Source: a virus
IMG/VR virus record: IMGVR_UViG_3300005254_000003
Coordinates: 86 to 64,085 of that record
Strand: one strand, 5' to 3'
Length of the DNA stretch: 64,000 nt
Below, piece after piece: positions 1 to 64,000 of this stretch (position 1 is the first letter of the stretch; every line of letters starts with the position of its first letter). Below the pieces are notes generated by a model. That model was not told the origin of the DNA, made no database searches, and saw only the letters and a list, made by a program, of their open reading frames with translations. The position numbers and the translations under genes are program-made.

Positions 1-726
1 GTGAGTTTTGTAGGCGTTGAACAATTTTCTAACGTAATAAAGCGAACTGTTTTTTGTGTCCAAACCAAAGGAAACCAAGACGACAATAATCCTAATAATG
101 ATTGGGTACCCCTTGGTACCGGCTTCTTGGTCAAATGTGATAATGGGATTATTTACGGCGTCACTTGCAAGCACGTTATTTCAAAGACAATTGAAAAAAA
201 AGAGACTGTCTATGCCGCTATCGAAACCGATAAAGGTTTTAAACGATCACGTTGTCTGATTGATCACATAGATAGTACTTGTGATTTCGCTATTCTTAGT
301 CCTCAAAAGGAAAAAAATGAAGACTTTAAATTAGAAAATTTGACGTTTACTCTAGATAATTTTGCATCCAACGATGAACTGATTGAAGGTCGCGCTCTAA
401 TTATACCGGGCTATCCTCTTGGAATTGGCACCATAGGTGATGAAAATCATCCTGTGATTCGAATGGGTATCATTGCGCAGTACTCTAAAAAAGATTTTTT
501 TCTAATTGATGGAATCGCGAGCCATGGGAATAGCGGGTCTCCTGTTTTTCTTCTTAATGAAAAGAAAGTTGCAGGAATCCTAACTTCCCACGTTTCGGAC
601 TATATAAGCCTGATGGATGAGAATGGGCAACTTTCAGCGAGGCTTCCTTATAACTCGGGAATCGGCAGAGCCTATGTGATGGAAAAGATACATAATGTGC
701 TTAAAGAATTGGGCGCACCAAAATAA
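1..726 (+). CDS. Trypsin-like serine protease (S1 fold); may be 5'-truncated by the window edge
   Basis: Catalytic-triad motifs TCKHV, CDFAIL and GNSGSP; LGTGFLV beta strand. Confidence 0.8.
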   Translation: MSFVGVEQFSNVIKRTVFCVQTKGNQDDNNPNNDWVPLGTGFLVKCDNGIIYGVTCKHVISKTIEKKETVYAAIETDKGFKRSRCLIDHIDSTCDFAILSPQKEKNEDFKLENLTFTLDNFASNDELIEGRALIIPGYPLGIGTIGDENHPVIRMGIIAQYSKKDFFLIDGIASHGNSGSPVFLLNEKKVAGILTSHVSDYISLMDENGQLSARLPYNSGIGRAYVMEKIHNVLKELGAPK

Positions 727-729
727 TTG

Positions 730-791
730 ATCCAACCCATCGCTCACGGGGACGGCGAGGACCATGCCGCCCGGCAGCTTTTTGTTGGGGC
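730..791 (+). repeat. attC-like integron recombination site
   Basis: ATCCAAC (RYYYAAC) ... GTTGGGGC; inner arms GCTCACGGGGACGGCG / TGCCGCCCGGCAGC pair imperfectly; lies right after a stop codon. Confidence 0.65.
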
Positions 792-797
792 AAGAGA

Positions 798-1691
798 ATG
801 ACTGACTCAAAGACAAAGATGACAAAGTTGACCTCGCTCGCAGTGAAACTTACTGCTTACGTTGGCACCTTGCTGGAGGTGAGAACCCGCTGTCCCGAAT
901 GGGACACCCATCAAAATGCATGGCGGCATGATCAGAAGGAAGATGACGTTACGCTCTTCCTACTCCTCAAGCTGGCAGGCGCTGCCAGTGCAACCAACGC
1001 CATGCTCGCATTGGCACGTTGCGGCTTCTGGTTTGAAGCGGCCGTTTTGGCGCGCACGGTGTACGACGCAAGCCTTTCGATTGCGTTCATGCTGCCGACA
1101 CCAGACATGGCAGCGGGAGGTTGGCCCTCCGAAAAGCAGAAGGAGCGCCTGCGGGATTTTGCGGCAGAGACTTGGGACAATCCAGAACGTCCCTTTGAGG
1201 AGCCCCGGCAGCGGTCGCAGATCCAGATCAAAGACATGAAAGCCGCTCTTGGCAAGTTCCAATCGAAAAGCGAGGAGATGAACCCCCATGATGCAGGGCA
1301 AGTCGCTCTGCAGATGATGCGGTTCCTTTCTGATTACACCCACATGGCATACCCGCGCCTGATGGAACTTCTCGAAGCGGGGCATGGCTACCGGTTGAAC
1401 GGAGAACAGTCAGTATCCACTTTCGGTATGAGCGGCATTTCGGGTGCTCTCCTCTATTTTGCTCAAACCGCAGATTCGGTGGCTCTTCTCCTCGGCCGTC
1501 AATTGACGCTCTGCTATGAGCATGCAAAGGCAAATGCCCCCGGCGATATCGCTGAGAAATTCGGCAAGAAGGCGACAACCGTTTCCGAGATTCAGGACAC
1601 ACTCTCTGTTTTATCCTCGGAGATTGAAGCCATCGCCATTAATGACTCGGCTTCACATAAGGAAGTCCTTCGAAGATTCAAAGGGAAATGA
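798..1691 (+). CDS. Hypothetical helical protein (DUF5677-like), cassette gene
   Basis: 297-aa ORF with ARTVYD and LSDYTH motifs resembling DUF5677-type proteins. Confidence 0.5.
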   Translation: MTDSKTKMTKLTSLAVKLTAYVGTLLEVRTRCPEWDTHQNAWRHDQKEDDVTLFLLLKLAGAASATNAMLALARCGFWFEAAVLARTVYDASLSIAFMLPTPDMAAGGWPSEKQKERLRDFAAETWDNPERPFEEPRQRSQIQIKDMKAALGKFQSKSEEMNPHDAGQVALQMMRFLSDYTHMAYPRLMELLEAGHGYRLNGEQSVSTFGMSGISGALLYFAQTADSVALLLGRQLTLCYEHAKANAPGDIAEKFGKKATTVSEIQDTLSVLSSEIEAIAINDSASHKEVLRRFKGK

Positions 1692-1698
1692 CATGGAG

Positions 1699-1824
1699 CC
1701 CCAACATTGCGCTTCAGCACACAGCCATGGCCGTGGCATTTTGGACCGGATTAAGTAGCATGAAATTAAACGTATTTTTCAAGTTCAGTGGAATCCCTGG
1801 CTGCTGCTGAACTCGACGTTATGT
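1699..1824 (+). repeat. attC-like site (long, ~126 bp)
   Basis: CCCCAAC ... GTTATGT; arms TTCAGCACACAGCCA / TGGCTGCTGCTGAA complementary with bulges. Confidence 0.7.
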
Positions 1825-1833
1825 CTCTCGATT

Positions 1834-2397
1834 GTGACGGATTTAATGAAAATTTCAGATTTAACTAAGACTCTTGAAAAACATCTGTCCTATAATCGAT
1901 GGGAATTTCTGTACCAATACGCTACCAAAGCACTTGATCAAGATATAGACCGCTTTCATAAACTAGACGAGAAAATCTCCAAGTTCATAACCCTCGTGAC
2001 GATTATCATAAGTGTTTTTGTCGCCGCTATACCTTTTGTATTTAAAAATCATTTTCCTCCAAACCATCCCTTAGAGTGGTTATTGATTATCCTCCTATTT
2101 TTGACGTTCATATCTTTGTGTTCCCTATGGAGCTTCTTGTTTAGAGGACTTAGATTGCAAAATGTTCCTCGAATGCCATTCAATCAAGAAATCATCGAGC
2201 TGTTTAAAAAAAATCAGAATGAGAGCACTATCTTTTTTTCTCTCACAAAATCTTGCCTTAACGCATTCGAGCAAAACAAAGAAATAAATTCAAAAAAAGT
2301 GTATCATTTGAATATGGCCTATGATGATACCGTTTATGCTTCATCCTTAATTGTAGCGGATCTATTCATTATTGCAATTTTACAAATAATCAAATGA
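1834..2397 (+). CDS. Membrane protein (2-3 TM helices), cassette gene
   Basis: Hydrophobic stretches FITLVTIIISVFVAAIPFVF and WLLIILLFLTFISLCSLWSFLF. Confidence 0.65.
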   Translation: MTDLMKISDLTKTLEKHLSYNRWEFLYQYATKALDQDIDRFHKLDEKISKFITLVTIIISVFVAAIPFVFKNHFPPNHPLEWLLIILLFLTFISLCSLWSFLFRGLRLQNVPRMPFNQEIIELFKKNQNESTIFFSLTKSCLNAFEQNKEINSKKVYHLNMAYDDTVYASSLIVADLFIIAILQIIK

Positions 2398-2410
2398 AAG
2401 GAGAACTATA

Positions 2411-2572
2411 ATGACTGACCCCAAAGAAAATCCAGAAACAAGTCAGGAAACCCCAGATACGAGTCGTCCAGATTTCGATGTCGCCCCTCCTGATATAGAG
2501 TATGTACAAAACGACTATAAACCCGACTTAGACACCAGTACTGAAATTTTGAGTGGAGAGAGAAAGAAGTAA
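2411..2572 (+). CDS. Small acidic/Pro-rich peptide (53 aa), not in the ORF track
   Basis: AAGGAG RBS, then ATG 2411 MTDPKENPETSQETPDTSRPDF..., stop at 2570-2572, inside the same cassette as the TM gene. Confidence 0.5.
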   Translation: MTDPKENPETSQETPDTSRPDFDVAPPDIEYVQNDYKPDLDTSTEILSGERKK

Positions 2573-2577
2573 TATAG

Positions 2578-2639
2578 ACATAACCTTTGGTTGGTGAGGG
2601 ACCGCTGGGGGATCGCGGCCCCACAACCAACCGTTATGC
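2578..2639 (+). repeat. attC site (62 bp, best-formed)
   Basis: ACATAAC ... GTTATGC near-perfect R boxes; arms GGTTGGTGAGGGACCGC / GCGGCCCCACAACCAACC. Confidence 0.8.
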
Positions 2640-2688
2640 TTTAGAGCAAAAAAATGGTAAGTGTTTAAATAATTGTTGAATTTTACGA

Positions 2689-4308
2689 ATGAAAAAGCAT
2701 GGAAAAAATAAAATTGGACGCAATGATCCCTGTCCATGTGGTAGTGGAGTAAAGTACAAAAAGTGCCATGGTAAGCATACAGAACATAGGGGACCTCTTA
2801 GTTCTGATCAAATCAATAAACTCACGGAATCATATGTGGCCGAGGAGGTTCGGCGGAAAAGTCAGCAAGGTAAAGGCAGACCTATCATATCAACAGAATT
2901 TAAAGGTTATCGGTTAACAGCCGTTGGTAACAGATTACATTATTCAAAGAAACATAAGACATTTATTGATTTTCTTGGGAGTTACATCCGCAGTGTTCTC
3001 AGCCCGGAGTGGGAAAATTCTGAGATCTCAAAGTCTTTGGAAAAGCGGCACCAAATTTCAAAGTGGTATGATGCGATTTGTGCACTTCAAAGAGCAACAA
3101 TGAAAAAACCTCCTGGCGAAATTCAAGATATGCCAATAAATGGACTAATATGTTGCTACTACGGTCTGGCATATAATTTGTATCTATTGCAGCACAATGC
3201 TGAACTCCAACAATACCTTATAAACCGAATAAAACGATCAGAAAGCTTCTATGCTGCTTACTATGAGACTTTTGTGGCTGCCTGGTTTATTCTTGCCGGA
3301 TTTAGTTTGCGTATAGAAGATGAAAAAGATTCTTCTTCAACGCATCCCGAGTTTATAGCAACAAGGAACGGCAAAAGCTATTCTGTCGAGGCGAAGTCAC
3401 GTCAGTTCGGAAAAGATCATTTCGACATTGGGAACCAACTATATAACGGTCTTTGTAAAGAGGCTCACCACCAAAGAGTAATTTTTGTTGACATGAATGT
3501 GGATGCAAATTTGGATTATGAGGATTTTCGCGACCGGGCATTAGCTGCTGTTCATGATCGAGAATCGAGACTCACTGTACACGGCCAACCAGCCTCGCCC
3601 GCATTTGTATTTTTAACAAATCAACCGTATCACTTATTGCTGAATGAAACGCAAATACAGCGGGTATGCCTTTTGGCTGGATTTAAGATTCCAGATTTTG
3701 GACATGGCGTTCGTTGTAGCTCATATACAGAGGCTTATAAAACTCGCTTAAAGTACTGTGATTTATTAGATGTACAAAAGGCGATGGAGAATTATCGTTT
3801 TCCAGTTACATTTGACGGTGAAGTTCCTGAATTTGCATTTGGTGATGCAAAACGGCGATTTAGTATTGGCGAACGCTTAGAAATTTCAGACGCAACATTC
3901 GTAACAATACAATCGGGTATAGTCATCGAGAAAGAGCAAAAAGCTTGTCTCGTAGTCGATGATTGTAATGGACAGAGCCACTTAATGTTTGTGAAGCTGT
4001 CTATAGCTGAATTAGCTGCATATAGATCACATCCAGAAACTTTTTTCGGACGAGTATTGCAGGCTTCTAATCATATAGAAGATCCAGTGGATTTGTATGA
4101 GTTTTATATTAATAGCTGTAAAGATACACCACGTGATAAGCTATTAGATTTCATGAAAAATGCCTCTGATTATGAAACAATAAAAAAACTGGCTAATGAT
4201 GAACTATTATTCGTATATGCTGAAAGACTGACTTTTAATGCAGTACGTGAAAACGAAATAGAAAGGCATAACAAAGGTCTTCAGGCGACTCGGCCCCTTC
4301 GCACCTGA
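2689..4308 (+). CDS. SEC-C motif protein with a probable PD-(D/E)xK nuclease-like core
   Basis: N-terminal GRNDPCPCGSGVKYKKCH; HPEF...VEAKSR motif. Confidence 0.7.
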   Translation: MKKHGKNKIGRNDPCPCGSGVKYKKCHGKHTEHRGPLSSDQINKLTESYVAEEVRRKSQQGKGRPIISTEFKGYRLTAVGNRLHYSKKHKTFIDFLGSYIRSVLSPEWENSEISKSLEKRHQISKWYDAICALQRATMKKPPGEIQDMPINGLICCYYGLAYNLYLLQHNAELQQYLINRIKRSESFYAAYYETFVAAWFILAGFSLRIEDEKDSSSTHPEFIATRNGKSYSVEAKSRQFGKDHFDIGNQLYNGLCKEAHHQRVIFVDMNVDANLDYEDFRDRALAAVHDRESRLTVHGQPASPAFVFLTNQPYHLLLNETQIQRVCLLAGFKIPDFGHGVRCSSYTEAYKTRLKYCDLLDVQKAMENYRFPVTFDGEVPEFAFGDAKRRFSIGERLEISDATFVTIQSGIVIEKEQKACLVVDDCNGQSHLMFVKLSIAELAAYRSHPETFFGRVLQASNHIEDPVDLYEFYINSCKDTPRDKLLDFMKNASDYETIKKLANDELLFVYAERLTFNAVRENEIERHNKGLQATRPLRT

Positions 4309-4323
4309 GACCTGCCGTAGGGC
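4266..4323 (+). repeat. attC-like site overlapping the 3' end of the SEC-C gene
   Basis: GCATAAC; arms AGGTCTTCAGGCG / CGCACCTGAGACCT; degenerate R' GTAGGGC. Confidence 0.65.
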
Positions 4324-4481
4324 AATACATAGAGGACTGAAAGTATAAAAATATACATTGGCAATCGATTTCGAAGTTCGAACGGACGTTTTTTATTATG
4401 TCTATTGGGACAACTAAACTTTGTTCGGCGTGGCTTAAATGAACTCTTGACAAGTTATTAAACGTTCAGGGTGGTGGGAAC

Positions 4482-5099
4482 ATGAAGAATATGTTAAGAA
4501 GAATGGGATTTACCAAAGAGGGTAAATTGATGCGGTCTGCAGCAACCGGAAATTTGAAAAAGGTTGTTCATTTATTGGGGACCGGCTGTGACCCAAATTC
4601 GATAACAAATAATGGCTATACTGCCTTAATGGGATCTGCAATGAACGGTCATATAGATATAGTAGAGGTCTTATTGAATGCTGGAGCAGATCCAAATATT
4701 GCTTATCAAGATGGTCGGACAGCCATTTTTGGGGCAGTCCAAGGCGGGTATTATGAAATTGTAAAAATGCTTTTGGACCGAGGTGCTGAGATCAATATTC
4801 ACGAATACAATGAAGGGCAAACCCCATTACATTTCGCCGTTCATGGAAATCATTTAGATTTAGTTGAGTTATTAGTTGATCATGGAGCAGATATCGAGGC
4901 TGGCGAAAAGAGGGGTGGGTTCTCGCCTCTATTTTTTGCAATTTTAGGTGGTCATTCAAAATCTGTCGATGCACTTCTTAAGCTCGGAGCAGACCCAAAT
5001 GCTAAAGGCAATGAGGGGGAAAGACCTGCAGAATTGGCATTAAAATTGGGGTATGATGAAATAGCGAGTATGTTATTCACGAAAGAAATTACGGACTAA
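4482..5099 (+). CDS. Ankyrin-repeat protein
   Basis: About 5 repeats of GxTxLhxAxxxGxxxxVxxLLxxGADxN. Confidence 0.95.
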   Translation: MKNMLRRMGFTKEGKLMRSAATGNLKKVVHLLGTGCDPNSITNNGYTALMGSAMNGHIDIVEVLLNAGADPNIAYQDGRTAIFGAVQGGYYEIVKMLLDRGAEINIHEYNEGQTPLHFAVHGNHLDLVELLVDHGADIEAGEKRGGFSPLFFAILGGHSKSVDALLKLGADPNAKGNEGERPAELALKLGYDEIASMLFTKEITD

Positions 5100-5355
5100 T
5101 TTTTGATTTAAGACAGTCGGACAAGGTTGCTTTAACCGGATACCGTTCAGTGCCTTCGATGATCTCTTGATAGTTAATTTAATCGGCTGCGCCGAACCTG
5201 TAATTCCATCTGACGCGGTATAGCTTGGCACTTGCACGCCGGATTATCAGGATTATTTAATGCAGCCCCGCCGCGTTCACGGGGGCGTCGAGGACCATAC
5301 CAGCCCCACAGCACCCGACGTCATATTTTCCCATATCGTTGTAAAAAGGAAGGTC

Positions 5356-5679
5356 ATGAAAGAACATTTGCTCATTGAGTTGGAACAGGATTTATTAGGA
5401 AAGTTGGTAAATGAAGCAAAAGCTAAAGATCAAAGTATATCAAGCTTTATTAGCTCAGTCCTTTCTATGTTTTTTCGGGCTGGTGGAAAAATTGACCTTC
5501 TCGCCTATCCGATGAGACCCGTGGGAACAGATCTTGATGGATATCTAAAGGGAATAGAGAGATCTGAAATACTGCGAGCAATAGAGCAATCAGAATCAAA
5601 AAGCAATGCGGCTGATTTGCTCGGAATCACTTTCCGTTCTCAAAGGTACCGGTGCAGTGAGCACAAAATTGATACATAA
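5356..5679 (+). CDS. Small protein with C-terminal Fis-type HTH
   Basis: ILRAIEQSESKSNAADLLGITFRSQRYR; RBS AAGGAAGG before ATG 5356. Confidence 0.6.
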   Translation: MKEHLLIELEQDLLGKLVNEAKAKDQSISSFISSVLSMFFRAGGKIDLLAYPMRPVGTDLDGYLKGIERSEILRAIEQSESKSNAADLLGITFRSQRYRCSEHKIDT

Positions 5680-5691
5680 TATATCGATATA

Positions 5692-5757
5692 ATATAACAT
5701 TTACCTTTACGCGGACGCGAGGAAGCCCGCCGCGGCCCCTGAAGATGGCCGTTAAGC
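5692..5757 (+). repeat. attC-like site
   Basis: ATATAAC ... GTTAAGC (GTTRRRY); GC-rich imperfect stem. Confidence 0.5.
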
Positions 5758-5780
5758 TATGCGACAGGAGGAGAGCTGAA

Positions 5781-7469
5781 ATGAGATTCCAGACAACAAC
5801 TAGACCACTACGTGACCTCGTTCGTGATTTCCACGCCGGTGCGATTCTCTTGCCTCAATTCCAACGAGATTATGTATGGAAGGCTGCGAAAGTGCGTAAT
5901 CTTCTGGATTCTTTGTTAAAGGGGTTTCCCATTGGAGGGTTCTATTTGTGGCGCCCAGCAAGCGGTATGCTTGACGCTAAAGCAAAAACTCACGGTGAAC
6001 AGCGTTTTGCCCCACAATTCGAAGGATATCTTATCGATGGTCAACAGCGACTTACCAGTCTGGAGGCGTCGTATGGCCTATATACAGGGGAAGACACGCA
6101 GGGTGCTGAACTACGGTGTTATCTGGACCTCTCCGCGCCTGATATAAAGGAAGTAAGGGACACAAGACTATTCGTATCATATGCCGGTAAAAAGTCCATT
6201 GCTCGCCGAGTTGAGGCCGGTGATTCCACACTCATTCCTGTGTCACTTCTCTTTGATGGCCAGAACTACGAACTCCGAAAAATTACTGAGGAGGCATTAC
6301 GTTTACTTCCAAATTGGAATTCCAAGAGAGTTGAAGATGCCTTGGAACGGCTCGACCGATCCTTTGGTATGCTTGACCAACAGGTTCCGTGTACTACGGT
6401 CATTGATGTTTCGGACAAAGAAGCAGTCGAGGTTTTCAGTCGTCTTAATAAAGGAGGAAGCGCTCTAAGACAGGGAGACGTGCGCGCTGCTGAACTTGCA
6501 CGCGGGCGTGCGGTGGATGTATTGAAGCGTATGAGGGATTTCGTGAGCGGGGAACGCCCGCAGCGGTTAGGGTTTGGTTTTTCATTTGCGTTCCGAGCTT
6601 TAGTTCTTTTTCATCGTGGATCAGCGCAATTCAGTACTCTAAAACACAACTGGATGGAAGCACCCGGCCCTAACGGTCAGTCTCTCGACCTGTCTTGGCG
6701 AGATGCCGAACGTGCTATCGAAAAAGCTCTTGAATTCGTTGATACTTCTATGGGTTGGTCTCGGAGAACATTGGTCCCATCGGCAAATGCCGTTATAATT
6801 TTAGCTGCGGCATTCGACAAATCGGAGGGCAGACTAAACGCCGATGATAAACAAGCATATCGGCGATGGCTATGCCTGACATCTTTACGTGGCGTTTTCC
6901 AAGGTTCCGTTGAAAGCACTATCAATCGATTTCAGCGTGCAATTCGGAACAAGAGGACGGAGCTTCCAAAAGCTCTGCTTGAGGCATTAAGACGCGATGA
7001 AGCGAGAAAAATTCGATCAGAAGAACTCAACCGATATGCGCAACTCTGGGGTCCTGCTACACAAGTTATTCACGCTTGGCTTGTAAACCAGAAAGCCAAG
7101 GACTGGCTCAGTACGGAGCCTATCGATGATATTGCTCGTGGCGGCACACCAAGTCTCCCCGTTGGGGACCTCACTGTTCACCATATTTTTCCACGAAAGC
7201 TTCTTACTGAGGTAGTTGATAATCCAGATAAGGCGAATTGTCCGGCAAATTTCGCCTTGCTAAGCCGGCCGACCAACTCTGAATTTGGAGCCAAGCCACC
7301 CGACGAGGTATTGGCAATGCTTACCCCAGACCAGCGGAAAACCGCCGGTATCCAGTTTTTCGGGGAAGCTGCTGGAGACCGCCTCAAGCCGGACCGTTAC
7401 AGCGAGTTCTGTGAATGGCGAGCTGGGCGTCTGGCCGACTCAATAAATGATTGGCTTGGATTGGTATAA
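5781..7469 (+). CDS. GmrSD-like (DUF262 ParB-like + DUF1524 HNH) modification-dependent restriction protein
   Basis: LPQFQRDYVW, LIDGQQRLTS, FSRLNKGG, VHHIFP...NFALLSRPTN; AGGAGG RBS before ATG 5781. Confidence 0.85.
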   Translation: MRFQTTTRPLRDLVRDFHAGAILLPQFQRDYVWKAAKVRNLLDSLLKGFPIGGFYLWRPASGMLDAKAKTHGEQRFAPQFEGYLIDGQQRLTSLEASYGLYTGEDTQGAELRCYLDLSAPDIKEVRDTRLFVSYAGKKSIARRVEAGDSTLIPVSLLFDGQNYELRKITEEALRLLPNWNSKRVEDALERLDRSFGMLDQQVPCTTVIDVSDKEAVEVFSRLNKGGSALRQGDVRAAELARGRAVDVLKRMRDFVSGERPQRLGFGFSFAFRALVLFHRGSAQFSTLKHNWMEAPGPNGQSLDLSWRDAERAIEKALEFVDTSMGWSRRTLVPSANAVIILAAAFDKSEGRLNADDKQAYRRWLCLTSLRGVFQGSVESTINRFQRAIRNKRTELPKALLEALRRDEARKIRSEELNRYAQLWGPATQVIHAWLVNQKAKDWLSTEPIDDIARGGTPSLPVGDLTVHHIFPRKLLTEVVDNPDKANCPANFALLSRPTNSEFGAKPPDEVLAMLTPDQRKTAGIQFFGEAAGDRLKPDRYSEFCEWRAGRLADSINDWLGLV

Positions 7470-7577
7470 AACTCGATTTATCCAGTAACCAAAATACCCG
7501 AAAAACGAATACACTCGGACGCGCGAAAGCCCGCCAGACGCATTGCAGAAACCCGTTAGTATAAGGATTAATACGTA

Positions 7578-8762
7578 TTGATGAAGTTTGAATTTATAAG
7601 AGATAAAATATGTAATGAATTTGGGCGGGATCCATTTTCAAAATCGGAGTCATGGAACCTGATTAAAAAACGTATTCCAGAAAATCATTGGTCATTCTTG
7701 GTTGACCGATCTGGTGCAGACGGATTTCGTAATTATTTGCCTTCTATTTTTCCTGCCGATCGATTTTATAGCGATGAAGAGGCACAAACATGTTGGGAAC
7801 GGATTGGTAATTTCTATAAAAACCAGTTTCGCTGGCACGAAGCCATATCCATCTATTTGTCGCTTTATTATCAACTCCTTGATGCACAAAATTTCGAACA
7901 AAAAAGAATTCGGAAAGGCACTCCGCTAGTTTGGATTAGTGATTGTTATGCTTCTATGGGGTTTCCAGTACTCTCTAAAAGACACTTAATGCTTGCACTT
8001 TGCGAAAATGCCATCCATGAAAAAGGTATTGTTCCGCCAGATACTACCGGAACATACTGGCGACTAGTTTTCCGCCATGGCTTACCTCATTCTGAAGTTC
8101 AGCGCTACGGTGCGCGTGCATATGAACTCTCAAATCAAAATCAGCCTGCTGCATTTTTCCCAGAATGGGTTGTTCAGGAACTTGATAATAATTGGATGAC
8201 TGAAATACCCTCTCCAGCAGAAGCAGGTGTCTGGGTGGTAAATGTACAATATGTTAAGATGCTTATGTCAAAATTCGGGGATAAAAAGGGTGAAAATCTG
8301 GAGAAACTATCTGAATACCTTATGTCGTGCATGCCTGGTTGCCGAACATACAGACGACTGAAAACGGAGTCAACGGACTATGATGTAATTTGCTCAATGG
8401 AAGGTTTCGAAGTTGATTTTCGATCTGATTTTGGACGTTATTTTGTTTGTGAATGCAAGGACTGGTCAAAACCCGCAGATTTTACGACGATTGCAAAATT
8501 CTGCCGCGTTCTTGATTCTGTAAAGTCAAAATTTGGAATACTATTTTCAAAGCGTGGAATTTCTGGCCATGGAAAATCCAAATATGCCGAACGTGAATTG
8601 ATAAAGGTTTTCCAAGACAGAGGCATGGTAATTATTGTTCTCAATGAAGAAGATTTAAATACAGTTGCGAATGGGATGAATTTTGTTAATATGTTACGCA
8701 TAAAATATGAAACGATTAGGCTTGATTTGAAAAGTTATAGAGAAGGGAAAAGCGACTGCTAA
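7578..8762 (+). CDS. Helical (TPR-like) N-terminus plus Mrr-like restriction endonuclease domain
   Basis: C-terminal DYDV...VCECKDW...KFGILFSKRGISG. Confidence 0.7.
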   Translation: MMKFEFIRDKICNEFGRDPFSKSESWNLIKKRIPENHWSFLVDRSGADGFRNYLPSIFPADRFYSDEEAQTCWERIGNFYKNQFRWHEAISIYLSLYYQLLDAQNFEQKRIRKGTPLVWISDCYASMGFPVLSKRHLMLALCENAIHEKGIVPPDTTGTYWRLVFRHGLPHSEVQRYGARAYELSNQNQPAAFFPEWVVQELDNNWMTEIPSPAEAGVWVVNVQYVKMLMSKFGDKKGENLEKLSEYLMSCMPGCRTYRRLKTESTDYDVICSMEGFEVDFRSDFGRYFVCECKDWSKPADFTTIAKFCRVLDSVKSKFGILFSKRGISGHGKSKYAERELIKVFQDRGMVIIVLNEEDLNTVANGMNFVNMLRIKYETIRLDLKSYREGKSDC

Positions 8763-8849
8763 CCACCGGCTGTTGGCGGAAGCCGAGAGCAGCGCATTTC
8801 CATTTGTAGAAACACTGGGCGCCGGCGCCGCGCGGCCCGAACGTTATTC
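8757..8849 (+). repeat. Degenerate attC-like site
   Basis: TGCTAAC overlapping the stop codon ... GTTATTC with GC-rich arms. Confidence 0.4.
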
Positions 8850-8863
8850 CGAAGAGAGAGACC

Positions 8864-9496
8864 ATGAAATGCCTTGGGCGCACAAAAGCATCTAATTTTT
8901 GCAAACGATGCACGAGGGAAACTCCGTTCTTGCTTTGTTGGCAACATGCCTGGCAGCCGTTTGCAGCAATTGTAGCAATTATAGTATTCTTAGCCGCCAT
9001 AGCTGAATTCTCAGGATTTACTCTTCGTGATATTTTATCAAAGACGAATCATCTATCAAATTTTAACGAAAAAACTAATAGCTCAGATAGAAATCGATAC
9101 GATAAGTCTGTCCCCAAACGAGAAGGAAATGATGTGCTTGTGCCATTGATCATACTTCAAGCGATTCCAGATTTTAACAAAACAAAGACTGTATATGCCG
9201 CCACATATAAGAACAATTGGTTAAATATCTCTAACCCAGAAGCTCAATCAGATTTTCTCGAATCCTCGATTTTAAAAAGGGAGGGCAATGTATGGCGTGC
9301 CATTGGGCTAGCAGGTACACGTTTTCACCCAGTTCAATTGAAAAATCCTAATTTAAAAACGAATAAGTTTAAACCAGGCAATCTGTCGTGGCTTCGCATC
9401 GAGGATTTGCCGCGTGTTTACGGGGTCACATGGGAAAGGTTTTCAAGGGAATTTATCGATTCAAATCCTCCTGGCCCATGCTTCTTAATAAGATGA
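8864..9496 (+). CDS. Membrane-anchored hypothetical protein
   Basis: TM segment FAAIVAIIVFLAAIA; C-terminal domain paralogous to the next gene. Confidence 0.55.
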   Translation: MKCLGRTKASNFCKRCTRETPFLLCWQHAWQPFAAIVAIIVFLAAIAEFSGFTLRDILSKTNHLSNFNEKTNSSDRNRYDKSVPKREGNDVLVPLIILQAIPDFNKTKTVYAATYKNNWLNISNPEAQSDFLESSILKREGNVWRAIGLAGTRFHPVQLKNPNLKTNKFKPGNLSWLRIEDLPRVYGVTWERFSREFIDSNPPGPCFLIR

Positions 9497-9532
9497 CCAT
9501 TCACCAATATCTTATTTGAAAAGGATGATGGA

Positions 9533-9943
9533 ATGTCAATTTCAAAACCATTTGTTTTCAGTTGTTGGTTCTTGTTGATAATTTCTGTGTCCCTTGCCTG
9601 TAGTCTATCACCTACTGTCGATGGTGCGGATGTTCTCGTCCCGGATTTACTTATCAAAGAAATTCCTGGCTACGATTCTACAAAACCAGTATACGCCGCA
9701 ACCGATATCAATGGATGGTTTGTGAGAGGCGCAAGTTGGGCAACAGAGGAAAGGAAAAAAGCCACACAGATGACAAAGGAAGGTGATTGCTGGCGCGCAA
9801 AAGGGCTGAAAGGCATACGTTTTCATCCAGTGCAACTCGACTCGAACGGCAAGCCAGCATGGGCAAAAATAGAGAATCTTTATCCTTTAGATTCTTCGTT
9901 TGTTGACAATTCCGGATCGGGTCCATGTTTGAGAGTAAATTAA
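9533..9943 (+). CDS. Exported hypothetical protein (possible lipoprotein), paralog of the previous gene
   Basis: Signal-like LLIISVSLAC; shares DxLVP...TKxVYAAT...RFHPVQL...GPC. Confidence 0.6.
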   Translation: MSISKPFVFSCWFLLIISVSLACSLSPTVDGADVLVPDLLIKEIPGYDSTKPVYAATDINGWFVRGASWATEERKKATQMTKEGDCWRAKGLKGIRFHPVQLDSNGKPAWAKIENLYPLDSSFVDNSGSGPCLRVN

Positions 9944-9954
9944 TAAAGAAAGCA

Positions 9955-10010
9955 GAATAACAATTCAATTCAGCCGACGCAAAAAGCAGCGCTTCTAATT
10001 ATCGGGCACG
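9955..10010 (+). repeat. Truncated attC remnant, end of array
   Basis: GAATAACAATTCAATTCAGCCGACGCAAAAAGCAGCGC resembles the left half of an attC; right half is decayed. Confidence 0.4.
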
Positions 10011-10220
10011 GTAGTTGATATCCGTCCCCTTAGTGGATTTGGGCATTTAAATTTTAAGCCCACTCATGACATAAAACCTCTGCCTGCTCTAATACCAGCT
10101 CGGTTGCTTTGGCCTGTTTGTCCGGTGGATAGCCGTATTTTCTCAAAATACGCTTGATGATCACCCTCATCTGGGCGCGGACGTTCTCCCTGACTGTCCA
10201 GTCGGAAATTCAAACCATTT

Positions 10221-13043
10221 TCAACTATTTTGACTCTGAATCAGAATATCCAATATATCCCCAGGTTTTTTTGTCATGGCACTTCCCCATTGCCCGAAGC
10301 CGCCATGTGTGTTCACAGCTCGAATCCATTCTTCCAGATATCGGCGTTTCACTATATCCTGCTCGGTTTCTTTCCCTTTGGTTTCTATAACAAGGAAAGT
10401 TCCATTTTTTAGTCGAACCAAGAAATCCGGTCGATATTTGCGCACCACACCGCGATATATGTACAGTACCTCAAATCCCAGGTGATCATTCTTTGCCCAA
10501 GCCGCAACTTGCTCGCTGTTATCCAGCGCAAAAGCGTCCGTTGCCTCCCAAGTGCTGTCGTAAACGCATACGTTAATGTGAGATTTTTTTGTGCGTCCAC
10601 ATGGCTTACCGGTGAACCATTTTTGCATCTTCCCTGTTGATCGGATTGGATTATCACGGTTAAAAACAGGAATGCACTTTTCCGAATTTTCTTGCCGTAC
10701 CGCATCCCAGATATGTTGGACCACCCGGGACATGTTAAGAGTAATTATCAGTCGTCGGAGCAGATCATCCTGGAAAAACAAGGTGGGGGATATGACAATC
10801 CGATTCGAGTGGATAAACTTTTCCACGATCTGCACCAATTGTGCGAGCAGGATCTCACGGCTGCCCTTCCATGTGTGTTGCATCTGGTCAAACACATCCC
10901 GCGCCGTTTCAAAAATGATTCGCTGTATGCGAAATTCTTGCGCCAACCTTTCCAGTTCTATCCTCCTGATGCTCGTCACATCAGGCCTGCCTTCGATAAT
11001 AGGTGCCAATTCCGCAATCCGAGCAGTTTGGTTTGCATCCAACTCCAATGGGGGCACCTTAGGCAATTCCAGCGTCAACTTGGTCTCAAATATATAATCA
11101 ATTCGCATTACGTTGGGCCATCGGATTTCAAATTCAGCTTTCATCGGATCTGGTTCGACGGCACTTTTGGGAGTTGTGGGTGGCGGTGGGCCGCCAGTTC
11201 CGCCTTCGTGGGGTAAAAATGTAAAAGGCACCCCGAATATGTTCACATATTCTGGATCGAATAGGTTTGTTTCTGGATTGATTTTGTAAGTGGCCCGTCG
11301 TAGCCCTCGTCCAACCACCTGCTCACACAAAAGTTGGGAGGTAAAGGCTCGAAGCCCCATGATGTGTGTGACGGTCTTGGCGTCCCATCCCTCGCTTAGC
11401 ATGCCTACTGAAATTACCTTCCGAATCTTCTCGCCAGCTTGACCGATGCGCCCAATTGTGTCTACCGTCCTGCGTAGCAATTCTGCCTGTTCGGCCTTGG
11501 TCAACTTGCGTTCTACCGGTGCAGAATCATCTTCGTCCTGCTCTTCACCGTCAGGTGTTTCTAATATGGCTGAAAGATCTTCCTGGGATTCTGCCTGATC
11601 GAGCACTTTCGAATCAATGTGCAGGATCATGTCTGGATTGCACAACTCGTCAATGTGAATGCGCCTTGAGTCAAAGGCATGCTTGACCCTCGCCGCTGTT
11701 TCTGTACGGTTACAGACGCTAATCATAACCGGTGGTGTAGGAGTCCCAGCATCTCGCCACTCCCTCCAAGTCTCACGCCAGTCCATACCCAATAAGTAGT
11801 AGGCGTTGAGGACTAGGTCGGGAAGTGGTTCTTCCGGTTTCGCTTTGCGGTTTAAATTATCTTTGACTTCAACGTCGTTGTAAATGTGGTATAAACGAGA
11901 TTTGTATGTTTTGGCATCCGGTACAGTATCGTCCCGAATTACAACACGCGGGGTTTTAACCAGACCAGATTCAATGGCATCGTTCAATCCAAAGTCGCTA
12001 ATGATCCAACCAAACAGGGCTTCTTCACGGCTTTTTTTACCAGACGGTGTAAAAGGAGTGGCTGAAAAATCATAACAGATCAATATGCTCCGTGAGCGGT
12101 GAAGTCGGTCCAGTCCTCCAATCCAAACTGTGGCTTCCTGGGCACTGTCTTTAAGGTCGCGTTGGCGAAGGTATTTGCCTTCAGCCTCCCAATTAACTCG
12201 CCAGGCATGGTGCGCCTCGTCATTGATAACCAGTAAGTTCCTGGCCTTGGACATCTCACCGAGCACCTCGCGGGTGTATGCCTCGTCACTCTTTACCCCG
12301 CGCTTATCAACGCTGCGTCGCTTTTTGATTTGTTCCGCGCTTTCCCAAGATAGGGCGTGCCAATTCCGGACAAGCACCTTGCCTTGGCGAAGTTTATCCA
12401 GCATGGCTGAAGGAACGATGTTGAACGCCTCGTAATAGTTGTCAGTAGCTGACGGCTCCAAGACCCCGAGGCGGCTTTTCACGGTAAGCCCTGGCGCAAT
12501 AACTAGCACATTTTTCGAAAAGCGAGTGTCTTGTGGATAGGCCACTTTGTTGAGAATATGCCAAGCGATAGCCATCGCCATAACGATGGTTTTACCAGAT
12601 CCTGTAGCCATCTTGCAGCAACGGCGTAAAAATTCACCACCATCCCCAGGGATTTCGATGCCTACTCGTTCGGAAGGGTGTGCTTCGGTCAGCCAAATGA
12701 GTGTTTCAATCGCTTCCAATTGGCAAAAGAAAAATCGGCGTATCTCGAATTCCTCTGGGTCGTTCCAATGCTCGAGCAATCGTTTGGTAATGCTGGAAAC
12801 GCCAGGATGGCCTGCATCGCGCCAAAGTTTTATTCGCGGACGAATCTGATTGACCAACGGAATTTCTACAAAAACTCCTGGATCATCGACGGCTTTGGAA
12901 TCACCCGATGCAATAACGTAACCTGCTGGACGGCGGCCCTCAATGCGATCGAACAGCCTGGATTCACAATCATACCTCCTATGGTGTGTTGGTTCCTCAT
13001 AGGGCGAATTGATAATCAGGCGATCAATGGTTGTCTGAGCCAT
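10221..13043 (-). CDS. res: Type III restriction enzyme, Res subunit (SF2 helicase + nuclease)
   Basis: KMATGSGKT, INDEAHH, FSATP, MLSEGWD, QVVGRGLR, YRPDF...IETKG. Confidence 0.92.
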   Translation of the reverse strand: MAQTTIDRLIINSPYEEPTHHRRYDCESRLFDRIEGRRPAGYVIASGDSKAVDDPGVFVEIPLVNQIRPRIKLWRDAGHPGVSSITKRLLEHWNDPEEFEIRRFFFCQLEAIETLIWLTEAHPSERVGIEIPGDGGEFLRRCCKMATGSGKTIVMAMAIAWHILNKVAYPQDTRFSKNVLVIAPGLTVKSRLGVLEPSATDNYYEAFNIVPSAMLDKLRQGKVLVRNWHALSWESAEQIKKRRSVDKRGVKSDEAYTREVLGEMSKARNLLVINDEAHHAWRVNWEAEGKYLRQRDLKDSAQEATVWIGGLDRLHRSRSILICYDFSATPFTPSGKKSREEALFGWIISDFGLNDAIESGLVKTPRVVIRDDTVPDAKTYKSRLYHIYNDVEVKDNLNRKAKPEEPLPDLVLNAYYLLGMDWRETWREWRDAGTPTPPVMISVCNRTETAARVKHAFDSRRIHIDELCNPDMILHIDSKVLDQAESQEDLSAILETPDGEEQDEDDSAPVERKLTKAEQAELLRRTVDTIGRIGQAGEKIRKVISVGMLSEGWDAKTVTHIMGLRAFTSQLLCEQVVGRGLRRATYKINPETNLFDPEYVNIFGVPFTFLPHEGGTGGPPPPTTPKSAVEPDPMKAEFEIRWPNVMRIDYIFETKLTLELPKVPPLELDANQTARIAELAPIIEGRPDVTSIRRIELERLAQEFRIQRIIFETARDVFDQMQHTWKGSREILLAQLVQIVEKFIHSNRIVISPTLFFQDDLLRRLIITLNMSRVVQHIWDAVRQENSEKCIPVFNRDNPIRSTGKMQKWFTGKPCGRTKKSHINVCVYDSTWEATDAFALDNSEQVAAWAKNDHLGFEVLYIYRGVVRKYRPDFLVRLKNGTFLVIETKGKETEQDIVKRRYLEEWIRAVNTHGGFGQWGSAMTKKPGDILDILIQSQNS

Positions 13044-16029
13044 TATCCACCCCCATTACCTTCAGGCTTTCAATTCCTCGGTCATCAACTATCTTGACAG
13101 CAATGCGGCTGTTTTGGCCTGGTTCAAAGGGTATCGATACTGTACCCCAGTAGGCCTCAATCAATTTTTCGTCGATCTCTGCTTTGAGGTTTTTAGATAG
13201 TTTCGACCAACCATCCTTTGCCCCGGCCATTGGGAAAAAGACTTGGCGAGGGTAGAGGCTTCGGCCATCATAGTCTGTATCCAACATCCAAACCGCAATT
13301 TTTTCTGCACTGCCGGATTCGATCCCTCCGGTTTTGGTATTGTAATAGTCGAATCCATGGACTGAAACGCGTAGTTTGCCTTTATTTTCGCCTTTAGTAA
13401 TTCGTTCCACCTGTATGTCTGGTTGGCCGATCAGCCAGAACGATTCGTTACTGGCCCGCTTCTTTTTGAGGTCATCGGTCAGCAGATCAGCATTCATCTG
13501 TGCCTTTAACAGCGTCACGCCCGGCCAATTAGTTTCATCAATATCTTTGGCTGCCTCGGGGTCAAACTGAAAAGCTGCAAAGACAATGAGTTTGGGTTTC
13601 GGAACGAGGTGTTGCGCCTCCTCGATGGCTTGGGCCACCTGGCGCTGTTCAATAGGAGCATATTCCGGTCCGAAGGAGACTACAATGCGTTGCGGAACTG
13701 AATTTTTGTCTTTGGGATCGGGGCGTGTTTCTCCGTCAGCATTCAACCATCTCAATCCAGGAATTGGCTCCAAACGTACAAACTGAATATATTGGCCACT
13801 TTTACCCCTGATGCCGGAACGCAATAATTCATCGCGCCATTCACCTTGTCGCAGCGTCTCACCGGAACGGGCAATAGAGAGGTCGGCTGCTTGAGGTGGG
13901 TCCTCCAAGATCTCCTCGACTGATTTGACCGCTGGCGCTGGCACAGCCTCCACGGTAAATGGTCCGCTGACGCGTTTCTTCGTGCGATCCACTATCGGCT
14001 GGTCGTAGAGCGTTTCCTGAGGTGCGTGTCGGGCTATCGCTGCGTCAATCTGTTCGCGTTTCATGCCTTCCTTAATGTCAGGGTTGTTGGCGATAGACTT
14101 GAGTGTAACATGTGGCACAGTCTTATATTTGAATCCACTGCCAACGCCTTCTTGCGGGTGGGCCAGCTCGTAGTAGTCAAAAGTCGCTGTCATAAGCCTT
14201 TGCTTGGCAAGGGTCAGCGCCACCCGCGAGGTGTCGCAGGTTATCCAGCGGCGCCCCCATTGTTCGGCAACTAATGCAGTTGTGCCGCTCCCGCAAGTAG
14301 GATCGAAAACGAGGTCACCGGGTTCTGTAGTCATTAGCAAGCATCTTTGAATTACTTTTGATGAGGTTTGAACTACATAAATGGATGAATCGCTAGCAAA
14401 ACCACTTGGCATGGTATCATTCCAAAATGATTTAATTGTAACCAAAGGAAAATCATCTGAATATTGCTTCCTGTGGATATACTTACCTATGTTGATTATC
14501 CTATTCGCATGGACAAGTTTTTCTAAATGTTCTTGATTCGTCCTCCAAAAATAACCTGATGGAGGTAGAAATTTTTTCCCATTAAATAGAAATTCAAATC
14601 GGCTATGTTCAGTCCCACTGTCATTAAATAAACCCTGGGCTTTAAATGGTTTAGATCCGTCTGGAAGAATACCTGTTTCTTTCTCTGTTTTTGTAAGATA
14701 CCTGCATTCTCCATTGGACGTCTCTATCATCGTGAACATCTTTGCGGCTGTCTCTATGGAACGATTTTGGAATAGCTGAAAGTATTTTGTTTGTGATTTG
14801 TTTTTACCATACCAAAGTAAATAATCAGTAGTTATATCTAAATATTGGCTTCCTTTTCCTGTTGTTTTTACAAATATAATTGAATTGATGGAATTTCTAC
14901 TTCCAAAAATTTCATCCATTATTTCTCTAACGTGATGAACATTTTCATCTGATATTTGAACAAAAATGGAACCTTTTTCGTCCAGCAATTCTCTTGCCAA
15001 TAACAAGCGGTCTCTCAAATAGTTTAGGTATGAATGAATACCCAACTCCCAGGTGTCGCGAAAAGCGCGTATTTGTTCTGGTTCCGCGGTTAAATCTTCG
15101 TCTTTACCATCCTTAACGTCGCGATTATTTACAAACGGTTGAAAGTTAGAACCGTACTTGATCCCATAAGGTGGATCGATATAGATCATCTGGACTTTGC
15201 CGGTTAAACCCTCTTTCTCCAGTAGGGAATTCATTACTAAGAGGGAGTCACCTGCGATTAGACGATTGCTCCAGTCATGGGGGTGTTTGTAAAAATCAAT
15301 GGCTTGACGGATTGGCAGGTTTTCCTCTTGTGTCTCGAAAAGCGGAAGCTGTTGAGGTGTATCCCCATTTTTTTTGCGAACCGCCTCAATGATGGTTCGT
15401 GGGTCAATACGCTCATGAACGTGCAAGGAAACTGTCGGCACATCAAATGAGGTGTGTTCGGCTTTGCCCGCCCAAACAAGTTGGGGGTCTAGATGTGGGT
15501 CATATTCGTATGTTTTTTTTGTTCCCAGATCGGGGTCTGTATCGGGTGTAACGAGTCCCGCAGGTGGGTTGTTGATCCTTTTTTTGCCTTTGTGCTCGTA
15601 TGACTCGATAGATTTCTTGGCTTCGCGGTTTTTTATTCGTGCCATTTTTGTCTTCCCGTCATCGCTTTCGGTTTCTGGATAACCCCCGACTGCGTTACTG
15701 TGATGTTTTGGGATTTTGTTCTTTTTATCCAATTTTTTCCTAGTTGGCTGCTCGACGGATAGTTCGGATTCTTTTCTCATGATACGGTCAATGAGAATCT
15801 GTTTGCTAATGGCTCCCGGATTAACACCAAGATCCCAGCAGATTTTTTTGAGTGTGGATATCTTTAAGCCGTCGAGGATTCCCTCAATTTTCACCGATCC
15901 CTTCCTGGATAGGAATGCAGCGATGTCGGCTCTTTTTTCAGAGATCCCTTTGAAACCGAATTTTTCTGATATTTCCAATAGGGTTGACTTATCGAGGCAA
16001 TCAAGGACCTGTCGCTTACGGCTTGCCAT
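13024..16029 (-). CDS. mod: Type III DNA methyltransferase, Mod subunit, with N-terminal extension
   Basis: YIDPPY, DPTCGSGTT, NRLIAGDSL; overlaps the res start; alternative start at 15645. Confidence 0.92.
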   Translation of the reverse strand: MASRKRQVLDCLDKSTLLEISEKFGFKGISEKRADIAAFLSRKGSVKIEGILDGLKISTLKKICWDLGVNPGAISKQILIDRIMRKESELSVEQPTRKKLDKKNKIPKHHSNAVGGYPETESDDGKTKMARIKNREAKKSIESYEHKGKKRINNPPAGLVTPDTDPDLGTKKTYEYDPHLDPQLVWAGKAEHTSFDVPTVSLHVHERIDPRTIIEAVRKKNGDTPQQLPLFETQEENLPIRQAIDFYKHPHDWSNRLIAGDSLLVMNSLLEKEGLTGKVQMIYIDPPYGIKYGSNFQPFVNNRDVKDGKDEDLTAEPEQIRAFRDTWELGIHSYLNYLRDRLLLARELLDEKGSIFVQISDENVHHVREIMDEIFGSRNSINSIIFVKTTGKGSQYLDITTDYLLWYGKNKSQTKYFQLFQNRSIETAAKMFTMIETSNGECRYLTKTEKETGILPDGSKPFKAQGLFNDSGTEHSRFEFLFNGKKFLPPSGYFWRTNQEHLEKLVHANRIINIGKYIHRKQYSDDFPLVTIKSFWNDTMPSGFASDSSIYVVQTSSKVIQRCLLMTTEPGDLVFDPTCGSGTTALVAEQWGRRWITCDTSRVALTLAKQRLMTATFDYYELAHPQEGVGSGFKYKTVPHVTLKSIANNPDIKEGMKREQIDAAIARHAPQETLYDQPIVDRTKKRVSGPFTVEAVPAPAVKSVEEILEDPPQAADLSIARSGETLRQGEWRDELLRSGIRGKSGQYIQFVRLEPIPGLRWLNADGETRPDPKDKNSVPQRIVVSFGPEYAPIEQRQVAQAIEEAQHLVPKPKLIVFAAFQFDPEAAKDIDETNWPGVTLLKAQMNADLLTDDLKKKRASNESFWLIGQPDIQVERITKGENKGKLRVSVHGFDYYNTKTGGIESGSAEKIAVWMLDTDYDGRSLYPRQVFFPMAGAKDGWSKLSKNLKAEIDEKLIEAYWGTVSIPFEPGQNSRIAVKIVDDRGIESLKVMGVDNGSDNH

Positions 16030-16231
16030 AGGTATTGCCTTACTTGGTGGGGGTTAGAATGTCGGGCGTTAAGATACCAGAACATCTTGAGATGTCAAGG
16101 CTTTGTCTGGGCAGGTGGCGGGCCGCTTGAAAGGTCAACCAGGGGGGGGCTGGGATTCTTACCTCATGCCAATATGGCAGTTCGGAATCTTTTCGATTCA
16201 GGTTAAGGTTTGATGTTGACGATCTTTTTTA

Positions 16232-16260
16232 TTTACAGGCGGTTTTTTTCTGGATAAAAT
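16232..16260 (+). promoter_or_regulatory. sigma70-type promoter at the start of the element
   Basis: TTTACA-N17-TAAAAT, followed 4 nt later by the palindrome. Confidence 0.65.
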
Positions 16261-16264
16261 TAAA

Positions 16265-16276
16265 GTAATTAATTAC
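16265..16276. promoter_or_regulatory. GTAA-N4-TTAC operator-like palindrome 1
   Basis: GTAATTAATTAC, perfect. Confidence 0.85.
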
Positions 16277-16291
16277 AACCAAAAGGACGTT

Positions 16292-16507
16292 ATGATTTGC
16301 CCTAAATGCAACCATGAAATGAATCCAGTCAATCTCGAGAGGTCAGTTGTCGAGTGTGTAAAGTGCAGGCATCGTCAGCATATTTATTTGCCGGATCTGG
16401 ATGTCGGGAAAGTCCGGGTTGACCTTAATGAATTGACCATCGGTGAACTACCCTGGGCGGTAAGAGCTTTATTCAATGAGTCTACCGAGGATGAATATGA
16501 CGCTTGA
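16292..16507 (+). CDS. Small Zn-ribbon protein
   Basis: CPKC...CVKC; AAGGA RBS. Confidence 0.6.
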   Translation: MICPKCNHEMNPVNLERSVVECVKCRHRQHIYLPDLDVGKVRVDLNELTIGELPWAVRALFNESTEDEYDA

Positions 16508-18203
16508 ACACCATGAATTTCTTGAATTTATAAATGAGTACGCTGCCGAGGAACTGAAAAAGGCCAAGGGGCAGGAGGTTTCCGGCTCAAAACTTTTGCC
16601 GGCCCAGACAGATGGGCCGCAAACCTTTTTCGTCAATCCTTACGATTTCACCAGTCAATACGGGCTTTGGCGGGAGCGTCGGTCGGCTCTTACCTGGGAT
16701 ACCCTCCGGGTCATGGCGGAAAAGAATCCGATCGTCAGTGCCATCATCAACACCCGCATCCGTCAGATTAGCTCGTTTTCGGCCCCGGTCAGTGAACAGG
16801 AAACAACTGGCAACGACCAGTTGGGGTTCAAGATCGCCCACAAGGATTCAAACAAAAAGCTGACCAGCGGCGAGGAAAAATACGTTCTCGAGCTGGAGAA
16901 TTTCATCACTCATTGCGGATATGTCCAACCGGGGCAGCATCGGGTCGGCCGGGATGGGTTTGACATATGGTTGAAAAAGATCGTCCGCGATTCGTTGACG
17001 TTCGATGCCGCGGTGTCTGAGTTGGTTCCGACCCGGAAAGGGGGGATTCATTCGTTCTATGCGGTGGATGCCGCTACGATCCGGTTGGCGTTGACCCAGC
17101 AAGATGATGATGGGCTGGATGACAAGAAATACGTCCAAGTGCTCAACGGGCAGATTGTTGTCGATTACGAGCCGGATGAGATCATGTACGGCATCCGGAA
17201 TCCCACCACGAACATCAAAAACAATGGGTACGGGATCGCCGAGCTGGAGCAGCTTGTGACGATCGTGACGAACATCTTCAATGCCATGACCCACAACGCC
17301 ATGTTTTTCAAGAACGGCGCTGCAGTGAAAGGCTTGATCAACATCAAGACTGGTAAGGGCCAGACCGGAGCGCCGAATGATCAGCTCGAAGCGTTCAAGC
17401 GGGCGTGGCGGGCGATGGTGACCGGAAGCCAGAATGCCTGGTCAACGCCGATCCTCCAATCCGAGGGGGTGGAATTCGTCAGCATGGGTAACACCAACCG
17501 AGAGATGGAATTCCAGCAGTACCTCGAATTTTTGGTCAAGCTGGCCTGCGCTGTTTATTCCATCGATCCGGCTGAGATCAATTTCTATATGGCGGCTTCC
17601 AGTGGTGGCGGCTCGCCCATGTTTGAGTCCAATCAAGAAGCCAAGCTCAAGATGAGTAAGGACAAAGGGCTTCGTCCGCTTTTGGCTTCGATCGCCCGGT
17701 GGGTCAATTATTACGTCCTTGAGCCAATCACCCCCGATTTTCGGTTCGTGTGGGTTGGCATGGATTCTAAGGATGAAAAAGAGATCGTCGAGCTTCGGAC
17801 GAAAGAAGTTGGCTCATATATGACGGTTGATGAAGCCCGGGCCGAGGCGGGTAAAGAACCGCTGGGGGAGGAAAAGGGCGGCAACATCATTCTTAATCCG
17901 CAATATATCCAATATCTGCAACAGCAGGCAATGGCGGCACAGATGGGCGGCATGGGAGGTGGCGGCGATGAAGAAACCGGAGAGGGCGGAAATACCGATT
18001 TCAGCGATCGTGGTGGCGGCGATCAAGATCTGGAACTGGTTGGCGGGAAGCCGGAGGGAGAGGCCGAGGAAGTGGCCGGAGAGAAGCAAAGCGGAGAGAT
18101 CGCTGCTCAGTCAAAGGCAAAGGGTTCAGCGGATGAAAAAGAGATGAAAAAGAGTCTTTTGCGAACCCGAGAAAAATATCTTCGGATTATGATCGGGGGT
18201 TGA
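16476..18203 (+). CDS. Portal protein (Twort/SPO1-like); real start probably 16491 or 16497
   Basis: IINTRIRQI, KIVRDSLTFDA, YGIAELEQL, FFKNGAAVKG, EMEFQQYLEFL...IDPAEINF. Confidence 0.92.
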   Translation: MSLPRMNMTLEHHEFLEFINEYAAEELKKAKGQEVSGSKLLPAQTDGPQTFFVNPYDFTSQYGLWRERRSALTWDTLRVMAEKNPIVSAIINTRIRQISSFSAPVSEQETTGNDQLGFKIAHKDSNKKLTSGEEKYVLELENFITHCGYVQPGQHRVGRDGFDIWLKKIVRDSLTFDAAVSELVPTRKGGIHSFYAVDAATIRLALTQQDDDGLDDKKYVQVLNGQIVVDYEPDEIMYGIRNPTTNIKNNGYGIAELEQLVTIVTNIFNAMTHNAMFFKNGAAVKGLINIKTGKGQTGAPNDQLEAFKRAWRAMVTGSQNAWSTPILQSEGVEFVSMGNTNREMEFQQYLEFLVKLACAVYSIDPAEINFYMAASSGGGSPMFESNQEAKLKMSKDKGLRPLLASIARWVNYYVLEPITPDFRFVWVGMDSKDEKEIVELRTKEVGSYMTVDEARAEAGKEPLGEEKGGNIILNPQYIQYLQQQAMAAQMGGMGGGGDEETGEGGNTDFSDRGGGDQDLELVGGKPEGEAEEVAGEKQSGEIAAQSKAKGSADEKEMKKSLLRTREKYLRIMIGG

Positions 18204-18263
18204 GTCTGACATCGAAGTTAATTTCCAAATTTAAATTTATCAGGGACAAATAAGGGGGCAAAA

Positions 18264-18671
18264 ATGAAAAAAATCTGTTTGGCTGTTCTGTGTGTTTTGT
18301 GTCTCGTATCGGTGGCTCTGGCTGAACCTGTTTCGCTGGCATGGGATCCTAACAGCGATAATGTCACAGGTTATCGTCTATATGCCAGGACTGGTAACAC
18401 CTATGACTATGCCAATCCGATATGGGAGGGGTCGTTGACGACTTGCACGGTCGATGTCGCAGCGGATTTACAAACAGCTTTTGTCGTCCGGGCGTATCGA
18501 GTCTTGAATCTCACCGGGGATGTTCAACAAAGCGGGGATAGCAACGAGGTGATTTATACACCGGATGCCTTGGTCAATCCGCCCTCTACCCCGAATGGTT
18601 TGTTTATCAAAGCTATCGAGGAAATCATCCAGGGGCTTGAAACACTGAAAGAGGCTATCGCCAACAGTTAA
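18264..18671 (+). CDS. Secreted FN3-like protein with C-terminal coiled coil
   Basis: Signal peptide; SLAWDPN...GYRLY...FVVRAY...SGDSNEV. Confidence 0.7.
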   Translation: MKKICLAVLCVLCLVSVALAEPVSLAWDPNSDNVTGYRLYARTGNTYDYANPIWEGSLTTCTVDVAADLQTAFVVRAYRVLNLTGDVQQSGDSNEVIYTPDALVNPPSTPNGLFIKAIEEIIQGLETLKEAIANS

Positions 18672-18690
18672 TTTTTGTCTGTGAAACCAA

Positions 18691-18702
18691 GTAATTAATT
18701 AC
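18691..18702. promoter_or_regulatory. Palindrome 2 (before the DUF5675 gene)
   Basis: GTAATTAATTAC, perfect. Confidence 0.85.
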
Positions 18703-18717
18703 ATTCGGAGCTTTTTT

Positions 18718-19122
18718 ATGACACCTATTGTGGAACTCGTTCGGCTTGAAACCGGGAAACAGGGCACTTTCGGTGCCTTGTTGATTTGTAAAAAGGTTTT
18801 CTGCTTCACCCTGGAGCCGCCGGCCCGATTGAATAAGAAGCGGGTCAGCAGCATTCCGCCAAGCCAGTACATTTGTTGGCGGCACCAATCACCCCGATTC
18901 GGTGAAACTTTCCAGATTCTCGAGGTGCCGGATCGGTCGGAGATCCTTTTCCATTCCGGAAATGTCGTCACCAACACGGAGGGGTGCATTCTTCTTGGTT
19001 CGACAATCGGGAAGCTCAAGGGCGACCGAGCAGTGCTTAACAGCGGGGACACGTTTAAGGCGTTCATGAAAGCGGTTGAAGGGTTTCAGGCCTTTCACCT
19101 GACCATCCGTGAAGTCTATTAG
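18718..19122 (+). CDS. DUF5675-family protein, candidate endolysin
   Basis: TLEPP...IPPSQY...RSEILFHSGN...TEGCILLG. Confidence 0.75.
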   Translation: MTPIVELVRLETGKQGTFGALLICKKVFCFTLEPPARLNKKRVSSIPPSQYICWRHQSPRFGETFQILEVPDRSEILFHSGNVVTNTEGCILLGSTIGKLKGDRAVLNSGDTFKAFMKAVEGFQAFHLTIREVY

Positions 19123-19138
19123 GAAAGGGGGTGTTCGT

Positions 19139-19354
19139 ATGTTCGAAGCAATTGTAGAATTTATCAAATGGTTTTTCAGTCTCAAGATGGATGCCGTGAC
19201 GCTGCCGTGGGTTGATGCCAATAAGATCACCATCGGCTTTTTCCTGGGCGCCCCGTACATGATCTATCGCTGGTATCGCAACAGCGTCAATAAGATCAAG
19301 AATCTCGACACAGAGCTGGACAAGCAGGAAGCCGGCGACAAGGCGGAGGGATAA
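19139..19354 (+). CDS. Small membrane protein, holin-like
   Basis: One TM plus charged C-tail; AGGGGG RBS before ATG 19139; in the lysis cluster. Confidence 0.5.
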   Translation: MFEAIVEFIKWFFSLKMDAVTLPWVDANKITIGFFLGAPYMIYRWYRNSVNKIKNLDTELDKQEAGDKAEG

Positions 19355-19357
19355 CCG

Positions 19358-19753
19358 ATGGCTGGAGTCAAGGCAATGACGGTGCTTTTCGCCCCTCCGG
19401 ATTACTGGGCCCTGACCGAAGACCAGCGCAATGAGATTTGCAACGGTTGTGGTCCCAAGGGGCTCGACTATTTGGTCCCTGACACCATTTGGTTTCTTTC
19501 GATCAAGGAAGCATGCCGCATTCACGATTTCATGTATGAAATGGGTGAAACGCTTGCCGACAAGGAAGCAGCCGACCGCATATTTCGGAATAACATGGTC
19601 CGGATCATCGAGGCGAATCCCACCTGGCGTTGGCTCACGCTAAAGCGGCTCGAACGGGCCGAATTTTACTACAACATGGTTGACAAATACGGCGGCCCCT
19701 CGTTCTGGAAAGGAAAGAACAAACCCGAAGAACTGGGACTGGCCTTTGCGTAA
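19358..19753 (+). CDS. Phospholipase A2-like phage protein
   Basis: CNGCGP...ACRIHDFMY...ADRIF. Confidence 0.6.
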   Translation: MAGVKAMTVLFAPPDYWALTEDQRNEICNGCGPKGLDYLVPDTIWFLSIKEACRIHDFMYEMGETLADKEAADRIFRNNMVRIIEANPTWRWLTLKRLERAEFYYNMVDKYGGPSFWKGKNKPEELGLAFA

Positions 19754-19780
19754 CCAATTCAACACAAGGAGTAAAGACGT

Positions 19781-20284
19781 ATGAAACAGCTCAAGTTTCT
19801 TTGCATCATGCTGGCCATGATCATGATCGTCGCCCCGATCGTCGGGTGCGGCACCCTTACAACCACGACCGATTCGGTGTGCAACTACATCCCCGAGGGG
19901 CAAACATCGGTCATCTGTGCTGTCGCTGACTATTACAATGTCGCTCCGGAATCCGTGGCCAAGATTATCAAGATTGGCAACGTGGCGGCCCTGGCCGGTG
20001 ATGTGTATTCGGCCAAAAGCGCAATGGCATTTTTGGATGAGGTTGAAACGTTTTTGAAAGAGTCCAAAGTCAATGGCCTTACCTATGCGGCCGCGATTAC
20101 GGCGGCAAAGGCGAAATATGAGGTTCTGCCGGAAAAGACGAAAGGGGTTCTTGTCATTCTAGAGGAATTTGTCGTCACTCAGACTGCTTATGCTGGTGAT
20201 CCGCTTCAGGATTACGATTACATGATTCTGCTTATGGGTATCGAGGATCAGCGTAAAGTCATCCGACCTTTCTTGATAATCTAA
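19781..20284 (+). CDS. Lipoprotein (spanin or exclusion candidate)
   Basis: Lipobox IVG-C after a hydrophobic signal peptide. Confidence 0.65.
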   Translation: MKQLKFLCIMLAMIMIVAPIVGCGTLTTTTDSVCNYIPEGQTSVICAVADYYNVAPESVAKIIKIGNVAALAGDVYSAKSAMAFLDEVETFLKESKVNGLTYAAAITAAKAKYEVLPEKTKGVLVILEEFVVTQTAYAGDPLQDYDYMILLMGIEDQRKVIRPFLII

Positions 20285-20334
20285 GTTTGCCGGGAGGCGC
20301 TATTCGTGCGCCGTGTTTCGCTACCTTGGCACCA

Positions 20335-20370
20335 CCCCCGAGCCTATTGGTACGGCTCGGGGGTTAATTT
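20335..20370 (+). terminator. Hairpin terminator after the lysis cassette
   Basis: CCCCCGAGCC / GGCTCGGGGG stem followed by TTAATTT. Confidence 0.55.
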
Positions 20371-20401
20371 CATCAGGTGAGCCGTCAACGGGGATAGGGC
20401 A

Positions 20402-21112
20402 ATGGGTTTAATCGTTCAATCAAAAGGATCGCTCGAATCGGCCTTGTCGATGTTGACCCGTTTGCTTGCAGTCGATGGGGATGGGTCAGGGTTGGATGCC
20501 GATACTCTCGACGGGTCGCATGCTGCGGCGTTTGAACCTGCTTTTTCTAAAAATACAGCTTTTAACAAGGATTTTGGGGTAACCGCCGGAAGCGTCTGCG
20601 AAGGAAACGACGCCCGACTGTCGGCTGGTTTTCCGACCGGCACCATTATGCTGTTCGGTCAAACAACTCCGCCGACCGGATGGACAAAAATTACCGACCA
20701 CAACGACAAAGCATTGAGGGTAGTTTCTGGAACGGCTGGGTCAGGGGGGTCGGTTGCTTTCAGCACGGTCATGTCGAGTGCGAGGCTGTGCTCCAGCGTA
20801 ACCGCCACCGGGACGGTGGGGTCAACAACACTGACCATAACAACCATGCCAAGCCATGATCACTTTATCGCAAGTTCTGATACTTCATCTTCGTCTTTGA
20901 GTTCGTCTAACTACTTGGTTCGTCAATCCACGGTTTATAGCGGTGATCGTGCGGCGTATCTGGCGGGTAGTGCGACAGTCCCGAATATCGGTAACTCTCA
21001 ATCCGTCGGTGGCGGTAGTTCTCATACTCATGGGTTCACAGGTACAGCTCATCAACATTCTACCAATCTGGAAATTCAATATGTCGATGTCGTCCTGGCC
21101 TCGAAGGATTAA
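20402..21112 (+). CDS. Stand-alone tail-fibre tip/collar protein, paralog of the fibre C-terminus at 56209-57549
   Basis: PTGWTK...HNDKALRVVSG...H-x-H motifs...QYVDV. Confidence 0.75.
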   Translation: MGLIVQSKGSLESALSMLTRLLAVDGDGSGLDADTLDGSHAAAFEPAFSKNTAFNKDFGVTAGSVCEGNDARLSAGFPTGTIMLFGQTTPPTGWTKITDHNDKALRVVSGTAGSGGSVAFSTVMSSARLCSSVTATGTVGSTTLTITTMPSHDHFIASSDTSSSSLSSSNYLVRQSTVYSGDRAAYLAGSATVPNIGNSQSVGGGSSHTHGFTGTAHQHSTNLEIQYVDVVLASKD

Positions 21113-21121
21113 GGGGGGATC

Positions 21122-23608
21122 ATGATCATTACCGCGATTTTCAAAAATCAAGGTGTCCCGGCAACAGGGCTTACTCCCACCATCGACATATACAACGTCA
21201 CAGGGAGCGTTCAGGTCGTGACGGCAGCGGCCATGAGCGAAGTGGGCGGGGGAATTTACAGATACGATTTTGCCGCTTTCAACCCAGCTCTGGATTATGC
21301 GGTCGTTTGTGATGGGGGGTCGAGCCTGGGGAATGCCGATCGATACGCTGCGGGTGGCACGACGGTTGAAGGGATGGCTGAACAGATACTTGCCGATACC
21401 GCCGAAATGCAGACTGACTTGGCCAATGGCGGTCGCTTGGATCTCTTGGTCGATGGTATTAAAGCCAAAACAGATCTCATTCCTGCGGATCCGGCTGACC
21501 AGTCTCAAATCGAGGCTGCTATCGCTGCTGCGGAAGCAAATATCCGCGGAGCTGCTGCGGATACCTTGGGAACGCTTTCCGACCAGATCGATGCCGTTGA
21601 TACAGTGGTGGATGCAATTAAGCTGAAAACCGATTCGCTTCCGGCCGACCCGGCGAGTCAGGCGGCGGTGCTTTCGGCGGTCAGCACCTCGGAGTCAAAT
21701 ATCCGCGGTGCCGATTCCGACACATTGAAGGGGTTGTCGGACCAGATCGATGCCGTCCAGGCCCAAACCGACCTCATTCCTGCTACTCCGGTAGATCAAC
21801 TGTCGATTGAGGCGGCCCTTGCCGCTGTTGAAGCAAATATCCGGGGCATTGATGGTGATACGTTAAAAATCATTTCCGATCAGATCGATGCCGTTGATGC
21901 CGTTGCTGACGCTATCAAATTGAAAACAGATAGCCTGCCGCCGGATCCTGCCGCCGGTTCGAGTGTCGTTGCGGCGATCTCAGCCGCCCAGGCTGCGATC
22001 ATTGGCGGGGATGGGGATTCCCTCGAACTGCTCTCCGATCAGCTCGACAGCAACTTGTCCGCCATCCAGGCGGTTCAGAACAACACCACTATACGGATTG
22101 ATGTGCCGGCCCGTTTGGTGCGTCCGGATGTTGGGGCCAAGACTTATCGGATCATCCTCGGACTTTACGACACCAATGGCAATCCCGAAGTGCCGGACAG
22201 TGCGCCATCGATCCAAATCGAGAACGTGAGCGGGTCTGAGAGGCTCGCCATTACGTTCATGACTCAATACACGGGTCAGCCTGGGCAATACTATTATGAT
22301 TACGCCATCGCCTCCGTATCGGCCTTGGAAATTTTGGTCGTAACCATTGGGGTGACCGAAGGCGGGGTGACCACTTATCATCGCCGGAGTACCGAGGTGA
22401 CCGAATTCGAGGCCGACTTGAATGAAGTCCAGGCCAATGTCTCGGCGATCAAGGCAAGGACGGATCTTTTGCCGGCCAACACGGCCACGGAGCTGTCCAC
22501 CATCCAAGGTTCTGTCGCCGGGGTGCAGAACAGTCTCGACAGCGGGGTAAGCGGCCTTGCGGCAATCAAAGCGGTGACTGATGCAATCCAGGCCAAGACG
22601 ACCAATTTGCCAGATAATACGGCCAGCGAATTAAATGCCATCGATGGGGACAATGCGACGATCATCGCTTTGCTTCAGAACGCTTCCTATGGCCTCAGTG
22701 CTCTTAGGGTCTTGATCGAGGCTATCGATACCAGCGCGGAGCTGGCTGCCCGGTTCAATGAGATTAAAGGGGCGGGCTGGGCGACAGAGACATTGACGGG
22801 CCTTGATGCTTTGCTGGACGCCATTAAGGCACGGACGGATTTTCTCCCTGTCAGCACCATTGCCGAGTTAAATGCCATCGATGTTTCGATTGCTGGCTTG
22901 GCGACTGATGTTGGAGAGCATGACACGGATATAAAGACGTTGCTTCAGAATGCGACCTACGGGTTGTCGGCGTTGAGAACCTTGCTCGATACCATCAACG
23001 CGGATACCACTTCCGGCGTTCAGGCCATGTTCGATGAAATCAAGGGCGTTGGGTGGATGGCAGAAACCTTGGTTGCTTTGGATGGGCTTCTTGATTCCAT
23101 CAAAAATCAGACAGATCGCTTGCCGGCGGATCCTGCATCTCAAAGCCGGGTTGGAACCGCCATCAGCGAGACCGAGGGGCGCCTGGCCCTGGCCCACAAC
23201 AACATCTTTGCTGCCATCGTCAATCCAGGGGAACAGTTGACCCGGATTGAAACTGCGGTCGGTGAGGTAAAGGAAAAGACCGACAATCTGCCGACCAATA
23301 CGGCCGTTGAACTTTCAGATATTGAAACGCTGGTCGGTGCGATCAATGCCGCCACTTCCGAGGCTGGGATTCCGGCCGACATCCAGGCAATGATTACGAA
23401 CCTTCAAAACGCCGTGACGACCTTGATTAACGCCGTGCAGGCAGATGTCACCTTCATTCGGGATATCGAGGGTGGTCGCTGGCGGATCGTGGGCACTCAG
23501 ATGGTTTTCTACAAAGAGGATAACGTGACGGAGGTTGCCCGGTTCAATCTTTTCGATGTCAATGGGAGTGAATCCGCCAGCAACGTCTTTGAACGGCAGA
23601 GGGTGTGA
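21122..23608 (+). CDS. Large repetitive coiled-coil virion protein
   Basis: Tandem ~46-53 aa repeats (DQIDAV...AIKLKTDSLPADPA); second repeat family LLQNAxYGLSALR. Confidence 0.7.
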   Translation: MIITAIFKNQGVPATGLTPTIDIYNVTGSVQVVTAAAMSEVGGGIYRYDFAAFNPALDYAVVCDGGSSLGNADRYAAGGTTVEGMAEQILADTAEMQTDLANGGRLDLLVDGIKAKTDLIPADPADQSQIEAAIAAAEANIRGAAADTLGTLSDQIDAVDTVVDAIKLKTDSLPADPASQAAVLSAVSTSESNIRGADSDTLKGLSDQIDAVQAQTDLIPATPVDQLSIEAALAAVEANIRGIDGDTLKIISDQIDAVDAVADAIKLKTDSLPPDPAAGSSVVAAISAAQAAIIGGDGDSLELLSDQLDSNLSAIQAVQNNTTIRIDVPARLVRPDVGAKTYRIILGLYDTNGNPEVPDSAPSIQIENVSGSERLAITFMTQYTGQPGQYYYDYAIASVSALEILVVTIGVTEGGVTTYHRRSTEVTEFEADLNEVQANVSAIKARTDLLPANTATELSTIQGSVAGVQNSLDSGVSGLAAIKAVTDAIQAKTTNLPDNTASELNAIDGDNATIIALLQNASYGLSALRVLIEAIDTSAELAARFNEIKGAGWATETLTGLDALLDAIKARTDFLPVSTIAELNAIDVSIAGLATDVGEHDTDIKTLLQNATYGLSALRTLLDTINADTTSGVQAMFDEIKGVGWMAETLVALDGLLDSIKNQTDRLPADPASQSRVGTAISETEGRLALAHNNIFAAIVNPGEQLTRIETAVGEVKEKTDNLPTNTAVELSDIETLVGAINAATSEAGIPADIQAMITNLQNAVTTLINAVQADVTFIRDIEGGRWRIVGTQMVFYKEDNVTEVARFNLFDVNGSESASNVFERQRV

Positions 23609-23784
23609 TGCTGATAAGCAGGGGCTTCGGGGATACAACGGAAGGAATGGTCATGGGCTACGAAATAGGCATTGATTTCGGAACCGGGATGGAAGTTGCC
23701 GCTATCGAGTTGGCGGAAGAAACCGTCATCGATTTGGAATTTGATGGCACGATGGAAATCGAGGTTGAACTTGACGATATGTAG
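23608..23784 (+). CDS. Small acidic protein (58 aa), not in the ORF track
   Basis: TGATG coupling to the upstream stop; MLISRGFG... Confidence 0.55.
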   Translation: MLISRGFGDTTEGMVMGYEIGIDFGTGMEVAAIELAEETVIDLEFDGTMEIEVELDDM

Positions 23785-24125
23785 TGGGGGTCGAGGATAT
23801 GAAATACAAATTTAAACAGGGCGAAGGAAAGACTTTGTCGTTCAGCGTGACTCGCGGTGGGGTTGCTTACACCGATTTGGCTTCCGCCTTAGACTTGACG
23901 TTCGTGGTCAAGCAATCGAAAAGCGATTCAGAGGCGTTGATCAGTAAAGTCAAAGAGGATTTCACCATCGAATCGAATGTGGCCCGGGTGGGAGTTCTGG
24001 ATTCTGATACGGCGGGGTTATCTCCGGGATCATATGTCGGTGAGTTGACCATTGCCGTGGCGGCCGATGATACGGTGAAATCGGCGGATATTGAGATCGA
24101 AATCGAACGCTCTGTCTCCGTGTAA
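23784..24125 (+). CDS. BppU N-terminal-like Ig-fold structural protein
   Basis: KQGEGKTLSF...DTAGLSPGSYVGELTI; likely start at 23799. Confidence 0.55.
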   Translation: MGVEDMKYKFKQGEGKTLSFSVTRGGVAYTDLASALDLTFVVKQSKSDSEALISKVKEDFTIESNVARVGVLDSDTAGLSPGSYVGELTIAVAADDTVKSADIEIEIERSVSV

Positions 24126-24140
24126 AAGAAAAGAGGCTGT

Positions 24141-25160
24141 ATGCAGATCAACGGGATTGCGCTGGATGAAAAACAGGCCGGGTATTATCGGGCGTTGAAA
24201 ATCAAAAATCCGGCGTTGGCCAATAAGTTTTTGACCGATATCCGCAAGAAGCAGGACCGGGCCAAGGAAATTAAACAAGATTTCGTGCATCAGCTCCGGC
24301 GGGAAGCAACCGAGATCGGGCAGTTGGCAGAGCTGGATAACAGGGGGGTGCATAACTTTTCGTTGGGATGCCTGGATGCCTATTTCTATTTGCATGAATA
24401 CATTCAAGAGGGTCGGGCATTCCTCTATCGAGGCCGGGTTCTGGTTTTGCCGTCACGCACCGGCGGGTGGAAATCGTTCGTCTTCCGATATGTCCAGGCA
24501 GACCTGCCGGCATTGATGGAATTGCAAAAGGCGGGAATCGTCTATTCGCTCGATCCGATTCCGGGGCTTCCCAACCAGAGCAAGTTCAAAGAGATCGCCT
24601 ACGACCTGAGTCTGGTTTTCGACCCTGCTTCATATCCGAATACGAAGAAGCGAAAAAACAAGATCCGTCATCCGCTGACTTACATCCGCACCGGCGGTTT
24701 TGTGATCGAACCGGTTTGCCAGGAGAACTTGGGCGAGTGCCGCCGGCTGCATGACTTATGGGTGGATCATAAATTAGCGGATGAAAGAACCTTTCAAATC
24801 ATGTTCCCCAGGCGGAGGTATTACCGCTGCGCTGAAAGGGCCGCTATGGGGGTGCTGGAGGGGTTGGCGGGGGTTTCGTATGAGGGGCGGGTCTTCAGGC
24901 TTGAGGGGGATGTGATCGGCGTAAATATCATGTCGGTGGAAAAGAAACGGTCTTACGGTTTGGCCATGTTTGGCAATACCTGGGATCCCCAGTTCAACCG
25001 GTTGATGGCGGCAACGGATCTTTGGTACTGGCGGAAGTTTCTTTACGAAGGGATTACTTTTTACAACGCTGGAACCACGGTCAACGCGGATCACAAGTCT
25101 TTCAAAGCACGGTACCCACATTTCATCGTTGAGTCTTATATGTACGGCCGGGTCAAGTGA
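24141..25160 (+). CDS. DUF2156/FemAB-like GNAT-fold transferase
   Basis: KRKNKIRH...IEPVCQENLGECRRLHDLW...FYNAG...FKARY. Confidence 0.55.
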   Translation: MQINGIALDEKQAGYYRALKIKNPALANKFLTDIRKKQDRAKEIKQDFVHQLRREATEIGQLAELDNRGVHNFSLGCLDAYFYLHEYIQEGRAFLYRGRVLVLPSRTGGWKSFVFRYVQADLPALMELQKAGIVYSLDPIPGLPNQSKFKEIAYDLSLVFDPASYPNTKKRKNKIRHPLTYIRTGGFVIEPVCQENLGECRRLHDLWVDHKLADERTFQIMFPRRRYYRCAERAAMGVLEGLAGVSYEGRVFRLEGDVIGVNIMSVEKKRSYGLAMFGNTWDPQFNRLMAATDLWYWRKFLYEGITFYNAGTTVNADHKSFKARYPHFIVESYMYGRVK

Positions 25161-25201
25161 TTTACATATCTGCTTGCGGAAAAGCGGCTTCCCGTGATAA
25201 A

Positions 25202-25213
25202 GTAAGTAATTAC
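25202..25213. promoter_or_regulatory. Palindrome 3
   Basis: GTAAGTAATTAC. Confidence 0.8.
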
Positions 25214-25238
25214 GTTGACATTCGGAGGGATAGTCTCG

Positions 25239-25823
25239 ATGCTGATCATCGACCTTGAAAAAGCGGCCTATAAACTCCAGGGCCGAACGGACTTCCAGGG
25301 TTTAAACATTTCGATTGAAAACCGAAAGGGGTCGGTTCGCCGCGGGGTGGATAAAGATGGTCACGAATGGCAGACCAAGATGAAACATGCCTACGGGTAT
25401 ATCCGCCTTTCTGATGAGGTTCGCCGTAAGGGGGCCGACGGTGACCATGTCGATTGCTTTATCGGGCCTTCCCGCGGGTCTGAGCGGGTTTTCGTGGTGC
25501 ATTTGAACCGGGCAGACAATGAAAAGTTCGATGAGGATAAAGTGTTTCTCGGTTTCGACTCCAAGGATGAGGCCAAGGCTGCTTTTGATGCCAATTACGA
25601 CAAGGTGGGACAACGGCTCTACGGCGGCATGACTGAGATGGACATGTCTGCATTCAAGCAGCGCCTGGCGGCACGATCCAAGGGGATGATAAAATCGCTC
25701 CGGTTCGAGGGCAAGGATTCTCGCCCGGATTCGGGGTTGAAGAAATCTTTGGCTGCGGATTTGATGCACGTTTTGATGGTACCTGGCCGCCCTATTTTTG
25801 CGTCTAAACGCGAAAGTAATTGA
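25239..25823 (+). CDS. InPase (inorganic pyrophosphatase-like) domain protein of phage polyvalent-protein type
   Basis: FQGLNISIENRKGSVR...YGYI...GADGDHVDCFIGP...FDEDKVFLGF...AFDANY; GGAGG RBS. Confidence 0.8.
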   Translation: MLIIDLEKAAYKLQGRTDFQGLNISIENRKGSVRRGVDKDGHEWQTKMKHAYGYIRLSDEVRRKGADGDHVDCFIGPSRGSERVFVVHLNRADNEKFDEDKVFLGFDSKDEAKAAFDANYDKVGQRLYGGMTEMDMSAFKQRLAARSKGMIKSLRFEGKDSRPDSGLKKSLAADLMHVLMVPGRPIFASKRESN

Positions 25824-25827
25824 TTAC
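25816..25827. promoter_or_regulatory. Palindrome 4
   Basis: GTAATTGATTAC. Confidence 0.8.
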
Positions 25828-25843
25828 GTTGATGAGGGATAAG

Positions 25844-28756
25844 ATGCAGCATTTCATCTACGTCGATTTGGTAAAAGCACATGTCAAAGCTCATTTCCGT
25901 CGTGATCCGAAAACCGGCAAACTGCTGTTCATCAAGGATTACGATTCCAAAGTTCATGGCAAGGCAGATCTTGAGTTTCACCAGGGCCATCAGGTTAGGG
26001 TGAACAACCCCCGGAGCAAATTCCACGGCCAGGTGATGACTGTCCGCCATTACTCCGACAAGTACAATGTCGTGCGTTTAAATATCCCCGGGAAAAACCA
26101 TACCGCCGATTTTGAGCCCCATCAGTTGGAGCATCATACGCCGGTAGCCGGCAGCGCCTCGCCGGCGACACCTCCGCCGGCTAAAGCCATGACGTTGGAT
26201 GATGCCAAGACTGCGTTGGGGTTGGCTGGGATCTCTTTTGCTTCTGCGGAAATGGCCCACGAAAGAAAGCGGGTCGAATCGATGGATGCAGCCAAGCTCA
26301 AGGCCAGGATCTCCAAGATCAAAGAGAGCCAGAAGCTCTACAATTTCATGCGGGCGTTGATGGAGTGGGGTACCGCCGATAAGCGGGAAGTCGCCAAAGA
26401 CATCGAAAAGGAATTGATCAAGCGAGCGGAGGATAAGAAGGCTGCTGCGCCGGCAGCTAAACCGGTAACCAAGCCGCCAGCCACCCCGCCGGCGGTTGCA
26501 AAAATCACTTTCGATCCTGGGGATAGGGTCCGAATCAGTAATCCCCGCAGCAAGCATCACGACAAGGAGGGTGTGGTCACCTCCTTTTCCGACAAGTACA
26601 ACGTGGTCCGATTGAAACTCGATGACGGTTCCTACACGGATGTGAGCCCGGCTTCTGCAGTTAACCTGTCGGGGAACAACCAGTCAGCTCCGGCGGCACA
26701 ACCAGCTCCTGAACCGGAAAAAACTCCCGAACCTCCGAAGGCTCCCGAACCTCCGAAGACTGCGGCGGATTTTCCGCATGACAAAGCGGCTGCCTGGAAA
26801 TACGCCAGCAACGATCAACGGTCCTTGGCCCGGGTCACGGGGATGGTCCCGCTGGACGACAAAGCGGCCGAATACATCAAGAAAAATCTTCAGAAAATCA
26901 CTGCGAAGGCTGGGACGACGAATGTACCTTCCTCCGGTTACAGAGCGAGCAATGACAGGTGGTATGGGGTCAAGACCCGAGGTGGGTACACCATCCCGAA
27001 ATATGTGAATGAGTATTTGAATTCGGATTGGCGTACCACAGGCGATATCATGACCGCTTTCCGTCTTGATGTTAAAGGCGACAAGCCTATTTCCGATACG
27101 GCGATTGGTTTCATCCAACGCGGAAAAGAGGACTGGGAAAAGGCTGGCTACGATTATGTTAAAATCGAGGAAGATCTCAAGGAACTCGGCAAGCTCATCG
27201 AGGAAGCGGTTTCGAAAGAAACAGCCAAACAGCAACATTCATTGCTTGCGGTAGATTTTATGCTTGAGAATCTCGCCCATTCTTTGCGGATAAAAAATAC
27301 TGGGCCTGATTCGCATCAGGTCAAGCCGTCTGAGTTCATGAAAACAATGATGGAAAAATTTACTCCGGATATGAAAGTCTCCGAGTTCTTGGACCACTAT
27401 ACCAAGTTGAATGCTGATGATCTGCTTGATCTAAAATCGGTCAAGGAGCTTTTTCACGCTTATGCCGGCCCCGGTTTTCAAGGCAATCCGGAACATCTCA
27501 CCATGAGGGATGTAACCGATGGCTTGACTCGTTTTATGGGGAGAGCGCGCAAGATCGCTTGGACTGGGAGCCCTGCTGATGATATTGAAATGCGGGGTTT
27601 TCTCAATGTGATGAAAGAACGTAGCAGTGCAGTTCGATATCTGCATGAAAAATTTGGTGTCGAACTGGCGACTATTATCAAAGATAGGGGCTTTTCCGGG
27701 GATAACGATTCAATGACTTCCTTTATTGCATCCGGCGGTGTTGGAGCCCCACCTTTTGCCAGATGGTCCAATTTCCGGGTTATAGAGCCGGGAATGGTTA
27801 CTTACCCTCAGAAAAAAATATCAGACGAAATTCTCAAGAGAATCAAAAACAGCGACATCTTGCGAGATCAGTGGGCGGCGAATTATGTCACTGTCGTGGG
27901 ACAGGCTAACTTGACGAAAAATTATAACCGGCCGTTTAAAAGCCGGGTTTTTCCGAGAGGTTTGATTCAAGATCAAGGCCCGCGAGCGGTTGGGATGAAA
28001 ATTGCCCGACAAAGCGGCAAAGTGGATGACATCGCCGATAGTATGTCCAAGCGGTATTGGAAAGAGGTCGAGAAACAGAAAAAGCTCAAGGCATCGGGGC
28101 AAAAAGGAGCCGACCCGGCGGATCGAAGTGACCCACCGCCGGATTACTTGGGCTGTACGTTCAAATCCGTGGATGACAAGACGGCCAATTTTCTCCGAAA
28201 AAAGATTGAAAAGGCCTGGGATAAAGATGTGCATGGCGGGTTCTTTTTCAAAATCCATGGGATCTATCAAATCGGCGGCATGGATCATCACGGTAAATAC
28301 AAAAAGATTGAGAAAGATCGTGACAACGTCATGTATGGCTACCACTCGACCAATTTCCAAGCAGCCGCATCGATTGTGAAGTCGTCTTATCGGGCTGGCG
28401 GCGGGATGCTCGGCGACGGGGTTTATGTTACGGATGTGAGTTCCAAAAGCGCACAATATCTTTTGGGCAACTGCAACGTAACCCGGCGTCCGGGGACTCG
28501 GGGCGTCTTTCTGATGAACAAGGTTTCTTTGGGCAAAGTCCATGACAAGAGCTATGGGGCTCCGAATTCCAATCCCCACGAAACTCCCAGTCTCGACAAA
28601 GCGGATACGGTTTTTGCTCCCAAAAACAAGATGGTTCCGGGTTATTCGACAAAGGTGTTGAACGATGAACATGCGGTCAAGGATGCCAATGCCGTCATTC
28701 CGATGTATTGGGTGGATTTGGAATTAACGGATCGTTCCGGCAAAACTAACCCGTAA
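25844..28756 (+). CDS. Multidomain virion-cargo-like protein: targeting motif + 2 KOW/SH3-like domains + C-terminal PARP-like ADP-ribosyltransferase
   Basis: YGYHST / MLGDGVYVTDVSSKSAQY / KVSLGKV / NDEHAV align to the PARP H-Y-E catalytic motifs; GAGGGA RBS before ATG 25844. Confidence 0.85.
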   Translation: MQHFIYVDLVKAHVKAHFRRDPKTGKLLFIKDYDSKVHGKADLEFHQGHQVRVNNPRSKFHGQVMTVRHYSDKYNVVRLNIPGKNHTADFEPHQLEHHTPVAGSASPATPPPAKAMTLDDAKTALGLAGISFASAEMAHERKRVESMDAAKLKARISKIKESQKLYNFMRALMEWGTADKREVAKDIEKELIKRAEDKKAAAPAAKPVTKPPATPPAVAKITFDPGDRVRISNPRSKHHDKEGVVTSFSDKYNVVRLKLDDGSYTDVSPASAVNLSGNNQSAPAAQPAPEPEKTPEPPKAPEPPKTAADFPHDKAAAWKYASNDQRSLARVTGMVPLDDKAAEYIKKNLQKITAKAGTTNVPSSGYRASNDRWYGVKTRGGYTIPKYVNEYLNSDWRTTGDIMTAFRLDVKGDKPISDTAIGFIQRGKEDWEKAGYDYVKIEEDLKELGKLIEEAVSKETAKQQHSLLAVDFMLENLAHSLRIKNTGPDSHQVKPSEFMKTMMEKFTPDMKVSEFLDHYTKLNADDLLDLKSVKELFHAYAGPGFQGNPEHLTMRDVTDGLTRFMGRARKIAWTGSPADDIEMRGFLNVMKERSSAVRYLHEKFGVELATIIKDRGFSGDNDSMTSFIASGGVGAPPFARWSNFRVIEPGMVTYPQKKISDEILKRIKNSDILRDQWAANYVTVVGQANLTKNYNRPFKSRVFPRGLIQDQGPRAVGMKIARQSGKVDDIADSMSKRYWKEVEKQKKLKASGQKGADPADRSDPPPDYLGCTFKSVDDKTANFLRKKIEKAWDKDVHGGFFFKIHGIYQIGGMDHHGKYKKIEKDRDNVMYGYHSTNFQAAASIVKSSYRAGGGMLGDGVYVTDVSSKSAQYLLGNCNVTRRPGTRGVFLMNKVSLGKVHDKSYGAPNSNPHETPSLDKADTVFAPKNKMVPGYSTKVLNDEHAVKDANAVIPMYWVDLELTDRSGKTNP

Positions 28757-28769
28757 AAGAGGCTGAAAA

Positions 28770-29066
28770 ATGATGCTCGTTAATCATTCGAATTATTTCG
28801 ATTACAATGGCCAGATTTACTGTGAAAAACTCATGGATGTGGTCCGGGCCGATGAGCAGCATTACGAGAACTATTGCCTGAATTGCCGTTTTTTCAATGG
28901 GCACCTGTTCGGCGAGGGGGTGGAGTGTCTTTACGAGGACTCCACGGTCAAGGACGGTGAGGAAGTGATCGGTGTAACCGATCCTTTCGAGTACCTGGAT
29001 AAGCGTCGCAAAGCACGTTCTATTGAAAGAGAACGCAAGGCAACCGATTTCACCGTAAAGCGGTAG
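28770..29066 (+). CDS. Small Cys-containing hypothetical protein
   Basis: C...CLNC...C; directly downstream of the ART gene. Confidence 0.55.
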   Translation: MMLVNHSNYFDYNGQIYCEKLMDVVRADEQHYENYCLNCRFFNGHLFGEGVECLYEDSTVKDGEEVIGVTDPFEYLDKRRKARSIERERKATDFTVKR

Positions 29067-29075
29067 CGAGGGGCC

Positions 29076-29771
29076 ATGTCGCACGTCAAGCAATACACCC
29101 GGGTCAGCCACGGCAAAATGCAGACCGTTCGCGCCTATGATGATAAGCGTTCGCGGTCTGGAAAAAAGGTTTCACACCATGTCGTGACGATTGACAAGGG
29201 GATGGAAAAGATCAGGGAAACGGTTACGGAGCTGCTGCGGACGGATGCGGGCGTCAAGGAGCTGGAGGCCAAGGTCAAGTCCGGCGGCTTTTTAAAGTCT
29301 TTGCCCGAGGTGGCGGCGTTGTATGGGGTCGAACAAGGCGTCCACCATCCCTATCGGGATACCTTCGATCATACGATCCAGGTCATAAAACACTTGCCAG
29401 CGGATGCCAGCGATAACGTCCGCTGGGCGGCGTTGCTGCATGATATCGGCAAATCAACGACCCAACAGGTACATCCGGATCGGGGCATCGTGTTCGATGG
29501 CCATGAATACGCTGGCTACAAGATGGTGGGCAAGGTTCTCGATCGCCTGGGGTTCTCCAAGGATGATCAGGCAGAGATCAAGCATCTGGTCCTTCATCAT
29601 GGCAACCTGCGGACCAAATTCCTTCGATCGGACGAAAGCGAGGCTCGGGAATTTATGGCCCACAAGCATTTTGAGACTTTGCTGGCGTTGCATCGAGCGG
29701 ATGTGAAAGCGTCCGGCCGGGATCCGAAAGAGGTGCTCGATGCCATCGATGAATTAAGGCAAAAAGATTAG
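29076..29771 (+). CDS. HD-domain phosphohydrolase (CCA-enzyme-type HD) with N-terminal HVK targeting motif
   Basis: HH...DTFDHT...WAALLHDIGK...GHEYAG...HH; N-terminus SHVKQYTRVSHGKMQTVRAYDD. Confidence 0.85.
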   Translation: MSHVKQYTRVSHGKMQTVRAYDDKRSRSGKKVSHHVVTIDKGMEKIRETVTELLRTDAGVKELEAKVKSGGFLKSLPEVAALYGVEQGVHHPYRDTFDHTIQVIKHLPADASDNVRWAALLHDIGKSTTQQVHPDRGIVFDGHEYAGYKMVGKVLDRLGFSKDDQAEIKHLVLHHGNLRTKFLRSDESEAREFMAHKHFETLLALHRADVKASGRDPKEVLDAIDELRQKD

Positions 29772-29789
29772 TTTTATCCATAAATACAA

Positions 29790-29801
29790 GTAAGTAATTA
29801 C
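29790..29801. promoter_or_regulatory. Palindrome 5
   Basis: GTAAGTAATTAC. Confidence 0.8.
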
Positions 29802-29822
29802 ATATATTGGAGGCCCGGCTAT

Positions 29823-31982
29823 ATGTTGATCGATCTGAAAAACATCAAGGTTGTACCCTTGGCTGAATTTGATTTGGAAAAAGCGGCCTTCAAGCACGGG
29901 TACTACACCCATCTGGTGCCAAAAAAAGTCGTTGGCAAGGATGGAGTTGAGCGGATCCACTGGGTCAATCCGGACAAGGACAAAAAGACCAAGCTGGCCC
30001 GAGTGTCTCATCATCGGGAGGGTAATGAAGCCGAACACCATGCCGAGATCAGTCAGAAGCATATAATTGATCCGAAGGATTTGCAGAGGTTTTCCGAGGG
30101 CGACAAGGTGGTTGTATCCTGGGGCGCTCATAAGGGCCGTGAAGGGGTTTTCCGCGGGGATTTGGCCGGTCCTTCGCCGAGGGTGTCGGTTGCGCTTTTC
30201 AATGCGAAAACCGGCAAGCATGAAGCCAAGACGATGAACATCAATTACATCAAGTTGGTTCACCGGGCGGATGAAGAAACCAAAAAGGTAATCGAGCGCA
30301 AGACCGTCGAGGCGACCAATCTGAAAGGGGAAACGATTCTGGTCGATCGTGGGGATTTTGAAAAATACTACAAGGACCGGGACAAGAAAAAGACGATTCA
30401 AGAGCGGGTGGCCGAGGAAGCCAAGCGCCTGGTAGTCGGCGGCGTGTACCGGCGGCCGGATGGTCGGATGATCGGGGTTGAATCGTCGCTGAAGGTCGGG
30501 TCTTCGACGCAATATTCTATCAGGGTGGTTGACCGAAGAAAAAAAGCGGACAAGGTGGGAAAGGTCGACGAAGACCGGCTGCAGGGAATCTTGGACAAGC
30601 AGAAATATGAGCGGGTGCCCCGGCCGACGATCACCAAAGAGGCGAAAACTTTTGATGAAGACGACGGCACCTGGAAAAAATGGGTAACGGACAAGCCGCT
30701 CAGTGCAGATCTGGAAAGCGGCGAGCTGCATCGTAAAGGGCATTTCGGTTACGATGCAAAAACGGGGATGCGGGTTCCTACAGAAGCCGATGAGGACATT
30801 GCCCGTAAAATCCTTGCCGAGCATTGGTCGATGCTGGAACGCACGGTAAACAACCGCGTAGCGAAATATCCCACGGTGCCGGAGGGTGAAATCAGCCCAG
30901 CCGACATCATCGATGGTTTGACCAAGGCGGTGGCCAGTTACGAACCGTTGCTCGATACCGGGGGCGGGATTGAGGGGCGCCTCCGGAAGTATGCCGACTC
31001 CTACGCCCGGAGTGAGGCTGAAAAGATCCATGAGCGGGAAACGGCGACGGTGCGGGATGACTTGGTCAAGGAGGATGGGGATACCACCGATGCTCCGATC
31101 ACGTCGGCTGTCGATAAGGCGGCTGTCAAAGAGATGATCGGGGATCTCAACGAGATCATGGCTTCTGCCTTTGTTTCCAAACAAGATGCGATGATCTTGG
31201 AGGAAGGCCTTGCCGATGAGGCAGACATGATGAGTTGGCTCTACGGGGATGAAAAGATCCTCGATGTCATGAAGCGGTGGACCGGCATCGGTGAGTTTGA
31301 ATCGACCATCACCAAAAAGGAAGCTGCAGCCGAACTGACCGGTTTGGCTTACAACCCGGCGACGATGGAGCCTTACGCGACTTCGACGATCGAAACGCTG
31401 CTGCTTCCTCGGGAGCTTAACCGAATTATTGAGGCTTTCCAGAATGAGGGGATGCTCTATCCCGAGTTCATGGCGACGCTGAAAAAAGATGTCAACCTTC
31501 GGAATAAGTTGGCCCGGAATCGAAAAATCCTTCCTGTCCATCCGAAGGATGAGAAGGTCATCGCCGTTGTCCGCGAAAAGGTCAAAGAGTCCAAGGGTCG
31601 GGCGATCTATGCGGCCCAATTGATTCGCCGCGGGGTACCGCCGCGGTATGCGCCGGCGGTGATGCAGCTTGGTGATCGGATCATGGCCGGCCGAAGTGCT
31701 CCGTATGATTACGCCAAGCAGCTTCCCCGTGAGGTGTGGAAAGACGGGGCGAAGGCACTGACGCAGTGGTTCAAAGATCAATTGCCTACATCGGTGTTTG
31801 CTGGCAAACGAGCTGCAGCATTCAATTTGCCCCAGCGGTTCGATGTTGAGGGTCCGATAAACAGGGCAATCGCTGATGAAAAGCGGCTGAAGGAAGAAAA
31901 CGAGCAGGCGGCCAGCCGCGAATATTCCAAGATGGGGAAAGAGCCCCCGGCGCCTCCAAAGCCCACTAAGGTAATTATCTAA
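29823..31982 (+). CDS. Large head-region protein with KOW motif and sigma70 region 2/4-like segments
   Basis: GLTKAVASYEP (r2-like); ILDVMKRWTGIG...TKKEAAAEL (r4-like); FSEGDKVVVSWGAHKGREG (KOW). Confidence 0.6.
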   Translation: MLIDLKNIKVVPLAEFDLEKAAFKHGYYTHLVPKKVVGKDGVERIHWVNPDKDKKTKLARVSHHREGNEAEHHAEISQKHIIDPKDLQRFSEGDKVVVSWGAHKGREGVFRGDLAGPSPRVSVALFNAKTGKHEAKTMNINYIKLVHRADEETKKVIERKTVEATNLKGETILVDRGDFEKYYKDRDKKKTIQERVAEEAKRLVVGGVYRRPDGRMIGVESSLKVGSSTQYSIRVVDRRKKADKVGKVDEDRLQGILDKQKYERVPRPTITKEAKTFDEDDGTWKKWVTDKPLSADLESGELHRKGHFGYDAKTGMRVPTEADEDIARKILAEHWSMLERTVNNRVAKYPTVPEGEISPADIIDGLTKAVASYEPLLDTGGGIEGRLRKYADSYARSEAEKIHERETATVRDDLVKEDGDTTDAPITSAVDKAAVKEMIGDLNEIMASAFVSKQDAMILEEGLADEADMMSWLYGDEKILDVMKRWTGIGEFESTITKKEAAAELTGLAYNPATMEPYATSTIETLLLPRELNRIIEAFQNEGMLYPEFMATLKKDVNLRNKLARNRKILPVHPKDEKVIAVVREKVKESKGRAIYAAQLIRRGVPPRYAPAVMQLGDRIMAGRSAPYDYAKQLPREVWKDGAKALTQWFKDQLPTSVFAGKRAAAFNLPQRFDVEGPINRAIADEKRLKEENEQAASREYSKMGKEPPAPPKPTKVII

Positions 31983-31987
31983 GGGGC

Positions 31988-32016
31988 TTGACGGTTGTTG
32001 AAATTCGGAATACAAA
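31988..32016 (+). promoter_or_regulatory. sigma70-type promoter
   Basis: TTGACG-N17-TACAAA. Confidence 0.45.
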
Positions 32017-32067
32017 TAAAGTATCGATCGAAACCGAATCGAATCATATCATATCAAAGGTGACTCT

Positions 32068-32565
32068 ATGGATTTAAACAAGATGCGGGATGATGTTCTG
32101 GAAAGCCTTCGGATCAAGTACAAGGAATCTCCGGAACTTTTGAGTGACGGTGCTAAGGCGATCATGGCTATTCTTTCAACGACCAAATACATGGATTTGT
32201 ACGACGCCAAGGGGGACATGTTCGCGGACATGTTCCGCCGGGTCGAATTGGCTGAACAATTACTGGTTGAATACGAAAACAAAACCTACAAGGGGCCGGG
32301 GGATGTCAGTAATATGATTTGCCAGCTCATCCCGATCGAGATGGTGGAAACAGCCGAACATTATACCCACTTAAACGATCTTGTGTACCGGATGCAAAAG
32401 GTTTTGGATCGTAACATCTGCCTGGGTATTCGGGAATATGAGAAAGCGAACAATTTGTCTCCGTTGGATCTGAGCCATCCACTTGATCATCTTGCCGAGG
32501 ATCTTGCTCTTGCTGGGTATAAAGATACTGATGAAGACCTGCTTGCTGATGACGGTGAGGGGTAG
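32068..32565 (+). CDS. Hypothetical protein
   Basis: 165-aa ORF, AAGGTG RBS. Confidence 0.6.
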   Translation: MDLNKMRDDVLESLRIKYKESPELLSDGAKAIMAILSTTKYMDLYDAKGDMFADMFRRVELAEQLLVEYENKTYKGPGDVSNMICQLIPIEMVETAEHYTHLNDLVYRMQKVLDRNICLGIREYEKANNLSPLDLSHPLDHLAEDLALAGYKDTDEDLLADDGEG

Positions 32566-32566
32566 C

Positions 32567-32779
32567 ATGCCGATCGTGGAATTAGAACACAACCTTCAGG
32601 ATTTTGAACTCGAGGAAACCCTCGAAAAAGCACTTGGTACCATCCGTCAAAAGATCCAGCGGCCGGCTCGTAAATTCAGGCAACCGGCCCTGGAGGAACT
32701 GGCCCGGACGGTGACTGGTCAATTTGATGGTCAGATGAAAAAGATGACCAAGCGGATCGAGGGCGTCATCCAGGGATAA
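32567..32779 (+). CDS. Small head-region protein with LEKA motif
   Basis: GAGGGG RBS; MPIVELEHNLQDFELEETLEKALG... Confidence 0.55.
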   Translation: MPIVELEHNLQDFELEETLEKALGTIRQKIQRPARKFRQPALEELARTVTGQFDGQMKKMTKRIEGVIQG

Positions 32780-32800
32780 TTTTTTTGGCCTCGTGTCGAA

Positions 32801-32812
32801 GTAATTAATTAG
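32801..32812. promoter_or_regulatory. Palindrome 6
   Basis: GTAATTAATTAG. Confidence 0.7.
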
Positions 32813-32821
32813 GTTGACCAT

Positions 32822-33070
32822 ATGAGCGAAGCGGAAAAAGAGTTCACCTTCGGGGCAGAAACGGTCAGAGCGATATTTGAGGAAATCCGGGAGAACCACC
32901 GCCGGCTGGATCGTTGCCCCGGGCCTCATGATTTTGGGGTGACCGACCAAAGCGGTTTCAATTTCCGTCAGAAATGCACCTGCAGCAAATGTGGGGGTGT
33001 TCTCGATGGAGTGGCCCTGCGTTGGTATTTGAAGGGTTTGGAACACGGGAAAAAGCTGCATGCTGAATAA
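32822..33070 (+). CDS. Small Zn-binding phage protein
   Basis: CPGPHDF...CSKCGG. Confidence 0.6.
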   Translation: MSEAEKEFTFGAETVRAIFEEIRENHRRLDRCPGPHDFGVTDQSGFNFRQKCTCSKCGGVLDGVALRWYLKGLEHGKKLHAE

Positions 33071-33899
33071 AGACCAAGTTGCCGAAATTGCCCGGATCAT
33101 CCGCGAACATGTGGGTGTCGCTATTTATTATCTGACCGGGTCACCGCCGGCGGGGATCAATGTCGATAAGCTGCGGGCGGCTGGAATTATTGGTCCGGAT
33201 GTTCCCGACAGTGTCATCGCCGATGCCTACCTGTACGGGGTGCTGTCTTCGCTCGACCCGAAGGTAGCTTCGGCACCGTTTTCGGTGATCAAAGAAACCC
33301 TTCGGAACCTGCCGCTCAGTCCGATCGAAAAAGCAACGGTTGAATGGCTCAACACCTCGGCTGCGCTTTATTGCCAGGGCTTGGGGAACCGGATTGAGAC
33401 AGCGACGATGCGGATCATCCACGATGCTGCCAAAGAGGCAGTCATGCGGGACACGATCCAAACCACGATGTCGGCGGCAACCCGGCATCGTAAAACCCGG
33501 GGTGAGATGGTCACCTTGCTTCGACGGGCGACAGAGGATGTTCAGCGGGATTGGCATCGGATCGTCAACACCGAGTTGCATAGCGCCAGGACACATGGCG
33601 TGGCCCATGGGATAACAAAGCAGTTCGGGCCTGATGCCTATGTCGTCGTCCGGCCCCATCCTGATTGCTGTGACCTGTGCCGGGAGGCTTTTCTTTCCCG
33701 GGGAGTGCCCCGGGTGTTCAAGTTGGCGGACCTGGCTGCGCGGAGCAATATCGATCGCACGGCGGCTGAGATCCGGCGGGCGCCCGGGATGCCGCCGGTT
33801 CATCCTCATTGCTTGTGTGAGATGTCGTACTTCAATCCGAAGCTTCACGAATTCGACAAAGAAGGGCGGGTCGTTTTCAAACAGTTCAAGGGGGATTAA
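33060..33899 (+). CDS. Minor head protein (MuF/gp7-like)
   Basis: RDWHRIVNTELH...CCDLC...PPVHPHCLC. Confidence 0.8.
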   Translation: MLNKDQVAEIARIIREHVGVAIYYLTGSPPAGINVDKLRAAGIIGPDVPDSVIADAYLYGVLSSLDPKVASAPFSVIKETLRNLPLSPIEKATVEWLNTSAALYCQGLGNRIETATMRIIHDAAKEAVMRDTIQTTMSAATRHRKTRGEMVTLLRRATEDVQRDWHRIVNTELHSARTHGVAHGITKQFGPDAYVVVRPHPDCCDLCREAFLSRGVPRVFKLADLAARSNIDRTAAEIRRAPGMPPVHPHCLCEMSYFNPKLHEFDKEGRVVFKQFKGD

Positions 33900-34282
33900 T
33901 GTCAGATTCAGCCTCTCCATTCATTGTTGCGATCGATTTTGATGGAGTGATCGCCCAGTACGACGGCTATAAAGGGGACGATCATTTCCTTCCGCCGAAA
34001 CCTTGGGCCAAGGAAGCGATCGATGTTTTGCGGGGCCACGGGATTAAAGTCATCATTTGGACCTGTCGGAACAATGAAGTTTGCTTGAAGGAATATCTGG
34101 ACAAATACGAGATCGGCTACGATGCGATCAATGCGGATGTTCATCCTGAGATCAAATCGCCTAATCAGATCTCCCGAAAGGTATTGGCCGATGTCTATGT
34201 GGATGATCGGGCTGTCCATTTTATCGAGTGGAACAGCGTAATGGAACAGATCCTTGACCGGATGGCAGCGGGGGTCAAATGA
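33899..34282 (+). CDS. HAD-superfamily phosphatase (capless)
   Basis: AIDFDGVI...IWTCR...ADVYVDDRA. Confidence 0.85.
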   Translation: MSDSASPFIVAIDFDGVIAQYDGYKGDDHFLPPKPWAKEAIDVLRGHGIKVIIWTCRNNEVCLKEYLDKYEIGYDAINADVHPEIKSPNQISRKVLADVYVDDRAVHFIEWNSVMEQILDRMAAGVK

Positions 34283-34503
34283 CGAAAGGCTTGGTCGCAT
34301 GCGGTACTTGCGGCAGTGAAATGATCCGGGAATATCCTGACGGAAAGAAAAAACTCCGGACCAGCATACTTGTTTGGGAGGGGGATCGCTGCATCGGAAA
34401 ATGCCGAAAATGCGGGGCTGACGTGGTTTTGCCGGTGCAGTTGGCTATGCCGGTTTCTGCTACTCCGAAAAAAAAGTTGGTTCATATCGTTTATCCCCGT
34501 TGA
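34279..34503 (+). CDS. Zn-ribbon protein
   Basis: CGTC...CRKC. Confidence 0.6.
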   Translation: MTKGLVACGTCGSEMIREYPDGKKKLRTSILVWEGDRCIGKCRKCGADVVLPVQLAMPVSATPKKKLVHIVYPR

Positions 34504-34545
34504 CAGGTATTTTTGATTCTGGCTATAATATAAGTATCTAATTAC
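34500..34545 (+). promoter_or_regulatory. Consensus sigma70 promoter plus palindrome 7
   Basis: TTGACA-N18-TATAAT (34500-34529); GTATCTAATTAC at 34534-34545, then a GTAATTAG half site. Confidence 0.75.
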
Positions 34546-34671
34546 TGTAATTAGTTCGGTTTGTGGCTAAATCTAAGGGGGCAGGAATGATTTTCTAAGC
34601 GGTCGGGGTATGTTGGGTTAGCTCGTTTCATTTTCGGTTGCTGTCGGTGGGCAGCGTTAAGCTCCAATTTT

Positions 34672-34720
34672 GAGGGAGTATTCGGCAGGAAAATTGCGCC
34701 GTTTACTCCCTCTTTTTATT
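34672..34720 (+). terminator. Intrinsic terminator in the leader of the protease/capsid operon
   Basis: GAGGGAGTA / TACTCCCTC 9-bp stem plus T tract, 13 nt before the start codon. Confidence 0.6.
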
Positions 34721-34732
34721 TGAAGGTCTGAC

Positions 34733-35635
34733 ATGATGGAAAACCAAACGCCAATTGGGTTCCACGAGGACGGGTCATTCCGGTTCCATGTTCCCATCGA
34801 TCTGAAAAAAGGGGACGATGGCAAGACATGGATTGAAGGGGTCGCCAGCGTTGAAAGAGAAGACATCGCCGGCGAAACGGTTATCTTGGCCGGGATGGAT
34901 CTGTCCTATCTTTTGAGCCGCGGCTATTTCAACGACAATCATGCCAAGACCACCGATGCAAAGGTCGGCGTCCCCACCGAAGCGAAAGTTACGCCCAATG
35001 GGTTGCAGGTCAAAGGGTATCTGTTCGACACACCCCGGGCCAAAGGCATTGTTGAGTTGGCCGAGGCCCTGCAGAAATCCGGCAGCGAGCGCCGCCTGGG
35101 TTTCAGTGTTGAAGGAAAGACCCTCAAGCGTGACGGCAAGATCATCAAACAGTGTTGGGTCAAGGATATTGCCATCACCGCCGAGCCGGTCAACCCCTAC
35201 ACCTACCTCGATGTCATCAAAAGCATTTCCCATGATATCGCCGTCAATGGTTATGTCGATGATCTGGAGGAAAAGGCCCAGGCCCCGAATATAGTAGAGC
35301 CTGAGCCGTTGGGCTACTGGGACCGCCTGGAACAGATTTTTTCCAGGTGCTTGTCAAAGATCTTTGGGGGCAAAGCTCAATCCGATTTGGAAAAGATGAT
35401 GATGGCCGGAACCCAGCGGCCCGTCGAGGATGGGGGATCAGCCCTTCGGAAAGAGGCAGTCGAGGAAGGGGTGACGAATCTGGACATCCCGCAAGGTGAA
35501 ACGAAAGAGCTAACCGAGGATGAAGCCGTCCAATATCTGATGCGACGTGGTTATTCCGAGGAAAACGCAAAACGGGTCGCAAATATGATTTTCAATACCG
35601 AAAATCGGAAGTTCTTGGCAACTGTCGGCCTATAA
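34733..35635 (+). CDS. Prohead maturation protease
   Basis: IEGVASVEREDIAGE...GYFNDNH...LGFSVEG...IAITAEPVNP. Confidence 0.9.
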   Translation: MMENQTPIGFHEDGSFRFHVPIDLKKGDDGKTWIEGVASVEREDIAGETVILAGMDLSYLLSRGYFNDNHAKTTDAKVGVPTEAKVTPNGLQVKGYLFDTPRAKGIVELAEALQKSGSERRLGFSVEGKTLKRDGKIIKQCWVKDIAITAEPVNPYTYLDVIKSISHDIAVNGYVDDLEEKAQAPNIVEPEPLGYWDRLEQIFSRCLSKIFGGKAQSDLEKMMMAGTQRPVEDGGSALRKEAVEEGVTNLDIPQGETKELTEDEAVQYLMRRGYSEENAKRVANMIFNTENRKFLATVGL

Positions 35636-35652
35636 CACAAGGAGGACAAATC

Positions 35653-36441
35653 ATGACGGAACAAAAAACAACGATGCCGGAAAAAGCTTTCCTGGAATCG
35701 CTTGACGCTCTGGAGAATTTGGCAAAGGGGATGGTCCCTGTTGCGGATGATCTGGATGCGGCTGCCGGTGAGGATCTGGAAAAAAGTCAGTCGGCCGACG
35801 GCCAGGGGGAAGCTGCTGCTGACGAAGCACTGGTCAAGGGGGATGATGGCGAGGACGATGATGACCAGGACAAAGACGAAGGCGATGAAGACACCGAAAA
35901 AGCCTTGTCCGGGGATGCCCTCTCCTTTGCCGAGGAAGCCGCTGCCGGTTCCGAAAATATCCGAAAAGCCATTGAAGTGAGTGACTTCCTGGCGGATCTG
36001 GTGGACCGGGTTGGCGATGCCATCGATGGCATTCGTCAAAACCTCGATACCCGCGTCGAAACCATCGAGAAAAGTCTGTTGACGGTATGTGAGGCCAATC
36101 AGTCCGTCGTCCAGGCTGTGGCCGAAACCCTGCGGAAGTCTTTCCAGGCAGTTTCGGAAAAGACGGACCAGCAAGCTGAAACCCTGCGGAAGTCGCTGGA
36201 TATCCTCAACGATGAGTTGAGCAGGACTCCTGCCCGGGCTCCCAAGGCCAAAGTCTCCGTGCTGGAAAAAGGTTTCAACGACGAAGAAAAGGGGATCGAA
36301 ATGTCGAAAGCCGACATCCTCAAGTCTTTGTCCGACATGTTCGAGCGTGGTGAACCGGGTGTGACTTCGCTGGATGTGATTCGATTCGAGTCCAGCGGCG
36401 TGTTGCCGCCCCACATTCAGAAGAAGTTTCAAGGCCGGTAG
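35653..36441 (+). CDS. Acidic scaffold-like protein
   Basis: Lies between protease and MCP; acidic coiled coil with many xxKS/KA/KG motifs. Confidence 0.7.
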   Translation: MTEQKTTMPEKAFLESLDALENLAKGMVPVADDLDAAAGEDLEKSQSADGQGEAAADEALVKGDDGEDDDDQDKDEGDEDTEKALSGDALSFAEEAAAGSENIRKAIEVSDFLADLVDRVGDAIDGIRQNLDTRVETIEKSLLTVCEANQSVVQAVAETLRKSFQAVSEKTDQQAETLRKSLDILNDELSRTPARAPKAKVSVLEKGFNDEEKGIEMSKADILKSLSDMFERGEPGVTSLDVIRFESSGVLPPHIQKKFQGR

Positions 36442-36461
36442 TTTTTTCATCTTAAGTCGAA

Positions 36462-36473
36462 GTAATCAATTAC
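36462..36473. promoter_or_regulatory. Palindrome 8 (before MCP)
   Basis: GTAATCAATTAC. Confidence 0.8.
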
Positions 36474-36498
36474 TTCTAATCTGTAGGAGGAAATTCAA

Positions 36499-37932
36499 AT
36501 GAACGATATCATCACACTGGCTCAATACGAAGATATTCACACCGCCGGTTTCACCAGCATGCGCGAAGTTGAGGAACTCAACAAAGCCCTGGAAGCCGGC
36601 CATGACCGTCCGGTGTCCACCGGCGGCGGCGCTTTGCGCGTGGAGTCCCTGGAAGCCAGCCTCAAAGTGCTGACCCATCAGGCCAAACACTGTGCTTTCT
36701 GGCAGCGCGTTCCCAAACTACCCGCTTACTCGACCGTCGAGGAATACAATCAGTTGACGGCTGTTGGCGATGAGTCCGGAGCCTTCATTCCTGAAGGTAC
36801 GCTGCCCGATACGGTGGATTCCACCTACAACCGCGCAACCAGCCTGGTGAAGTTCCTGGGTACGACCCGCAGCGTTTCTCACCCCATGACCCTGGTCCGC
36901 ACCAACATCGGTGATGTGATGGCCCAGGAAAATGCCAACGGCATCCTGTGGATTCTCAAAAACCTGGAATGGGGCCTATTCAACGGCGACGCCGACATGT
37001 GTTACCTGGGTGCGGCTACCGATTCGACCCACCGTGAAGGTGTGGAGTTCAGCGGTCTGGAAAAACAGATCAACGCCGCCAACGTGGTCGATCTGAAGGG
37101 CGCTCCTCTGAGTGAGGGTGCGTTCTCCTATGCGGCTCAGTTGGTCGCCAGCAATTACGGTGTTCCGTCGGATTGTTTCTTGAGCTTCGCCGCTCATCAG
37201 GCATTCTGCGACACCATGCTGCCCAAAGAGCGCGTACCGCTGCCCACCCAAGGCGGTGGCTATACCGTCGGTGCCAATATCCCCGATGTGAACACCCCCT
37301 TCGGCAAGGTCAACCTCAACCCCGATGTGTTCCTGAACTCGGGCAAAACTCCTCCGTCCGCTGCGACCAGCACCAATGCTCCGACGGCTCCTGCGACCTT
37401 TGCCGCCGCAGCTATGGCTGGCACCGATGGTGTGTGGGCGACCCATGGTGGCGCCGGCACCTACAATTACGCCGTGACCGCCGTGAACCGCTACGGTGAG
37501 TCGGCTGCCGTGAATGCTGCTGCTGCCGTGACCGTGGCTGCTGCCGATCTCGGAAAGCACGTTCCCTTCACCATCACCAACGCCGCCGCCGTGTCCGTGG
37601 CGCCCGAGTATTTCAACATCTACAAGACCCTGCCGGGTGGCACCACGAAATACCTGGTCGGCCGTATCCGTGCCAACAGCGTGGCCAACGCCGGAACGAC
37701 CACCTGGGACGATACCGGCCTGTGGATGGCTGGCACGACCAAGGCTTTTGTGGGTGAGCTGAGCCCGCAAGTCATCTCCGTCAAACAGCTTGCTCCGCTG
37801 ATGAAAATGGATCTGGCGACCTTGGCTCCGGCCTACCGTTGGATGATCCTCTGCTACCTGACCTTCATCCTGTACGCCCCCAAGAAATGGGTGCAGTTCA
37901 TCAATGTCGGTGGCAGCCAACTGGCGGTGTAA
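36499..37932 (+). CDS. Major capsid protein (A511/Twort-like)
   Basis: LNKALEAG...GGALRVESLE, STVEEYNQ, ILWILKNLEWGLFNGD, LAPLMKMDLA; strong RBS AGGAGG. Confidence 0.92.
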   Translation: MNDIITLAQYEDIHTAGFTSMREVEELNKALEAGHDRPVSTGGGALRVESLEASLKVLTHQAKHCAFWQRVPKLPAYSTVEEYNQLTAVGDESGAFIPEGTLPDTVDSTYNRATSLVKFLGTTRSVSHPMTLVRTNIGDVMAQENANGILWILKNLEWGLFNGDADMCYLGAATDSTHREGVEFSGLEKQINAANVVDLKGAPLSEGAFSYAAQLVASNYGVPSDCFLSFAAHQAFCDTMLPKERVPLPTQGGGYTVGANIPDVNTPFGKVNLNPDVFLNSGKTPPSAATSTNAPTAPATFAAAAMAGTDGVWATHGGAGTYNYAVTAVNRYGESAAVNAAAAVTVAAADLGKHVPFTITNAAAVSVAPEYFNIYKTLPGGTTKYLVGRIRANSVANAGTTTWDDTGLWMAGTTKAFVGELSPQVISVKQLAPLMKMDLATLAPAYRWMILCYLTFILYAPKKWVQFINVGGSQLAV

Positions 37933-37974
37933 TTCGGTAATTCCCCTGAGACTTTAAGGGGGTTCGTAACCCGT

Positions 37975-38012
37975 GAAAACCCAGGGGTCGACTCCGACGC
38001 CTGGGTTTTTTC
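37975..38012 (+). terminator. Terminator after MCP
   Basis: AAAACCCAGG / CCTGGGTTTT stem plus T tract. Confidence 0.7.
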
Positions 38013-38042
38013 ATAAACGCTTTTTCCAATGGAGGTTATCCC

Positions 38043-38198
38043 ATGGCAACAATTTCGAATCTGACCGACACCCAAAAACGGATGCTTGAGGATTACGACC
38101 CGGCGATCAAAGAGGCGGGGCTGGCCGATCTGCTCGATGATTTGATCGACAGCAACAACGATCTCGAGGCCCGGGTGGCTGTTCTTGAAACTCCCTAA
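38043..38198 (+). CDS. Small acidic protein (51 aa), not in the ORF track
   Basis: GGAGG RBS; MATISNLTDTQKRMLEDYDP... Confidence 0.6.
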   Translation: MATISNLTDTQKRMLEDYDPAIKEAGLADLLDDLIDSNNDLEARVAVLETP

Positions 38199-38278
38199 TG
38201 CCGTCTGAGCTAATTCTTCCGGGGCGGTGAAATGCCGCCCCTTATTTGAACTGATCAAGCAACTGAAAGGATCTTCTC

Positions 38279-38656
38279 ATGCCGAAAATTCATACGTCTG
38301 TGTTGGGTGGGCAAAAACTTCTGGTCGGCAATGAAATCGTGGAATTCGACGCCGACGGTTTCGCCGATGTCACCGACGATATTGCGGCTACCGTTCTTCC
38401 GTTGAAAGGCTTTTCCAAAGTCAAAGAGGCTCAAGACGATGGAGGGGTGGTGTCGGATGATACCGGCGGTGCATCGGATGAAAAAACGGATGATGGTGCG
38501 AATGCTGCCGGTCCATTGAATGAAGCCGGCGCAGCCAAGGAAGAAAACACCCAGGACACAGCAGGGGCCACCGGGCGTGTTCCAGCCATCGACGATGAGG
38601 CGATCAAGAAAACCCGGGGGCGTAAACCGAAAAAGGACGCCGAAACCAATGAATAA
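38279..38656 (+). CDS. Hypothetical head-associated protein
   Basis: Short beta domain plus acidic low-complexity tail. Confidence 0.55.
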   Translation: MPKIHTSVLGGQKLLVGNEIVEFDADGFADVTDDIAATVLPLKGFSKVKEAQDDGGVVSDDTGGASDEKTDDGANAAGPLNEAGAAKEENTQDTAGATGRVPAIDDEAIKKTRGRKPKKDAETNE

Positions 38657-39059
38657 CCTTGATGAAGCATTGGTGAGATTGAACGAGCTGGAACCCGGCC
38701 TGCGTTCTTTAGATACCCTTTTTGCCCTTGGCGAAGTGATCAAGGGCGAAAAGGGGCACCACAATGCGGGGGATTTTGATCTTACCGTGTGGGAGCACAG
38801 CATGGACGGGTTCTCTGTTGGGGCTATCGTCAGGGCCAGAATGGACGGGAAGCCATTTCCGAGTCTGAATCAGTCTCAAAAAAAATGGATTCTATGCTGC
38901 AAGGGACGAATGAAAATTGTCTATGGCGAGAACATTAAGACCATGGGCGAGGGGGAGCGGCTGACGATCCCGTCCAAGACGCCCCATGAGATCTATCCGA
39001 TAACCGAGGATTGCTCGGCGATCATCGTTACGGTGCCTGCCGATCCCGGGATGAGATAA
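38649..39059 (+). CDS. Cupin-domain protein
   Basis: GEGERLTIPSKTPHEI; WEHS. Confidence 0.7.
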   Translation: MNNLDEALVRLNELEPGLRSLDTLFALGEVIKGEKGHHNAGDFDLTVWEHSMDGFSVGAIVRARMDGKPFPSLNQSQKKWILCCKGRMKIVYGENIKTMGEGERLTIPSKTPHEIYPITEDCSAIIVTVPADPGMR

Positions 39060-39467
39060 ATGTCTATGACTGACCAAAGATCCGTTGATTCATGGACTTC
39101 CTTTGCTGAATGGCGAGGTACTGTCAAAACAGCCCTTGATTTCATCAAAAGCAGCCTAAAACGGCTTGAGGCAGAAGACCAGGAACAATGGGAAACCATT
39201 GAGCAAGTCCGGGGGATGCTGGAAAAGGCCCGGGATCGGTGTGACCAACTAAGCCAGGGCCGGGCCACGAAAGCTGATGTTGATGCTTTGCGTGGCGAGT
39301 TGGATAAAAAAGCCAGCGCCAAGGATTTTGACGAGCTGAAAACGGAGGTCAACGCTCAAAGCAAGGTCCAAATCAAGCAGGGCGTGACCTTGCTTTTTTA
39401 TGGGACCATCGGCGGAGCCTTGTTCACGATCCTCCTTAATATGGCCACTCACTTTTTTAAAAAGTAG
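39060..39467 (+). CDS. Coiled-coil protein with C-terminal TM (holin/XhlA-like)
   Basis: TLLFYGTIGGALFTILLNM near the C-terminus. Confidence 0.55.
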   Translation: MSMTDQRSVDSWTSFAEWRGTVKTALDFIKSSLKRLEAEDQEQWETIEQVRGMLEKARDRCDQLSQGRATKADVDALRGELDKKASAKDFDELKTEVNAQSKVQIKQGVTLLFYGTIGGALFTILLNMATHFFKK

Positions 39468-39474
39468 GTATGCG

Positions 39475-40212
39475 ATGAAACTGCCGACACCTGAACTGAT
39501 CACCGGAAATTATCTGTTCGGAATCCCTTTGGTCGATGAAGACGGAAACGAGTTGGGGGAGCCGACTATCGAATACTGGATCGGCCAGGGGATCTCCTGG
39601 CTTGAAACAGAATTAATGATCCCGATCCAGCCGACCTCGATCCAAGAAACGCATGACTACTACATCGATGAGTATCAGCAATTTTGCTACCTTCAGCTTT
39701 ATCAATATCCCGTGATCTCTGTCGAGTCGCTGGTGGCAAGCTACGCTGGCCAGGAAATCATGACGTTTCCTGCCGATTGGATCCGGATTTACAAACAGAC
39801 CGGTCAGCTCCAGCTTGTGCCGACCACCGGCAGCTTGTCGCAAGTCCTCCTGGGGGCCGGGTCGGGTGTCTTGCTGCCGCTGATCACCGCCCGGTTATCG
39901 AATATGCCGCATTTGTTCAATGTGACCTACACGGCGGGTTTCGCCGAGGGACAGGTGCCCGGGGATATCGTTGACATGATCGCCATGAAGGCGTGCATCG
40001 GGTTGTTGAACATCCTGGGCGATATTTTGTTGGGTGCCGGTATCGCTTCCCAAAGTCTCAGCATCGATGGGTTGAGCGAAAGCATCAATACGACCCAGTC
40101 TGCGGAAAACTCCGCTTACAGCGCCCGCATCCGTCAGTATGAACGTCAAATCAAAGCCCAGTTGCCGAATCTGCGGGCACGATACAAAGGGCTCAGATTG
40201 GCGGTGGCATAA
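39475..40212 (+). CDS. Head-tail adaptor (neck 1)
   Basis: YLFGIPL, YTAGF...VPGDIVDMI, SLSIDGLSES. Confidence 0.8.
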   Translation: MKLPTPELITGNYLFGIPLVDEDGNELGEPTIEYWIGQGISWLETELMIPIQPTSIQETHDYYIDEYQQFCYLQLYQYPVISVESLVASYAGQEIMTFPADWIRIYKQTGQLQLVPTTGSLSQVLLGAGSGVLLPLITARLSNMPHLFNVTYTAGFAEGQVPGDIVDMIAMKACIGLLNILGDILLGAGIASQSLSIDGLSESINTTQSAENSAYSARIRQYERQIKAQLPNLRARYKGLRLAVA

Positions 40213-40871
40213 TGGCAGGCCGTGTTGATTTCAAAGTCGGATCCTTCGATGCCCTGGTCGATAAGCACGGGTACTACCTGGAGCATTATCAGGCCTTGCA
40301 ATGTCCTTGCTACGACCTGCAAACCGGCCATCCCGACCCGACTTGCTTATATTGTGAGCATGGCTGGCAGTACTATGGCCGGCAGGAAATCCAAGGGATC
40401 ATCACAGGCCTCCAGACGGACAAACAGTTCATCGAGCCGGGTGGATTGTTGCTTGGCACGATGCAGCTCACGGTCAAGGCCGAGGTGGATCTCGGGTATC
40501 ATGATCGCATCGTCAACCGGAAGTCGTTGATTGCGTTTTCCGAATTGCTCATCCGCGGGACCGGGGAAACAGACCGGGCCCGGTTTGAGATGGTGGATAT
40601 TCTTCGGGTGGTCGGCCCCGGCGGGGTGGTGTATGTGCCGATCCTTGATTACGAAGTTTCCGGCGGGCTGATCCGGTGGACGGGAACCGGGCAAGCGCCG
40701 GCAGCCGGCAGCCGTTATTCGGTTGCGTACCGGATGCACCCGACATGGCTTGTGTTGAGCCATGTTCATGTCGTTCGCGACACTCATATCAAATTCCGGC
40801 AGGTTGAGCCAATGCACCACCGGCTGCCGATTCAGGCAATCTGCAAACTTGAATATCTTTGGGAGGGGTAA
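40212..40871 (+). CDS. Head closure/neck 2 protein
   Basis: CPC...PTCLYC...LGYHDRI; follows the adaptor. Confidence 0.75.
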   Translation: MAGRVDFKVGSFDALVDKHGYYLEHYQALQCPCYDLQTGHPDPTCLYCEHGWQYYGRQEIQGIITGLQTDKQFIEPGGLLLGTMQLTVKAEVDLGYHDRIVNRKSLIAFSELLIRGTGETDRARFEMVDILRVVGPGGVVYVPILDYEVSGGLIRWTGTGQAPAAGSRYSVAYRMHPTWLVLSHVHVVRDTHIKFRQVEPMHHRLPIQAICKLEYLWEG

Positions 40872-40874
40872 ACC

Positions 40875-42464
40875 ATGGGTCTTTTTGATGAAGCATTGGC
40901 GAAAAGCCTTGAAACAGGGGATACAAAAGATCTTGCCCAGGTGGTGTTTCCCGGGGCCGAAAGTTTGGAAAAGGCCCATATCAAAGCCCATTTCCGGTTG
41001 AATCCCAAAACCGGGAAACGAGAATTCATCAAAGACTACGATGATGCCCGGCACAAAGATGAAGTACATGTCTCGTTTCACAAAGGGCACAAGGTCAAAG
41101 TGAACAATCCGAAATCCAAGCACCATGGCAAGGTGATGGAGGTGACTGGTTACTCGGAAAAATACGATGTCGTGCGGGGTAAAATTGATGGCGAGAAAAA
41201 CTCTGTCGATTTTCATGCAGACCACTTGGAGCATCATGGCGACAAGGCTGCTGCCCCTGATGCAAAAGAGGACAAAGAGCCGACCGGGAAAATCTCCGCC
41301 GAGCTGAAAGCGAAAATCGATAGCCTTTCTCCGACTGAAAAATTCACTGTCGTCAATGATTACTTGGGCCTTCGGGTTCATGCGGGTGATAAAAATTTCC
41401 GCGCCGACAAAGATGGTGGGACCGATCGGTTCCTGGCCCATGTCAATGTCAGAGATTTTCCAATCAAAAAGATCGAAGAAGCGGTCGATCGTATGTTGGA
41501 CCAAAAAGATCGGGGAAAAGTTGAACCACCGAAGCGGGATTATTCCAAAGGGGTTACGGTTGTCGTTACCAAGGTGGAGAGACTGCCTGGTGGCCAAGGC
41601 GACCGTGTTGCTTTCAGCTATGACGATGGCACTCCAGTAGAAGATAAAATCATGGCGGGTTGGTCCCACCGACATGGGCCCAGCAGCAGTGATCCCAATC
41701 CGGCTGCTATCAGGACCATGAGCACCTACAAGGTAGGGGAAAAATACAAGCTCACCCGCGACAATCGTGGAATGTGGGCCGAACCCCATCACACGAACAA
41801 GGTGGCCGAGGGTAAAGCCCCGACAGATACAGGGCCCAAGAAAGACCTTGATGTTAAAACTACTCCCGAAAAATTGAAATATGACAAATTCGGTGCCCAT
41901 GTGAAATCGGGCGTGAGCAGCGTTTCGGATGCCGAAAAGATTCTGATGGAGCACGGTTTCACCTGGGACAAGAGCGACAAGTCTGGATCGCTTGGAGGCG
42001 CCATCTATGAAAAAGACGGCAAGGGGGTTGCCCACTTCGATGCAGCGGGCAAAACCTTGACGATCTATGAGCCCAAGGAAAAATCGGATTCCAAGCCTGA
42101 CCAATCAAAGGCAACAGGTGCCCAAAAACAATGGGGGACGGAAAAGGAAATTGCGGCGCCGGATGCTGGCATCGGTCCAAAGAGTTTCGAGACGCGGTTT
42201 CCCCACATCAAAGAGTTTTTTGAACAGGCTGAGAATACCCTTGAACTCGGGAAGTTGAAAAAACAGGCCGCCAAATTCGCCGCGAGTAACCCCGAGGGGT
42301 GGAAGTGGGGGCCGATTGACCACTTTCACAAGGAACACGCTGAGACTTTGAGGCAGCTTGGTCGATCCGGTCACAAACAAACGGCCGCAGCAGAACACCG
42401 GATGGATACTTTACTTCGAACCCGGGATTCATCCGGGCGGGCAACGGCGAGAAGGCGTTCATAA
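40875..42464 (+). CDS. Virion-cargo-like protein with the same N-terminal module as the ART protein
   Basis: LEKAHIKAHFRLNPKTGKREFIKDYDD + HKVKVNNPKSKHHG...YSEKYDVVR. Confidence 0.8.
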   Translation: MGLFDEALAKSLETGDTKDLAQVVFPGAESLEKAHIKAHFRLNPKTGKREFIKDYDDARHKDEVHVSFHKGHKVKVNNPKSKHHGKVMEVTGYSEKYDVVRGKIDGEKNSVDFHADHLEHHGDKAAAPDAKEDKEPTGKISAELKAKIDSLSPTEKFTVVNDYLGLRVHAGDKNFRADKDGGTDRFLAHVNVRDFPIKKIEEAVDRMLDQKDRGKVEPPKRDYSKGVTVVVTKVERLPGGQGDRVAFSYDDGTPVEDKIMAGWSHRHGPSSSDPNPAAIRTMSTYKVGEKYKLTRDNRGMWAEPHHTNKVAEGKAPTDTGPKKDLDVKTTPEKLKYDKFGAHVKSGVSSVSDAEKILMEHGFTWDKSDKSGSLGGAIYEKDGKGVAHFDAAGKTLTIYEPKEKSDSKPDQSKATGAQKQWGTEKEIAAPDAGIGPKSFETRFPHIKEFFEQAENTLELGKLKKQAAKFAASNPEGWKWGPIDHFHKEHAETLRQLGRSGHKQTAAAEHRMDTLLRTRDSSGRATARRRS

Positions 42465-42466
42465 CA

Positions 42467-43225
42467 ATGCCTATTCAAATCGACATATCGGGCCATCTGC
42501 CGGCGGTGGGATATGATGAAGACGCCATGCGTGAGCGGGTCTTCACCCTCGCCGAGATGGCCCGGGGTGAATGGATCCGGCAGGCCCAAACCCATTTGGA
42601 GGGCAGCGCCGCCGATTATATCGCCGGAATCCAGCCTGTCGAAGTGGAAGGCAACTGGGCAACCGTGGCCCTGGTCGGGGAACTGCCCAATGCCATTGAA
42701 AACGGCAAGGCGCCTTTTGATATGAAGCCGGGGCTGCTGAAGGGGCCGAATGCCAAAACGGGGAAAAACGGCCGGTACAATACGGTTCCGTTTCGCCATG
42801 GCACGCCGGGAACGACTGGCAAGAGGGTAGGGGCTCCGATGACGATCACCGGCCACACGCCGAAAGGTACTCCAACGAGTTTGATCTATGCGGCGGCCAA
42901 ACGGGTCAAGGCCAGCAGTGAGAATGCGACGGGAAAGACAGTATGGGGCGGAAGAACAGGGGATTTCGGCGGCTACGGTATGCGAACCCAGCTCCCGGTC
43001 AAAGGGGGCCGTCCCGGGGCTTACACTTGGAAAACGAGCCCTTTTGCGGGGATGGTCAAGATAGCGAAAACCTATAAATCGGCGGTCCAGAACCAATACG
43101 TCACCTTCCGACGGGTGAGCGACAACAGCGATCCGTCTTCCTGGTGGCACCCGGGCATCAAAGCCCGGCGCTTTGTGAACCGGGTTCATGACTATCTCGC
43201 CGACGTGGTGAAAAGGATCATCTAA
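42467..43225 (+). CDS. Neck/tail-completion (virion morphogenesis) protein
   Basis: FDMKPGLL, YNTVPFRH, YVTFRRVSDNSDPSSWWHPG. Confidence 0.75.
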   Translation: MPIQIDISGHLPAVGYDEDAMRERVFTLAEMARGEWIRQAQTHLEGSAADYIAGIQPVEVEGNWATVALVGELPNAIENGKAPFDMKPGLLKGPNAKTGKNGRYNTVPFRHGTPGTTGKRVGAPMTITGHTPKGTPTSLIYAAAKRVKASSENATGKTVWGGRTGDFGGYGMRTQLPVKGGRPGAYTWKTSPFAGMVKIAKTYKSAVQNQYVTFRRVSDNSDPSSWWHPGIKARRFVNRVHDYLADVVKRII

Positions 43226-43855
43226 ATGCCAATCATGATGCCGGAAAAATCGATCATCGCGGCCCTGGCGGCTGGGCTGGCGGAGATCAAAGAGGATTTG
43301 ACCATCGTCGACGATATATTCGATGTCGATGTGCTGGGGGCTGCGTATATCGCCAAGGTCAAAGCCTATTTGACGGCCAACACGATCCACATCGGGCAGG
43401 GGTATGGGATCGATGATACGCGGCTGCCGGCCTGGTATGTGGTCCCGGCAAACATCACGCCCGATGAACAGCTTGTGGGCGCTTTCGTTGCCGATGATAA
43501 CAACGTGGATGATGAGTCCATCGATGCCGATGACATCCAGGGCGATTATCACCGGTACAATCTGCGGGTGATCAGTGCCAGCCTGAACGGCGACGTGACG
43601 ATGTTCCTTGAGGCTATCGCCCGGTACATTCTCATTCAAGCCGAGGTGTGGGCGGAGGAAAAAGGCTTTTACGAGCTGACCGTTTCGGCAACGGATTTTG
43701 ATCCGTTGTACCAGCATTTGCCTCAAAATTTGTTCTACCGTTCAACCATGTTGGGCTTCCGCGGGCTTTCGACGTGGAACAAGGCATATACCATCATCAG
43801 GGATGCCGAACTTTATATAAAATTTGATCCAAACGAAGACTTCATCGAAGTGTAA
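43226..43855 (+). CDS. Tail terminator-like protein
   Basis: Position upstream of the sheath; acidic alpha/beta protein. Confidence 0.65.
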   Translation: MPIMMPEKSIIAALAAGLAEIKEDLTIVDDIFDVDVLGAAYIAKVKAYLTANTIHIGQGYGIDDTRLPAWYVVPANITPDEQLVGAFVADDNNVDDESIDADDIQGDYHRYNLRVISASLNGDVTMFLEAIARYILIQAEVWAEEKGFYELTVSATDFDPLYQHLPQNLFYRSTMLGFRGLSTWNKAYTIIRDAELYIKFDPNEDFIEV

Positions 43856-43867
43856 GGAGGGGGTAAC

Positions 43868-44035
43868 ATGACGATTACGTTGACTGAGTTCTGCAAGAAA
43901 CTGTCTTTAAGCGACAAGCGGGTGGAGCTGATCGGTGGGTTTTTCCACTACATGAAATTCACCAAGAAAGTGGAGCGGGCCAGGGCCAAGGATTTTCAGA
44001 AGCAATATACCGATTTCTGCAACGCGCCTGCATAA
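43868..44035 (+). CDS. Small pre-sheath protein (55 aa), not in the ORF track
   Basis: AAGGAGG RBS; MTITLTEFCKKL... Confidence 0.6.
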   Translation: MTITLTEFCKKLSLSDKRVELIGGFFHYMKFTKKVERARAKDFQKQYTDFCNAPA

Positions 44036-44049
44036 TGGAGGGATAAATC

Positions 44050-46008
44050 ATGCCTGTATTTTTCAATGGACGGCTGTTGACGACCCCGGCGGTAGCCACC
44101 CGCATCGATGATTCGGCGATGGCCAACAAGAACCTGACGGTCGAGAACAACCTGGCGATCATCGGACAGAGTTTGGGCGGAACCCCCAAAACGGTGGTGA
44201 AGTTGGGGAACCCCAAGGAAGCAGTTGAATATTTCACCAGCGGCGAGCTGGTCGAGGCCATTAAAAAGGCGTTTTCCCCGTCGGCCGAAACGAATGCTCC
44301 CCAAAACATTTTTGCGGTGCGTGTGGATCCGGCGACCCAGTCCCATCTGGTACTGGCCCAGGATGTTGTTGCGGAAACCGGTATCGTCGGCAGCCTCGTG
44401 GGATTAGAGGCCCAACAGATCACCTTGGGCACCGTGGTTGGCACCGAGGATGGCTTTTACAATGGCTTTCGGATCAAAATGACCAGTGGGGCGGCAGTTG
44501 GCGAAACGAACCTGATCACTTCTTTCACCTATTCGACGCTGGTTTGTGATCTCCGATACGCCTGGCGCAATGCCCCGTCGGCCGGTGACACCTATGAACT
44601 GACCCCTGCTGCTTTGTGTGTCGAATCTTCGGATTACGGCAGTCAAACCACCCGGATCCGGATCAAGGTTCAAGACGGCACGGTTGATGGGACGAAATAT
44701 CTTGCCACCAGCATGGACAATCAGGAGTACATCAAGGATAACCTGGGGGCGACCTATTTCACCTTGCAGTACACCGGTGCCGCGGCCTCTGCTTTGGTTA
44801 CCGTTACGGCTGCCAGCATCGTGGTTTCTGCAGGTGTCCTCGGGGCGGAAACGACCTTGCTGACTTGCGATCTGACGGTTTACGATACCGTGTCCAAGGT
44901 GGTTGATTTCTTCGACGCCCATGCGGATCTGGTTGCTTCCTACAACCCGACCTATCGGGATTATGAAACCTACGGCAAGTTGGATTATGTGATCGATGCG
45001 AGCATTTTGACCGCTACGGGGATCACGGCCAACTTGCAAGCCATCGCCGACTGGCTGGATAGCCTGTCCGAATCTTTCGTCGATGTGTATCGACCGATTG
45101 AAGCCGGAGTCGTGCCGGCCAATATCGGGTACACGTTCCTGCATGGCGGGAATGCCACTACCCCGACGAACACCGACTGGCAGGATTGCTTCGATGCCCT
45201 CCAGACAGAGGATGTGCAGTGCGTCGTTCCGCTTTCCAGCTCCGCATCGATCCACGCCATGGCTGTGACGCATTGCGATTACATGAGCGACACGGCGGGT
45301 ATGGAACGACGTTGCATCGTCGGTGGCGCCATCGGGGAAACGATGGATGCGGTGGCCCTCCGGGCATATAACATTAACCATGACCGGTGCTATCTGGCGA
45401 CGCCGGGCTACAAAGATTACAATGCCAATGGCATTCTGGTCGAATATGCCCCGTACATGATGGCAGCTCTGCTTGGCGGGATGATCACCGGCAGCGACCC
45501 GGGAACCAGTCTGACCAACAAAACCATCACCATCCAGGGCTTGATCCAGAAATACCGCATTCCGACCGATACGGACGATCTGATCAAGGCTGGCGTGATC
45601 GCGGTGGCTGAAACCCGGGAAGGGTACAAGGTTATTCAATCCTGCTCCACCTGGCTGTCCAACGACAACTATAACCGCGTGGAAATGGGAACCGGCTTTG
45701 CCGTCGATTATGTGGCCCGGAACGTCCGCAACTCCCTCCGGACCTTGATCGGCAAGAAAGGCACTCCGGCAATCCTCGGACGGGCTGTGTCCATCGTCGA
45801 AAACACCTGCAAGGAACTGGCCCGCCCGGCTCCTTTGGGCCCGGAAGTCATCACCGGCGACGATGCCAACCCGGCTTACAAGAACATCACCGCCGAGCTG
45901 GAGGGCGACGTTCTGCGGGTCTTTTTCCAGTGCAGCCCGGTGGTGCCGGTCAACTACATCCCGGTTGGCATTTCCATCGTGCCTTACAGCGGATCGGCGG
46001 CAGTTTAA
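44050..46008 (+). CDS. Tail sheath protein
   Basis: SGELVEAI, VRVDPATQS, ALQTEDVQCVVPL, DYVARNVR, PVVPVNYI. Confidence 0.92.
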   Translation: MPVFFNGRLLTTPAVATRIDDSAMANKNLTVENNLAIIGQSLGGTPKTVVKLGNPKEAVEYFTSGELVEAIKKAFSPSAETNAPQNIFAVRVDPATQSHLVLAQDVVAETGIVGSLVGLEAQQITLGTVVGTEDGFYNGFRIKMTSGAAVGETNLITSFTYSTLVCDLRYAWRNAPSAGDTYELTPAALCVESSDYGSQTTRIRIKVQDGTVDGTKYLATSMDNQEYIKDNLGATYFTLQYTGAAASALVTVTAASIVVSAGVLGAETTLLTCDLTVYDTVSKVVDFFDAHADLVASYNPTYRDYETYGKLDYVIDASILTATGITANLQAIADWLDSLSESFVDVYRPIEAGVVPANIGYTFLHGGNATTPTNTDWQDCFDALQTEDVQCVVPLSSSASIHAMAVTHCDYMSDTAGMERRCIVGGAIGETMDAVALRAYNINHDRCYLATPGYKDYNANGILVEYAPYMMAALLGGMITGSDPGTSLTNKTITIQGLIQKYRIPTDTDDLIKAGVIAVAETREGYKVIQSCSTWLSNDNYNRVEMGTGFAVDYVARNVRNSLRTLIGKKGTPAILGRAVSIVENTCKELARPAPLGPEVITGDDANPAYKNITAELEGDVLRVFFQCSPVVPVNYIPVGISIVPYSGSAAV

Positions 46009-46026
46009 TTTTGTTCTGCTGTTACA

Positions 46027-46038
46027 GTAACGGATTAC
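46027..46038. promoter_or_regulatory. Palindrome 9 (divergent spacer)
   Basis: GTAACGGATTAC. Confidence 0.55.
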
Positions 46039-46087
46039 TTTTGAAACATGGGGGCCGGATGGCCCCCATTATCCAGGAGGCCATATC

Positions 46088-46507
46088 ATGAGAGAGAATC
46101 TCAAAGTTCGTTCCGCGAACCTGGCCCGGGTCTTGATCGACGGCGAGGAAGTGGGATTGATGCAAAATATCAACATGAGCGATGACTACGGGCCGGAGGG
46201 GGCGTCGGGCATCGGCGACATCCATGTGCAAGAGCATGTTCCGACCATGGCTCGGCACAGCATTTCGTGTTCCAAAATGGCCCTGCGTACCGCCGGCCTG
46301 TACGCCAAAGGGATCGTTCCGGAAAACGGCGAAGAGGCCCTCCGAGGCCTGGTCGTCGACATCGAGGTGTTGGACAAAAACACCGGTGAGGTGTTGCGGA
46401 AATACCTGTTTTGCACCTTCGCCTCCGGCAGCATTGAAGTGAGCAAACATGCCATCATCAGTTATCAGTCCCAATGGATGGCGCTCGATGTCGCCGGGAA
46501 AATGTAA
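46088..46507 (+). CDS. Tail tube protein
   Basis: VGLMQNIN.SDDYG...GIGD..VQEHVP; follows the sheath. Confidence 0.85.
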   Translation: MRENLKVRSANLARVLIDGEEVGLMQNINMSDDYGPEGASGIGDIHVQEHVPTMARHSISCSKMALRTAGLYAKGIVPENGEEALRGLVVDIEVLDKNTGEVLRKYLFCTFASGSIEVSKHAIISYQSQWMALDVAGKM

Positions 46508-46518
46508 CTCCCTTATCC

Positions 46519-46574
46519 AAGCCCAAACCTCTGGCGGTGAACCTCCCTCCCTCCGCCACGTTTGGGCTTTCTTG
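46519..46574 (+). terminator. Terminator after the tube gene
   Basis: AAGCCCAAAC / GTTTGGGCTT stem followed by TCTT. Confidence 0.6.
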
Positions 46575-46592
46575 TATCTGTAGGATGAATCG

Positions 46593-46637
46593 TTGACGAA
46601 GGCCCTGGAACCTTATAGAATAAAAGTAATCAATTAC
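46593..46637 (+). promoter_or_regulatory. sigma70 promoter plus palindrome 10
   Basis: TTGACG-N17-TAGAAT, then GTAATCAATTAC at 46626-46637. Confidence 0.8.
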
Positions 46638-46654
46638 ATTGAAAGGAAAATATC

Positions 46655-47014
46655 ATGCTAAAACCATCGGAAAAACAATTCACCAAAGAGATCGAGAACC
46701 TGGGCAAATTCACTTTCCGTTTCCCCACGCTGACGGATGAAATCCAAGCCGACAACATCTCGGCGAAGCTGCTCGGGGAAAACCGCAATCCTGCCATTGC
46801 GACCAACAACATCGCGGTCATGATCGGCACATTGAAGGTGGCTATCGTGGAAGCTCCAAAGGATTTTGATCTCGATGAGATCTACTCTCCCGAGGAACTG
46901 GAGATCGTCTATAACGCCTTTTCCGAACAGGTGTCATCCTTTCGTCGCCAATCTGCGTTCGCAAAACAGACGGGAGCTAAAACAGAGGGCGCTGGAACAG
47001 GCGAAGGAGCTTAA
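46655..47014 (+). CDS. Tail assembly chaperone (G-like)
   Basis: Lies between tube and TMP; ends ...SSFRRQS. Confidence 0.75.
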   Translation: MLKPSEKQFTKEIENLGKFTFRFPTLTDEIQADNISAKLLGENRNPAIATNNIAVMIGTLKVAIVEAPKDFDLDEIYSPEELEIVYNAFSEQVSSFRRQSAFAKQTGAKTEGAGTGEGA

Positions 47015-47279
47015 ATACTGGTTCCGGCAAAAGTACAATTTGCCGCCCACCGATCCCCGTTACCTTGAAATGACGGGCATTGAGATCGAAATGGAGTTCA
47101 TGAGCCACCTCTACCGGGAGGTGTTGGACAAGGGGCGGGAACCTGATCTCGATGAATTTGAAACGACCGAGGTGGATAAGGCCATCGAACAGTGGGCGAA
47201 GGAAGACGACGAAATTCTCGACGCCTATGCCTTGCGAAATAGCCGGCATCTTTGGGAGGAAGTAAACATCCATGAGTGA
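46941..47279 (+). CDS. Tail chaperone T-like segment, probably reached by +1 frameshift
   Basis: LKYWFRQKYNLPPTDPRYL motif in the +1 frame; no good RBS/ATG of its own. Confidence 0.6.
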   Translation, partial: FVANLRSQNRRELKQRALEQAKELKYWFRQKYNLPPTDPRYLEMTGIEIEMEFMSHLYREVLDKGREPDLDEFETTEVDKAIEQWAKEDDEILDAYALRNSRHLWEEVNIHE

Positions 47280-49038
47280 TCAGAAAACGACAATTTCGGT
47301 CGGGTTCAGATCCGATACAACGGGGATCGATCAGGCGAGCCAGAAGATTTCACGGCTCAAGCGATTGCTGGATGATACGGCCAACTCCTGCCAGCGGCTA
47401 AATGGGCAGGGTGGGGGATCTTTTTGGGGCAATCTTTCCGATCCAAGCCGGCAGCGGGTAATGACTGGCGGATTCATGGGGGGATTTGGCCGGGGCATAT
47501 TGAACCGGGGCATGGCCGGTGGCGGGGCGGCGTTGGCTGGGTTGGGCATGGCTACCGGGGCTATCGCCTTGATCGCCCGGATGGTGTCGTCGGCCAGAGA
47601 ATATATCCAGGCGCTCGACCCGCTTGAAAAACAGCTCTCGATGGTCACCGACGGCCAAAGTCAATTCGCTGGCAGTATCGAACGCACCGGCGAAGCAATC
47701 GGAAAGACCAAAATTGAAATGGTCCGACTGGCCCAGTCCTACGTTGCTTTGGCCGGCGCCCAGCAAGGTGGCATCGCCCGGCAGATGAATGTGGCCGGGC
47801 TGCTGGCCAAGGGGATGGGCGTCGATACGGGGACGATGTATTCCTCCATGGGCTCGATGGCTCAGATGGGGGCTTTCGGCCAATACGGCGGCATGCGGAT
47901 GGAACGCTTTGCGGTCATGATCGCCGATGCCGTCGCCCGCGGTGGGATGAATGGCAGGGAAGGCGAAGTCCTGTCCTCGATCCAGTCTTTGATGGGGTCG
48001 CAGCTTAATGTCCTCACCCGCATGGCCCCGGGCAGTACCGATGCCATGATCGGGGCGCTGACGGCCATGAACGCCTCCAACCGGCCGGGCTTGATGGGAA
48101 TGCGTGGGGCTGGTCTGCTCCAGCAAATGAATCAAGGGTTCATGAATCCCCGGGGCGAATTCGGCGAATACTTCATGTATAACGCCCTCGGCGGTGGGGA
48201 TTACTTTGACTTCAGATCACGCCTTGAGAAAGGGATCTTTGGCAAGGGGAACCTGGATGCCTTGATGGGGCAATTCCGCAAAAATTTCAAGAATCCAAAA
48301 GCCCGGTATCATGCGATGAGCAAGATCCTGGGAATCTCGATGGATCAAGCGGCGGCTATAGACGGCCTTGATCTTAACAATAGCGACGCCTTCATGTCGG
48401 CGTTGGATAAGGCCACCGGCGGGCGGAAAGAAGCTATCAGTCCTGACAAATTGGGGTTGATGGCCCAAATTTTCAACTCCAGCGGGGCGCAGCGGGAGGC
48501 CTTGTTCAAAGACGCCCGGATCTCTGGTTTGGCAAAGGAAAAAGGGTGGACGGCCCGAACCGACATCAACACCGTCCTTGCGGGGATCGCCAAAAGCGGG
48601 CTGAAGCAGACTGAATCCGAAAAGATGATGACGACCCTTACCACCATCGACAACAGCATCACCAAGTATGGAGAAAAAATCGTACCGAAATTGACAGACA
48701 TTTTGGAAGGGGTCCTAAAAATCACCAATAAGCTGGTGGATGAAGATGACAACCTCATCATGTCTGATGAACAGCAGAAAAAAGTCATCGACGAAATTCG
48801 AGCCCGAGGGCTGTTTGATGGCGCCGGCGATGAAATGGCTAAACAGTGGGCTTCGAAAGCCAAGGGCACATATGAAGTGGGATCACAAGTTGTTGGCGGC
48901 TTGTTTAGTTCCTTCGACCCTATCATGGAGGGGATCGGGAACCTGTTCACCGAATTGGGGAAGCAGTTGAAGCTTGAGGTCAAGGTCGTTGATGACCGGG
49001 TGGCCGGCGATGGCAACACAGTGAAGGCGGGGCGCTGA
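47272..49038 (+). CDS. Tape measure protein
   Basis: Gly/Ala/Met-rich helical protein after the chaperones. Confidence 0.85.
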   Translation: MSDQKTTISVGFRSDTTGIDQASQKISRLKRLLDDTANSCQRLNGQGGGSFWGNLSDPSRQRVMTGGFMGGFGRGILNRGMAGGGAALAGLGMATGAIALIARMVSSAREYIQALDPLEKQLSMVTDGQSQFAGSIERTGEAIGKTKIEMVRLAQSYVALAGAQQGGIARQMNVAGLLAKGMGVDTGTMYSSMGSMAQMGAFGQYGGMRMERFAVMIADAVARGGMNGREGEVLSSIQSLMGSQLNVLTRMAPGSTDAMIGALTAMNASNRPGLMGMRGAGLLQQMNQGFMNPRGEFGEYFMYNALGGGDYFDFRSRLEKGIFGKGNLDALMGQFRKNFKNPKARYHAMSKILGISMDQAAAIDGLDLNNSDAFMSALDKATGGRKEAISPDKLGLMAQIFNSSGAQREALFKDARISGLAKEKGWTARTDINTVLAGIAKSGLKQTESEKMMTTLTTIDNSITKYGEKIVPKLTDILEGVLKITNKLVDEDDNLIMSDEQQKKVIDEIRARGLFDGAGDEMAKQWASKAKGTYEVGSQVVGGLFSSFDPIMEGIGNLFTELGKQLKLEVKVVDDRVAGDGNTVKAGR

Positions 49039-50432
49039 TGGCGATTCAAACCTATAAAATCCGGTGCCAGGTCACGTTGCATTCTTACATCGACGGGCGG
49101 GTGCTGGACCTGACGAATTACATCCGGAATTTGAATATCCAAAAAGGGTTGTATGAGCCGGCGGGTCATTTTGAGATTCAACTTCTGCCGGCGGCCGATA
49201 TCATCGGGAAAAAGAACGTTTCCTGGTACTATCGGATCAGCCCGATGGATTATGTCGAAATCCGCTTCACCCGGGATTGGGATTCCAAGGAAATTCCCGT
49301 CGTCATGCGGGGGTTTGTCGAGGAAGTGGGGCTGTCCATGGCGGTGGATAACGAGGGCCGGCCCAACCGGGTCTATACCATCAGCGGGTCGGATATGGGC
49401 AAGCTCTTTCAGATCACCCGGATTTACTATTTGAAGGAAGTCTCCCGCGATCTGCAACTGATCACCTTGCCCGGGTTTGAACAGGTCCAGCAAAAATACG
49501 GGGTTCAAATCAGCGGCACGCCGGGTGAGATCATCGAGGCGTTATTCGCCATCGCCCAAAATCAGCTTTCGCTGATCAAGAAAACACAGACTGCAATCCC
49601 CGAAATGAAAATTCTCCGGAGTGCGACAATCAAGGGCTTCGCCAACAAATTTGCTTTGTCCCAGGAAGACGGGTCGATTTGGGATTTGATGTCATTTTTC
49701 GACAACAGCCCTTGGAATGAGTTGTTCACCGTCGATCTGGCAGATGCCTTCTATCTGGTTTTTCGGGAAACGCCCTGGAAAGACTATGACGACGGAAAAT
49801 ATATTCAGGGCGTCGATGCCAATATCGACAAATACACTTTGGGGCCGCCGGTTTCGATCGAGCCGAGCAGCATCCAGCGGTTGAACCTCCGCCGAAGTGA
49901 TGCCGAAGTTAAAAACTTCTTTTTCACCTATCCGATCCATAACCTTGTGGATGGTCAAACGGCGTTTAAAGCCACATCGATCGGTGAGGTGGAAAAAGAG
50001 GAAGACCTCAAATCCAACCCCCACTTGATCGATCACACCGACAAGGATGCCGGATCTTACCGGTTTGGCTTTCGCCGCTTTGAAAATAGCTGCGAGGTTT
50101 TTGATATGGAGCAAATGATCAGCTCGAAAAACCTGGCCCTCGAGCTGAATCAAGCCTTGCAGAGAGCCTTCAAATACAACAGCGCCTATGAATCCGGCGA
50201 CATCGTCTTGAAGGGCAATTCGAACCTGCGGCCCGGGATCTACATGACGTTCAATTATCATTCGGGGGTAACGCCTGAATACTATGTCATCGGGGTCAAC
50301 CACGAATTGTCCTTCGTCAATAACCAGGAACAGTTTTCCACCACGGTCAACGTCGTCCGAGGGGATGGATATTTGAGAACCCGGAAAGCTTTACATAATG
50401 CCGACAACGAACAGCGGAAGGCACTTACATGA
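49038..50432 (+). CDS. Baseplate hub protein (gp27-like)
   Basis: MDYVEIRF, SGSDMGKL, PWNELF, LVFRETPW, LRPGIY. Confidence 0.8.
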   Translation: MAIQTYKIRCQVTLHSYIDGRVLDLTNYIRNLNIQKGLYEPAGHFEIQLLPAADIIGKKNVSWYYRISPMDYVEIRFTRDWDSKEIPVVMRGFVEEVGLSMAVDNEGRPNRVYTISGSDMGKLFQITRIYYLKEVSRDLQLITLPGFEQVQQKYGVQISGTPGEIIEALFAIAQNQLSLIKKTQTAIPEMKILRSATIKGFANKFALSQEDGSIWDLMSFFDNSPWNELFTVDLADAFYLVFRETPWKDYDDGKYIQGVDANIDKYTLGPPVSIEPSSIQRLNLRRSDAEVKNFFFTYPIHNLVDGQTAFKATSIGEVEKEEDLKSNPHLIDHTDKDAGSYRFGFRRFENSCEVFDMEQMISSKNLALELNQALQRAFKYNSAYESGDIVLKGNSNLRPGIYMTFNYHSGVTPEYYVIGVNHELSFVNNQEQFSTTVNVVRGDGYLRTRKALHNADNEQRKALT

Positions 50433-51427
50433 TGCAAAAAGGCTTTGAACGAAATCCGAAGCGTTCTCCCAAATATTGGCACAACATACTGCAGATGGGG
50501 AAAGTGATCGGGGTCAAGGCGGACAAAAAGACGGTTGACATCGTGATGATGAACGGTGGGGCGGTGCATTACGATGTGCCGGTCCTGGCGCCCATGGCGT
50601 CCACGTCGTCGGGGTTGAGCCATCTGCCCAGGCCGCAAAACCCGAAGGCCGACACGGAGGAAGGCTATGACTTTCCGATCGCCTACGGCGGCCGGGATAT
50701 TTTCGCCATTGTTGGTTTCGTCGAGGGGGTTGGGACGATGCCGGTCGTGTTGGGGTTTCGCTATCCGGCTGAAAACCAGTTGTCGTTTTCCAACAGCGTG
50801 GGGGCGAACCATTATATCGATCGACATGAATCCGATCGGTATCACCGGATGATCGGGGATACGGTGGAGGAAAACGGCGGGGCGGATGTCGCCAGTGAGG
50901 AAGAAATCCGGTATCCGGATGACAGCTATTTCAAGGTTGTGAAAAACGGCGGCAGCCGGGCGTTGACCGATCTGTCGGAGTTGAACCGGGATGCCGAAAC
51001 CCAACCGTTCACCGTCAAGAAAGAAAACCGCAAGGGGTTTTATTTCCAGCATGCGAGCGGCACCCGGGTGTTAATCGGCCCCGATGGGGAAATCAAGATC
51101 GGCCATCATACCGGCTCTTGGATTTCGATCGGGCCGGATTCATCCGAACTGGCGGCCGAGGCGGTATCGATCGGCGAGGTGGACAGCAAAAATGATCCGC
51201 CGACGGCTGCAAACGCAAATACGGTTAAAATCCATATCGAGCATTCGTCAGGAACGACAATCACCGTTCTGGAAAACGGGAAAATTGAGATCGAGGCCGT
51301 TGCCACTGTGGACATCGCCGGGGCGGCTGCAGCAACGGTCAAAGGCGTTGTTCAAGGGGATTGCATCTGCCCTTATACGGGGCGGCCCCACATCATGATT
51401 TCATCCAATGTGAAAGCGAGTGTGTAA
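50429..51427 (+). CDS. Baseplate central spike (gp5/gpV-like)
   Basis: OB-fold N-terminus GKVIGV; HASG/HSSG beta repeats; C-terminal CPYTGRPH. Confidence 0.75.
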   Translation: MMQKGFERNPKRSPKYWHNILQMGKVIGVKADKKTVDIVMMNGGAVHYDVPVLAPMASTSSGLSHLPRPQNPKADTEEGYDFPIAYGGRDIFAIVGFVEGVGTMPVVLGFRYPAENQLSFSNSVGANHYIDRHESDRYHRMIGDTVEENGGADVASEEEIRYPDDSYFKVVKNGGSRALTDLSELNRDAETQPFTVKKENRKGFYFQHASGTRVLIGPDGEIKIGHHTGSWISIGPDSSELAAEAVSIGEVDSKNDPPTAANANTVKIHIEHSSGTTITVLENGKIEIEAVATVDIAGAAAATVKGVVQGDCICPYTGRPHIMISSNVKASV

Positions 51428-51429
51428 CT

Positions 51430-51645
51430 ATGGCAATGTCGGCAGCAAGCATGGCGGCGTATATCGAGAGCCACCTGGCAGCACTTGATCATACCCAAAC
51501 CAACAGCGCAGCCAGCGCCGAAACCTATCGGCAGTCAGTCCTGCAGGCTTTCTGCCAGGGGGTCATCGATGAGATCGTCAACAACGCCGTGGTGACGACT
51601 ATCAGCGGCGCACCTGATGGGGAACACACCGGCGAGATCGCCTGA
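51430..51645 (+). CDS. Small spike-associated protein
   Basis: 71 aa, ends GEHTGEIA; follows the spike gene. Confidence 0.55.
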   Translation: MAMSAASMAAYIESHLAALDHTQTNSAASAETYRQSVLQAFCQGVIDEIVNNAVVTTISGAPDGEHTGEIA

Positions 51646-51665
51646 TCGGTTTTAACGGGGGATAT

Positions 51666-54098
51666 ATGGCATCCAGCAGTCTGACAAAATTAAAGCGTTT
51701 GTCCGACGAATTGAGTTCGGTCGGGCAAAACCCGTCTTCGAACGATTCCAGGGTGAATCACAGTCAATTCGGCAAGAACGTGGTTCTATACCTTTACACC
51801 GATGGACTGATCACCGGCACTGTTAAAAAAGACCAACGCTTCATCTTCCCGGTCAACCCCGAGGAATTTTCCGTCAGCCGCAACGAGCGGGTCCAGGTCG
51901 TTCAGACTTTGGGTGAACCCTTCATCGATGAGTTCGGAAAAGGTATGCCCACGCTTACCGTCCGGGGCACCACCGGATGGCGTATCCGGCCGACCATCGA
52001 GAATATCGACGGACATGAAGCCTTCCGCCGGCTGCATCGCAATTTCATCGATGGTTATTTTGATCAGCGCCAGGCCAAGGTCGGGGCGGGGTTGAATCCG
52101 GATGATGTGATGCTGGTCGTGGTCAACAATGTCGATGACCTCAGTTACAAAGTGGTTCCCCAAAATTTCAAACTGCTTCGGAGCCGGGTCAAGCCGCTGC
52201 TTTATCAATACGAGATCACGTTCGGTGTTCTTGAAGATCTGAACTCGATCGAGGCCTTTAAAAAAGTGGAGGATCTTGTCAGCAAGCCCAAAAGTCGGAA
52301 TTGGCTGTCTGCCTTAACAGAACGGCTCACCCCCTTGGTTAATAAACTCATGGTTTTTGCCACGCCGGTGTGCACCGCCGTAGCGAATTTCATCGATACC
52401 AGTGTGGGAATTCTCGAGAACGCCAAGGCTGGGGTAGGAGACATCGCTAACTTTATCCATGGGGTGAGTTCCTCAATCGAGCTGGTCCTCGATGCCACCC
52501 GGGACACCCAGGCGTTTATCAACGATTTGCCGCTGGAGGCCATCCTTGAACTCAACGAACTTACGAGCGTGGTGGGGGAGTTCAACTGCTACCTGAAAAA
52601 CGGTTTGACCGAGTCCTGGCTGCCGGATTTCTCCGGGGTATGCGGGGTAACCGATTGCGCTACGACGCACGGGATCAAATCCGGCGCCATTGCCGACAGT
52701 GTCTCCAACGCCGTCGAATGGGTGGTCGAGATGCGCGAAGCGGCGAAACGCAACGGATCGGCAACGATCATCGGTATTCGCCACAGTGATGAAAATCTGC
52801 CCAATATGTTCGAAGATCCGTCGGCCGCCATCGTCATGGAAAGCACTTTAGATGACAAGCTCGAGCAGCTTTCGTTGATCCAAAAAACACCTGCGTCCGC
52901 TGGCGGGCTCGACGGGGTCTATGAGGCCATCATCAGCACTGTCGGCGACATCGATATGGATGCCAGCCTTTTGCCGGATGAAAATACAACCGACGATCTG
53001 AAGAAAATCAGCCAATTCAAAATCGTAACGGTCAAGGAAAACGAGTCGCTTCAAGCTATCGCTTACCGAGAATACGGGGATTCAAACAGGTGGTATGAGA
53101 TTGCTGCGGCAAACGATATCGTGATCGAATCTGCAACCGAATTGCTGGTGCCCTACACGTCGTTCACGGTTACGGGTAACCTTTACCGGAGCACGCAGCA
53201 TATCGACATCGGAATGGCTGTGCCAAGCAACTATGCTGTCGCCGGGGTTACGCTGGTCATCAAGGATGCCATGGGCGCCTGGCAAAAGATGCAAGTCGAA
53301 AGCGTTTTGGGCAGTGTGATCACGTTTCACGAAACCTTCAGCCAGAATTACACCGGCCCGATTACGGTCATGAGAATGACCAACCTGGCCAGCTATGGGG
53401 TACTGGATGGAGAGACTTTTTTGACAGCAGCCTTCTCGACTGGTTCCAAAACACTGTCGTTGAATGAGGTCAAAGACATCTATCCGGGGTATGCGCTGTT
53501 CGTACAAGGTGTCAGCGAAGCCCGAAGCTATAAAGTCGTCAGCGTGAATTATCTCGAGAAAAAAGTCATTGTCGATAAGGCTTCGATCGGGTTTGCGTCG
53601 GGGGCGAAGGTTCAAATCTACAATCGGGAAACAAGTCAGGTCCACATCACCCCGGGCATGCAGTTGAAAATCCCAATCACCAGTGGGGACCAGAACGTTC
53701 CTTCGCAAAGCGCCAACGAGATTTACGGGACTGATCTTGAAACTGATTCTTCCGGTTGTCTTGTGGTGGCTGATGGGGATTTCTCCTTGATTTCGGGCTT
53801 GGCCAATCTCAAACAGGCGATCGAACATCGGATTCTTTCAGATTATGAAAGCCTGATCGTGCATCCCCAATATGGTTGCGGGCTGCTGGCGATTGTCGGG
53901 GCAAAGAACACACCAGCGATCCGGACGTTGGCCAAGGCAGCTCTTATCGATGCGTTGAATCGGGAGCCCAGGCTTGCCCGGGTTTCATCGCTCAACAGCT
54001 TTTCGGTGGGGGATGCGATCAAATTTGCGATCGAGGTGCAAAGCACGGATAGCAATACAGCAACGGATCTCAATTTCGTAATCGGAGGGGGCAACTAA
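51666..54098 (+). CDS. Fused baseplate protein: tube-initiator-like + LysM + gp25/GPW-like wedge
   Basis: FPVNPEE..TLTVRGTTG; ESLQAIAYREYGDSNRWYEIAAAN (LysM); GTDL...GLANLKQAI...HPQYG. Confidence 0.75.
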   Translation: MASSSLTKLKRLSDELSSVGQNPSSNDSRVNHSQFGKNVVLYLYTDGLITGTVKKDQRFIFPVNPEEFSVSRNERVQVVQTLGEPFIDEFGKGMPTLTVRGTTGWRIRPTIENIDGHEAFRRLHRNFIDGYFDQRQAKVGAGLNPDDVMLVVVNNVDDLSYKVVPQNFKLLRSRVKPLLYQYEITFGVLEDLNSIEAFKKVEDLVSKPKSRNWLSALTERLTPLVNKLMVFATPVCTAVANFIDTSVGILENAKAGVGDIANFIHGVSSSIELVLDATRDTQAFINDLPLEAILELNELTSVVGEFNCYLKNGLTESWLPDFSGVCGVTDCATTHGIKSGAIADSVSNAVEWVVEMREAAKRNGSATIIGIRHSDENLPNMFEDPSAAIVMESTLDDKLEQLSLIQKTPASAGGLDGVYEAIISTVGDIDMDASLLPDENTTDDLKKISQFKIVTVKENESLQAIAYREYGDSNRWYEIAAANDIVIESATELLVPYTSFTVTGNLYRSTQHIDIGMAVPSNYAVAGVTLVIKDAMGAWQKMQVESVLGSVITFHETFSQNYTGPITVMRMTNLASYGVLDGETFLTAAFSTGSKTLSLNEVKDIYPGYALFVQGVSEARSYKVVSVNYLEKKVIVDKASIGFASGAKVQIYNRETSQVHITPGMQLKIPITSGDQNVPSQSANEIYGTDLETDSSGCLVVADGDFSLISGLANLKQAIEHRILSDYESLIVHPQYGCGLLAIVGAKNTPAIRTLAKAALIDALNREPRLARVSSLNSFSVGDAIKFAIEVQSTDSNTATDLNFVIGGGN

Positions 54099-55225
54099 TG
54101 TTTCAGATTAAAAACTTCAATTCGATCGTCGCTTCCATGATCAATAACGTCACCGGCGGATCGGATGAATTGACCGATTTTAACACCGGCAGTGTTGTCC
54201 GAACTATCCTTGAAGCCGCGGCGGCCGAGATCGATCAATACTATCAAGCCTTGCTCAAAGGGTTTTATGAGGCGGTACCGGTTGCCATTTACAAGTCGTT
54301 TAGCTTCAGCCGCCTGCCGGCGGTGGGGGCGTCGGGTTATGTGACATTCACCCGCGAAAGCGGCTATGTGGGAGAGATCACAATTCCGACTGGCACCCGG
54401 GTGACCATTCCCGGTGAAAGCTTCAACTATGCCGTTGTCTCCGGGGTGGTTATGGAAGCCGGGGTCAATACGGTCGACGCCCTTGTGCTGGCGGCGGTCA
54501 CTGGCAGTTCCACCAATTGTTTGGCCGGCTCTATCACGTCGCTCACCGATTCTATCGATGGGATTGCTTCTGTGACGAATGCCGCGGCTTTTACGAACGG
54601 ATCGGATGAAGAAACCGACGGTGAACGCAAGCTTCGTTTTCAAAAATGGCTCAATACTCTAGCCCGGTCCACCCGGGAATCGATTGAATATGGCGCCAGT
54701 ACGGTCAAGCTGTATGATGAATCGGGGGTTGTCACCGAACAGGTGACAAAGGTCGTTGTCTATGAGCCCTGCGTCGATGACACGCCTATCGGGGATCCAG
54801 GGACGGTCTATGTTTACATCTGGAACGGTGTCAATGGAGCCAGCTCATCGTTGATCGCCGAAACGAGTAAAATTCTGCATGGCTATATCGATGACGATGG
54901 CAACAAGGTCGCTGGCTGGAAAGCGGCCGGCGTGGTGGCAACAGTGGCGGCGGTCACTCCAACGGCGGTCAATGTCACCGCCACCATCACGCTTGATGGT
55001 CCGCGGGCGGAGGCCGATGTCGAAGCTGATGTCGAGGCCGCGATCGGAAACCTGTTCAGCAGCCTGGATATCGGCGAATCGTTGATTTTTTCAAAACTGA
55101 TTCAAACGGTCATGGATGTTGAGGGGGTGGCGGATGTGAGTTTCACAACTCCTACGGCCAACACCTCTGCCGGCGGGGATTACAATATCTGTGCCCAAGG
55201 TACAGTCAATTTGACTTTCGCATAA
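54098..55225 (+). CDS. Baseplate J-like wedge protein
   Basis: TDFNTGSVVRTILEA, NGSDEETD.ERK.RF, DVEGVADV. Confidence 0.9.
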   Translation: MFQIKNFNSIVASMINNVTGGSDELTDFNTGSVVRTILEAAAAEIDQYYQALLKGFYEAVPVAIYKSFSFSRLPAVGASGYVTFTRESGYVGEITIPTGTRVTIPGESFNYAVVSGVVMEAGVNTVDALVLAAVTGSSTNCLAGSITSLTDSIDGIASVTNAAAFTNGSDEETDGERKLRFQKWLNTLARSTRESIEYGASTVKLYDESGVVTEQVTKVVVYEPCVDDTPIGDPGTVYVYIWNGVNGASSSLIAETSKILHGYIDDDGNKVAGWKAAGVVATVAAVTPTAVNVTATITLDGPRAEADVEADVEAAIGNLFSSLDIGESLIFSKLIQTVMDVEGVADVSFTTPTANTSAGGDYNICAQGTVNLTFA

Positions 55226-55237
55226 CAGGGGGTGCCC

Positions 55238-56146
55238 ATGGGTGTTTTGACCCGAATCCTCGATTTTTTGCCGACATACTTTAAAACCGATCCGGAAAAG
55301 GTTGCTGTCTTTACGATCGAGCATAGCAGCCCAACTGCGCTGATGCGGTACTCGATCGCCGATGATATGATTTCGGCCAAATCGTTCGGCAGCTTCTCCG
55401 ATGATTTCAACATCTCGCTGGCGGGGAAAACGATTCAGCAGGTTGTGGATGAAATCAATGCGGTTCCCGATTATACGGCGACGATTTTCTCCGGGCCTGA
55501 ATCGATCAATGCGATCCGACTGGTCGATATTGAAAAGACCGGCGATCCAACGGTCTATTATCACCAGAATTCTGGATGGGCATTATTCAAAGCGATTGCA
55601 TTGGAATTGAAAGAGGCCAAGATTGCTGGTGACGAATTGCTTCGGCAAATGGGAATCCCCAGCGCCACAGGGATTCTTTCGAATCATTGGGGAAGCTACT
55701 TCAACATCGGCCGGCTCACGGATGAAACCGATGCCGTTTACAACCAGCGGATCATCGATTCTCTGGTGCGGCCGAAAAGCAACAACGTGGCCATGGAAAT
55801 CGTTCTTGAGGCCTACTATGGCTACGAAATAGACGTTTTCGACCTGGATTATCTCGGCAGTTCTTCGATGCTGATGAACAATATCCCAACTCCGGTGCAT
55901 AATCGAAATTATCCGATCATGGCGGCTAACACGATCGGTAAAGAGCTTTGTGTCTTTGGGGTGCGTTTCCCGGTGAATACCATATCGCATTGGAACCAGG
56001 CCCAGTTTGATGAGTTGCAAGAACTGATCTACGACCTGCGGGCCGCCGGTACCCGGCCGAAATTGTTCTGGACGGATGCTCCGATTTTTACGCCGGCAGA
56101 GATTCCTTATAACGCAGGGCCGGTGTTTTATACGAAATATCTTTAA
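55238..56146 (+). CDS. Baseplate wedge protein (gpI-like)
   Basis: WGSYFNIGRLTDETD..Y..RI; DLRAAGTRP. Confidence 0.75.
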   Translation: MGVLTRILDFLPTYFKTDPEKVAVFTIEHSSPTALMRYSIADDMISAKSFGSFSDDFNISLAGKTIQQVVDEINAVPDYTATIFSGPESINAIRLVDIEKTGDPTVYYHQNSGWALFKAIALELKEAKIAGDELLRQMGIPSATGILSNHWGSYFNIGRLTDETDAVYNQRIIDSLVRPKSNNVAMEIVLEAYYGYEIDVFDLDYLGSSSMLMNNIPTPVHNRNYPIMAANTIGKELCVFGVRFPVNTISHWNQAQFDELQELIYDLRAAGTRPKLFWTDAPIFTPAEIPYNAGPVFYTKYL

Positions 56147-56173
56147 TTTTGTTTCTCTTTGGCATAAAATGAA

Positions 56174-56185
56174 GTAATTAATTAC
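56174..56185. promoter_or_regulatory. Palindrome 11 (before the fibre gene)
   Basis: GTAATTAATTAC right after TAAAAT. Confidence 0.85.
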
Positions 56186-56208
56186 ATTGAGTCAAACAGG
56201 AGGGGGCT

Positions 56209-57549
56209 ATGCCTTTCACCGGAAAAATAGGAACCGACTGGACCGGGGAATACAGCCGATGGAATTTTGACGAAACCAAAGCTTACCAGATGGTCGCCAA
56301 GATGCAGCTCGAGCCCGGTACGTTGTCTGGTATTCCTCTGCTTGATGCTGAACTGAATGAAAACTCCGAGATCCAGTTGCAACTGCTTCGCCGGGCGATC
56401 AAGCGCATCTATGGCAATGGCACAACCGGCAACGGCTTTCGCATCATTCAATCTTCGACGGACATCAACAATAACTTTGTCATCACCGGCGGCGATGGAA
56501 CGCCAGCGGGGGCCGGGGCGATTTTCATCGAAGGGTGGCAGGCGATCAATCTGTCAGATGTCGAATACACCGACCAAGACTACGGGCCGGTTGCATTAAC
56601 CACCCCAAGCGGTGCCGACCGGACAGATGAGGTTTATCTCGATGTCTATTACAAAGAGGTCACCCGAGCCGATGACGGGGATATCGTCGATCCGGTTGTG
56701 GCCCTGGAAACCAGCCGCCGGATCGCCCTGGTTTGGGAGGTCAAAGTCGCCGAAGGCACAACCACGCCGGTCGATTATGTGGATGCCAACAACGTCCAGC
56801 ACTGGACGTTGAAATTGGCCGCGCTCAATCGATTGAACGGCGACGCCACGATCACCACAGCCATGATCGTCGATGCCCGCAATGCGGAGCGGGTGGTATC
56901 ACTTGCTTCTGAACTTGCGACCCATGCGGCATTGAGTAACCCCCATAACGCGACCAGTTTGGCGACGGCCGACAGATTGATTCTTCGGGATTCGGTAGGC
57001 CGTGCCCAAATTGCAGCGCCGGCGGTGGATGCCGATATCGCCCGCCTGGCGGATGTCAGGGCGGTCATTCCATCTGGTTCGGCGGCTTTGTGGGTTCAAA
57101 CATCTGCCCCGACGGGTTGGACAAAACAGACGACCCATAACGACAAAGCGTTGCGGGTGGTCAGTGGGGCAGCAGGTAGCGGCGGTTCTTTGGCATTCAG
57201 CAGTGCGATGGCTTCCGGTAGAGCATCGGGCAACACGACAGCGGCTGGCACGGTCGGTAACACAACTTTGACCACGACTCATATGCCGGCGCACTACCAT
57301 GATCTGGCGGCGAACGCTACTTCCGCGTCGGCTTTAACCACTTCAAACTACCTTGCCTTTTATGGCAACGTCTATGGTGGTGAGCGTAACTATTACTTTG
57401 CCGGTACGAGCACGGTGCCGACTTTAGGGCGGTCTGAAACCGTCGGCGGTGGGGCTGCCCACGGCCATACTTTCACTGGTTCAGCCCATAACCATACTTT
57501 GGATATGTCCGTCCAATATGTGGATGTGATCATCGCAACCAAGAATTAG
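56209..57549 (+). CDS. Tail fibre protein
   Basis: PLLDAELNE, RTDEVYLDV (baseplate attachment); collar-like tip with H-x-H motifs. Confidence 0.85.
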   Translation: MPFTGKIGTDWTGEYSRWNFDETKAYQMVAKMQLEPGTLSGIPLLDAELNENSEIQLQLLRRAIKRIYGNGTTGNGFRIIQSSTDINNNFVITGGDGTPAGAGAIFIEGWQAINLSDVEYTDQDYGPVALTTPSGADRTDEVYLDVYYKEVTRADDGDIVDPVVALETSRRIALVWEVKVAEGTTTPVDYVDANNVQHWTLKLAALNRLNGDATITTAMIVDARNAERVVSLASELATHAALSNPHNATSLATADRLILRDSVGRAQIAAPAVDADIARLADVRAVIPSGSAALWVQTSAPTGWTKQTTHNDKALRVVSGAAGSGGSLAFSSAMASGRASGNTTAAGTVGNTTLTTTHMPAHYHDLAANATSASALTTSNYLAFYGNVYGGERNYYFAGTSTVPTLGRSETVGGGAAHGHTFTGSAHNHTLDMSVQYVDVIIATKN

Positions 57550-57561
57550 AAAGGAAATTTT

Positions 57562-57969
57562 ATGGAACTGAAACCCAAAAACAACTGTCCGCTGAATGGC
57601 TTTGCCGAGTGCAAACAATTCGATTGTGCGTGGTTTGTCCATATTCTCGGGAAGCACCCGCAGCAAGATAAAGAGATTGACGAATTTGCATGCGCCATTT
57701 CATGGCTGCCGATCCTTTTGATCGAAAATGCTCAAATGTCCAGGCAAACCGGTGCGGCAGTGGAGAGTTTCCGTAACGAAATGGCGCAACCCGGCAACAA
57801 CATGATAGCGGCCTTGATGGAAACCCTTAACACATTGCAACAGGTTGTTACCCATCAAAGCGCCAATATCATGCCCATGATGCTAAATGCCATGGCTGCT
57901 CGCCGGATCGAAGCCGCTAAACCCGACCTCACACTGTTGGAAGCTGATCAATCTGCAAGTCAAGGATAA
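57562..57969 (+). CDS. Fibre-associated Cys-rich protein
   Basis: CPL...CKQFDCAWF...CAISWLP.LLIENAQ..RQTGAAVESFRNE. Confidence 0.65.
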   Translation: MELKPKNNCPLNGFAECKQFDCAWFVHILGKHPQQDKEIDEFACAISWLPILLIENAQMSRQTGAAVESFRNEMAQPGNNMIAALMETLNTLQQVVTHQSANIMPMMLNAMAARRIEAAKPDLTLLEADQSASQG

Positions 57970-57981
57970 GGAGGTTCTCCC

Positions 57982-58623
57982 ATGAGGATGACAATAATTC
58001 CAAGTGATCAAGTAATAAGTGTCAATGGTGCGGGGCTGAATTGTGCCTTCACCTGTGCTGCCAACATCCATGCCATCCAGGTCTATGATGGTTACGCCGA
58101 GATTGAATACAATGACGGCGAGCTGAACCAGAAAGTCACCGGGACGGATTTGCAAACCATCATTGATACCTATCAACCGATTTTCAATGCAGCCATGCTG
58201 CGGGTTACTCCGCCGAACGCATACTCCGTATTTGATGAAACGATAGAAAGCTGGGTGCCGGATCTGAATCTGTATCGACAGGTCAAAATGGGAGAGATTT
58301 ACCGGGCTTTTGATGAAGTTGTCCGGCAGCCTGTTCCGGTCGAAGTCAATGGCACCACCTACATCATGGATGGCAAGGAGGACAGTGCATCCCGGCTCAA
58401 CGCAGCCATTTCCTTGGCCCAGGTCTTGGGGCAAACAACCATCGACATTATCGATTATTACGATGCCAAACATCCCGGGGTATCACTTGCCGATGCACTT
58501 AAGATCGTCCTGGCTCAAGGCACCTTTTATCAAGCTCACTACTATCGGCGGGCAGATAAGCGCATCGCGGTCAATGCGGCAACGTCCATCGAGGAACTTC
58601 AAACCATCACCTGGGAAAATTAA
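57982..58623 (+). CDS. Tail fibre assembly chaperone (DUF4376-like)
   Basis: HAIQ...EIEY; ...ATSIEELQTITW. Confidence 0.75.
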   Translation: MRMTIIPSDQVISVNGAGLNCAFTCAANIHAIQVYDGYAEIEYNDGELNQKVTGTDLQTIIDTYQPIFNAAMLRVTPPNAYSVFDETIESWVPDLNLYRQVKMGEIYRAFDEVVRQPVPVEVNGTTYIMDGKEDSASRLNAAISLAQVLGQTTIDIIDYYDAKHPGVSLADALKIVLAQGTFYQAHYYRRADKRIAVNAATSIEELQTITWEN

Positions 58624-58640
58624 TGCGGGAGGTTTCAATC

Positions 58641-58937
58641 ATGCGTCACTATTCTTTTACCGATCAGCTTTATCATTCCGACATAGCGAATCATGTCGTG
58701 GCGGCTGCGGATGTCTCCCAGGTCTTGAACCTGGCACCAGCATCCAAAACCCTTTTCATCCGAAATACGGGGGCGGACAACGTCTATATCGCCTTTGACA
58801 AAGATGTGGCGACTACCGATGATTTTCTGCTGGCGCCGACAGATGGCCTCGTTGAGTTCAAGGTGCAGTGCGAAAAGCTGGCCTTGGTTTGCGACGCCGG
58901 ATTGACGACCAGCGTTCGGGTCAGCTCAAATTATTAA
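58641..58937 (+). CDS. Hypothetical beta-rich structural protein
   Basis: GGAGG RBS; LFIRNTGADNVYIAF. Confidence 0.55.
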   Translation: MRHYSFTDQLYHSDIANHVVAAADVSQVLNLAPASKTLFIRNTGADNVYIAFDKDVATTDDFLLAPTDGLVEFKVQCEKLALVCDAGLTTSVRVSSNY

Positions 58938-58955
58938 TTTTGGGCCAGTTCTACC

Positions 58956-58967
58956 GTAATTAATTAC
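58956..58967. promoter_or_regulatory. Palindrome 12
   Basis: GTAATTAATTAC, perfect. Confidence 0.85.
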
Positions 58968-58974
58968 TTGGGCT

Positions 58975-59223
58975 ATGCAGATGTATATCTCAAGGGGAGA
59001 TCGTTTGAAATATGGGGCGCAGAGCGAAGGGGAAGGGGATATCAAGGAAGCAATAATCGGCAAAGCGGTTGATTTCTTCAAATCCTCGGGCGGAATACCT
59101 TCTCGCCGGGAGTATGGGCGCCTTTCGGGGCGCCCTTTTGGTATCTCGACGATCGAACGGCTGTTCGGGTGGGGTGAATTCAGGCGCCTTGTTGATGAAA
59201 AGATGGGCAGCCCGTTTATATGA
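58975..59223 (+). CDS. Homing-endonuclease-associated repeat (HTH-like) fragment
   Basis: GGIPSRREY...ISTIERLFGW.EF. Confidence 0.5.
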   Translation: MQMYISRGDRLKYGAQSEGEGDIKEAIIGKAVDFFKSSGGIPSRREYGRLSGRPFGISTIERLFGWGEFRRLVDEKMGSPFI

Positions 59224-59448
59224 ACGGGTGTTTGATGGGGGTGGATGATCTGGCTGAGACTTCGGCTTTGTGCTCGAGGCCCAGCCAAACGCTGGTGGGA
59301 GTGGATCCGGAACTGGGGGCGGCCTATCGATACAACCTTTATGCCGACAAATTTGCCGAAGGCGGTGACACCTCGATTTTATTGAAAAAATATCCAATCT
59401 TGAAAACGACATTCAGATAATTATCATGAATCAGGATAATCCATTGGC

Positions 59449-60156
59449 ATGGGAAAACGGCAAGAGGTTGTCATGGCTGATGAAACTGGAAATAGTCCTT
59501 TATTTGATCCAGAACCGCTAAGGGGCTATTTAAAAAAATCTTTCGTCGGGGTAGTCGTCTATGACATCCACCTTGGGCATCTTATCGAAATAAACGATTC
59601 AGCCCTTGAAATATTTGGCTATTCACAAGATGAAGTTATTCACAATCCTCAACTATTTCAAAATCTTTTTTTCAACAATACTTTCAAAGACTTTGAAACA
59701 AAAATCTTGAATGCGGCATTGGCTTACGGTTACAGTTCACCGGCCAATTTCGCTATCGTCAAAAAAAACGAAACCATCGCTTATATAAAAATTCAAGGTT
59801 TTATGGTGGAGGATAAGATCTTAAAAAAACAGTATCTTTATTGTCACCTGGTTGATTTTACGGAATACACCCACATGATGGTGTACCTCGACGAAATAAA
59901 AAGTGGGAAAGCGAGTCGATTGAAGGAAAAATCAGAGCAGCGGATTTTCGAAAGAAAGCTCGCTGGCCGTAATTTAACACCTGCCGAATTGAAAATCTGC
60001 TGGATGCTTCGAAATGGATTCGGAACGAACATCATATCTCAAAGGTTAAAAATCTCGCCGGCAACTGTTTTGACACATCGGAAACATATTCGACACAAGT
60101 TGGATTTAACTTCTCAGAAAAAAACTTTGATTGAATATCTTATTGAATTCACATAA
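59449..60156 (+). CDS. PAS + LuxR-type HTH transcription factor
   Basis: EINDSALEIFGYSQDEV (PAS); LTPAELKICWMLRNG...ISQRLKISPATVLTHRKHIRHKL. Confidence 0.85.
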   Translation: MGKRQEVVMADETGNSPLFDPEPLRGYLKKSFVGVVVYDIHLGHLIEINDSALEIFGYSQDEVIHNPQLFQNLFFNNTFKDFETKILNAALAYGYSSPANFAIVKKNETIAYIKIQGFMVEDKILKKQYLYCHLVDFTEYTHMMVYLDEIKSGKASRLKEKSEQRIFERKLAGRNLTPAELKICWMLRNGFGTNIISQRLKISPATVLTHRKHIRHKLDLTSQKKTLIEYLIEFT

Positions 60157-60317
60157 TAAAATTAATACGGCATTTTACATCATCCCCTTATAATACCCAA
60201 AAAATACCCCTGTTTGGGGTTTTTCATTTCTGTTCCTCTGTAATATAACCGGCCCTCCATTTTTGATTTTGAAAATATATAATGTTTTTCCAATAACTTA
60301 TCTACGCTGAAAGGTAA

Positions 60318-60788
60318 ATGAACATGGAAGTTGAACGTGAACTGTCTGATCCTACTACTTTCCAAATTGGAATAACTTTGTCGAAACATGATGACTTTGC
60401 AAAAGAACCGTGGTTCCCCTCTGCTTTGGGGAAAAATGTCTTGTCCAGGGTTGAGGGGCAGACTCTCCGATGTGCGATCGTTCACAAGACTGGGGCATAC
60501 ATCATTGATATTCCCCGGCATTTGTTGAAATTTTCCAAGGCGGCGGAAAAATGGTTTTTGCAATTTCCGCCGGAAATAAAGGACGTGCTACCCGAAATCG
60601 ATGAAACAAGCCATATCCGGGTTTTTCAAATAACTCCCGAATCACGATTGCTTGATACTGTTTTCATCCGACATCCTTTCATAAAAAATCTGTATTTGTC
60701 CCAAAGTAAAAAGGAACACCGGTTGTATCTCCTCATTGAGGGGGAGGCATACGGAATCGGCATAGACAAGAAGCTGATCGTTCAATAG
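60318..60788 (+). CDS. Hypothetical protein
   Basis: 156-aa ORF, AAAGG RBS. Confidence 0.5.
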   Translation: MNMEVERELSDPTTFQIGITLSKHDDFAKEPWFPSALGKNVLSRVEGQTLRCAIVHKTGAYIIDIPRHLLKFSKAAEKWFLQFPPEIKDVLPEIDETSHIRVFQITPESRLLDTVFIRHPFIKNLYLSQSKKEHRLYLLIEGEAYGIGIDKKLIVQ

Positions 60789-60800
60789 ATTCGAAAACAG

Positions 60801-60846
60801 AACGCCCTTGTCAGGGATTGAATCTTTCTGGCAAGGGCGTTTTCTT
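60801..60846. terminator. Bidirectional terminator between convergent genes
   Basis: AACGCCCTTGTCAG / CTGGCAAGGGCGTT stem. Confidence 0.65.
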
Positions 60847-61180
60847 ATTTCACGATTCTTGGAATGAAGGGGGGCTTTGAATCTTTCTTTTGCAGGGCTT
60901 GTTCCAGCAATTTTTCAAGATCGGCTACAACTAGCTTTTCTTGGATCAGCCCGCTATAATCATGCAACTCCCAAGTGCCGTCGATCATGTGCCGCAGCTC
61001 GAGGATATTGGTGCAAAATACCGACGTGCAAAAGTACATGGTGAATTCAGGCAGCTCGATCGCCTGGCACCATTCCTTGCAGCGCAGGCAGCGCACCCGG
61101 ATCGGATCGCCATGATCGATCAGGAACGTGTTAGAGGCGGCTGAGAAATTTTGCTTCGTATCGGTTTTGTATTTCGTCAA
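60845..61180 (-). CDS. Zn-finger hypothetical protein
   Basis: CLRC...C...C; overlaps the recombinase 3' end. Confidence 0.5.
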   Translation of the reverse strand: MTKYKTDTKQNFSAASNTFLIDHGDPIRVRCLRCKEWCQAIELPEFTMYFCTSVFCTNILELRHMIDGTWELHDYSGLIQEKLVVADLEKLLEQALQKKDSKPPFIPRIVK

Positions 61181-61706
61181 AGTTCAGCGTCCCGTAAACG
61201 TCATAGGTGGTTTTGAAGGATTTATGCCGGATCAATCCTTGGACTTCCTCGATGCCCAAACCTGAGTCTTTACACATCCGACAAAAGGTGTGGCGCAGCA
61301 AATGGGGGTTGATGTTTCCCGTTTTACTTTTCGGGTTGGGCGTCTTAAGCCCGGCCCGGGCGCCTATCTCCGAAACGATGCGATTGATCTGAGTGATGGT
61401 CAGTGCGGCGTTTTTCTTTTTTCGGGCTGGGAATAGATACCCGGTTCTCCGATTGGCGATAAAAAACTTGATGTCTTGCATCAGATCCGGTGGCACTGGA
61501 ATGATGCCGTCCAGCCGGCCTTTGCCTATAAATGTTATACGATTCCGATCCCAATCGATACGATCGATCAGAAGGTTGGCGACTTCCTCCCGGCGCAGGC
61601 CGCAATGCACCATCAATCGGATGATGATTCGCTCTCGAAGGTCGGCGCAATGGAAAAGCAGTTTCCGGACTTCAGCCGGTTTCAGGGTGTATTTTCCGTT
61701 GGACAT
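61131..61706 (-). CDS. Small tyrosine recombinase (catalytic domain only, 191 aa)
   Basis: GLRREE (R), GKGR (K), HLLRH (HxxR), IRHKS, TTYDVY (Y); AAGGAGG RBS. Confidence 0.9.
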   Translation of the reverse strand: MSNGKYTLKPAEVRKLLFHCADLRERIIIRLMVHCGLRREEVANLLIDRIDWDRNRITFIGKGRLDGIIPVPPDLMQDIKFFIANRRTGYLFPARKKKNAALTITQINRIVSEIGARAGLKTPNPKSKTGNINPHLLRHTFCRMCKDSGLGIEEVQGLIRHKSFKTTYDVYGTLNFDEIQNRYEAKFLSRL

Positions 61707-61739
61707 GGCGCCTCCTTTCTTCGGAAACTCAACTATACA

Positions 61740-61770
61740 CAAAAAAAGTGCCCCGGCGCAAGGCCGGGGC
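61740..61770 (-). terminator. Terminator just upstream of the recombinase
   Basis: GCCCCGGC / GCCGGGGC stem with a T7-8 tract on the minus strand. Confidence 0.65.
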
Positions 61771-61967
61771 GTTGAGGGTTATCGGAAAAAATCCTGGACG
61801 ATCTTTTCCTGTTCTTCGGATAAAATAGAAATGAAACGATTCAGAAACAGGAACCATTGGACAACGAGACAATCAAAATGAAGGTAAAAAGCGTAAACCA
61901 ATGGACCGTTCCAGTGATGCCGATTTGATAGAATTTATCCGATCGTACATTTTGAAAATAGTTTTTA

Positions 61968-62168
61968 TTGATGCAATGGCAAAACTTTATTTGCGAATAC
62001 GAGGAAGTTTATAGCGAAGTATCGTTCGCTGTTGCCAATGCTTTAAAATGCTTTGATCCCAAAAGAGAAACCCGGTTTTCCTCATACGCCATTGAGGCCA
62101 TCAAACACAAAATGGCCGACTTTCGGCATAAACTCATCCAGTATCGAAGCCGCTTCATTTCGCTTTAA
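61968..62168 (+). pseudogene. sigma70 region-2 fragment
   Basis: ALKCFDPKRETRFSSYAIEAIKHKM; no region 4. Confidence 0.55.
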
Positions 62169-62286
62169 TCTGTGACAGAGTTCAACCCCAATCAAGAAGC
62201 ATAAAAGGATTGTGAAACTATGCTTTTGTTTAGCCATGGGACTGATGAAGCCATAGTTGTTCAGGGACAGCAACCCTGCCCAGCTT

Positions 62287-63285
62287 TTATTTTTTGAATT
62301 TCTTTCTTGAAGCCCCTAATAATCCGACCAAGCCCGCGCCCAATAAAACAATCGTCGTTGGTTCTGGTACTGGCGCCGCCGATGAGCGGATATTGTTAAG
62401 ATAAACCGTAGGATTAGTCTCTTGCCCAAAATCATAAAGGTTAAACATTATTTGAGTGTCTTGGCCGCGAGCCCATTCGGGCACATAAAAGCTTGCTGTT
62501 TCCCACCCATTAGAGCTTCCACCAAAATTCAATTCCCAGCCGAAGGTTTCCCATCCGGTACCATTAAAAAAAAGGATATCGAAGTTGTTGTCGGTGGGTT
62601 CCATACCCATTTCCCACCAGTAGTCAAAGGTGAAGGTATCACCGAGGGTTAGGTAATCGGTCAGGTAGGTTTCGGTTGTGGTTACTGAGGGACCGTAGTC
62701 GCCGTCACGCACGGCCCAGGCGAAACTATCATGCTCTTTATTTCCAACGCTTTGCAGGCCGTATTCATACATTGCGAACTCCCATGAATACGAGGGATCA
62801 CTTGCTGTCTCTGTGCCATACCAATACCAGTCTGATTGAATGTTCAAAAATGGATTTGGTGAAGACGAATTAATGCCTTCGTTCCAATATAGATGTCCCA
62901 TTTCACCTTCCGAAATAAAGCCAGAGGTTGTACCAGGAGTGTTAGGAAGTCTCCAATCTTCATACCCGCCATATTCGAGTTGATTAGCCCATTCCATAGC
63001 AATTTCCCAGTTCATGTCACCATCATCATCATATCCCGATGTCGCTGCGTAATTCGCGTCCTGAAGCCAAGTAATACCTTGGTCAGTGTCATAGATCATG
63101 CCGGTTCCGCGGTCGATTAGTGTTGCGTTTGCAGGCATTGAGAAACCAACCACAACAGCCAGTAACAAGAGTGTAATTTTAACCTTCATCGTTTCCTCCT
63201 TATTCGCACCAAACTTCACATTTTTCATTCCGGTCAAGATTAAAAAGTGTTGCAAAGACACACGCACCATTTGCATTACCATCAA
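62287..63285 (-). CDS. PEP-CTERM protein with DUF1566-like domain
   Basis: Signal peptide; TWLQDAN...DWRLP; PVPEPTTIVLLGAGLVGLLGASRKKFKK; probable start near 63189. Confidence 0.85.
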   Translation of the reverse strand: MMVMQMVRVSLQHFLILTGMKNVKFGANKEETMKVKITLLLLAVVVGFSMPANATLIDRGTGMIYDTDQGITWLQDANYAATSGYDDDGDMNWEIAMEWANQLEYGGYEDWRLPNTPGTTSGFISEGEMGHLYWNEGINSSSPNPFLNIQSDWYWYGTETASDPSYSWEFAMYEYGLQSVGNKEHDSFAWAVRDGDYGPSVTTTETYLTDYLTLGDTFTFDYWWEMGMEPTDNNFDILFFNGTGWETFGWELNFGGSSNGWETASFYVPEWARGQDTQIMFNLYDFGQETNPTVYLNNIRSSAAPVPEPTTIVLLGAGLVGLLGASRKKFKK

Positions 63286-63315
63286 TGAAAATGACCTTGT
63301 CGCCTTCGTCCCAGC

Positions 63316-64000
63316 CTAAACAATGAGTTTTTGCCTCAAACACCTCATCGTTAATGACAAATTTTTCATCATTGACCGCTGCTTGAATTTCTTGCGTGAA
63401 GCCCCAGCCAGCCCCAACAACCCTGTTCCTAACAAAATTAAAGTGGCTGGTTCGGGGACTGGTGCCGTTGACGATGATCCGATGTTTCTAAGGTAAACAG
63501 TGGGATCAGTATTTTGTCCTAAATCCAATACGCTAAACATTATTTGAGCATCAATGCCCCTGGCCCATTCAGGAACCCAAAAAGAAGCTGATTGCCATTG
63601 GTCGGAGGTTCCATCAAAGTTCAGGTTCCAGCCGAGCGCTTCCCATTGGGTTCCTCTAAAGAACAGAATGTCTAAGTTGAAGTCTGTAGGCTCAACACCC
63701 ATTTCCCACCAATAATCAAAGGTGAAGGTGTCGCCGAGGGTCAGGTAGTTGGTGAGGTATGATTCAGTTGTGGTTACCGTTGCATCCCATTCTGGGTCAA
63801 GCAGTATGGCATGAAAATCATCAATACCTTCAAATGAATTGTATCCCCACCCCACAATTTCACCATTTTCATTAATGTCGGATGCCGTATTCACGATCCA
63901 ACCGGATTCTTGGTCTAATAATTCATTCAAATCGGTCAAGACACCGTTGTGCCAAATAAATCCATGGTATTCACCTGGAGAAGTTGAGGTGCCAGTGTGT
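63316..64000 (-). CDS. HAF-repeat PEP-CTERM protein, 5' end outside the window
   Basis: HGFIW...TDLN...ASDINENGEIVGWG; PVPEPATLILLGTGL; frame is open to the window edge. Confidence 0.8.
   Translation of the reverse strand, partial: HTGTSTSPGEYHGFIWHNGVLTDLNELLDQESGWIVNTASDINENGEIVGWGYNSFEGIDDFHAILLDPEWDATVTTTESYLTNYLTLGDTFTFDYWWEMGVEPTDFNLDILFFRGTQWEALGWNLNFDGTSDQWQSASFWVPEWARGIDAQIMFSVLDLGQNTDPTVYLRNIGSSSTAPVPEPATLILLGTGLLGLAGASRKKFKQRSMMKNLSLTMRCLRQKLIV

Follow-up and report, generated by a model that had tools for sequence, protein, structure and literature searches.

Phages encode sigma factors, and the locus analysed here raises the question of whether a phage may carry a sigma-like protein inside its capsid and use it on the host RNA polymerase at entry. 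Our literature searches found no earlier description of capsid cargo that includes a sigma-like specificity subunit. The window (64,000 nucleotides of IMG/VR virus record IMGVR_UViG_3300005254_000003) holds, between the portal gene and the genes for the head maturation protease, the scaffold and the major capsid protein (MCP), an ORF of 719 aa, P0001. The original prediction for this ORF, made from the letters alone, claimed embedded sigma70-like regions 2 and 4 and proposed packaging. We consider it possible, with a probability of roughly 0.4, that P0001 is a packaged, protease-trimmed and ejected protein with a sigma-like core that acts on host RNA polymerase.

P0001 is a conserved head-module protein

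The ORF was found in the head-region position claimed for it and is uninterrupted by stop codons (Table 1), and all motif strings quoted in the original prediction were located in its translation. An antisense ORF longer than P0001 (29754-32015, 753 aa) is present in the window. Because the antisense counterpart is fragmented into short segments at the homologous locus L006 and the plus-strand protein is conserved (14 other proteins share 23-94% identity), the plus strand is, judged by sequence, the coding strand. The family comprises 9 close relatives and forms 12 clusters at 50% identity. Searches with the whole protein against Pfam, PHROGs and PDB sequences gave no significant match, the rows for HIV capsid (E of 0.2-1) being noise, and blastn and tblastn searches of 50,697 phage records with P0001 gave no match.

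The upstream order of InPase, PARP and HD genes was repeated in the homologous loci L002/L005, L003 and L006. The conserved block runs from InPase and PARP through an ORF of about 95 aa, HD, P0001 and an ORF of about 165-190 aa to protease, scaffold and MCP, and in a Desulfobacterium prophage and in an IMG/VR contig it is retained although identity falls to 33-34%. The gene order is also kept in Desulfosarcina prophages, and the P0001 gene was always linked to a gene for a PARP-type ADP-ribosyltransferase (ART). The capsid protein in the homologous loci matched SU10_MCP. P0001 belongs to the head module of myovirus-like Desulfobacterales prophages and is conserved in them. A Mu F-like head protein was considered for the conserved 279-aa neighbour (33060-33899) and rejected, as no Pfam match was obtained; no large terminase was found in the record.

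Table 1. Coordinates of P0001, its predicted domains and the surrounding head-module genes in the window.
Feature	Coordinates	Strand	Basis
Portal protein, left edge of head block	16476..18203	+	PHROG portal 9.7e-56
InPase protein	25239-25823	+	Pfam InPase 5e-42
970-aa protein, C-terminal PARP-type ART domain	25844-28756	+	Pfam PARP 1.7e-9
98-aa ORF, between PARP-type ART and HD genes	within 25239..29771	+	
HD phosphohydrolase	29076-29771	+	Pfam HD 2e-10
P0001, whole gene	29823..31982	+	719 aa; small family
N-terminal leader, residues 1-21, ending LEKA	29823..29885	+	putative prohead-protease site
Conserved beta-hairpin and first small barrel, residues 22-64	29886..30014	+	invariant columns; strands 25-64 (model)
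Predicted NusG/Spt5-type KOW (SH3-like) barrel, residues 87-147	30081..30263	+	fold and profile matches
Further beta-rich domains (predicted), residues 160-290	30300..30692	+	model secondary structure; Tudor/SH3-like rows
Predicted sigma domain-2-like helical domain, residues 316-410, GLTKAVASYEP motif	30768..31052	+	fold, profile, language model
Acidic disordered linker, residues 411-445	31053..31157	+	pLDDT 31-38 in both models
Candidate sigma domain-4-like helical domain, residues 450-555	31170..31487	+	fold search, hhalign
C-terminal helical domain (predicted), residues 570-703	31530..31931	+	both models
Head maturation protease	34733-35635	+	PHROG 5e-47
Scaffold	35653-36441	+	PHROG 2e-8
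Major capsid protein (MCP)	36499-37932	+	PHROG 2.7e-112

The N-terminal half carries a leader motif and a predicted KOW barrel

The N-terminal features of the original prediction were recovered, with LEKA at residues 18-21 and the motif LVPKKVVGKDGVERIHWVNP at residues 31-50. The leader was disordered in the AlphaFold2 model, and its cut would fall after K20, the putative site. The motif L-x-K-[ASG] occupied the leader position in 14 of the 15 family members. Of 41 prophage ORFs, 8 had it in their first 45 residues, namely those for portal, protease, scaffold, MCP, InPase, PARP, P0001 and ORF 40875. Among the protease-type sites inside P0001, only the N-terminal one was conserved; VDKA at residue 430 occurred in 6 of 15 members, and a search of the 15 members for internal sites at which cleavage could release the sigma-like core gave a total motif count equal to chance expectation. 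Since the head-module synteny is conserved and the leader motif is common to prohead proteins, it is plausible that P0001 is packaged in the capsid and loses its leader to the prohead protease. For InPase domains of the type encoded upstream, packaging and injection have been proposed (PMC5512222).

Conservation within the family was highest in residues 22-64, with FKHGYYTHLVPKK..KDGVERIHWVNPD. In the predicted layout, the hairpin of this block leads into SH3/KOW-type barrels in tandem, one of which is the NusG-like barrel. The claimed KOW motif, with a KOW-like sequence stretch at about residues 87-118, held up in both profile and fold comparisons. The family profile matched the uL24 KOW with an E of 0.05, and Pfam KOW was found in 3 of 15 members (best E 0.0017; the window's own protein was under the family cut-off). 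In the fold search, residues 89-146 aligned with the KOW domain of T. maritima NusG (Z 9.2, rmsd 1.4 Å, 55 aa), and the barrel aligned with Aquifex NusG (Z 8.9) and the Spt5 KOW (Z 8.2); Foldseek rows for the barrel were eS4, Spt5 and NusG with E of about 1e-3. P0001 is thus predicted to carry a NusG-type KOW barrel fold together with a KOW motif, and the G-x-x-V-x-V...KG..G motif of the NusG/Spt5/RfaH KOW and of ribosomal uL24/eS4 is present in it. NusG has a polymerase-binding NGN domain, whereas P0001 is without one: the fold rows on NusG extended only over its KOW part, and the Pfam search gave neither NGN nor another Pfam family in P0001. Residues 160-290 had no specific match.

Barrels of this type were also observed in ORF 40875 and in the ART protein encoded nearby. 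Because these neighbouring cargo candidates carry them too, the KOW/SH3 barrels may serve packaging and not transcription. BLASTP of the N-terminal 310 residues of P0001 against the PARP protein and ORF 40875 found no similarity, and the latter two have one module in common.

Residues 316-410 are predicted to have a sigma2-like fold

The string claimed as region 2 (ARKILAEHW...IIDGLTKAVASYEP) lies at residues 327-375. When the AlphaFold2 model was searched against 48,161 PDB representatives, rows 1-21 were all sigma2 domains (Z up to 7.8), and sigma factors accounted for about 35 of the 50 rows, aligned to residues 316-414. These sigma rows had Z of 6.0-7.8, a range of 6-8 being often reached with this aligner by helical models without a true relative, at rmsd of 2.2-3.0 Å over 70-86 residues. 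The best match was RpoE (5uxx_C; Z 7.8, rmsd 2.5 Å, 81 aa), and the other rows included SigK (Z 7.5), sigmaE region 2 (Z 7.1) and sigma70 1sig (Z 6.3). Because such Z values are common for helical models, the case for sigma2 depends on how consistent the hit list is and on a structure model built from only 15-18 sequences. A search with the full-length model again found sigma proteins (SigI6, WhiG, sigmaB, RpoS and sigma32). The pLDDT over residues 316-410 was 83-91. Foldseek against the PDB gave no row at E<=0.001 with either model; for the sigma-like region, its non-significant list began with the ECF factor SigL and contained many sigma chains, all at E >= 0.5.

Profile alignment by hhalign of the family against three host group-1/3 sigmas (RpoD-, RpoS/H- and FliA-like) gave P 3.9e-4 at a probability of 35%, with regions 2.1-2.2 in register and GLTKAVASYEP aligned with GLMKAVDKFE/DP. 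Against host ECF sigmas, the sigma2-like region gave P 0.0045, and comparison of the whole region with four host ECF sigmas gave a probability of 1%. Among the 30 nearest named clusters in the language-model search with the P0001 region, 25 were Sigma70_r2 (PF04542), mostly phage sigmas, and the top three neighbours were phage sigmas of about 175 aa. The last sigma2 helix has a conserved tyrosine/aromatic pattern (Y390, A391, Y394 and A395), which is compatible with DNA contact. A complex model of residues 314-414 with residues 236-353 (clamp helices) of beta' from a Desulfosarcina MAG, run without controls, scored 0.27 (mark 0.32) and is neutral as to binding.

The sigma70 Pfam models PF04542, PF04545 and PF08281 gave nothing at E<=1 in the 15 family members, and a six-frame scan of the record with Sigma70_r2 and Sigma70_r4 gave no match in the P0001 gene, the positive controls having worked. 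The NCBIfam model for sigma70-ECF (TIGR02937) was found in one of the 15 members (E 0.12), with otherwise scattered noise from NCBIfam on the sigma-like region. Significant region 2 or region 4 matches were absent from all 15 members. In Smith-Waterman alignments with a host RpoD-like sigma and a shuffle control, region 4 gave z = -0.3, and region 2 gave z = 2.1 with the alignment out of register. As plain sequence, the sigma-like strings of P0001 are not above chance. The sigma resemblance exceeds chance only at the level of profile and fold, mainly in region 2. The original prediction of a sigma fold was supported at residues 316-414, where a sigma2 fold is predicted from the fold search, the hhalign match and the language-model neighbours, the claimed region 2 strings themselves being at chance as plain sequence.

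A candidate region 4 follows a disordered linker

The string claimed as region 4 (DVMKRWTGIG...TKKEAAAELTG) lies at residues 481-507. The helical domain containing it, residues 450-555, holds a conserved W-x-G-[LI]-G...EAA..L.G block, and G488, G490, A501, A502 and G507 are invariant in the family. The claim is tentatively supported. The domain aligned with Taq sigmaA residues 353-438 (Z 5.4, rmsd 3.0 Å, 86 aa), but hhalign against ECF sigma4 gave P 0.058 (cross-controls 0.35-0.52) only when an 11-residue insert was allowed in the turn of the helix-turn-helix, where P0001 has an 11-residue hairpin insert, and no signal was obtained against host group-1/3 sigma4. We tentatively assign residues 450-555 as a sigma4-like domain. 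The order and spacing of the predicted sigma2, disordered linker and sigma4-like domains match those of two-domain sigmas, the original prediction having called the spacing plausible; in the fold search with the full-length model, sigma28 chain 6pmj_F aligned over residues 320-543, and in an atlas structure search an ECF sigma aligned over model residues 12-255. The C-terminal helical domain gave only generic helical-bundle rows with Z below 6.

Discussion

What the in silico analysis shows is the ORF with its family and synteny, the shared leader motif, and predicted KOW and sigma2-like folds. The chain of events that we infer from packaging to promoter recognition is as follows. Together with the products of the adjacent InPase, PARP-type ART and HD genes, P0001 would enter the procapsid; the prohead protease would cleave off its leader, and P0001 would leave with the DNA at ejection. 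The sigma-like core would then engage, by binding, the host core RNA polymerase, so that host transcription would be diverted or stopped as soon as infection begins. It is rather unlikely, in our estimate, that a group of phages of sulfate-reducing bacteria packages such a trimmed sigma-like protein, co-injects it with ART, pyrophosphatase-like and HD proteins, and so reprograms the host polymerase at time zero.

In a somewhat unlikely alternative, P0001 is packaged as an internal or ejection protein, its helical middle has no more than a resemblance to sigma, and it plays no part at RNA polymerase. The sigma look would then be a common helical arrangement or the product of an over-confident model, and the protein would act structurally, for example by binding the DNA end or the capsid interior or by forming a channel during ejection. 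The negative outcome of every sigma HMM search, the chance-level pairwise alignment, Z values below 8 of the kind covered by the aligner's warning and the Foldseek E values (all >= 0.5 for the sigma-like region) agree with this explanation, and the head-module position and the leader motif fit it. However, an unbiased search that returned almost only sigma2 domains, the correct register of the profile alignment on the region 2.2 signature, and the Sigma70_r2 clusters from an independent language-model search are hard to explain by a structural protein.

P0001 may also be a packaged sigma mimic, serving as a weapon or adaptor and not as a promoter-recognition factor, which we regard as clearly improbable. 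By occupying the sigma site on the host core polymerase it would shut off host transcription, or it would bring the co-injected PARP-type ART to the polymerase as an adaptor, comparable to the modification of polymerase by T4 Alt on entry. Of the sigma-like features, the core-binding regions 2.1-2.2 are best conserved; region 4, which would read DNA, is aberrant, and the linkage to the PARP-type ART gene is constant, all of which would suit a mimic. However, contact between P0001 and the ART protein is hypothetical, and the Y390, A391, Y394 and A395 pattern is compatible with DNA contact. Very improbable, in our view, is a P0001 that stays outside the capsid, as a late sigma-like regulator or a sigma with regulatory extensions located in the head operon by chance. 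In its favour, many phages have sigma factors, some ECF sigmas have long extensions, and pro-sigmas activated by a protease are known; the SpoIVFB:pro-sigmaK entry 8vjl_B was among the fold-search matches. Yet the position between portal and protease is stable across relatives only 33% identical, the leader motif is restricted to prohead components and cargo candidates, and a factor that starts late transcription would not be expected within a late operon. The packaged protein with a sigma-like core is our preferred reading.

Compared with the two-domain sigma70 factors (ECF or group 4 factors such as RpoE, SigK and SigH; group 3 factors such as sigma28/FliA and WhiG; small phage sigmas), P0001 is alike in its predicted sigma2 fold, in a GL-x-KAV-x-x-Y-E-P motif similar to the region 2.2 signature GL-x-x-A-x-x-[FY]-[DE]-P, and, tentatively as to region 4, in a helical domain that follows an acidic linker and carries an R-[FW]-x-G-[LI]-G...T..E block. 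Unlike known sigma70 factors, P0001 escapes the sigma HMMs, is 719 aa in total, has about 300 residues of beta barrels before its sigma-like core and about 150 helical residues after it, has the insert in its putative helix-turn-helix, and is encoded in the head module and not among regulatory genes.

The T4 protein Alt and the internal proteins IPI-III are capsid-targeted, protease-trimmed and injected, and Alt ADP-ribosylates RNA polymerase. P0001 has in common with them a short N-terminal leader with a protease-type site and a location among head genes, and with Alt an action on host transcription at entry, proposed here for P0001, whose neighbourhood is adjoined by an ART gene. It differs in that the T4 site is L/I-x-E, cut after E, and that of P0001 would be L-x-K-[ASG], cut after K, and in that the presumably packaged payload is sigma-like and not an enzyme. 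Jumbo phages of the phiKZ/AR9 type carry virion RNA polymerases. N4 also carries a virion RNA polymerase (PMC4496689). With transcription machinery in the capsid, the early genes of these phages are read at once, and the strategy of P0001 would be similar; they pack a whole polymerase, however, whereas P0001 resembles only a specificity subunit and would need the host core enzyme. Phage polyvalent proteins (Iyer et al. 2017, PMC5512222) combine the same toolkit of InPase, ART-type and phosphohydrolase domains with head genes, and injection has been proposed for them. The P0001 locus, in contrast, encodes these domains separately, with a leader on every protein, and a sigma-like domain is absent from the text on polyvalent proteins, where the word 'sigma' occurs 0 times (PMC5512222).

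Even if P0001 is not a working sigma, the separately encoded candidate cargo genes that share the prohead leader motif offer a tidy system in which to study capsid targeting. If our reading is true, P0001 would provide a very divergent sigma2 domain, invisible to HMMs and usable to find similar proteins, and would extend the list of capsid-cargo functions. If packaged and able to bind core polymerase, it would give the phage a cheap takeover of transcription at entry and would reprogram the host core polymerase before the expression of any phage gene, a third immediate-early transcription route beside host-sigma promoters and packaged polymerases.

Conserved family in Desulfobacterales hosts

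The 719-aa protein P0001 was encoded as originally predicted, and every string quoted from it was present in the translation. An antisense ORF of 753 aa spans the whole gene in the window. In the homologous locus L006 this ORF is broken up while the plus-strand product is conserved, indicating that the plus strand is the gene; the antisense ORF probably results from codon composition. The P0001 family is small: a search of 5.8 billion sequences returned 9 related proteins, an exhaustive HMMER search gave 12 clusters at 50% identity, and two additional IMG/VR contigs carried relatives. No relative was detected in 50,697 deposited phage genomes. Because relatives were found in two MAGs of uncultured bacteria, one a Desulfosarcina (61% identity) and the other a Desulfobacterium (34%), the hosts are Desulfobacterales.

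Gene neighbourhood

Between ~16.4 and 58 kb every gene is on the plus strand, and together they make up a structural module of myovirus type, in which sheath, tube initiator and other tail genes are also found. What lies between portal and protease is unusual: genes for an InPase-domain protein and for a 970-aa protein with a C-terminal PARP-type ADP-ribosyltransferase domain, then a 98-aa ORF, genes for an HD phosphohydrolase and P0001, ORFs of 165 and 279 aa, and a gene for a HAD-like protein. The order InPase, PARP, ~95 aa, HD, P0001 homologue, ~160–190 aa ... ~280 aa, protease, scaffold, major capsid protein was kept in the homologous loci L002/L005, L003, L006 and L016, although in the last two the P0001 homologue is only 33–34% identical. 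InPase domains of the type found here have been proposed to be virion-packaged and injected (Iyer et al., PMC5512222).

The HAD-like hydrolase lies within the head block directly upstream of the protease and is conserved in relatives. In the Desulfosarcina MAG prophage (L002), a minus-strand transposase (Transposase_29) splits the PARP-protein gene, with an N-terminal part of 826 aa on one side and a PARP fragment of 143 aa on the other, indicating disruption by an insertion sequence. At its end the 279-aa protein has the motif ...HPHCLCE..., which is possibly Mu F-like; Pfam did not confirm this identity. Its 622-aa counterpart in L003 gave a weak LAGLIDADG_3 match (E 0.019), and the extra length could reflect insertion of an intein or a homing endonuclease.

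The window covers most of a 66.4-kb linear IMG/VR record with a CheckV completeness of 41%. A GpA_ATPase scan found no large terminase in the whole record; relatives have this gene directly upstream of the portal (L003). That position is occupied instead by a minus-strand pair encoding a DNA methylase and a ResIII helicase, and the genes farther upstream, which encode GmrSD, an ankyrin-repeat protein, a SEC-C motif protein and a peptidase of trypsin-like type, are lower in GC. Possibly the element is defective, or its left arm (window 1-16029) was replaced by a defence island. At the other end, a 66-aa ORF (...ALKCFDPKRETRFSSYAIEAIKHK...) is a true hit for Sigma70_r2, its 27.8 bits exceeding the Pfam cut-off. 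It adjoins a tyrosine-recombinase-like ORF, resembles what is left of an ordinary sigma factor gene after truncation, and is unrelated to P0001.

Coordinates of features in the window, in homologous loci and in P0001
Feature	Position	Strand	Remark
SEC-C motif protein	2689-4308
Ankyrin-repeat protein	4482-5099
GmrSD	5745-7469
DNA methylase, ResIII helicase	10221-16029	-	1001 aa, 940 aa
Portal	16476-18203	+
PARP protein	25844-28756	+	970 aa
Antisense ORF	29754-32015	-	753 aa
P0001	29823-31982	+	719 aa
279-aa ORF	33060-33899	+
Small HAD-like hydrolase	33899-34282	+	PHROG 'phosphoheptose isomerase' family, 7e-25
Protease	34733-35635	+
Scaffold	35653-36441	+
SU10-type HK97-fold capsid protein	36499-37932	+
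ORF 40875	40875-42464	+	529 aa; neck/tail region
Tyrosine-recombinase-like ORF	61131-61742	-
66-aa ORF	61968-62168	+
Split PARP-protein gene	L002 3489-8892
622-aa counterpart	L003 13309-15177
Disordered leader	P0001 residues 1-20		model
Beta-rich domains	P0001 residues 25-290		model
Helical domain	P0001 residues 316-410		model, pLDDT 83-91
Disordered acidic stretch	P0001 residues 408-443		model, pLDDT 31-38
Second helical domain	P0001 residues 450-567		model
C-terminal helical domain	P0001 residues 574-703		model

Putative leader and N-terminal barrels

Of 41 prophage ORFs, 8 carry the motif L-x-K-[ASG] in their first 45 residues: the prohead proteins (portal LKKA, protease LKKG, scaffold LAKG and LEKS, capsid protein LNKA) and the cargo candidates (InPase protein LEKA, PARP protein LVKA, P0001 LEKA, ORF 40875 LEKA). 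No tail or other ORF among the 41 carried it there. Its position was kept in 14 of 15 P0001 family members, including the most distant, and the HD protein begins exactly at the putative cut point of the others (MSHVKQY versus KA/HVKAHF). Judged from these motif counts, the pattern fits a common prohead-protease site with a removable leader, cleavage being putative.

The predicted KOW motif was borne out: the KOW domains of T. maritima NusG (Z 9.2, rmsd 1.4 Å over 55 residues) and Aquifex NusG (Z 8.9) superposed on residues 89-146, as did Spt5 and RfaH KOW domains, uL24 and eS4, in agreement with weak sequence matches. P0001 has no NGN domain. A homologous N-terminal module of ~90 residues (57% identity, E 2e-28) is common to the PARP protein and ORF 40875; it is a hairpin plus KOW-like barrel whose barrel part recurs at residues 229-299 of the ADP-ribosyltransferase protein. 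BLAST found no similarity between this module and the P0001 N-terminus, which nonetheless has the same plan, and thus the P0001 barrels may belong to packaging rather than transcription.

Predicted sigma-like core

As plain sequence, the sigma70-like regions 2 and 4 originally noted by eye could not be told apart statistically from chance. Pfam at E≤1 gave no family in P0001 or any of 15 family members except weak KOW matches, and the family profile matched only the uL24 KOW in the PDB. When the record was scanned in six frames, Sigma70_r4 and Sigma70_r2 found nothing in the P0001 gene, while control genomes responded; NCBIfam sigma70-ECF matched one family member (E 0.12). Smith-Waterman scores against the RpoD-like sigma of the Desulfosarcina MAG did not stand out from those of shuffled sequences (region 4, z = -0.3; region 2, z = 2.1 with the wrong register).

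Region 2 did find support at the fold and profile levels. P0001 was modelled with AlphaFold2 at full length (15-sequence alignment, mean pLDDT 78.5) and again over residues 310-719 (18 sequences, pLDDT 76.4), with unchanged secondary structure. Foldseek returned no significant row for these models; for the C-terminal model, its non-significant list had ECF sigma L at the top and included many sigma chains. In a Foldseek-independent search of 48,161 PDB representatives, rows 1-21 were all sigma-factor domain 2 on residues 316-414, led by RpoE 5uxx_C (Z 7.8, rmsd 2.5 Å over 81 residues), SigK (Z 7.5), SigH (Z 7.3) and E. coli sigmaE region 2 (Z 7.1), values within the range that the aligner warns can occur without kinship. 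Further such rows included SigW, AlgU, sigma28, RpoS region 2, SigR, sigma70 1sig, SigC, BldN and pro-sigmaK, and sigma factors made up ~35 of the best 50 rows. The weight of this model-based evidence lies in the near-exclusive sigma list rather than in absolute Z. One row placed residues 450-555 on region 4 of Taq sigmaA (353-438, Z 5.4). The domain 2 rows recurred with the full-length model, in which sigma28 in holoenzyme (6pmj_F, residues 6-236) aligned over P0001 320-543, thus spanning both sigma domains in order. In an ESM Atlas shape search, model residues 12-255 were matched by an ECF sigma of 212 aa.

The sigma70-family genes used for profile comparison were the seven of the prophage-bearing Desulfosarcina MAG. 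Residues 310-419 matched the RpoD-, RpoS/H- and FliA-like sigmas with P 3.9e-4 (probability 35%), placing ILAEHW...KYP...DII-GLTKAVASYEP opposite LIRANL...KYT...DLIQEGNIGLMKAVDKFE (regions 2.1-2.2) in the right register. Against the four ECF sigmas, P was 0.0045 for the domain 2 part and 0.058 for the domain 4 part, compared with 0.35-0.52 for mismatched domain pairs as controls; the whole sigma-like region reached a probability of 1%. In a language-model feature search with residues 312-565, PF04542-bearing clusters were 25 of 30 named neighbours, and phage sigma factors of ~175 aa took the first three places (cosine 0.93, scores near 0.9 needing caution). Three partly independent methods (fold, profile and language model) therefore converge on a sigma2-like domain. 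Region 4 is tentative: its alignment requires an 11-residue insert in the turn of the helix-turn-helix. Its best-conserved block, [WF]-x-G-[LI]-G...EAA..L.G, does resemble LR-x-RFG[IL]...TLEE of primary sigmas.

A proposed packaged sigma-like protein

The main rival explanation is that P0001 is a structural internal protein and its sigma likeness a mere shared helical arrangement, with which chance-level sequence scores and modest Z values are compatible; the near-exclusive sigma list and the agreement among methods favour a genuine sigma-like core. A complex prediction pairing the domain 2 part with the host beta' clamp helices scored 0.27 against a mark of 0.32, a value that is neutral with respect to binding. 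Sigma factors are already known from phages, as is the packaging of polymerases and of polymerase modifiers; a literature search found no report of a packaged sigma-like protein. The best-supported reading of this in silico evidence is that P0001 is capsid cargo that would arrive with entry, its sigma-like core then engaging the host polymerase. There it may confer promoter specificity, block the sigma site, or serve the neighbouring ADP-ribosyltransferase as an adaptor.
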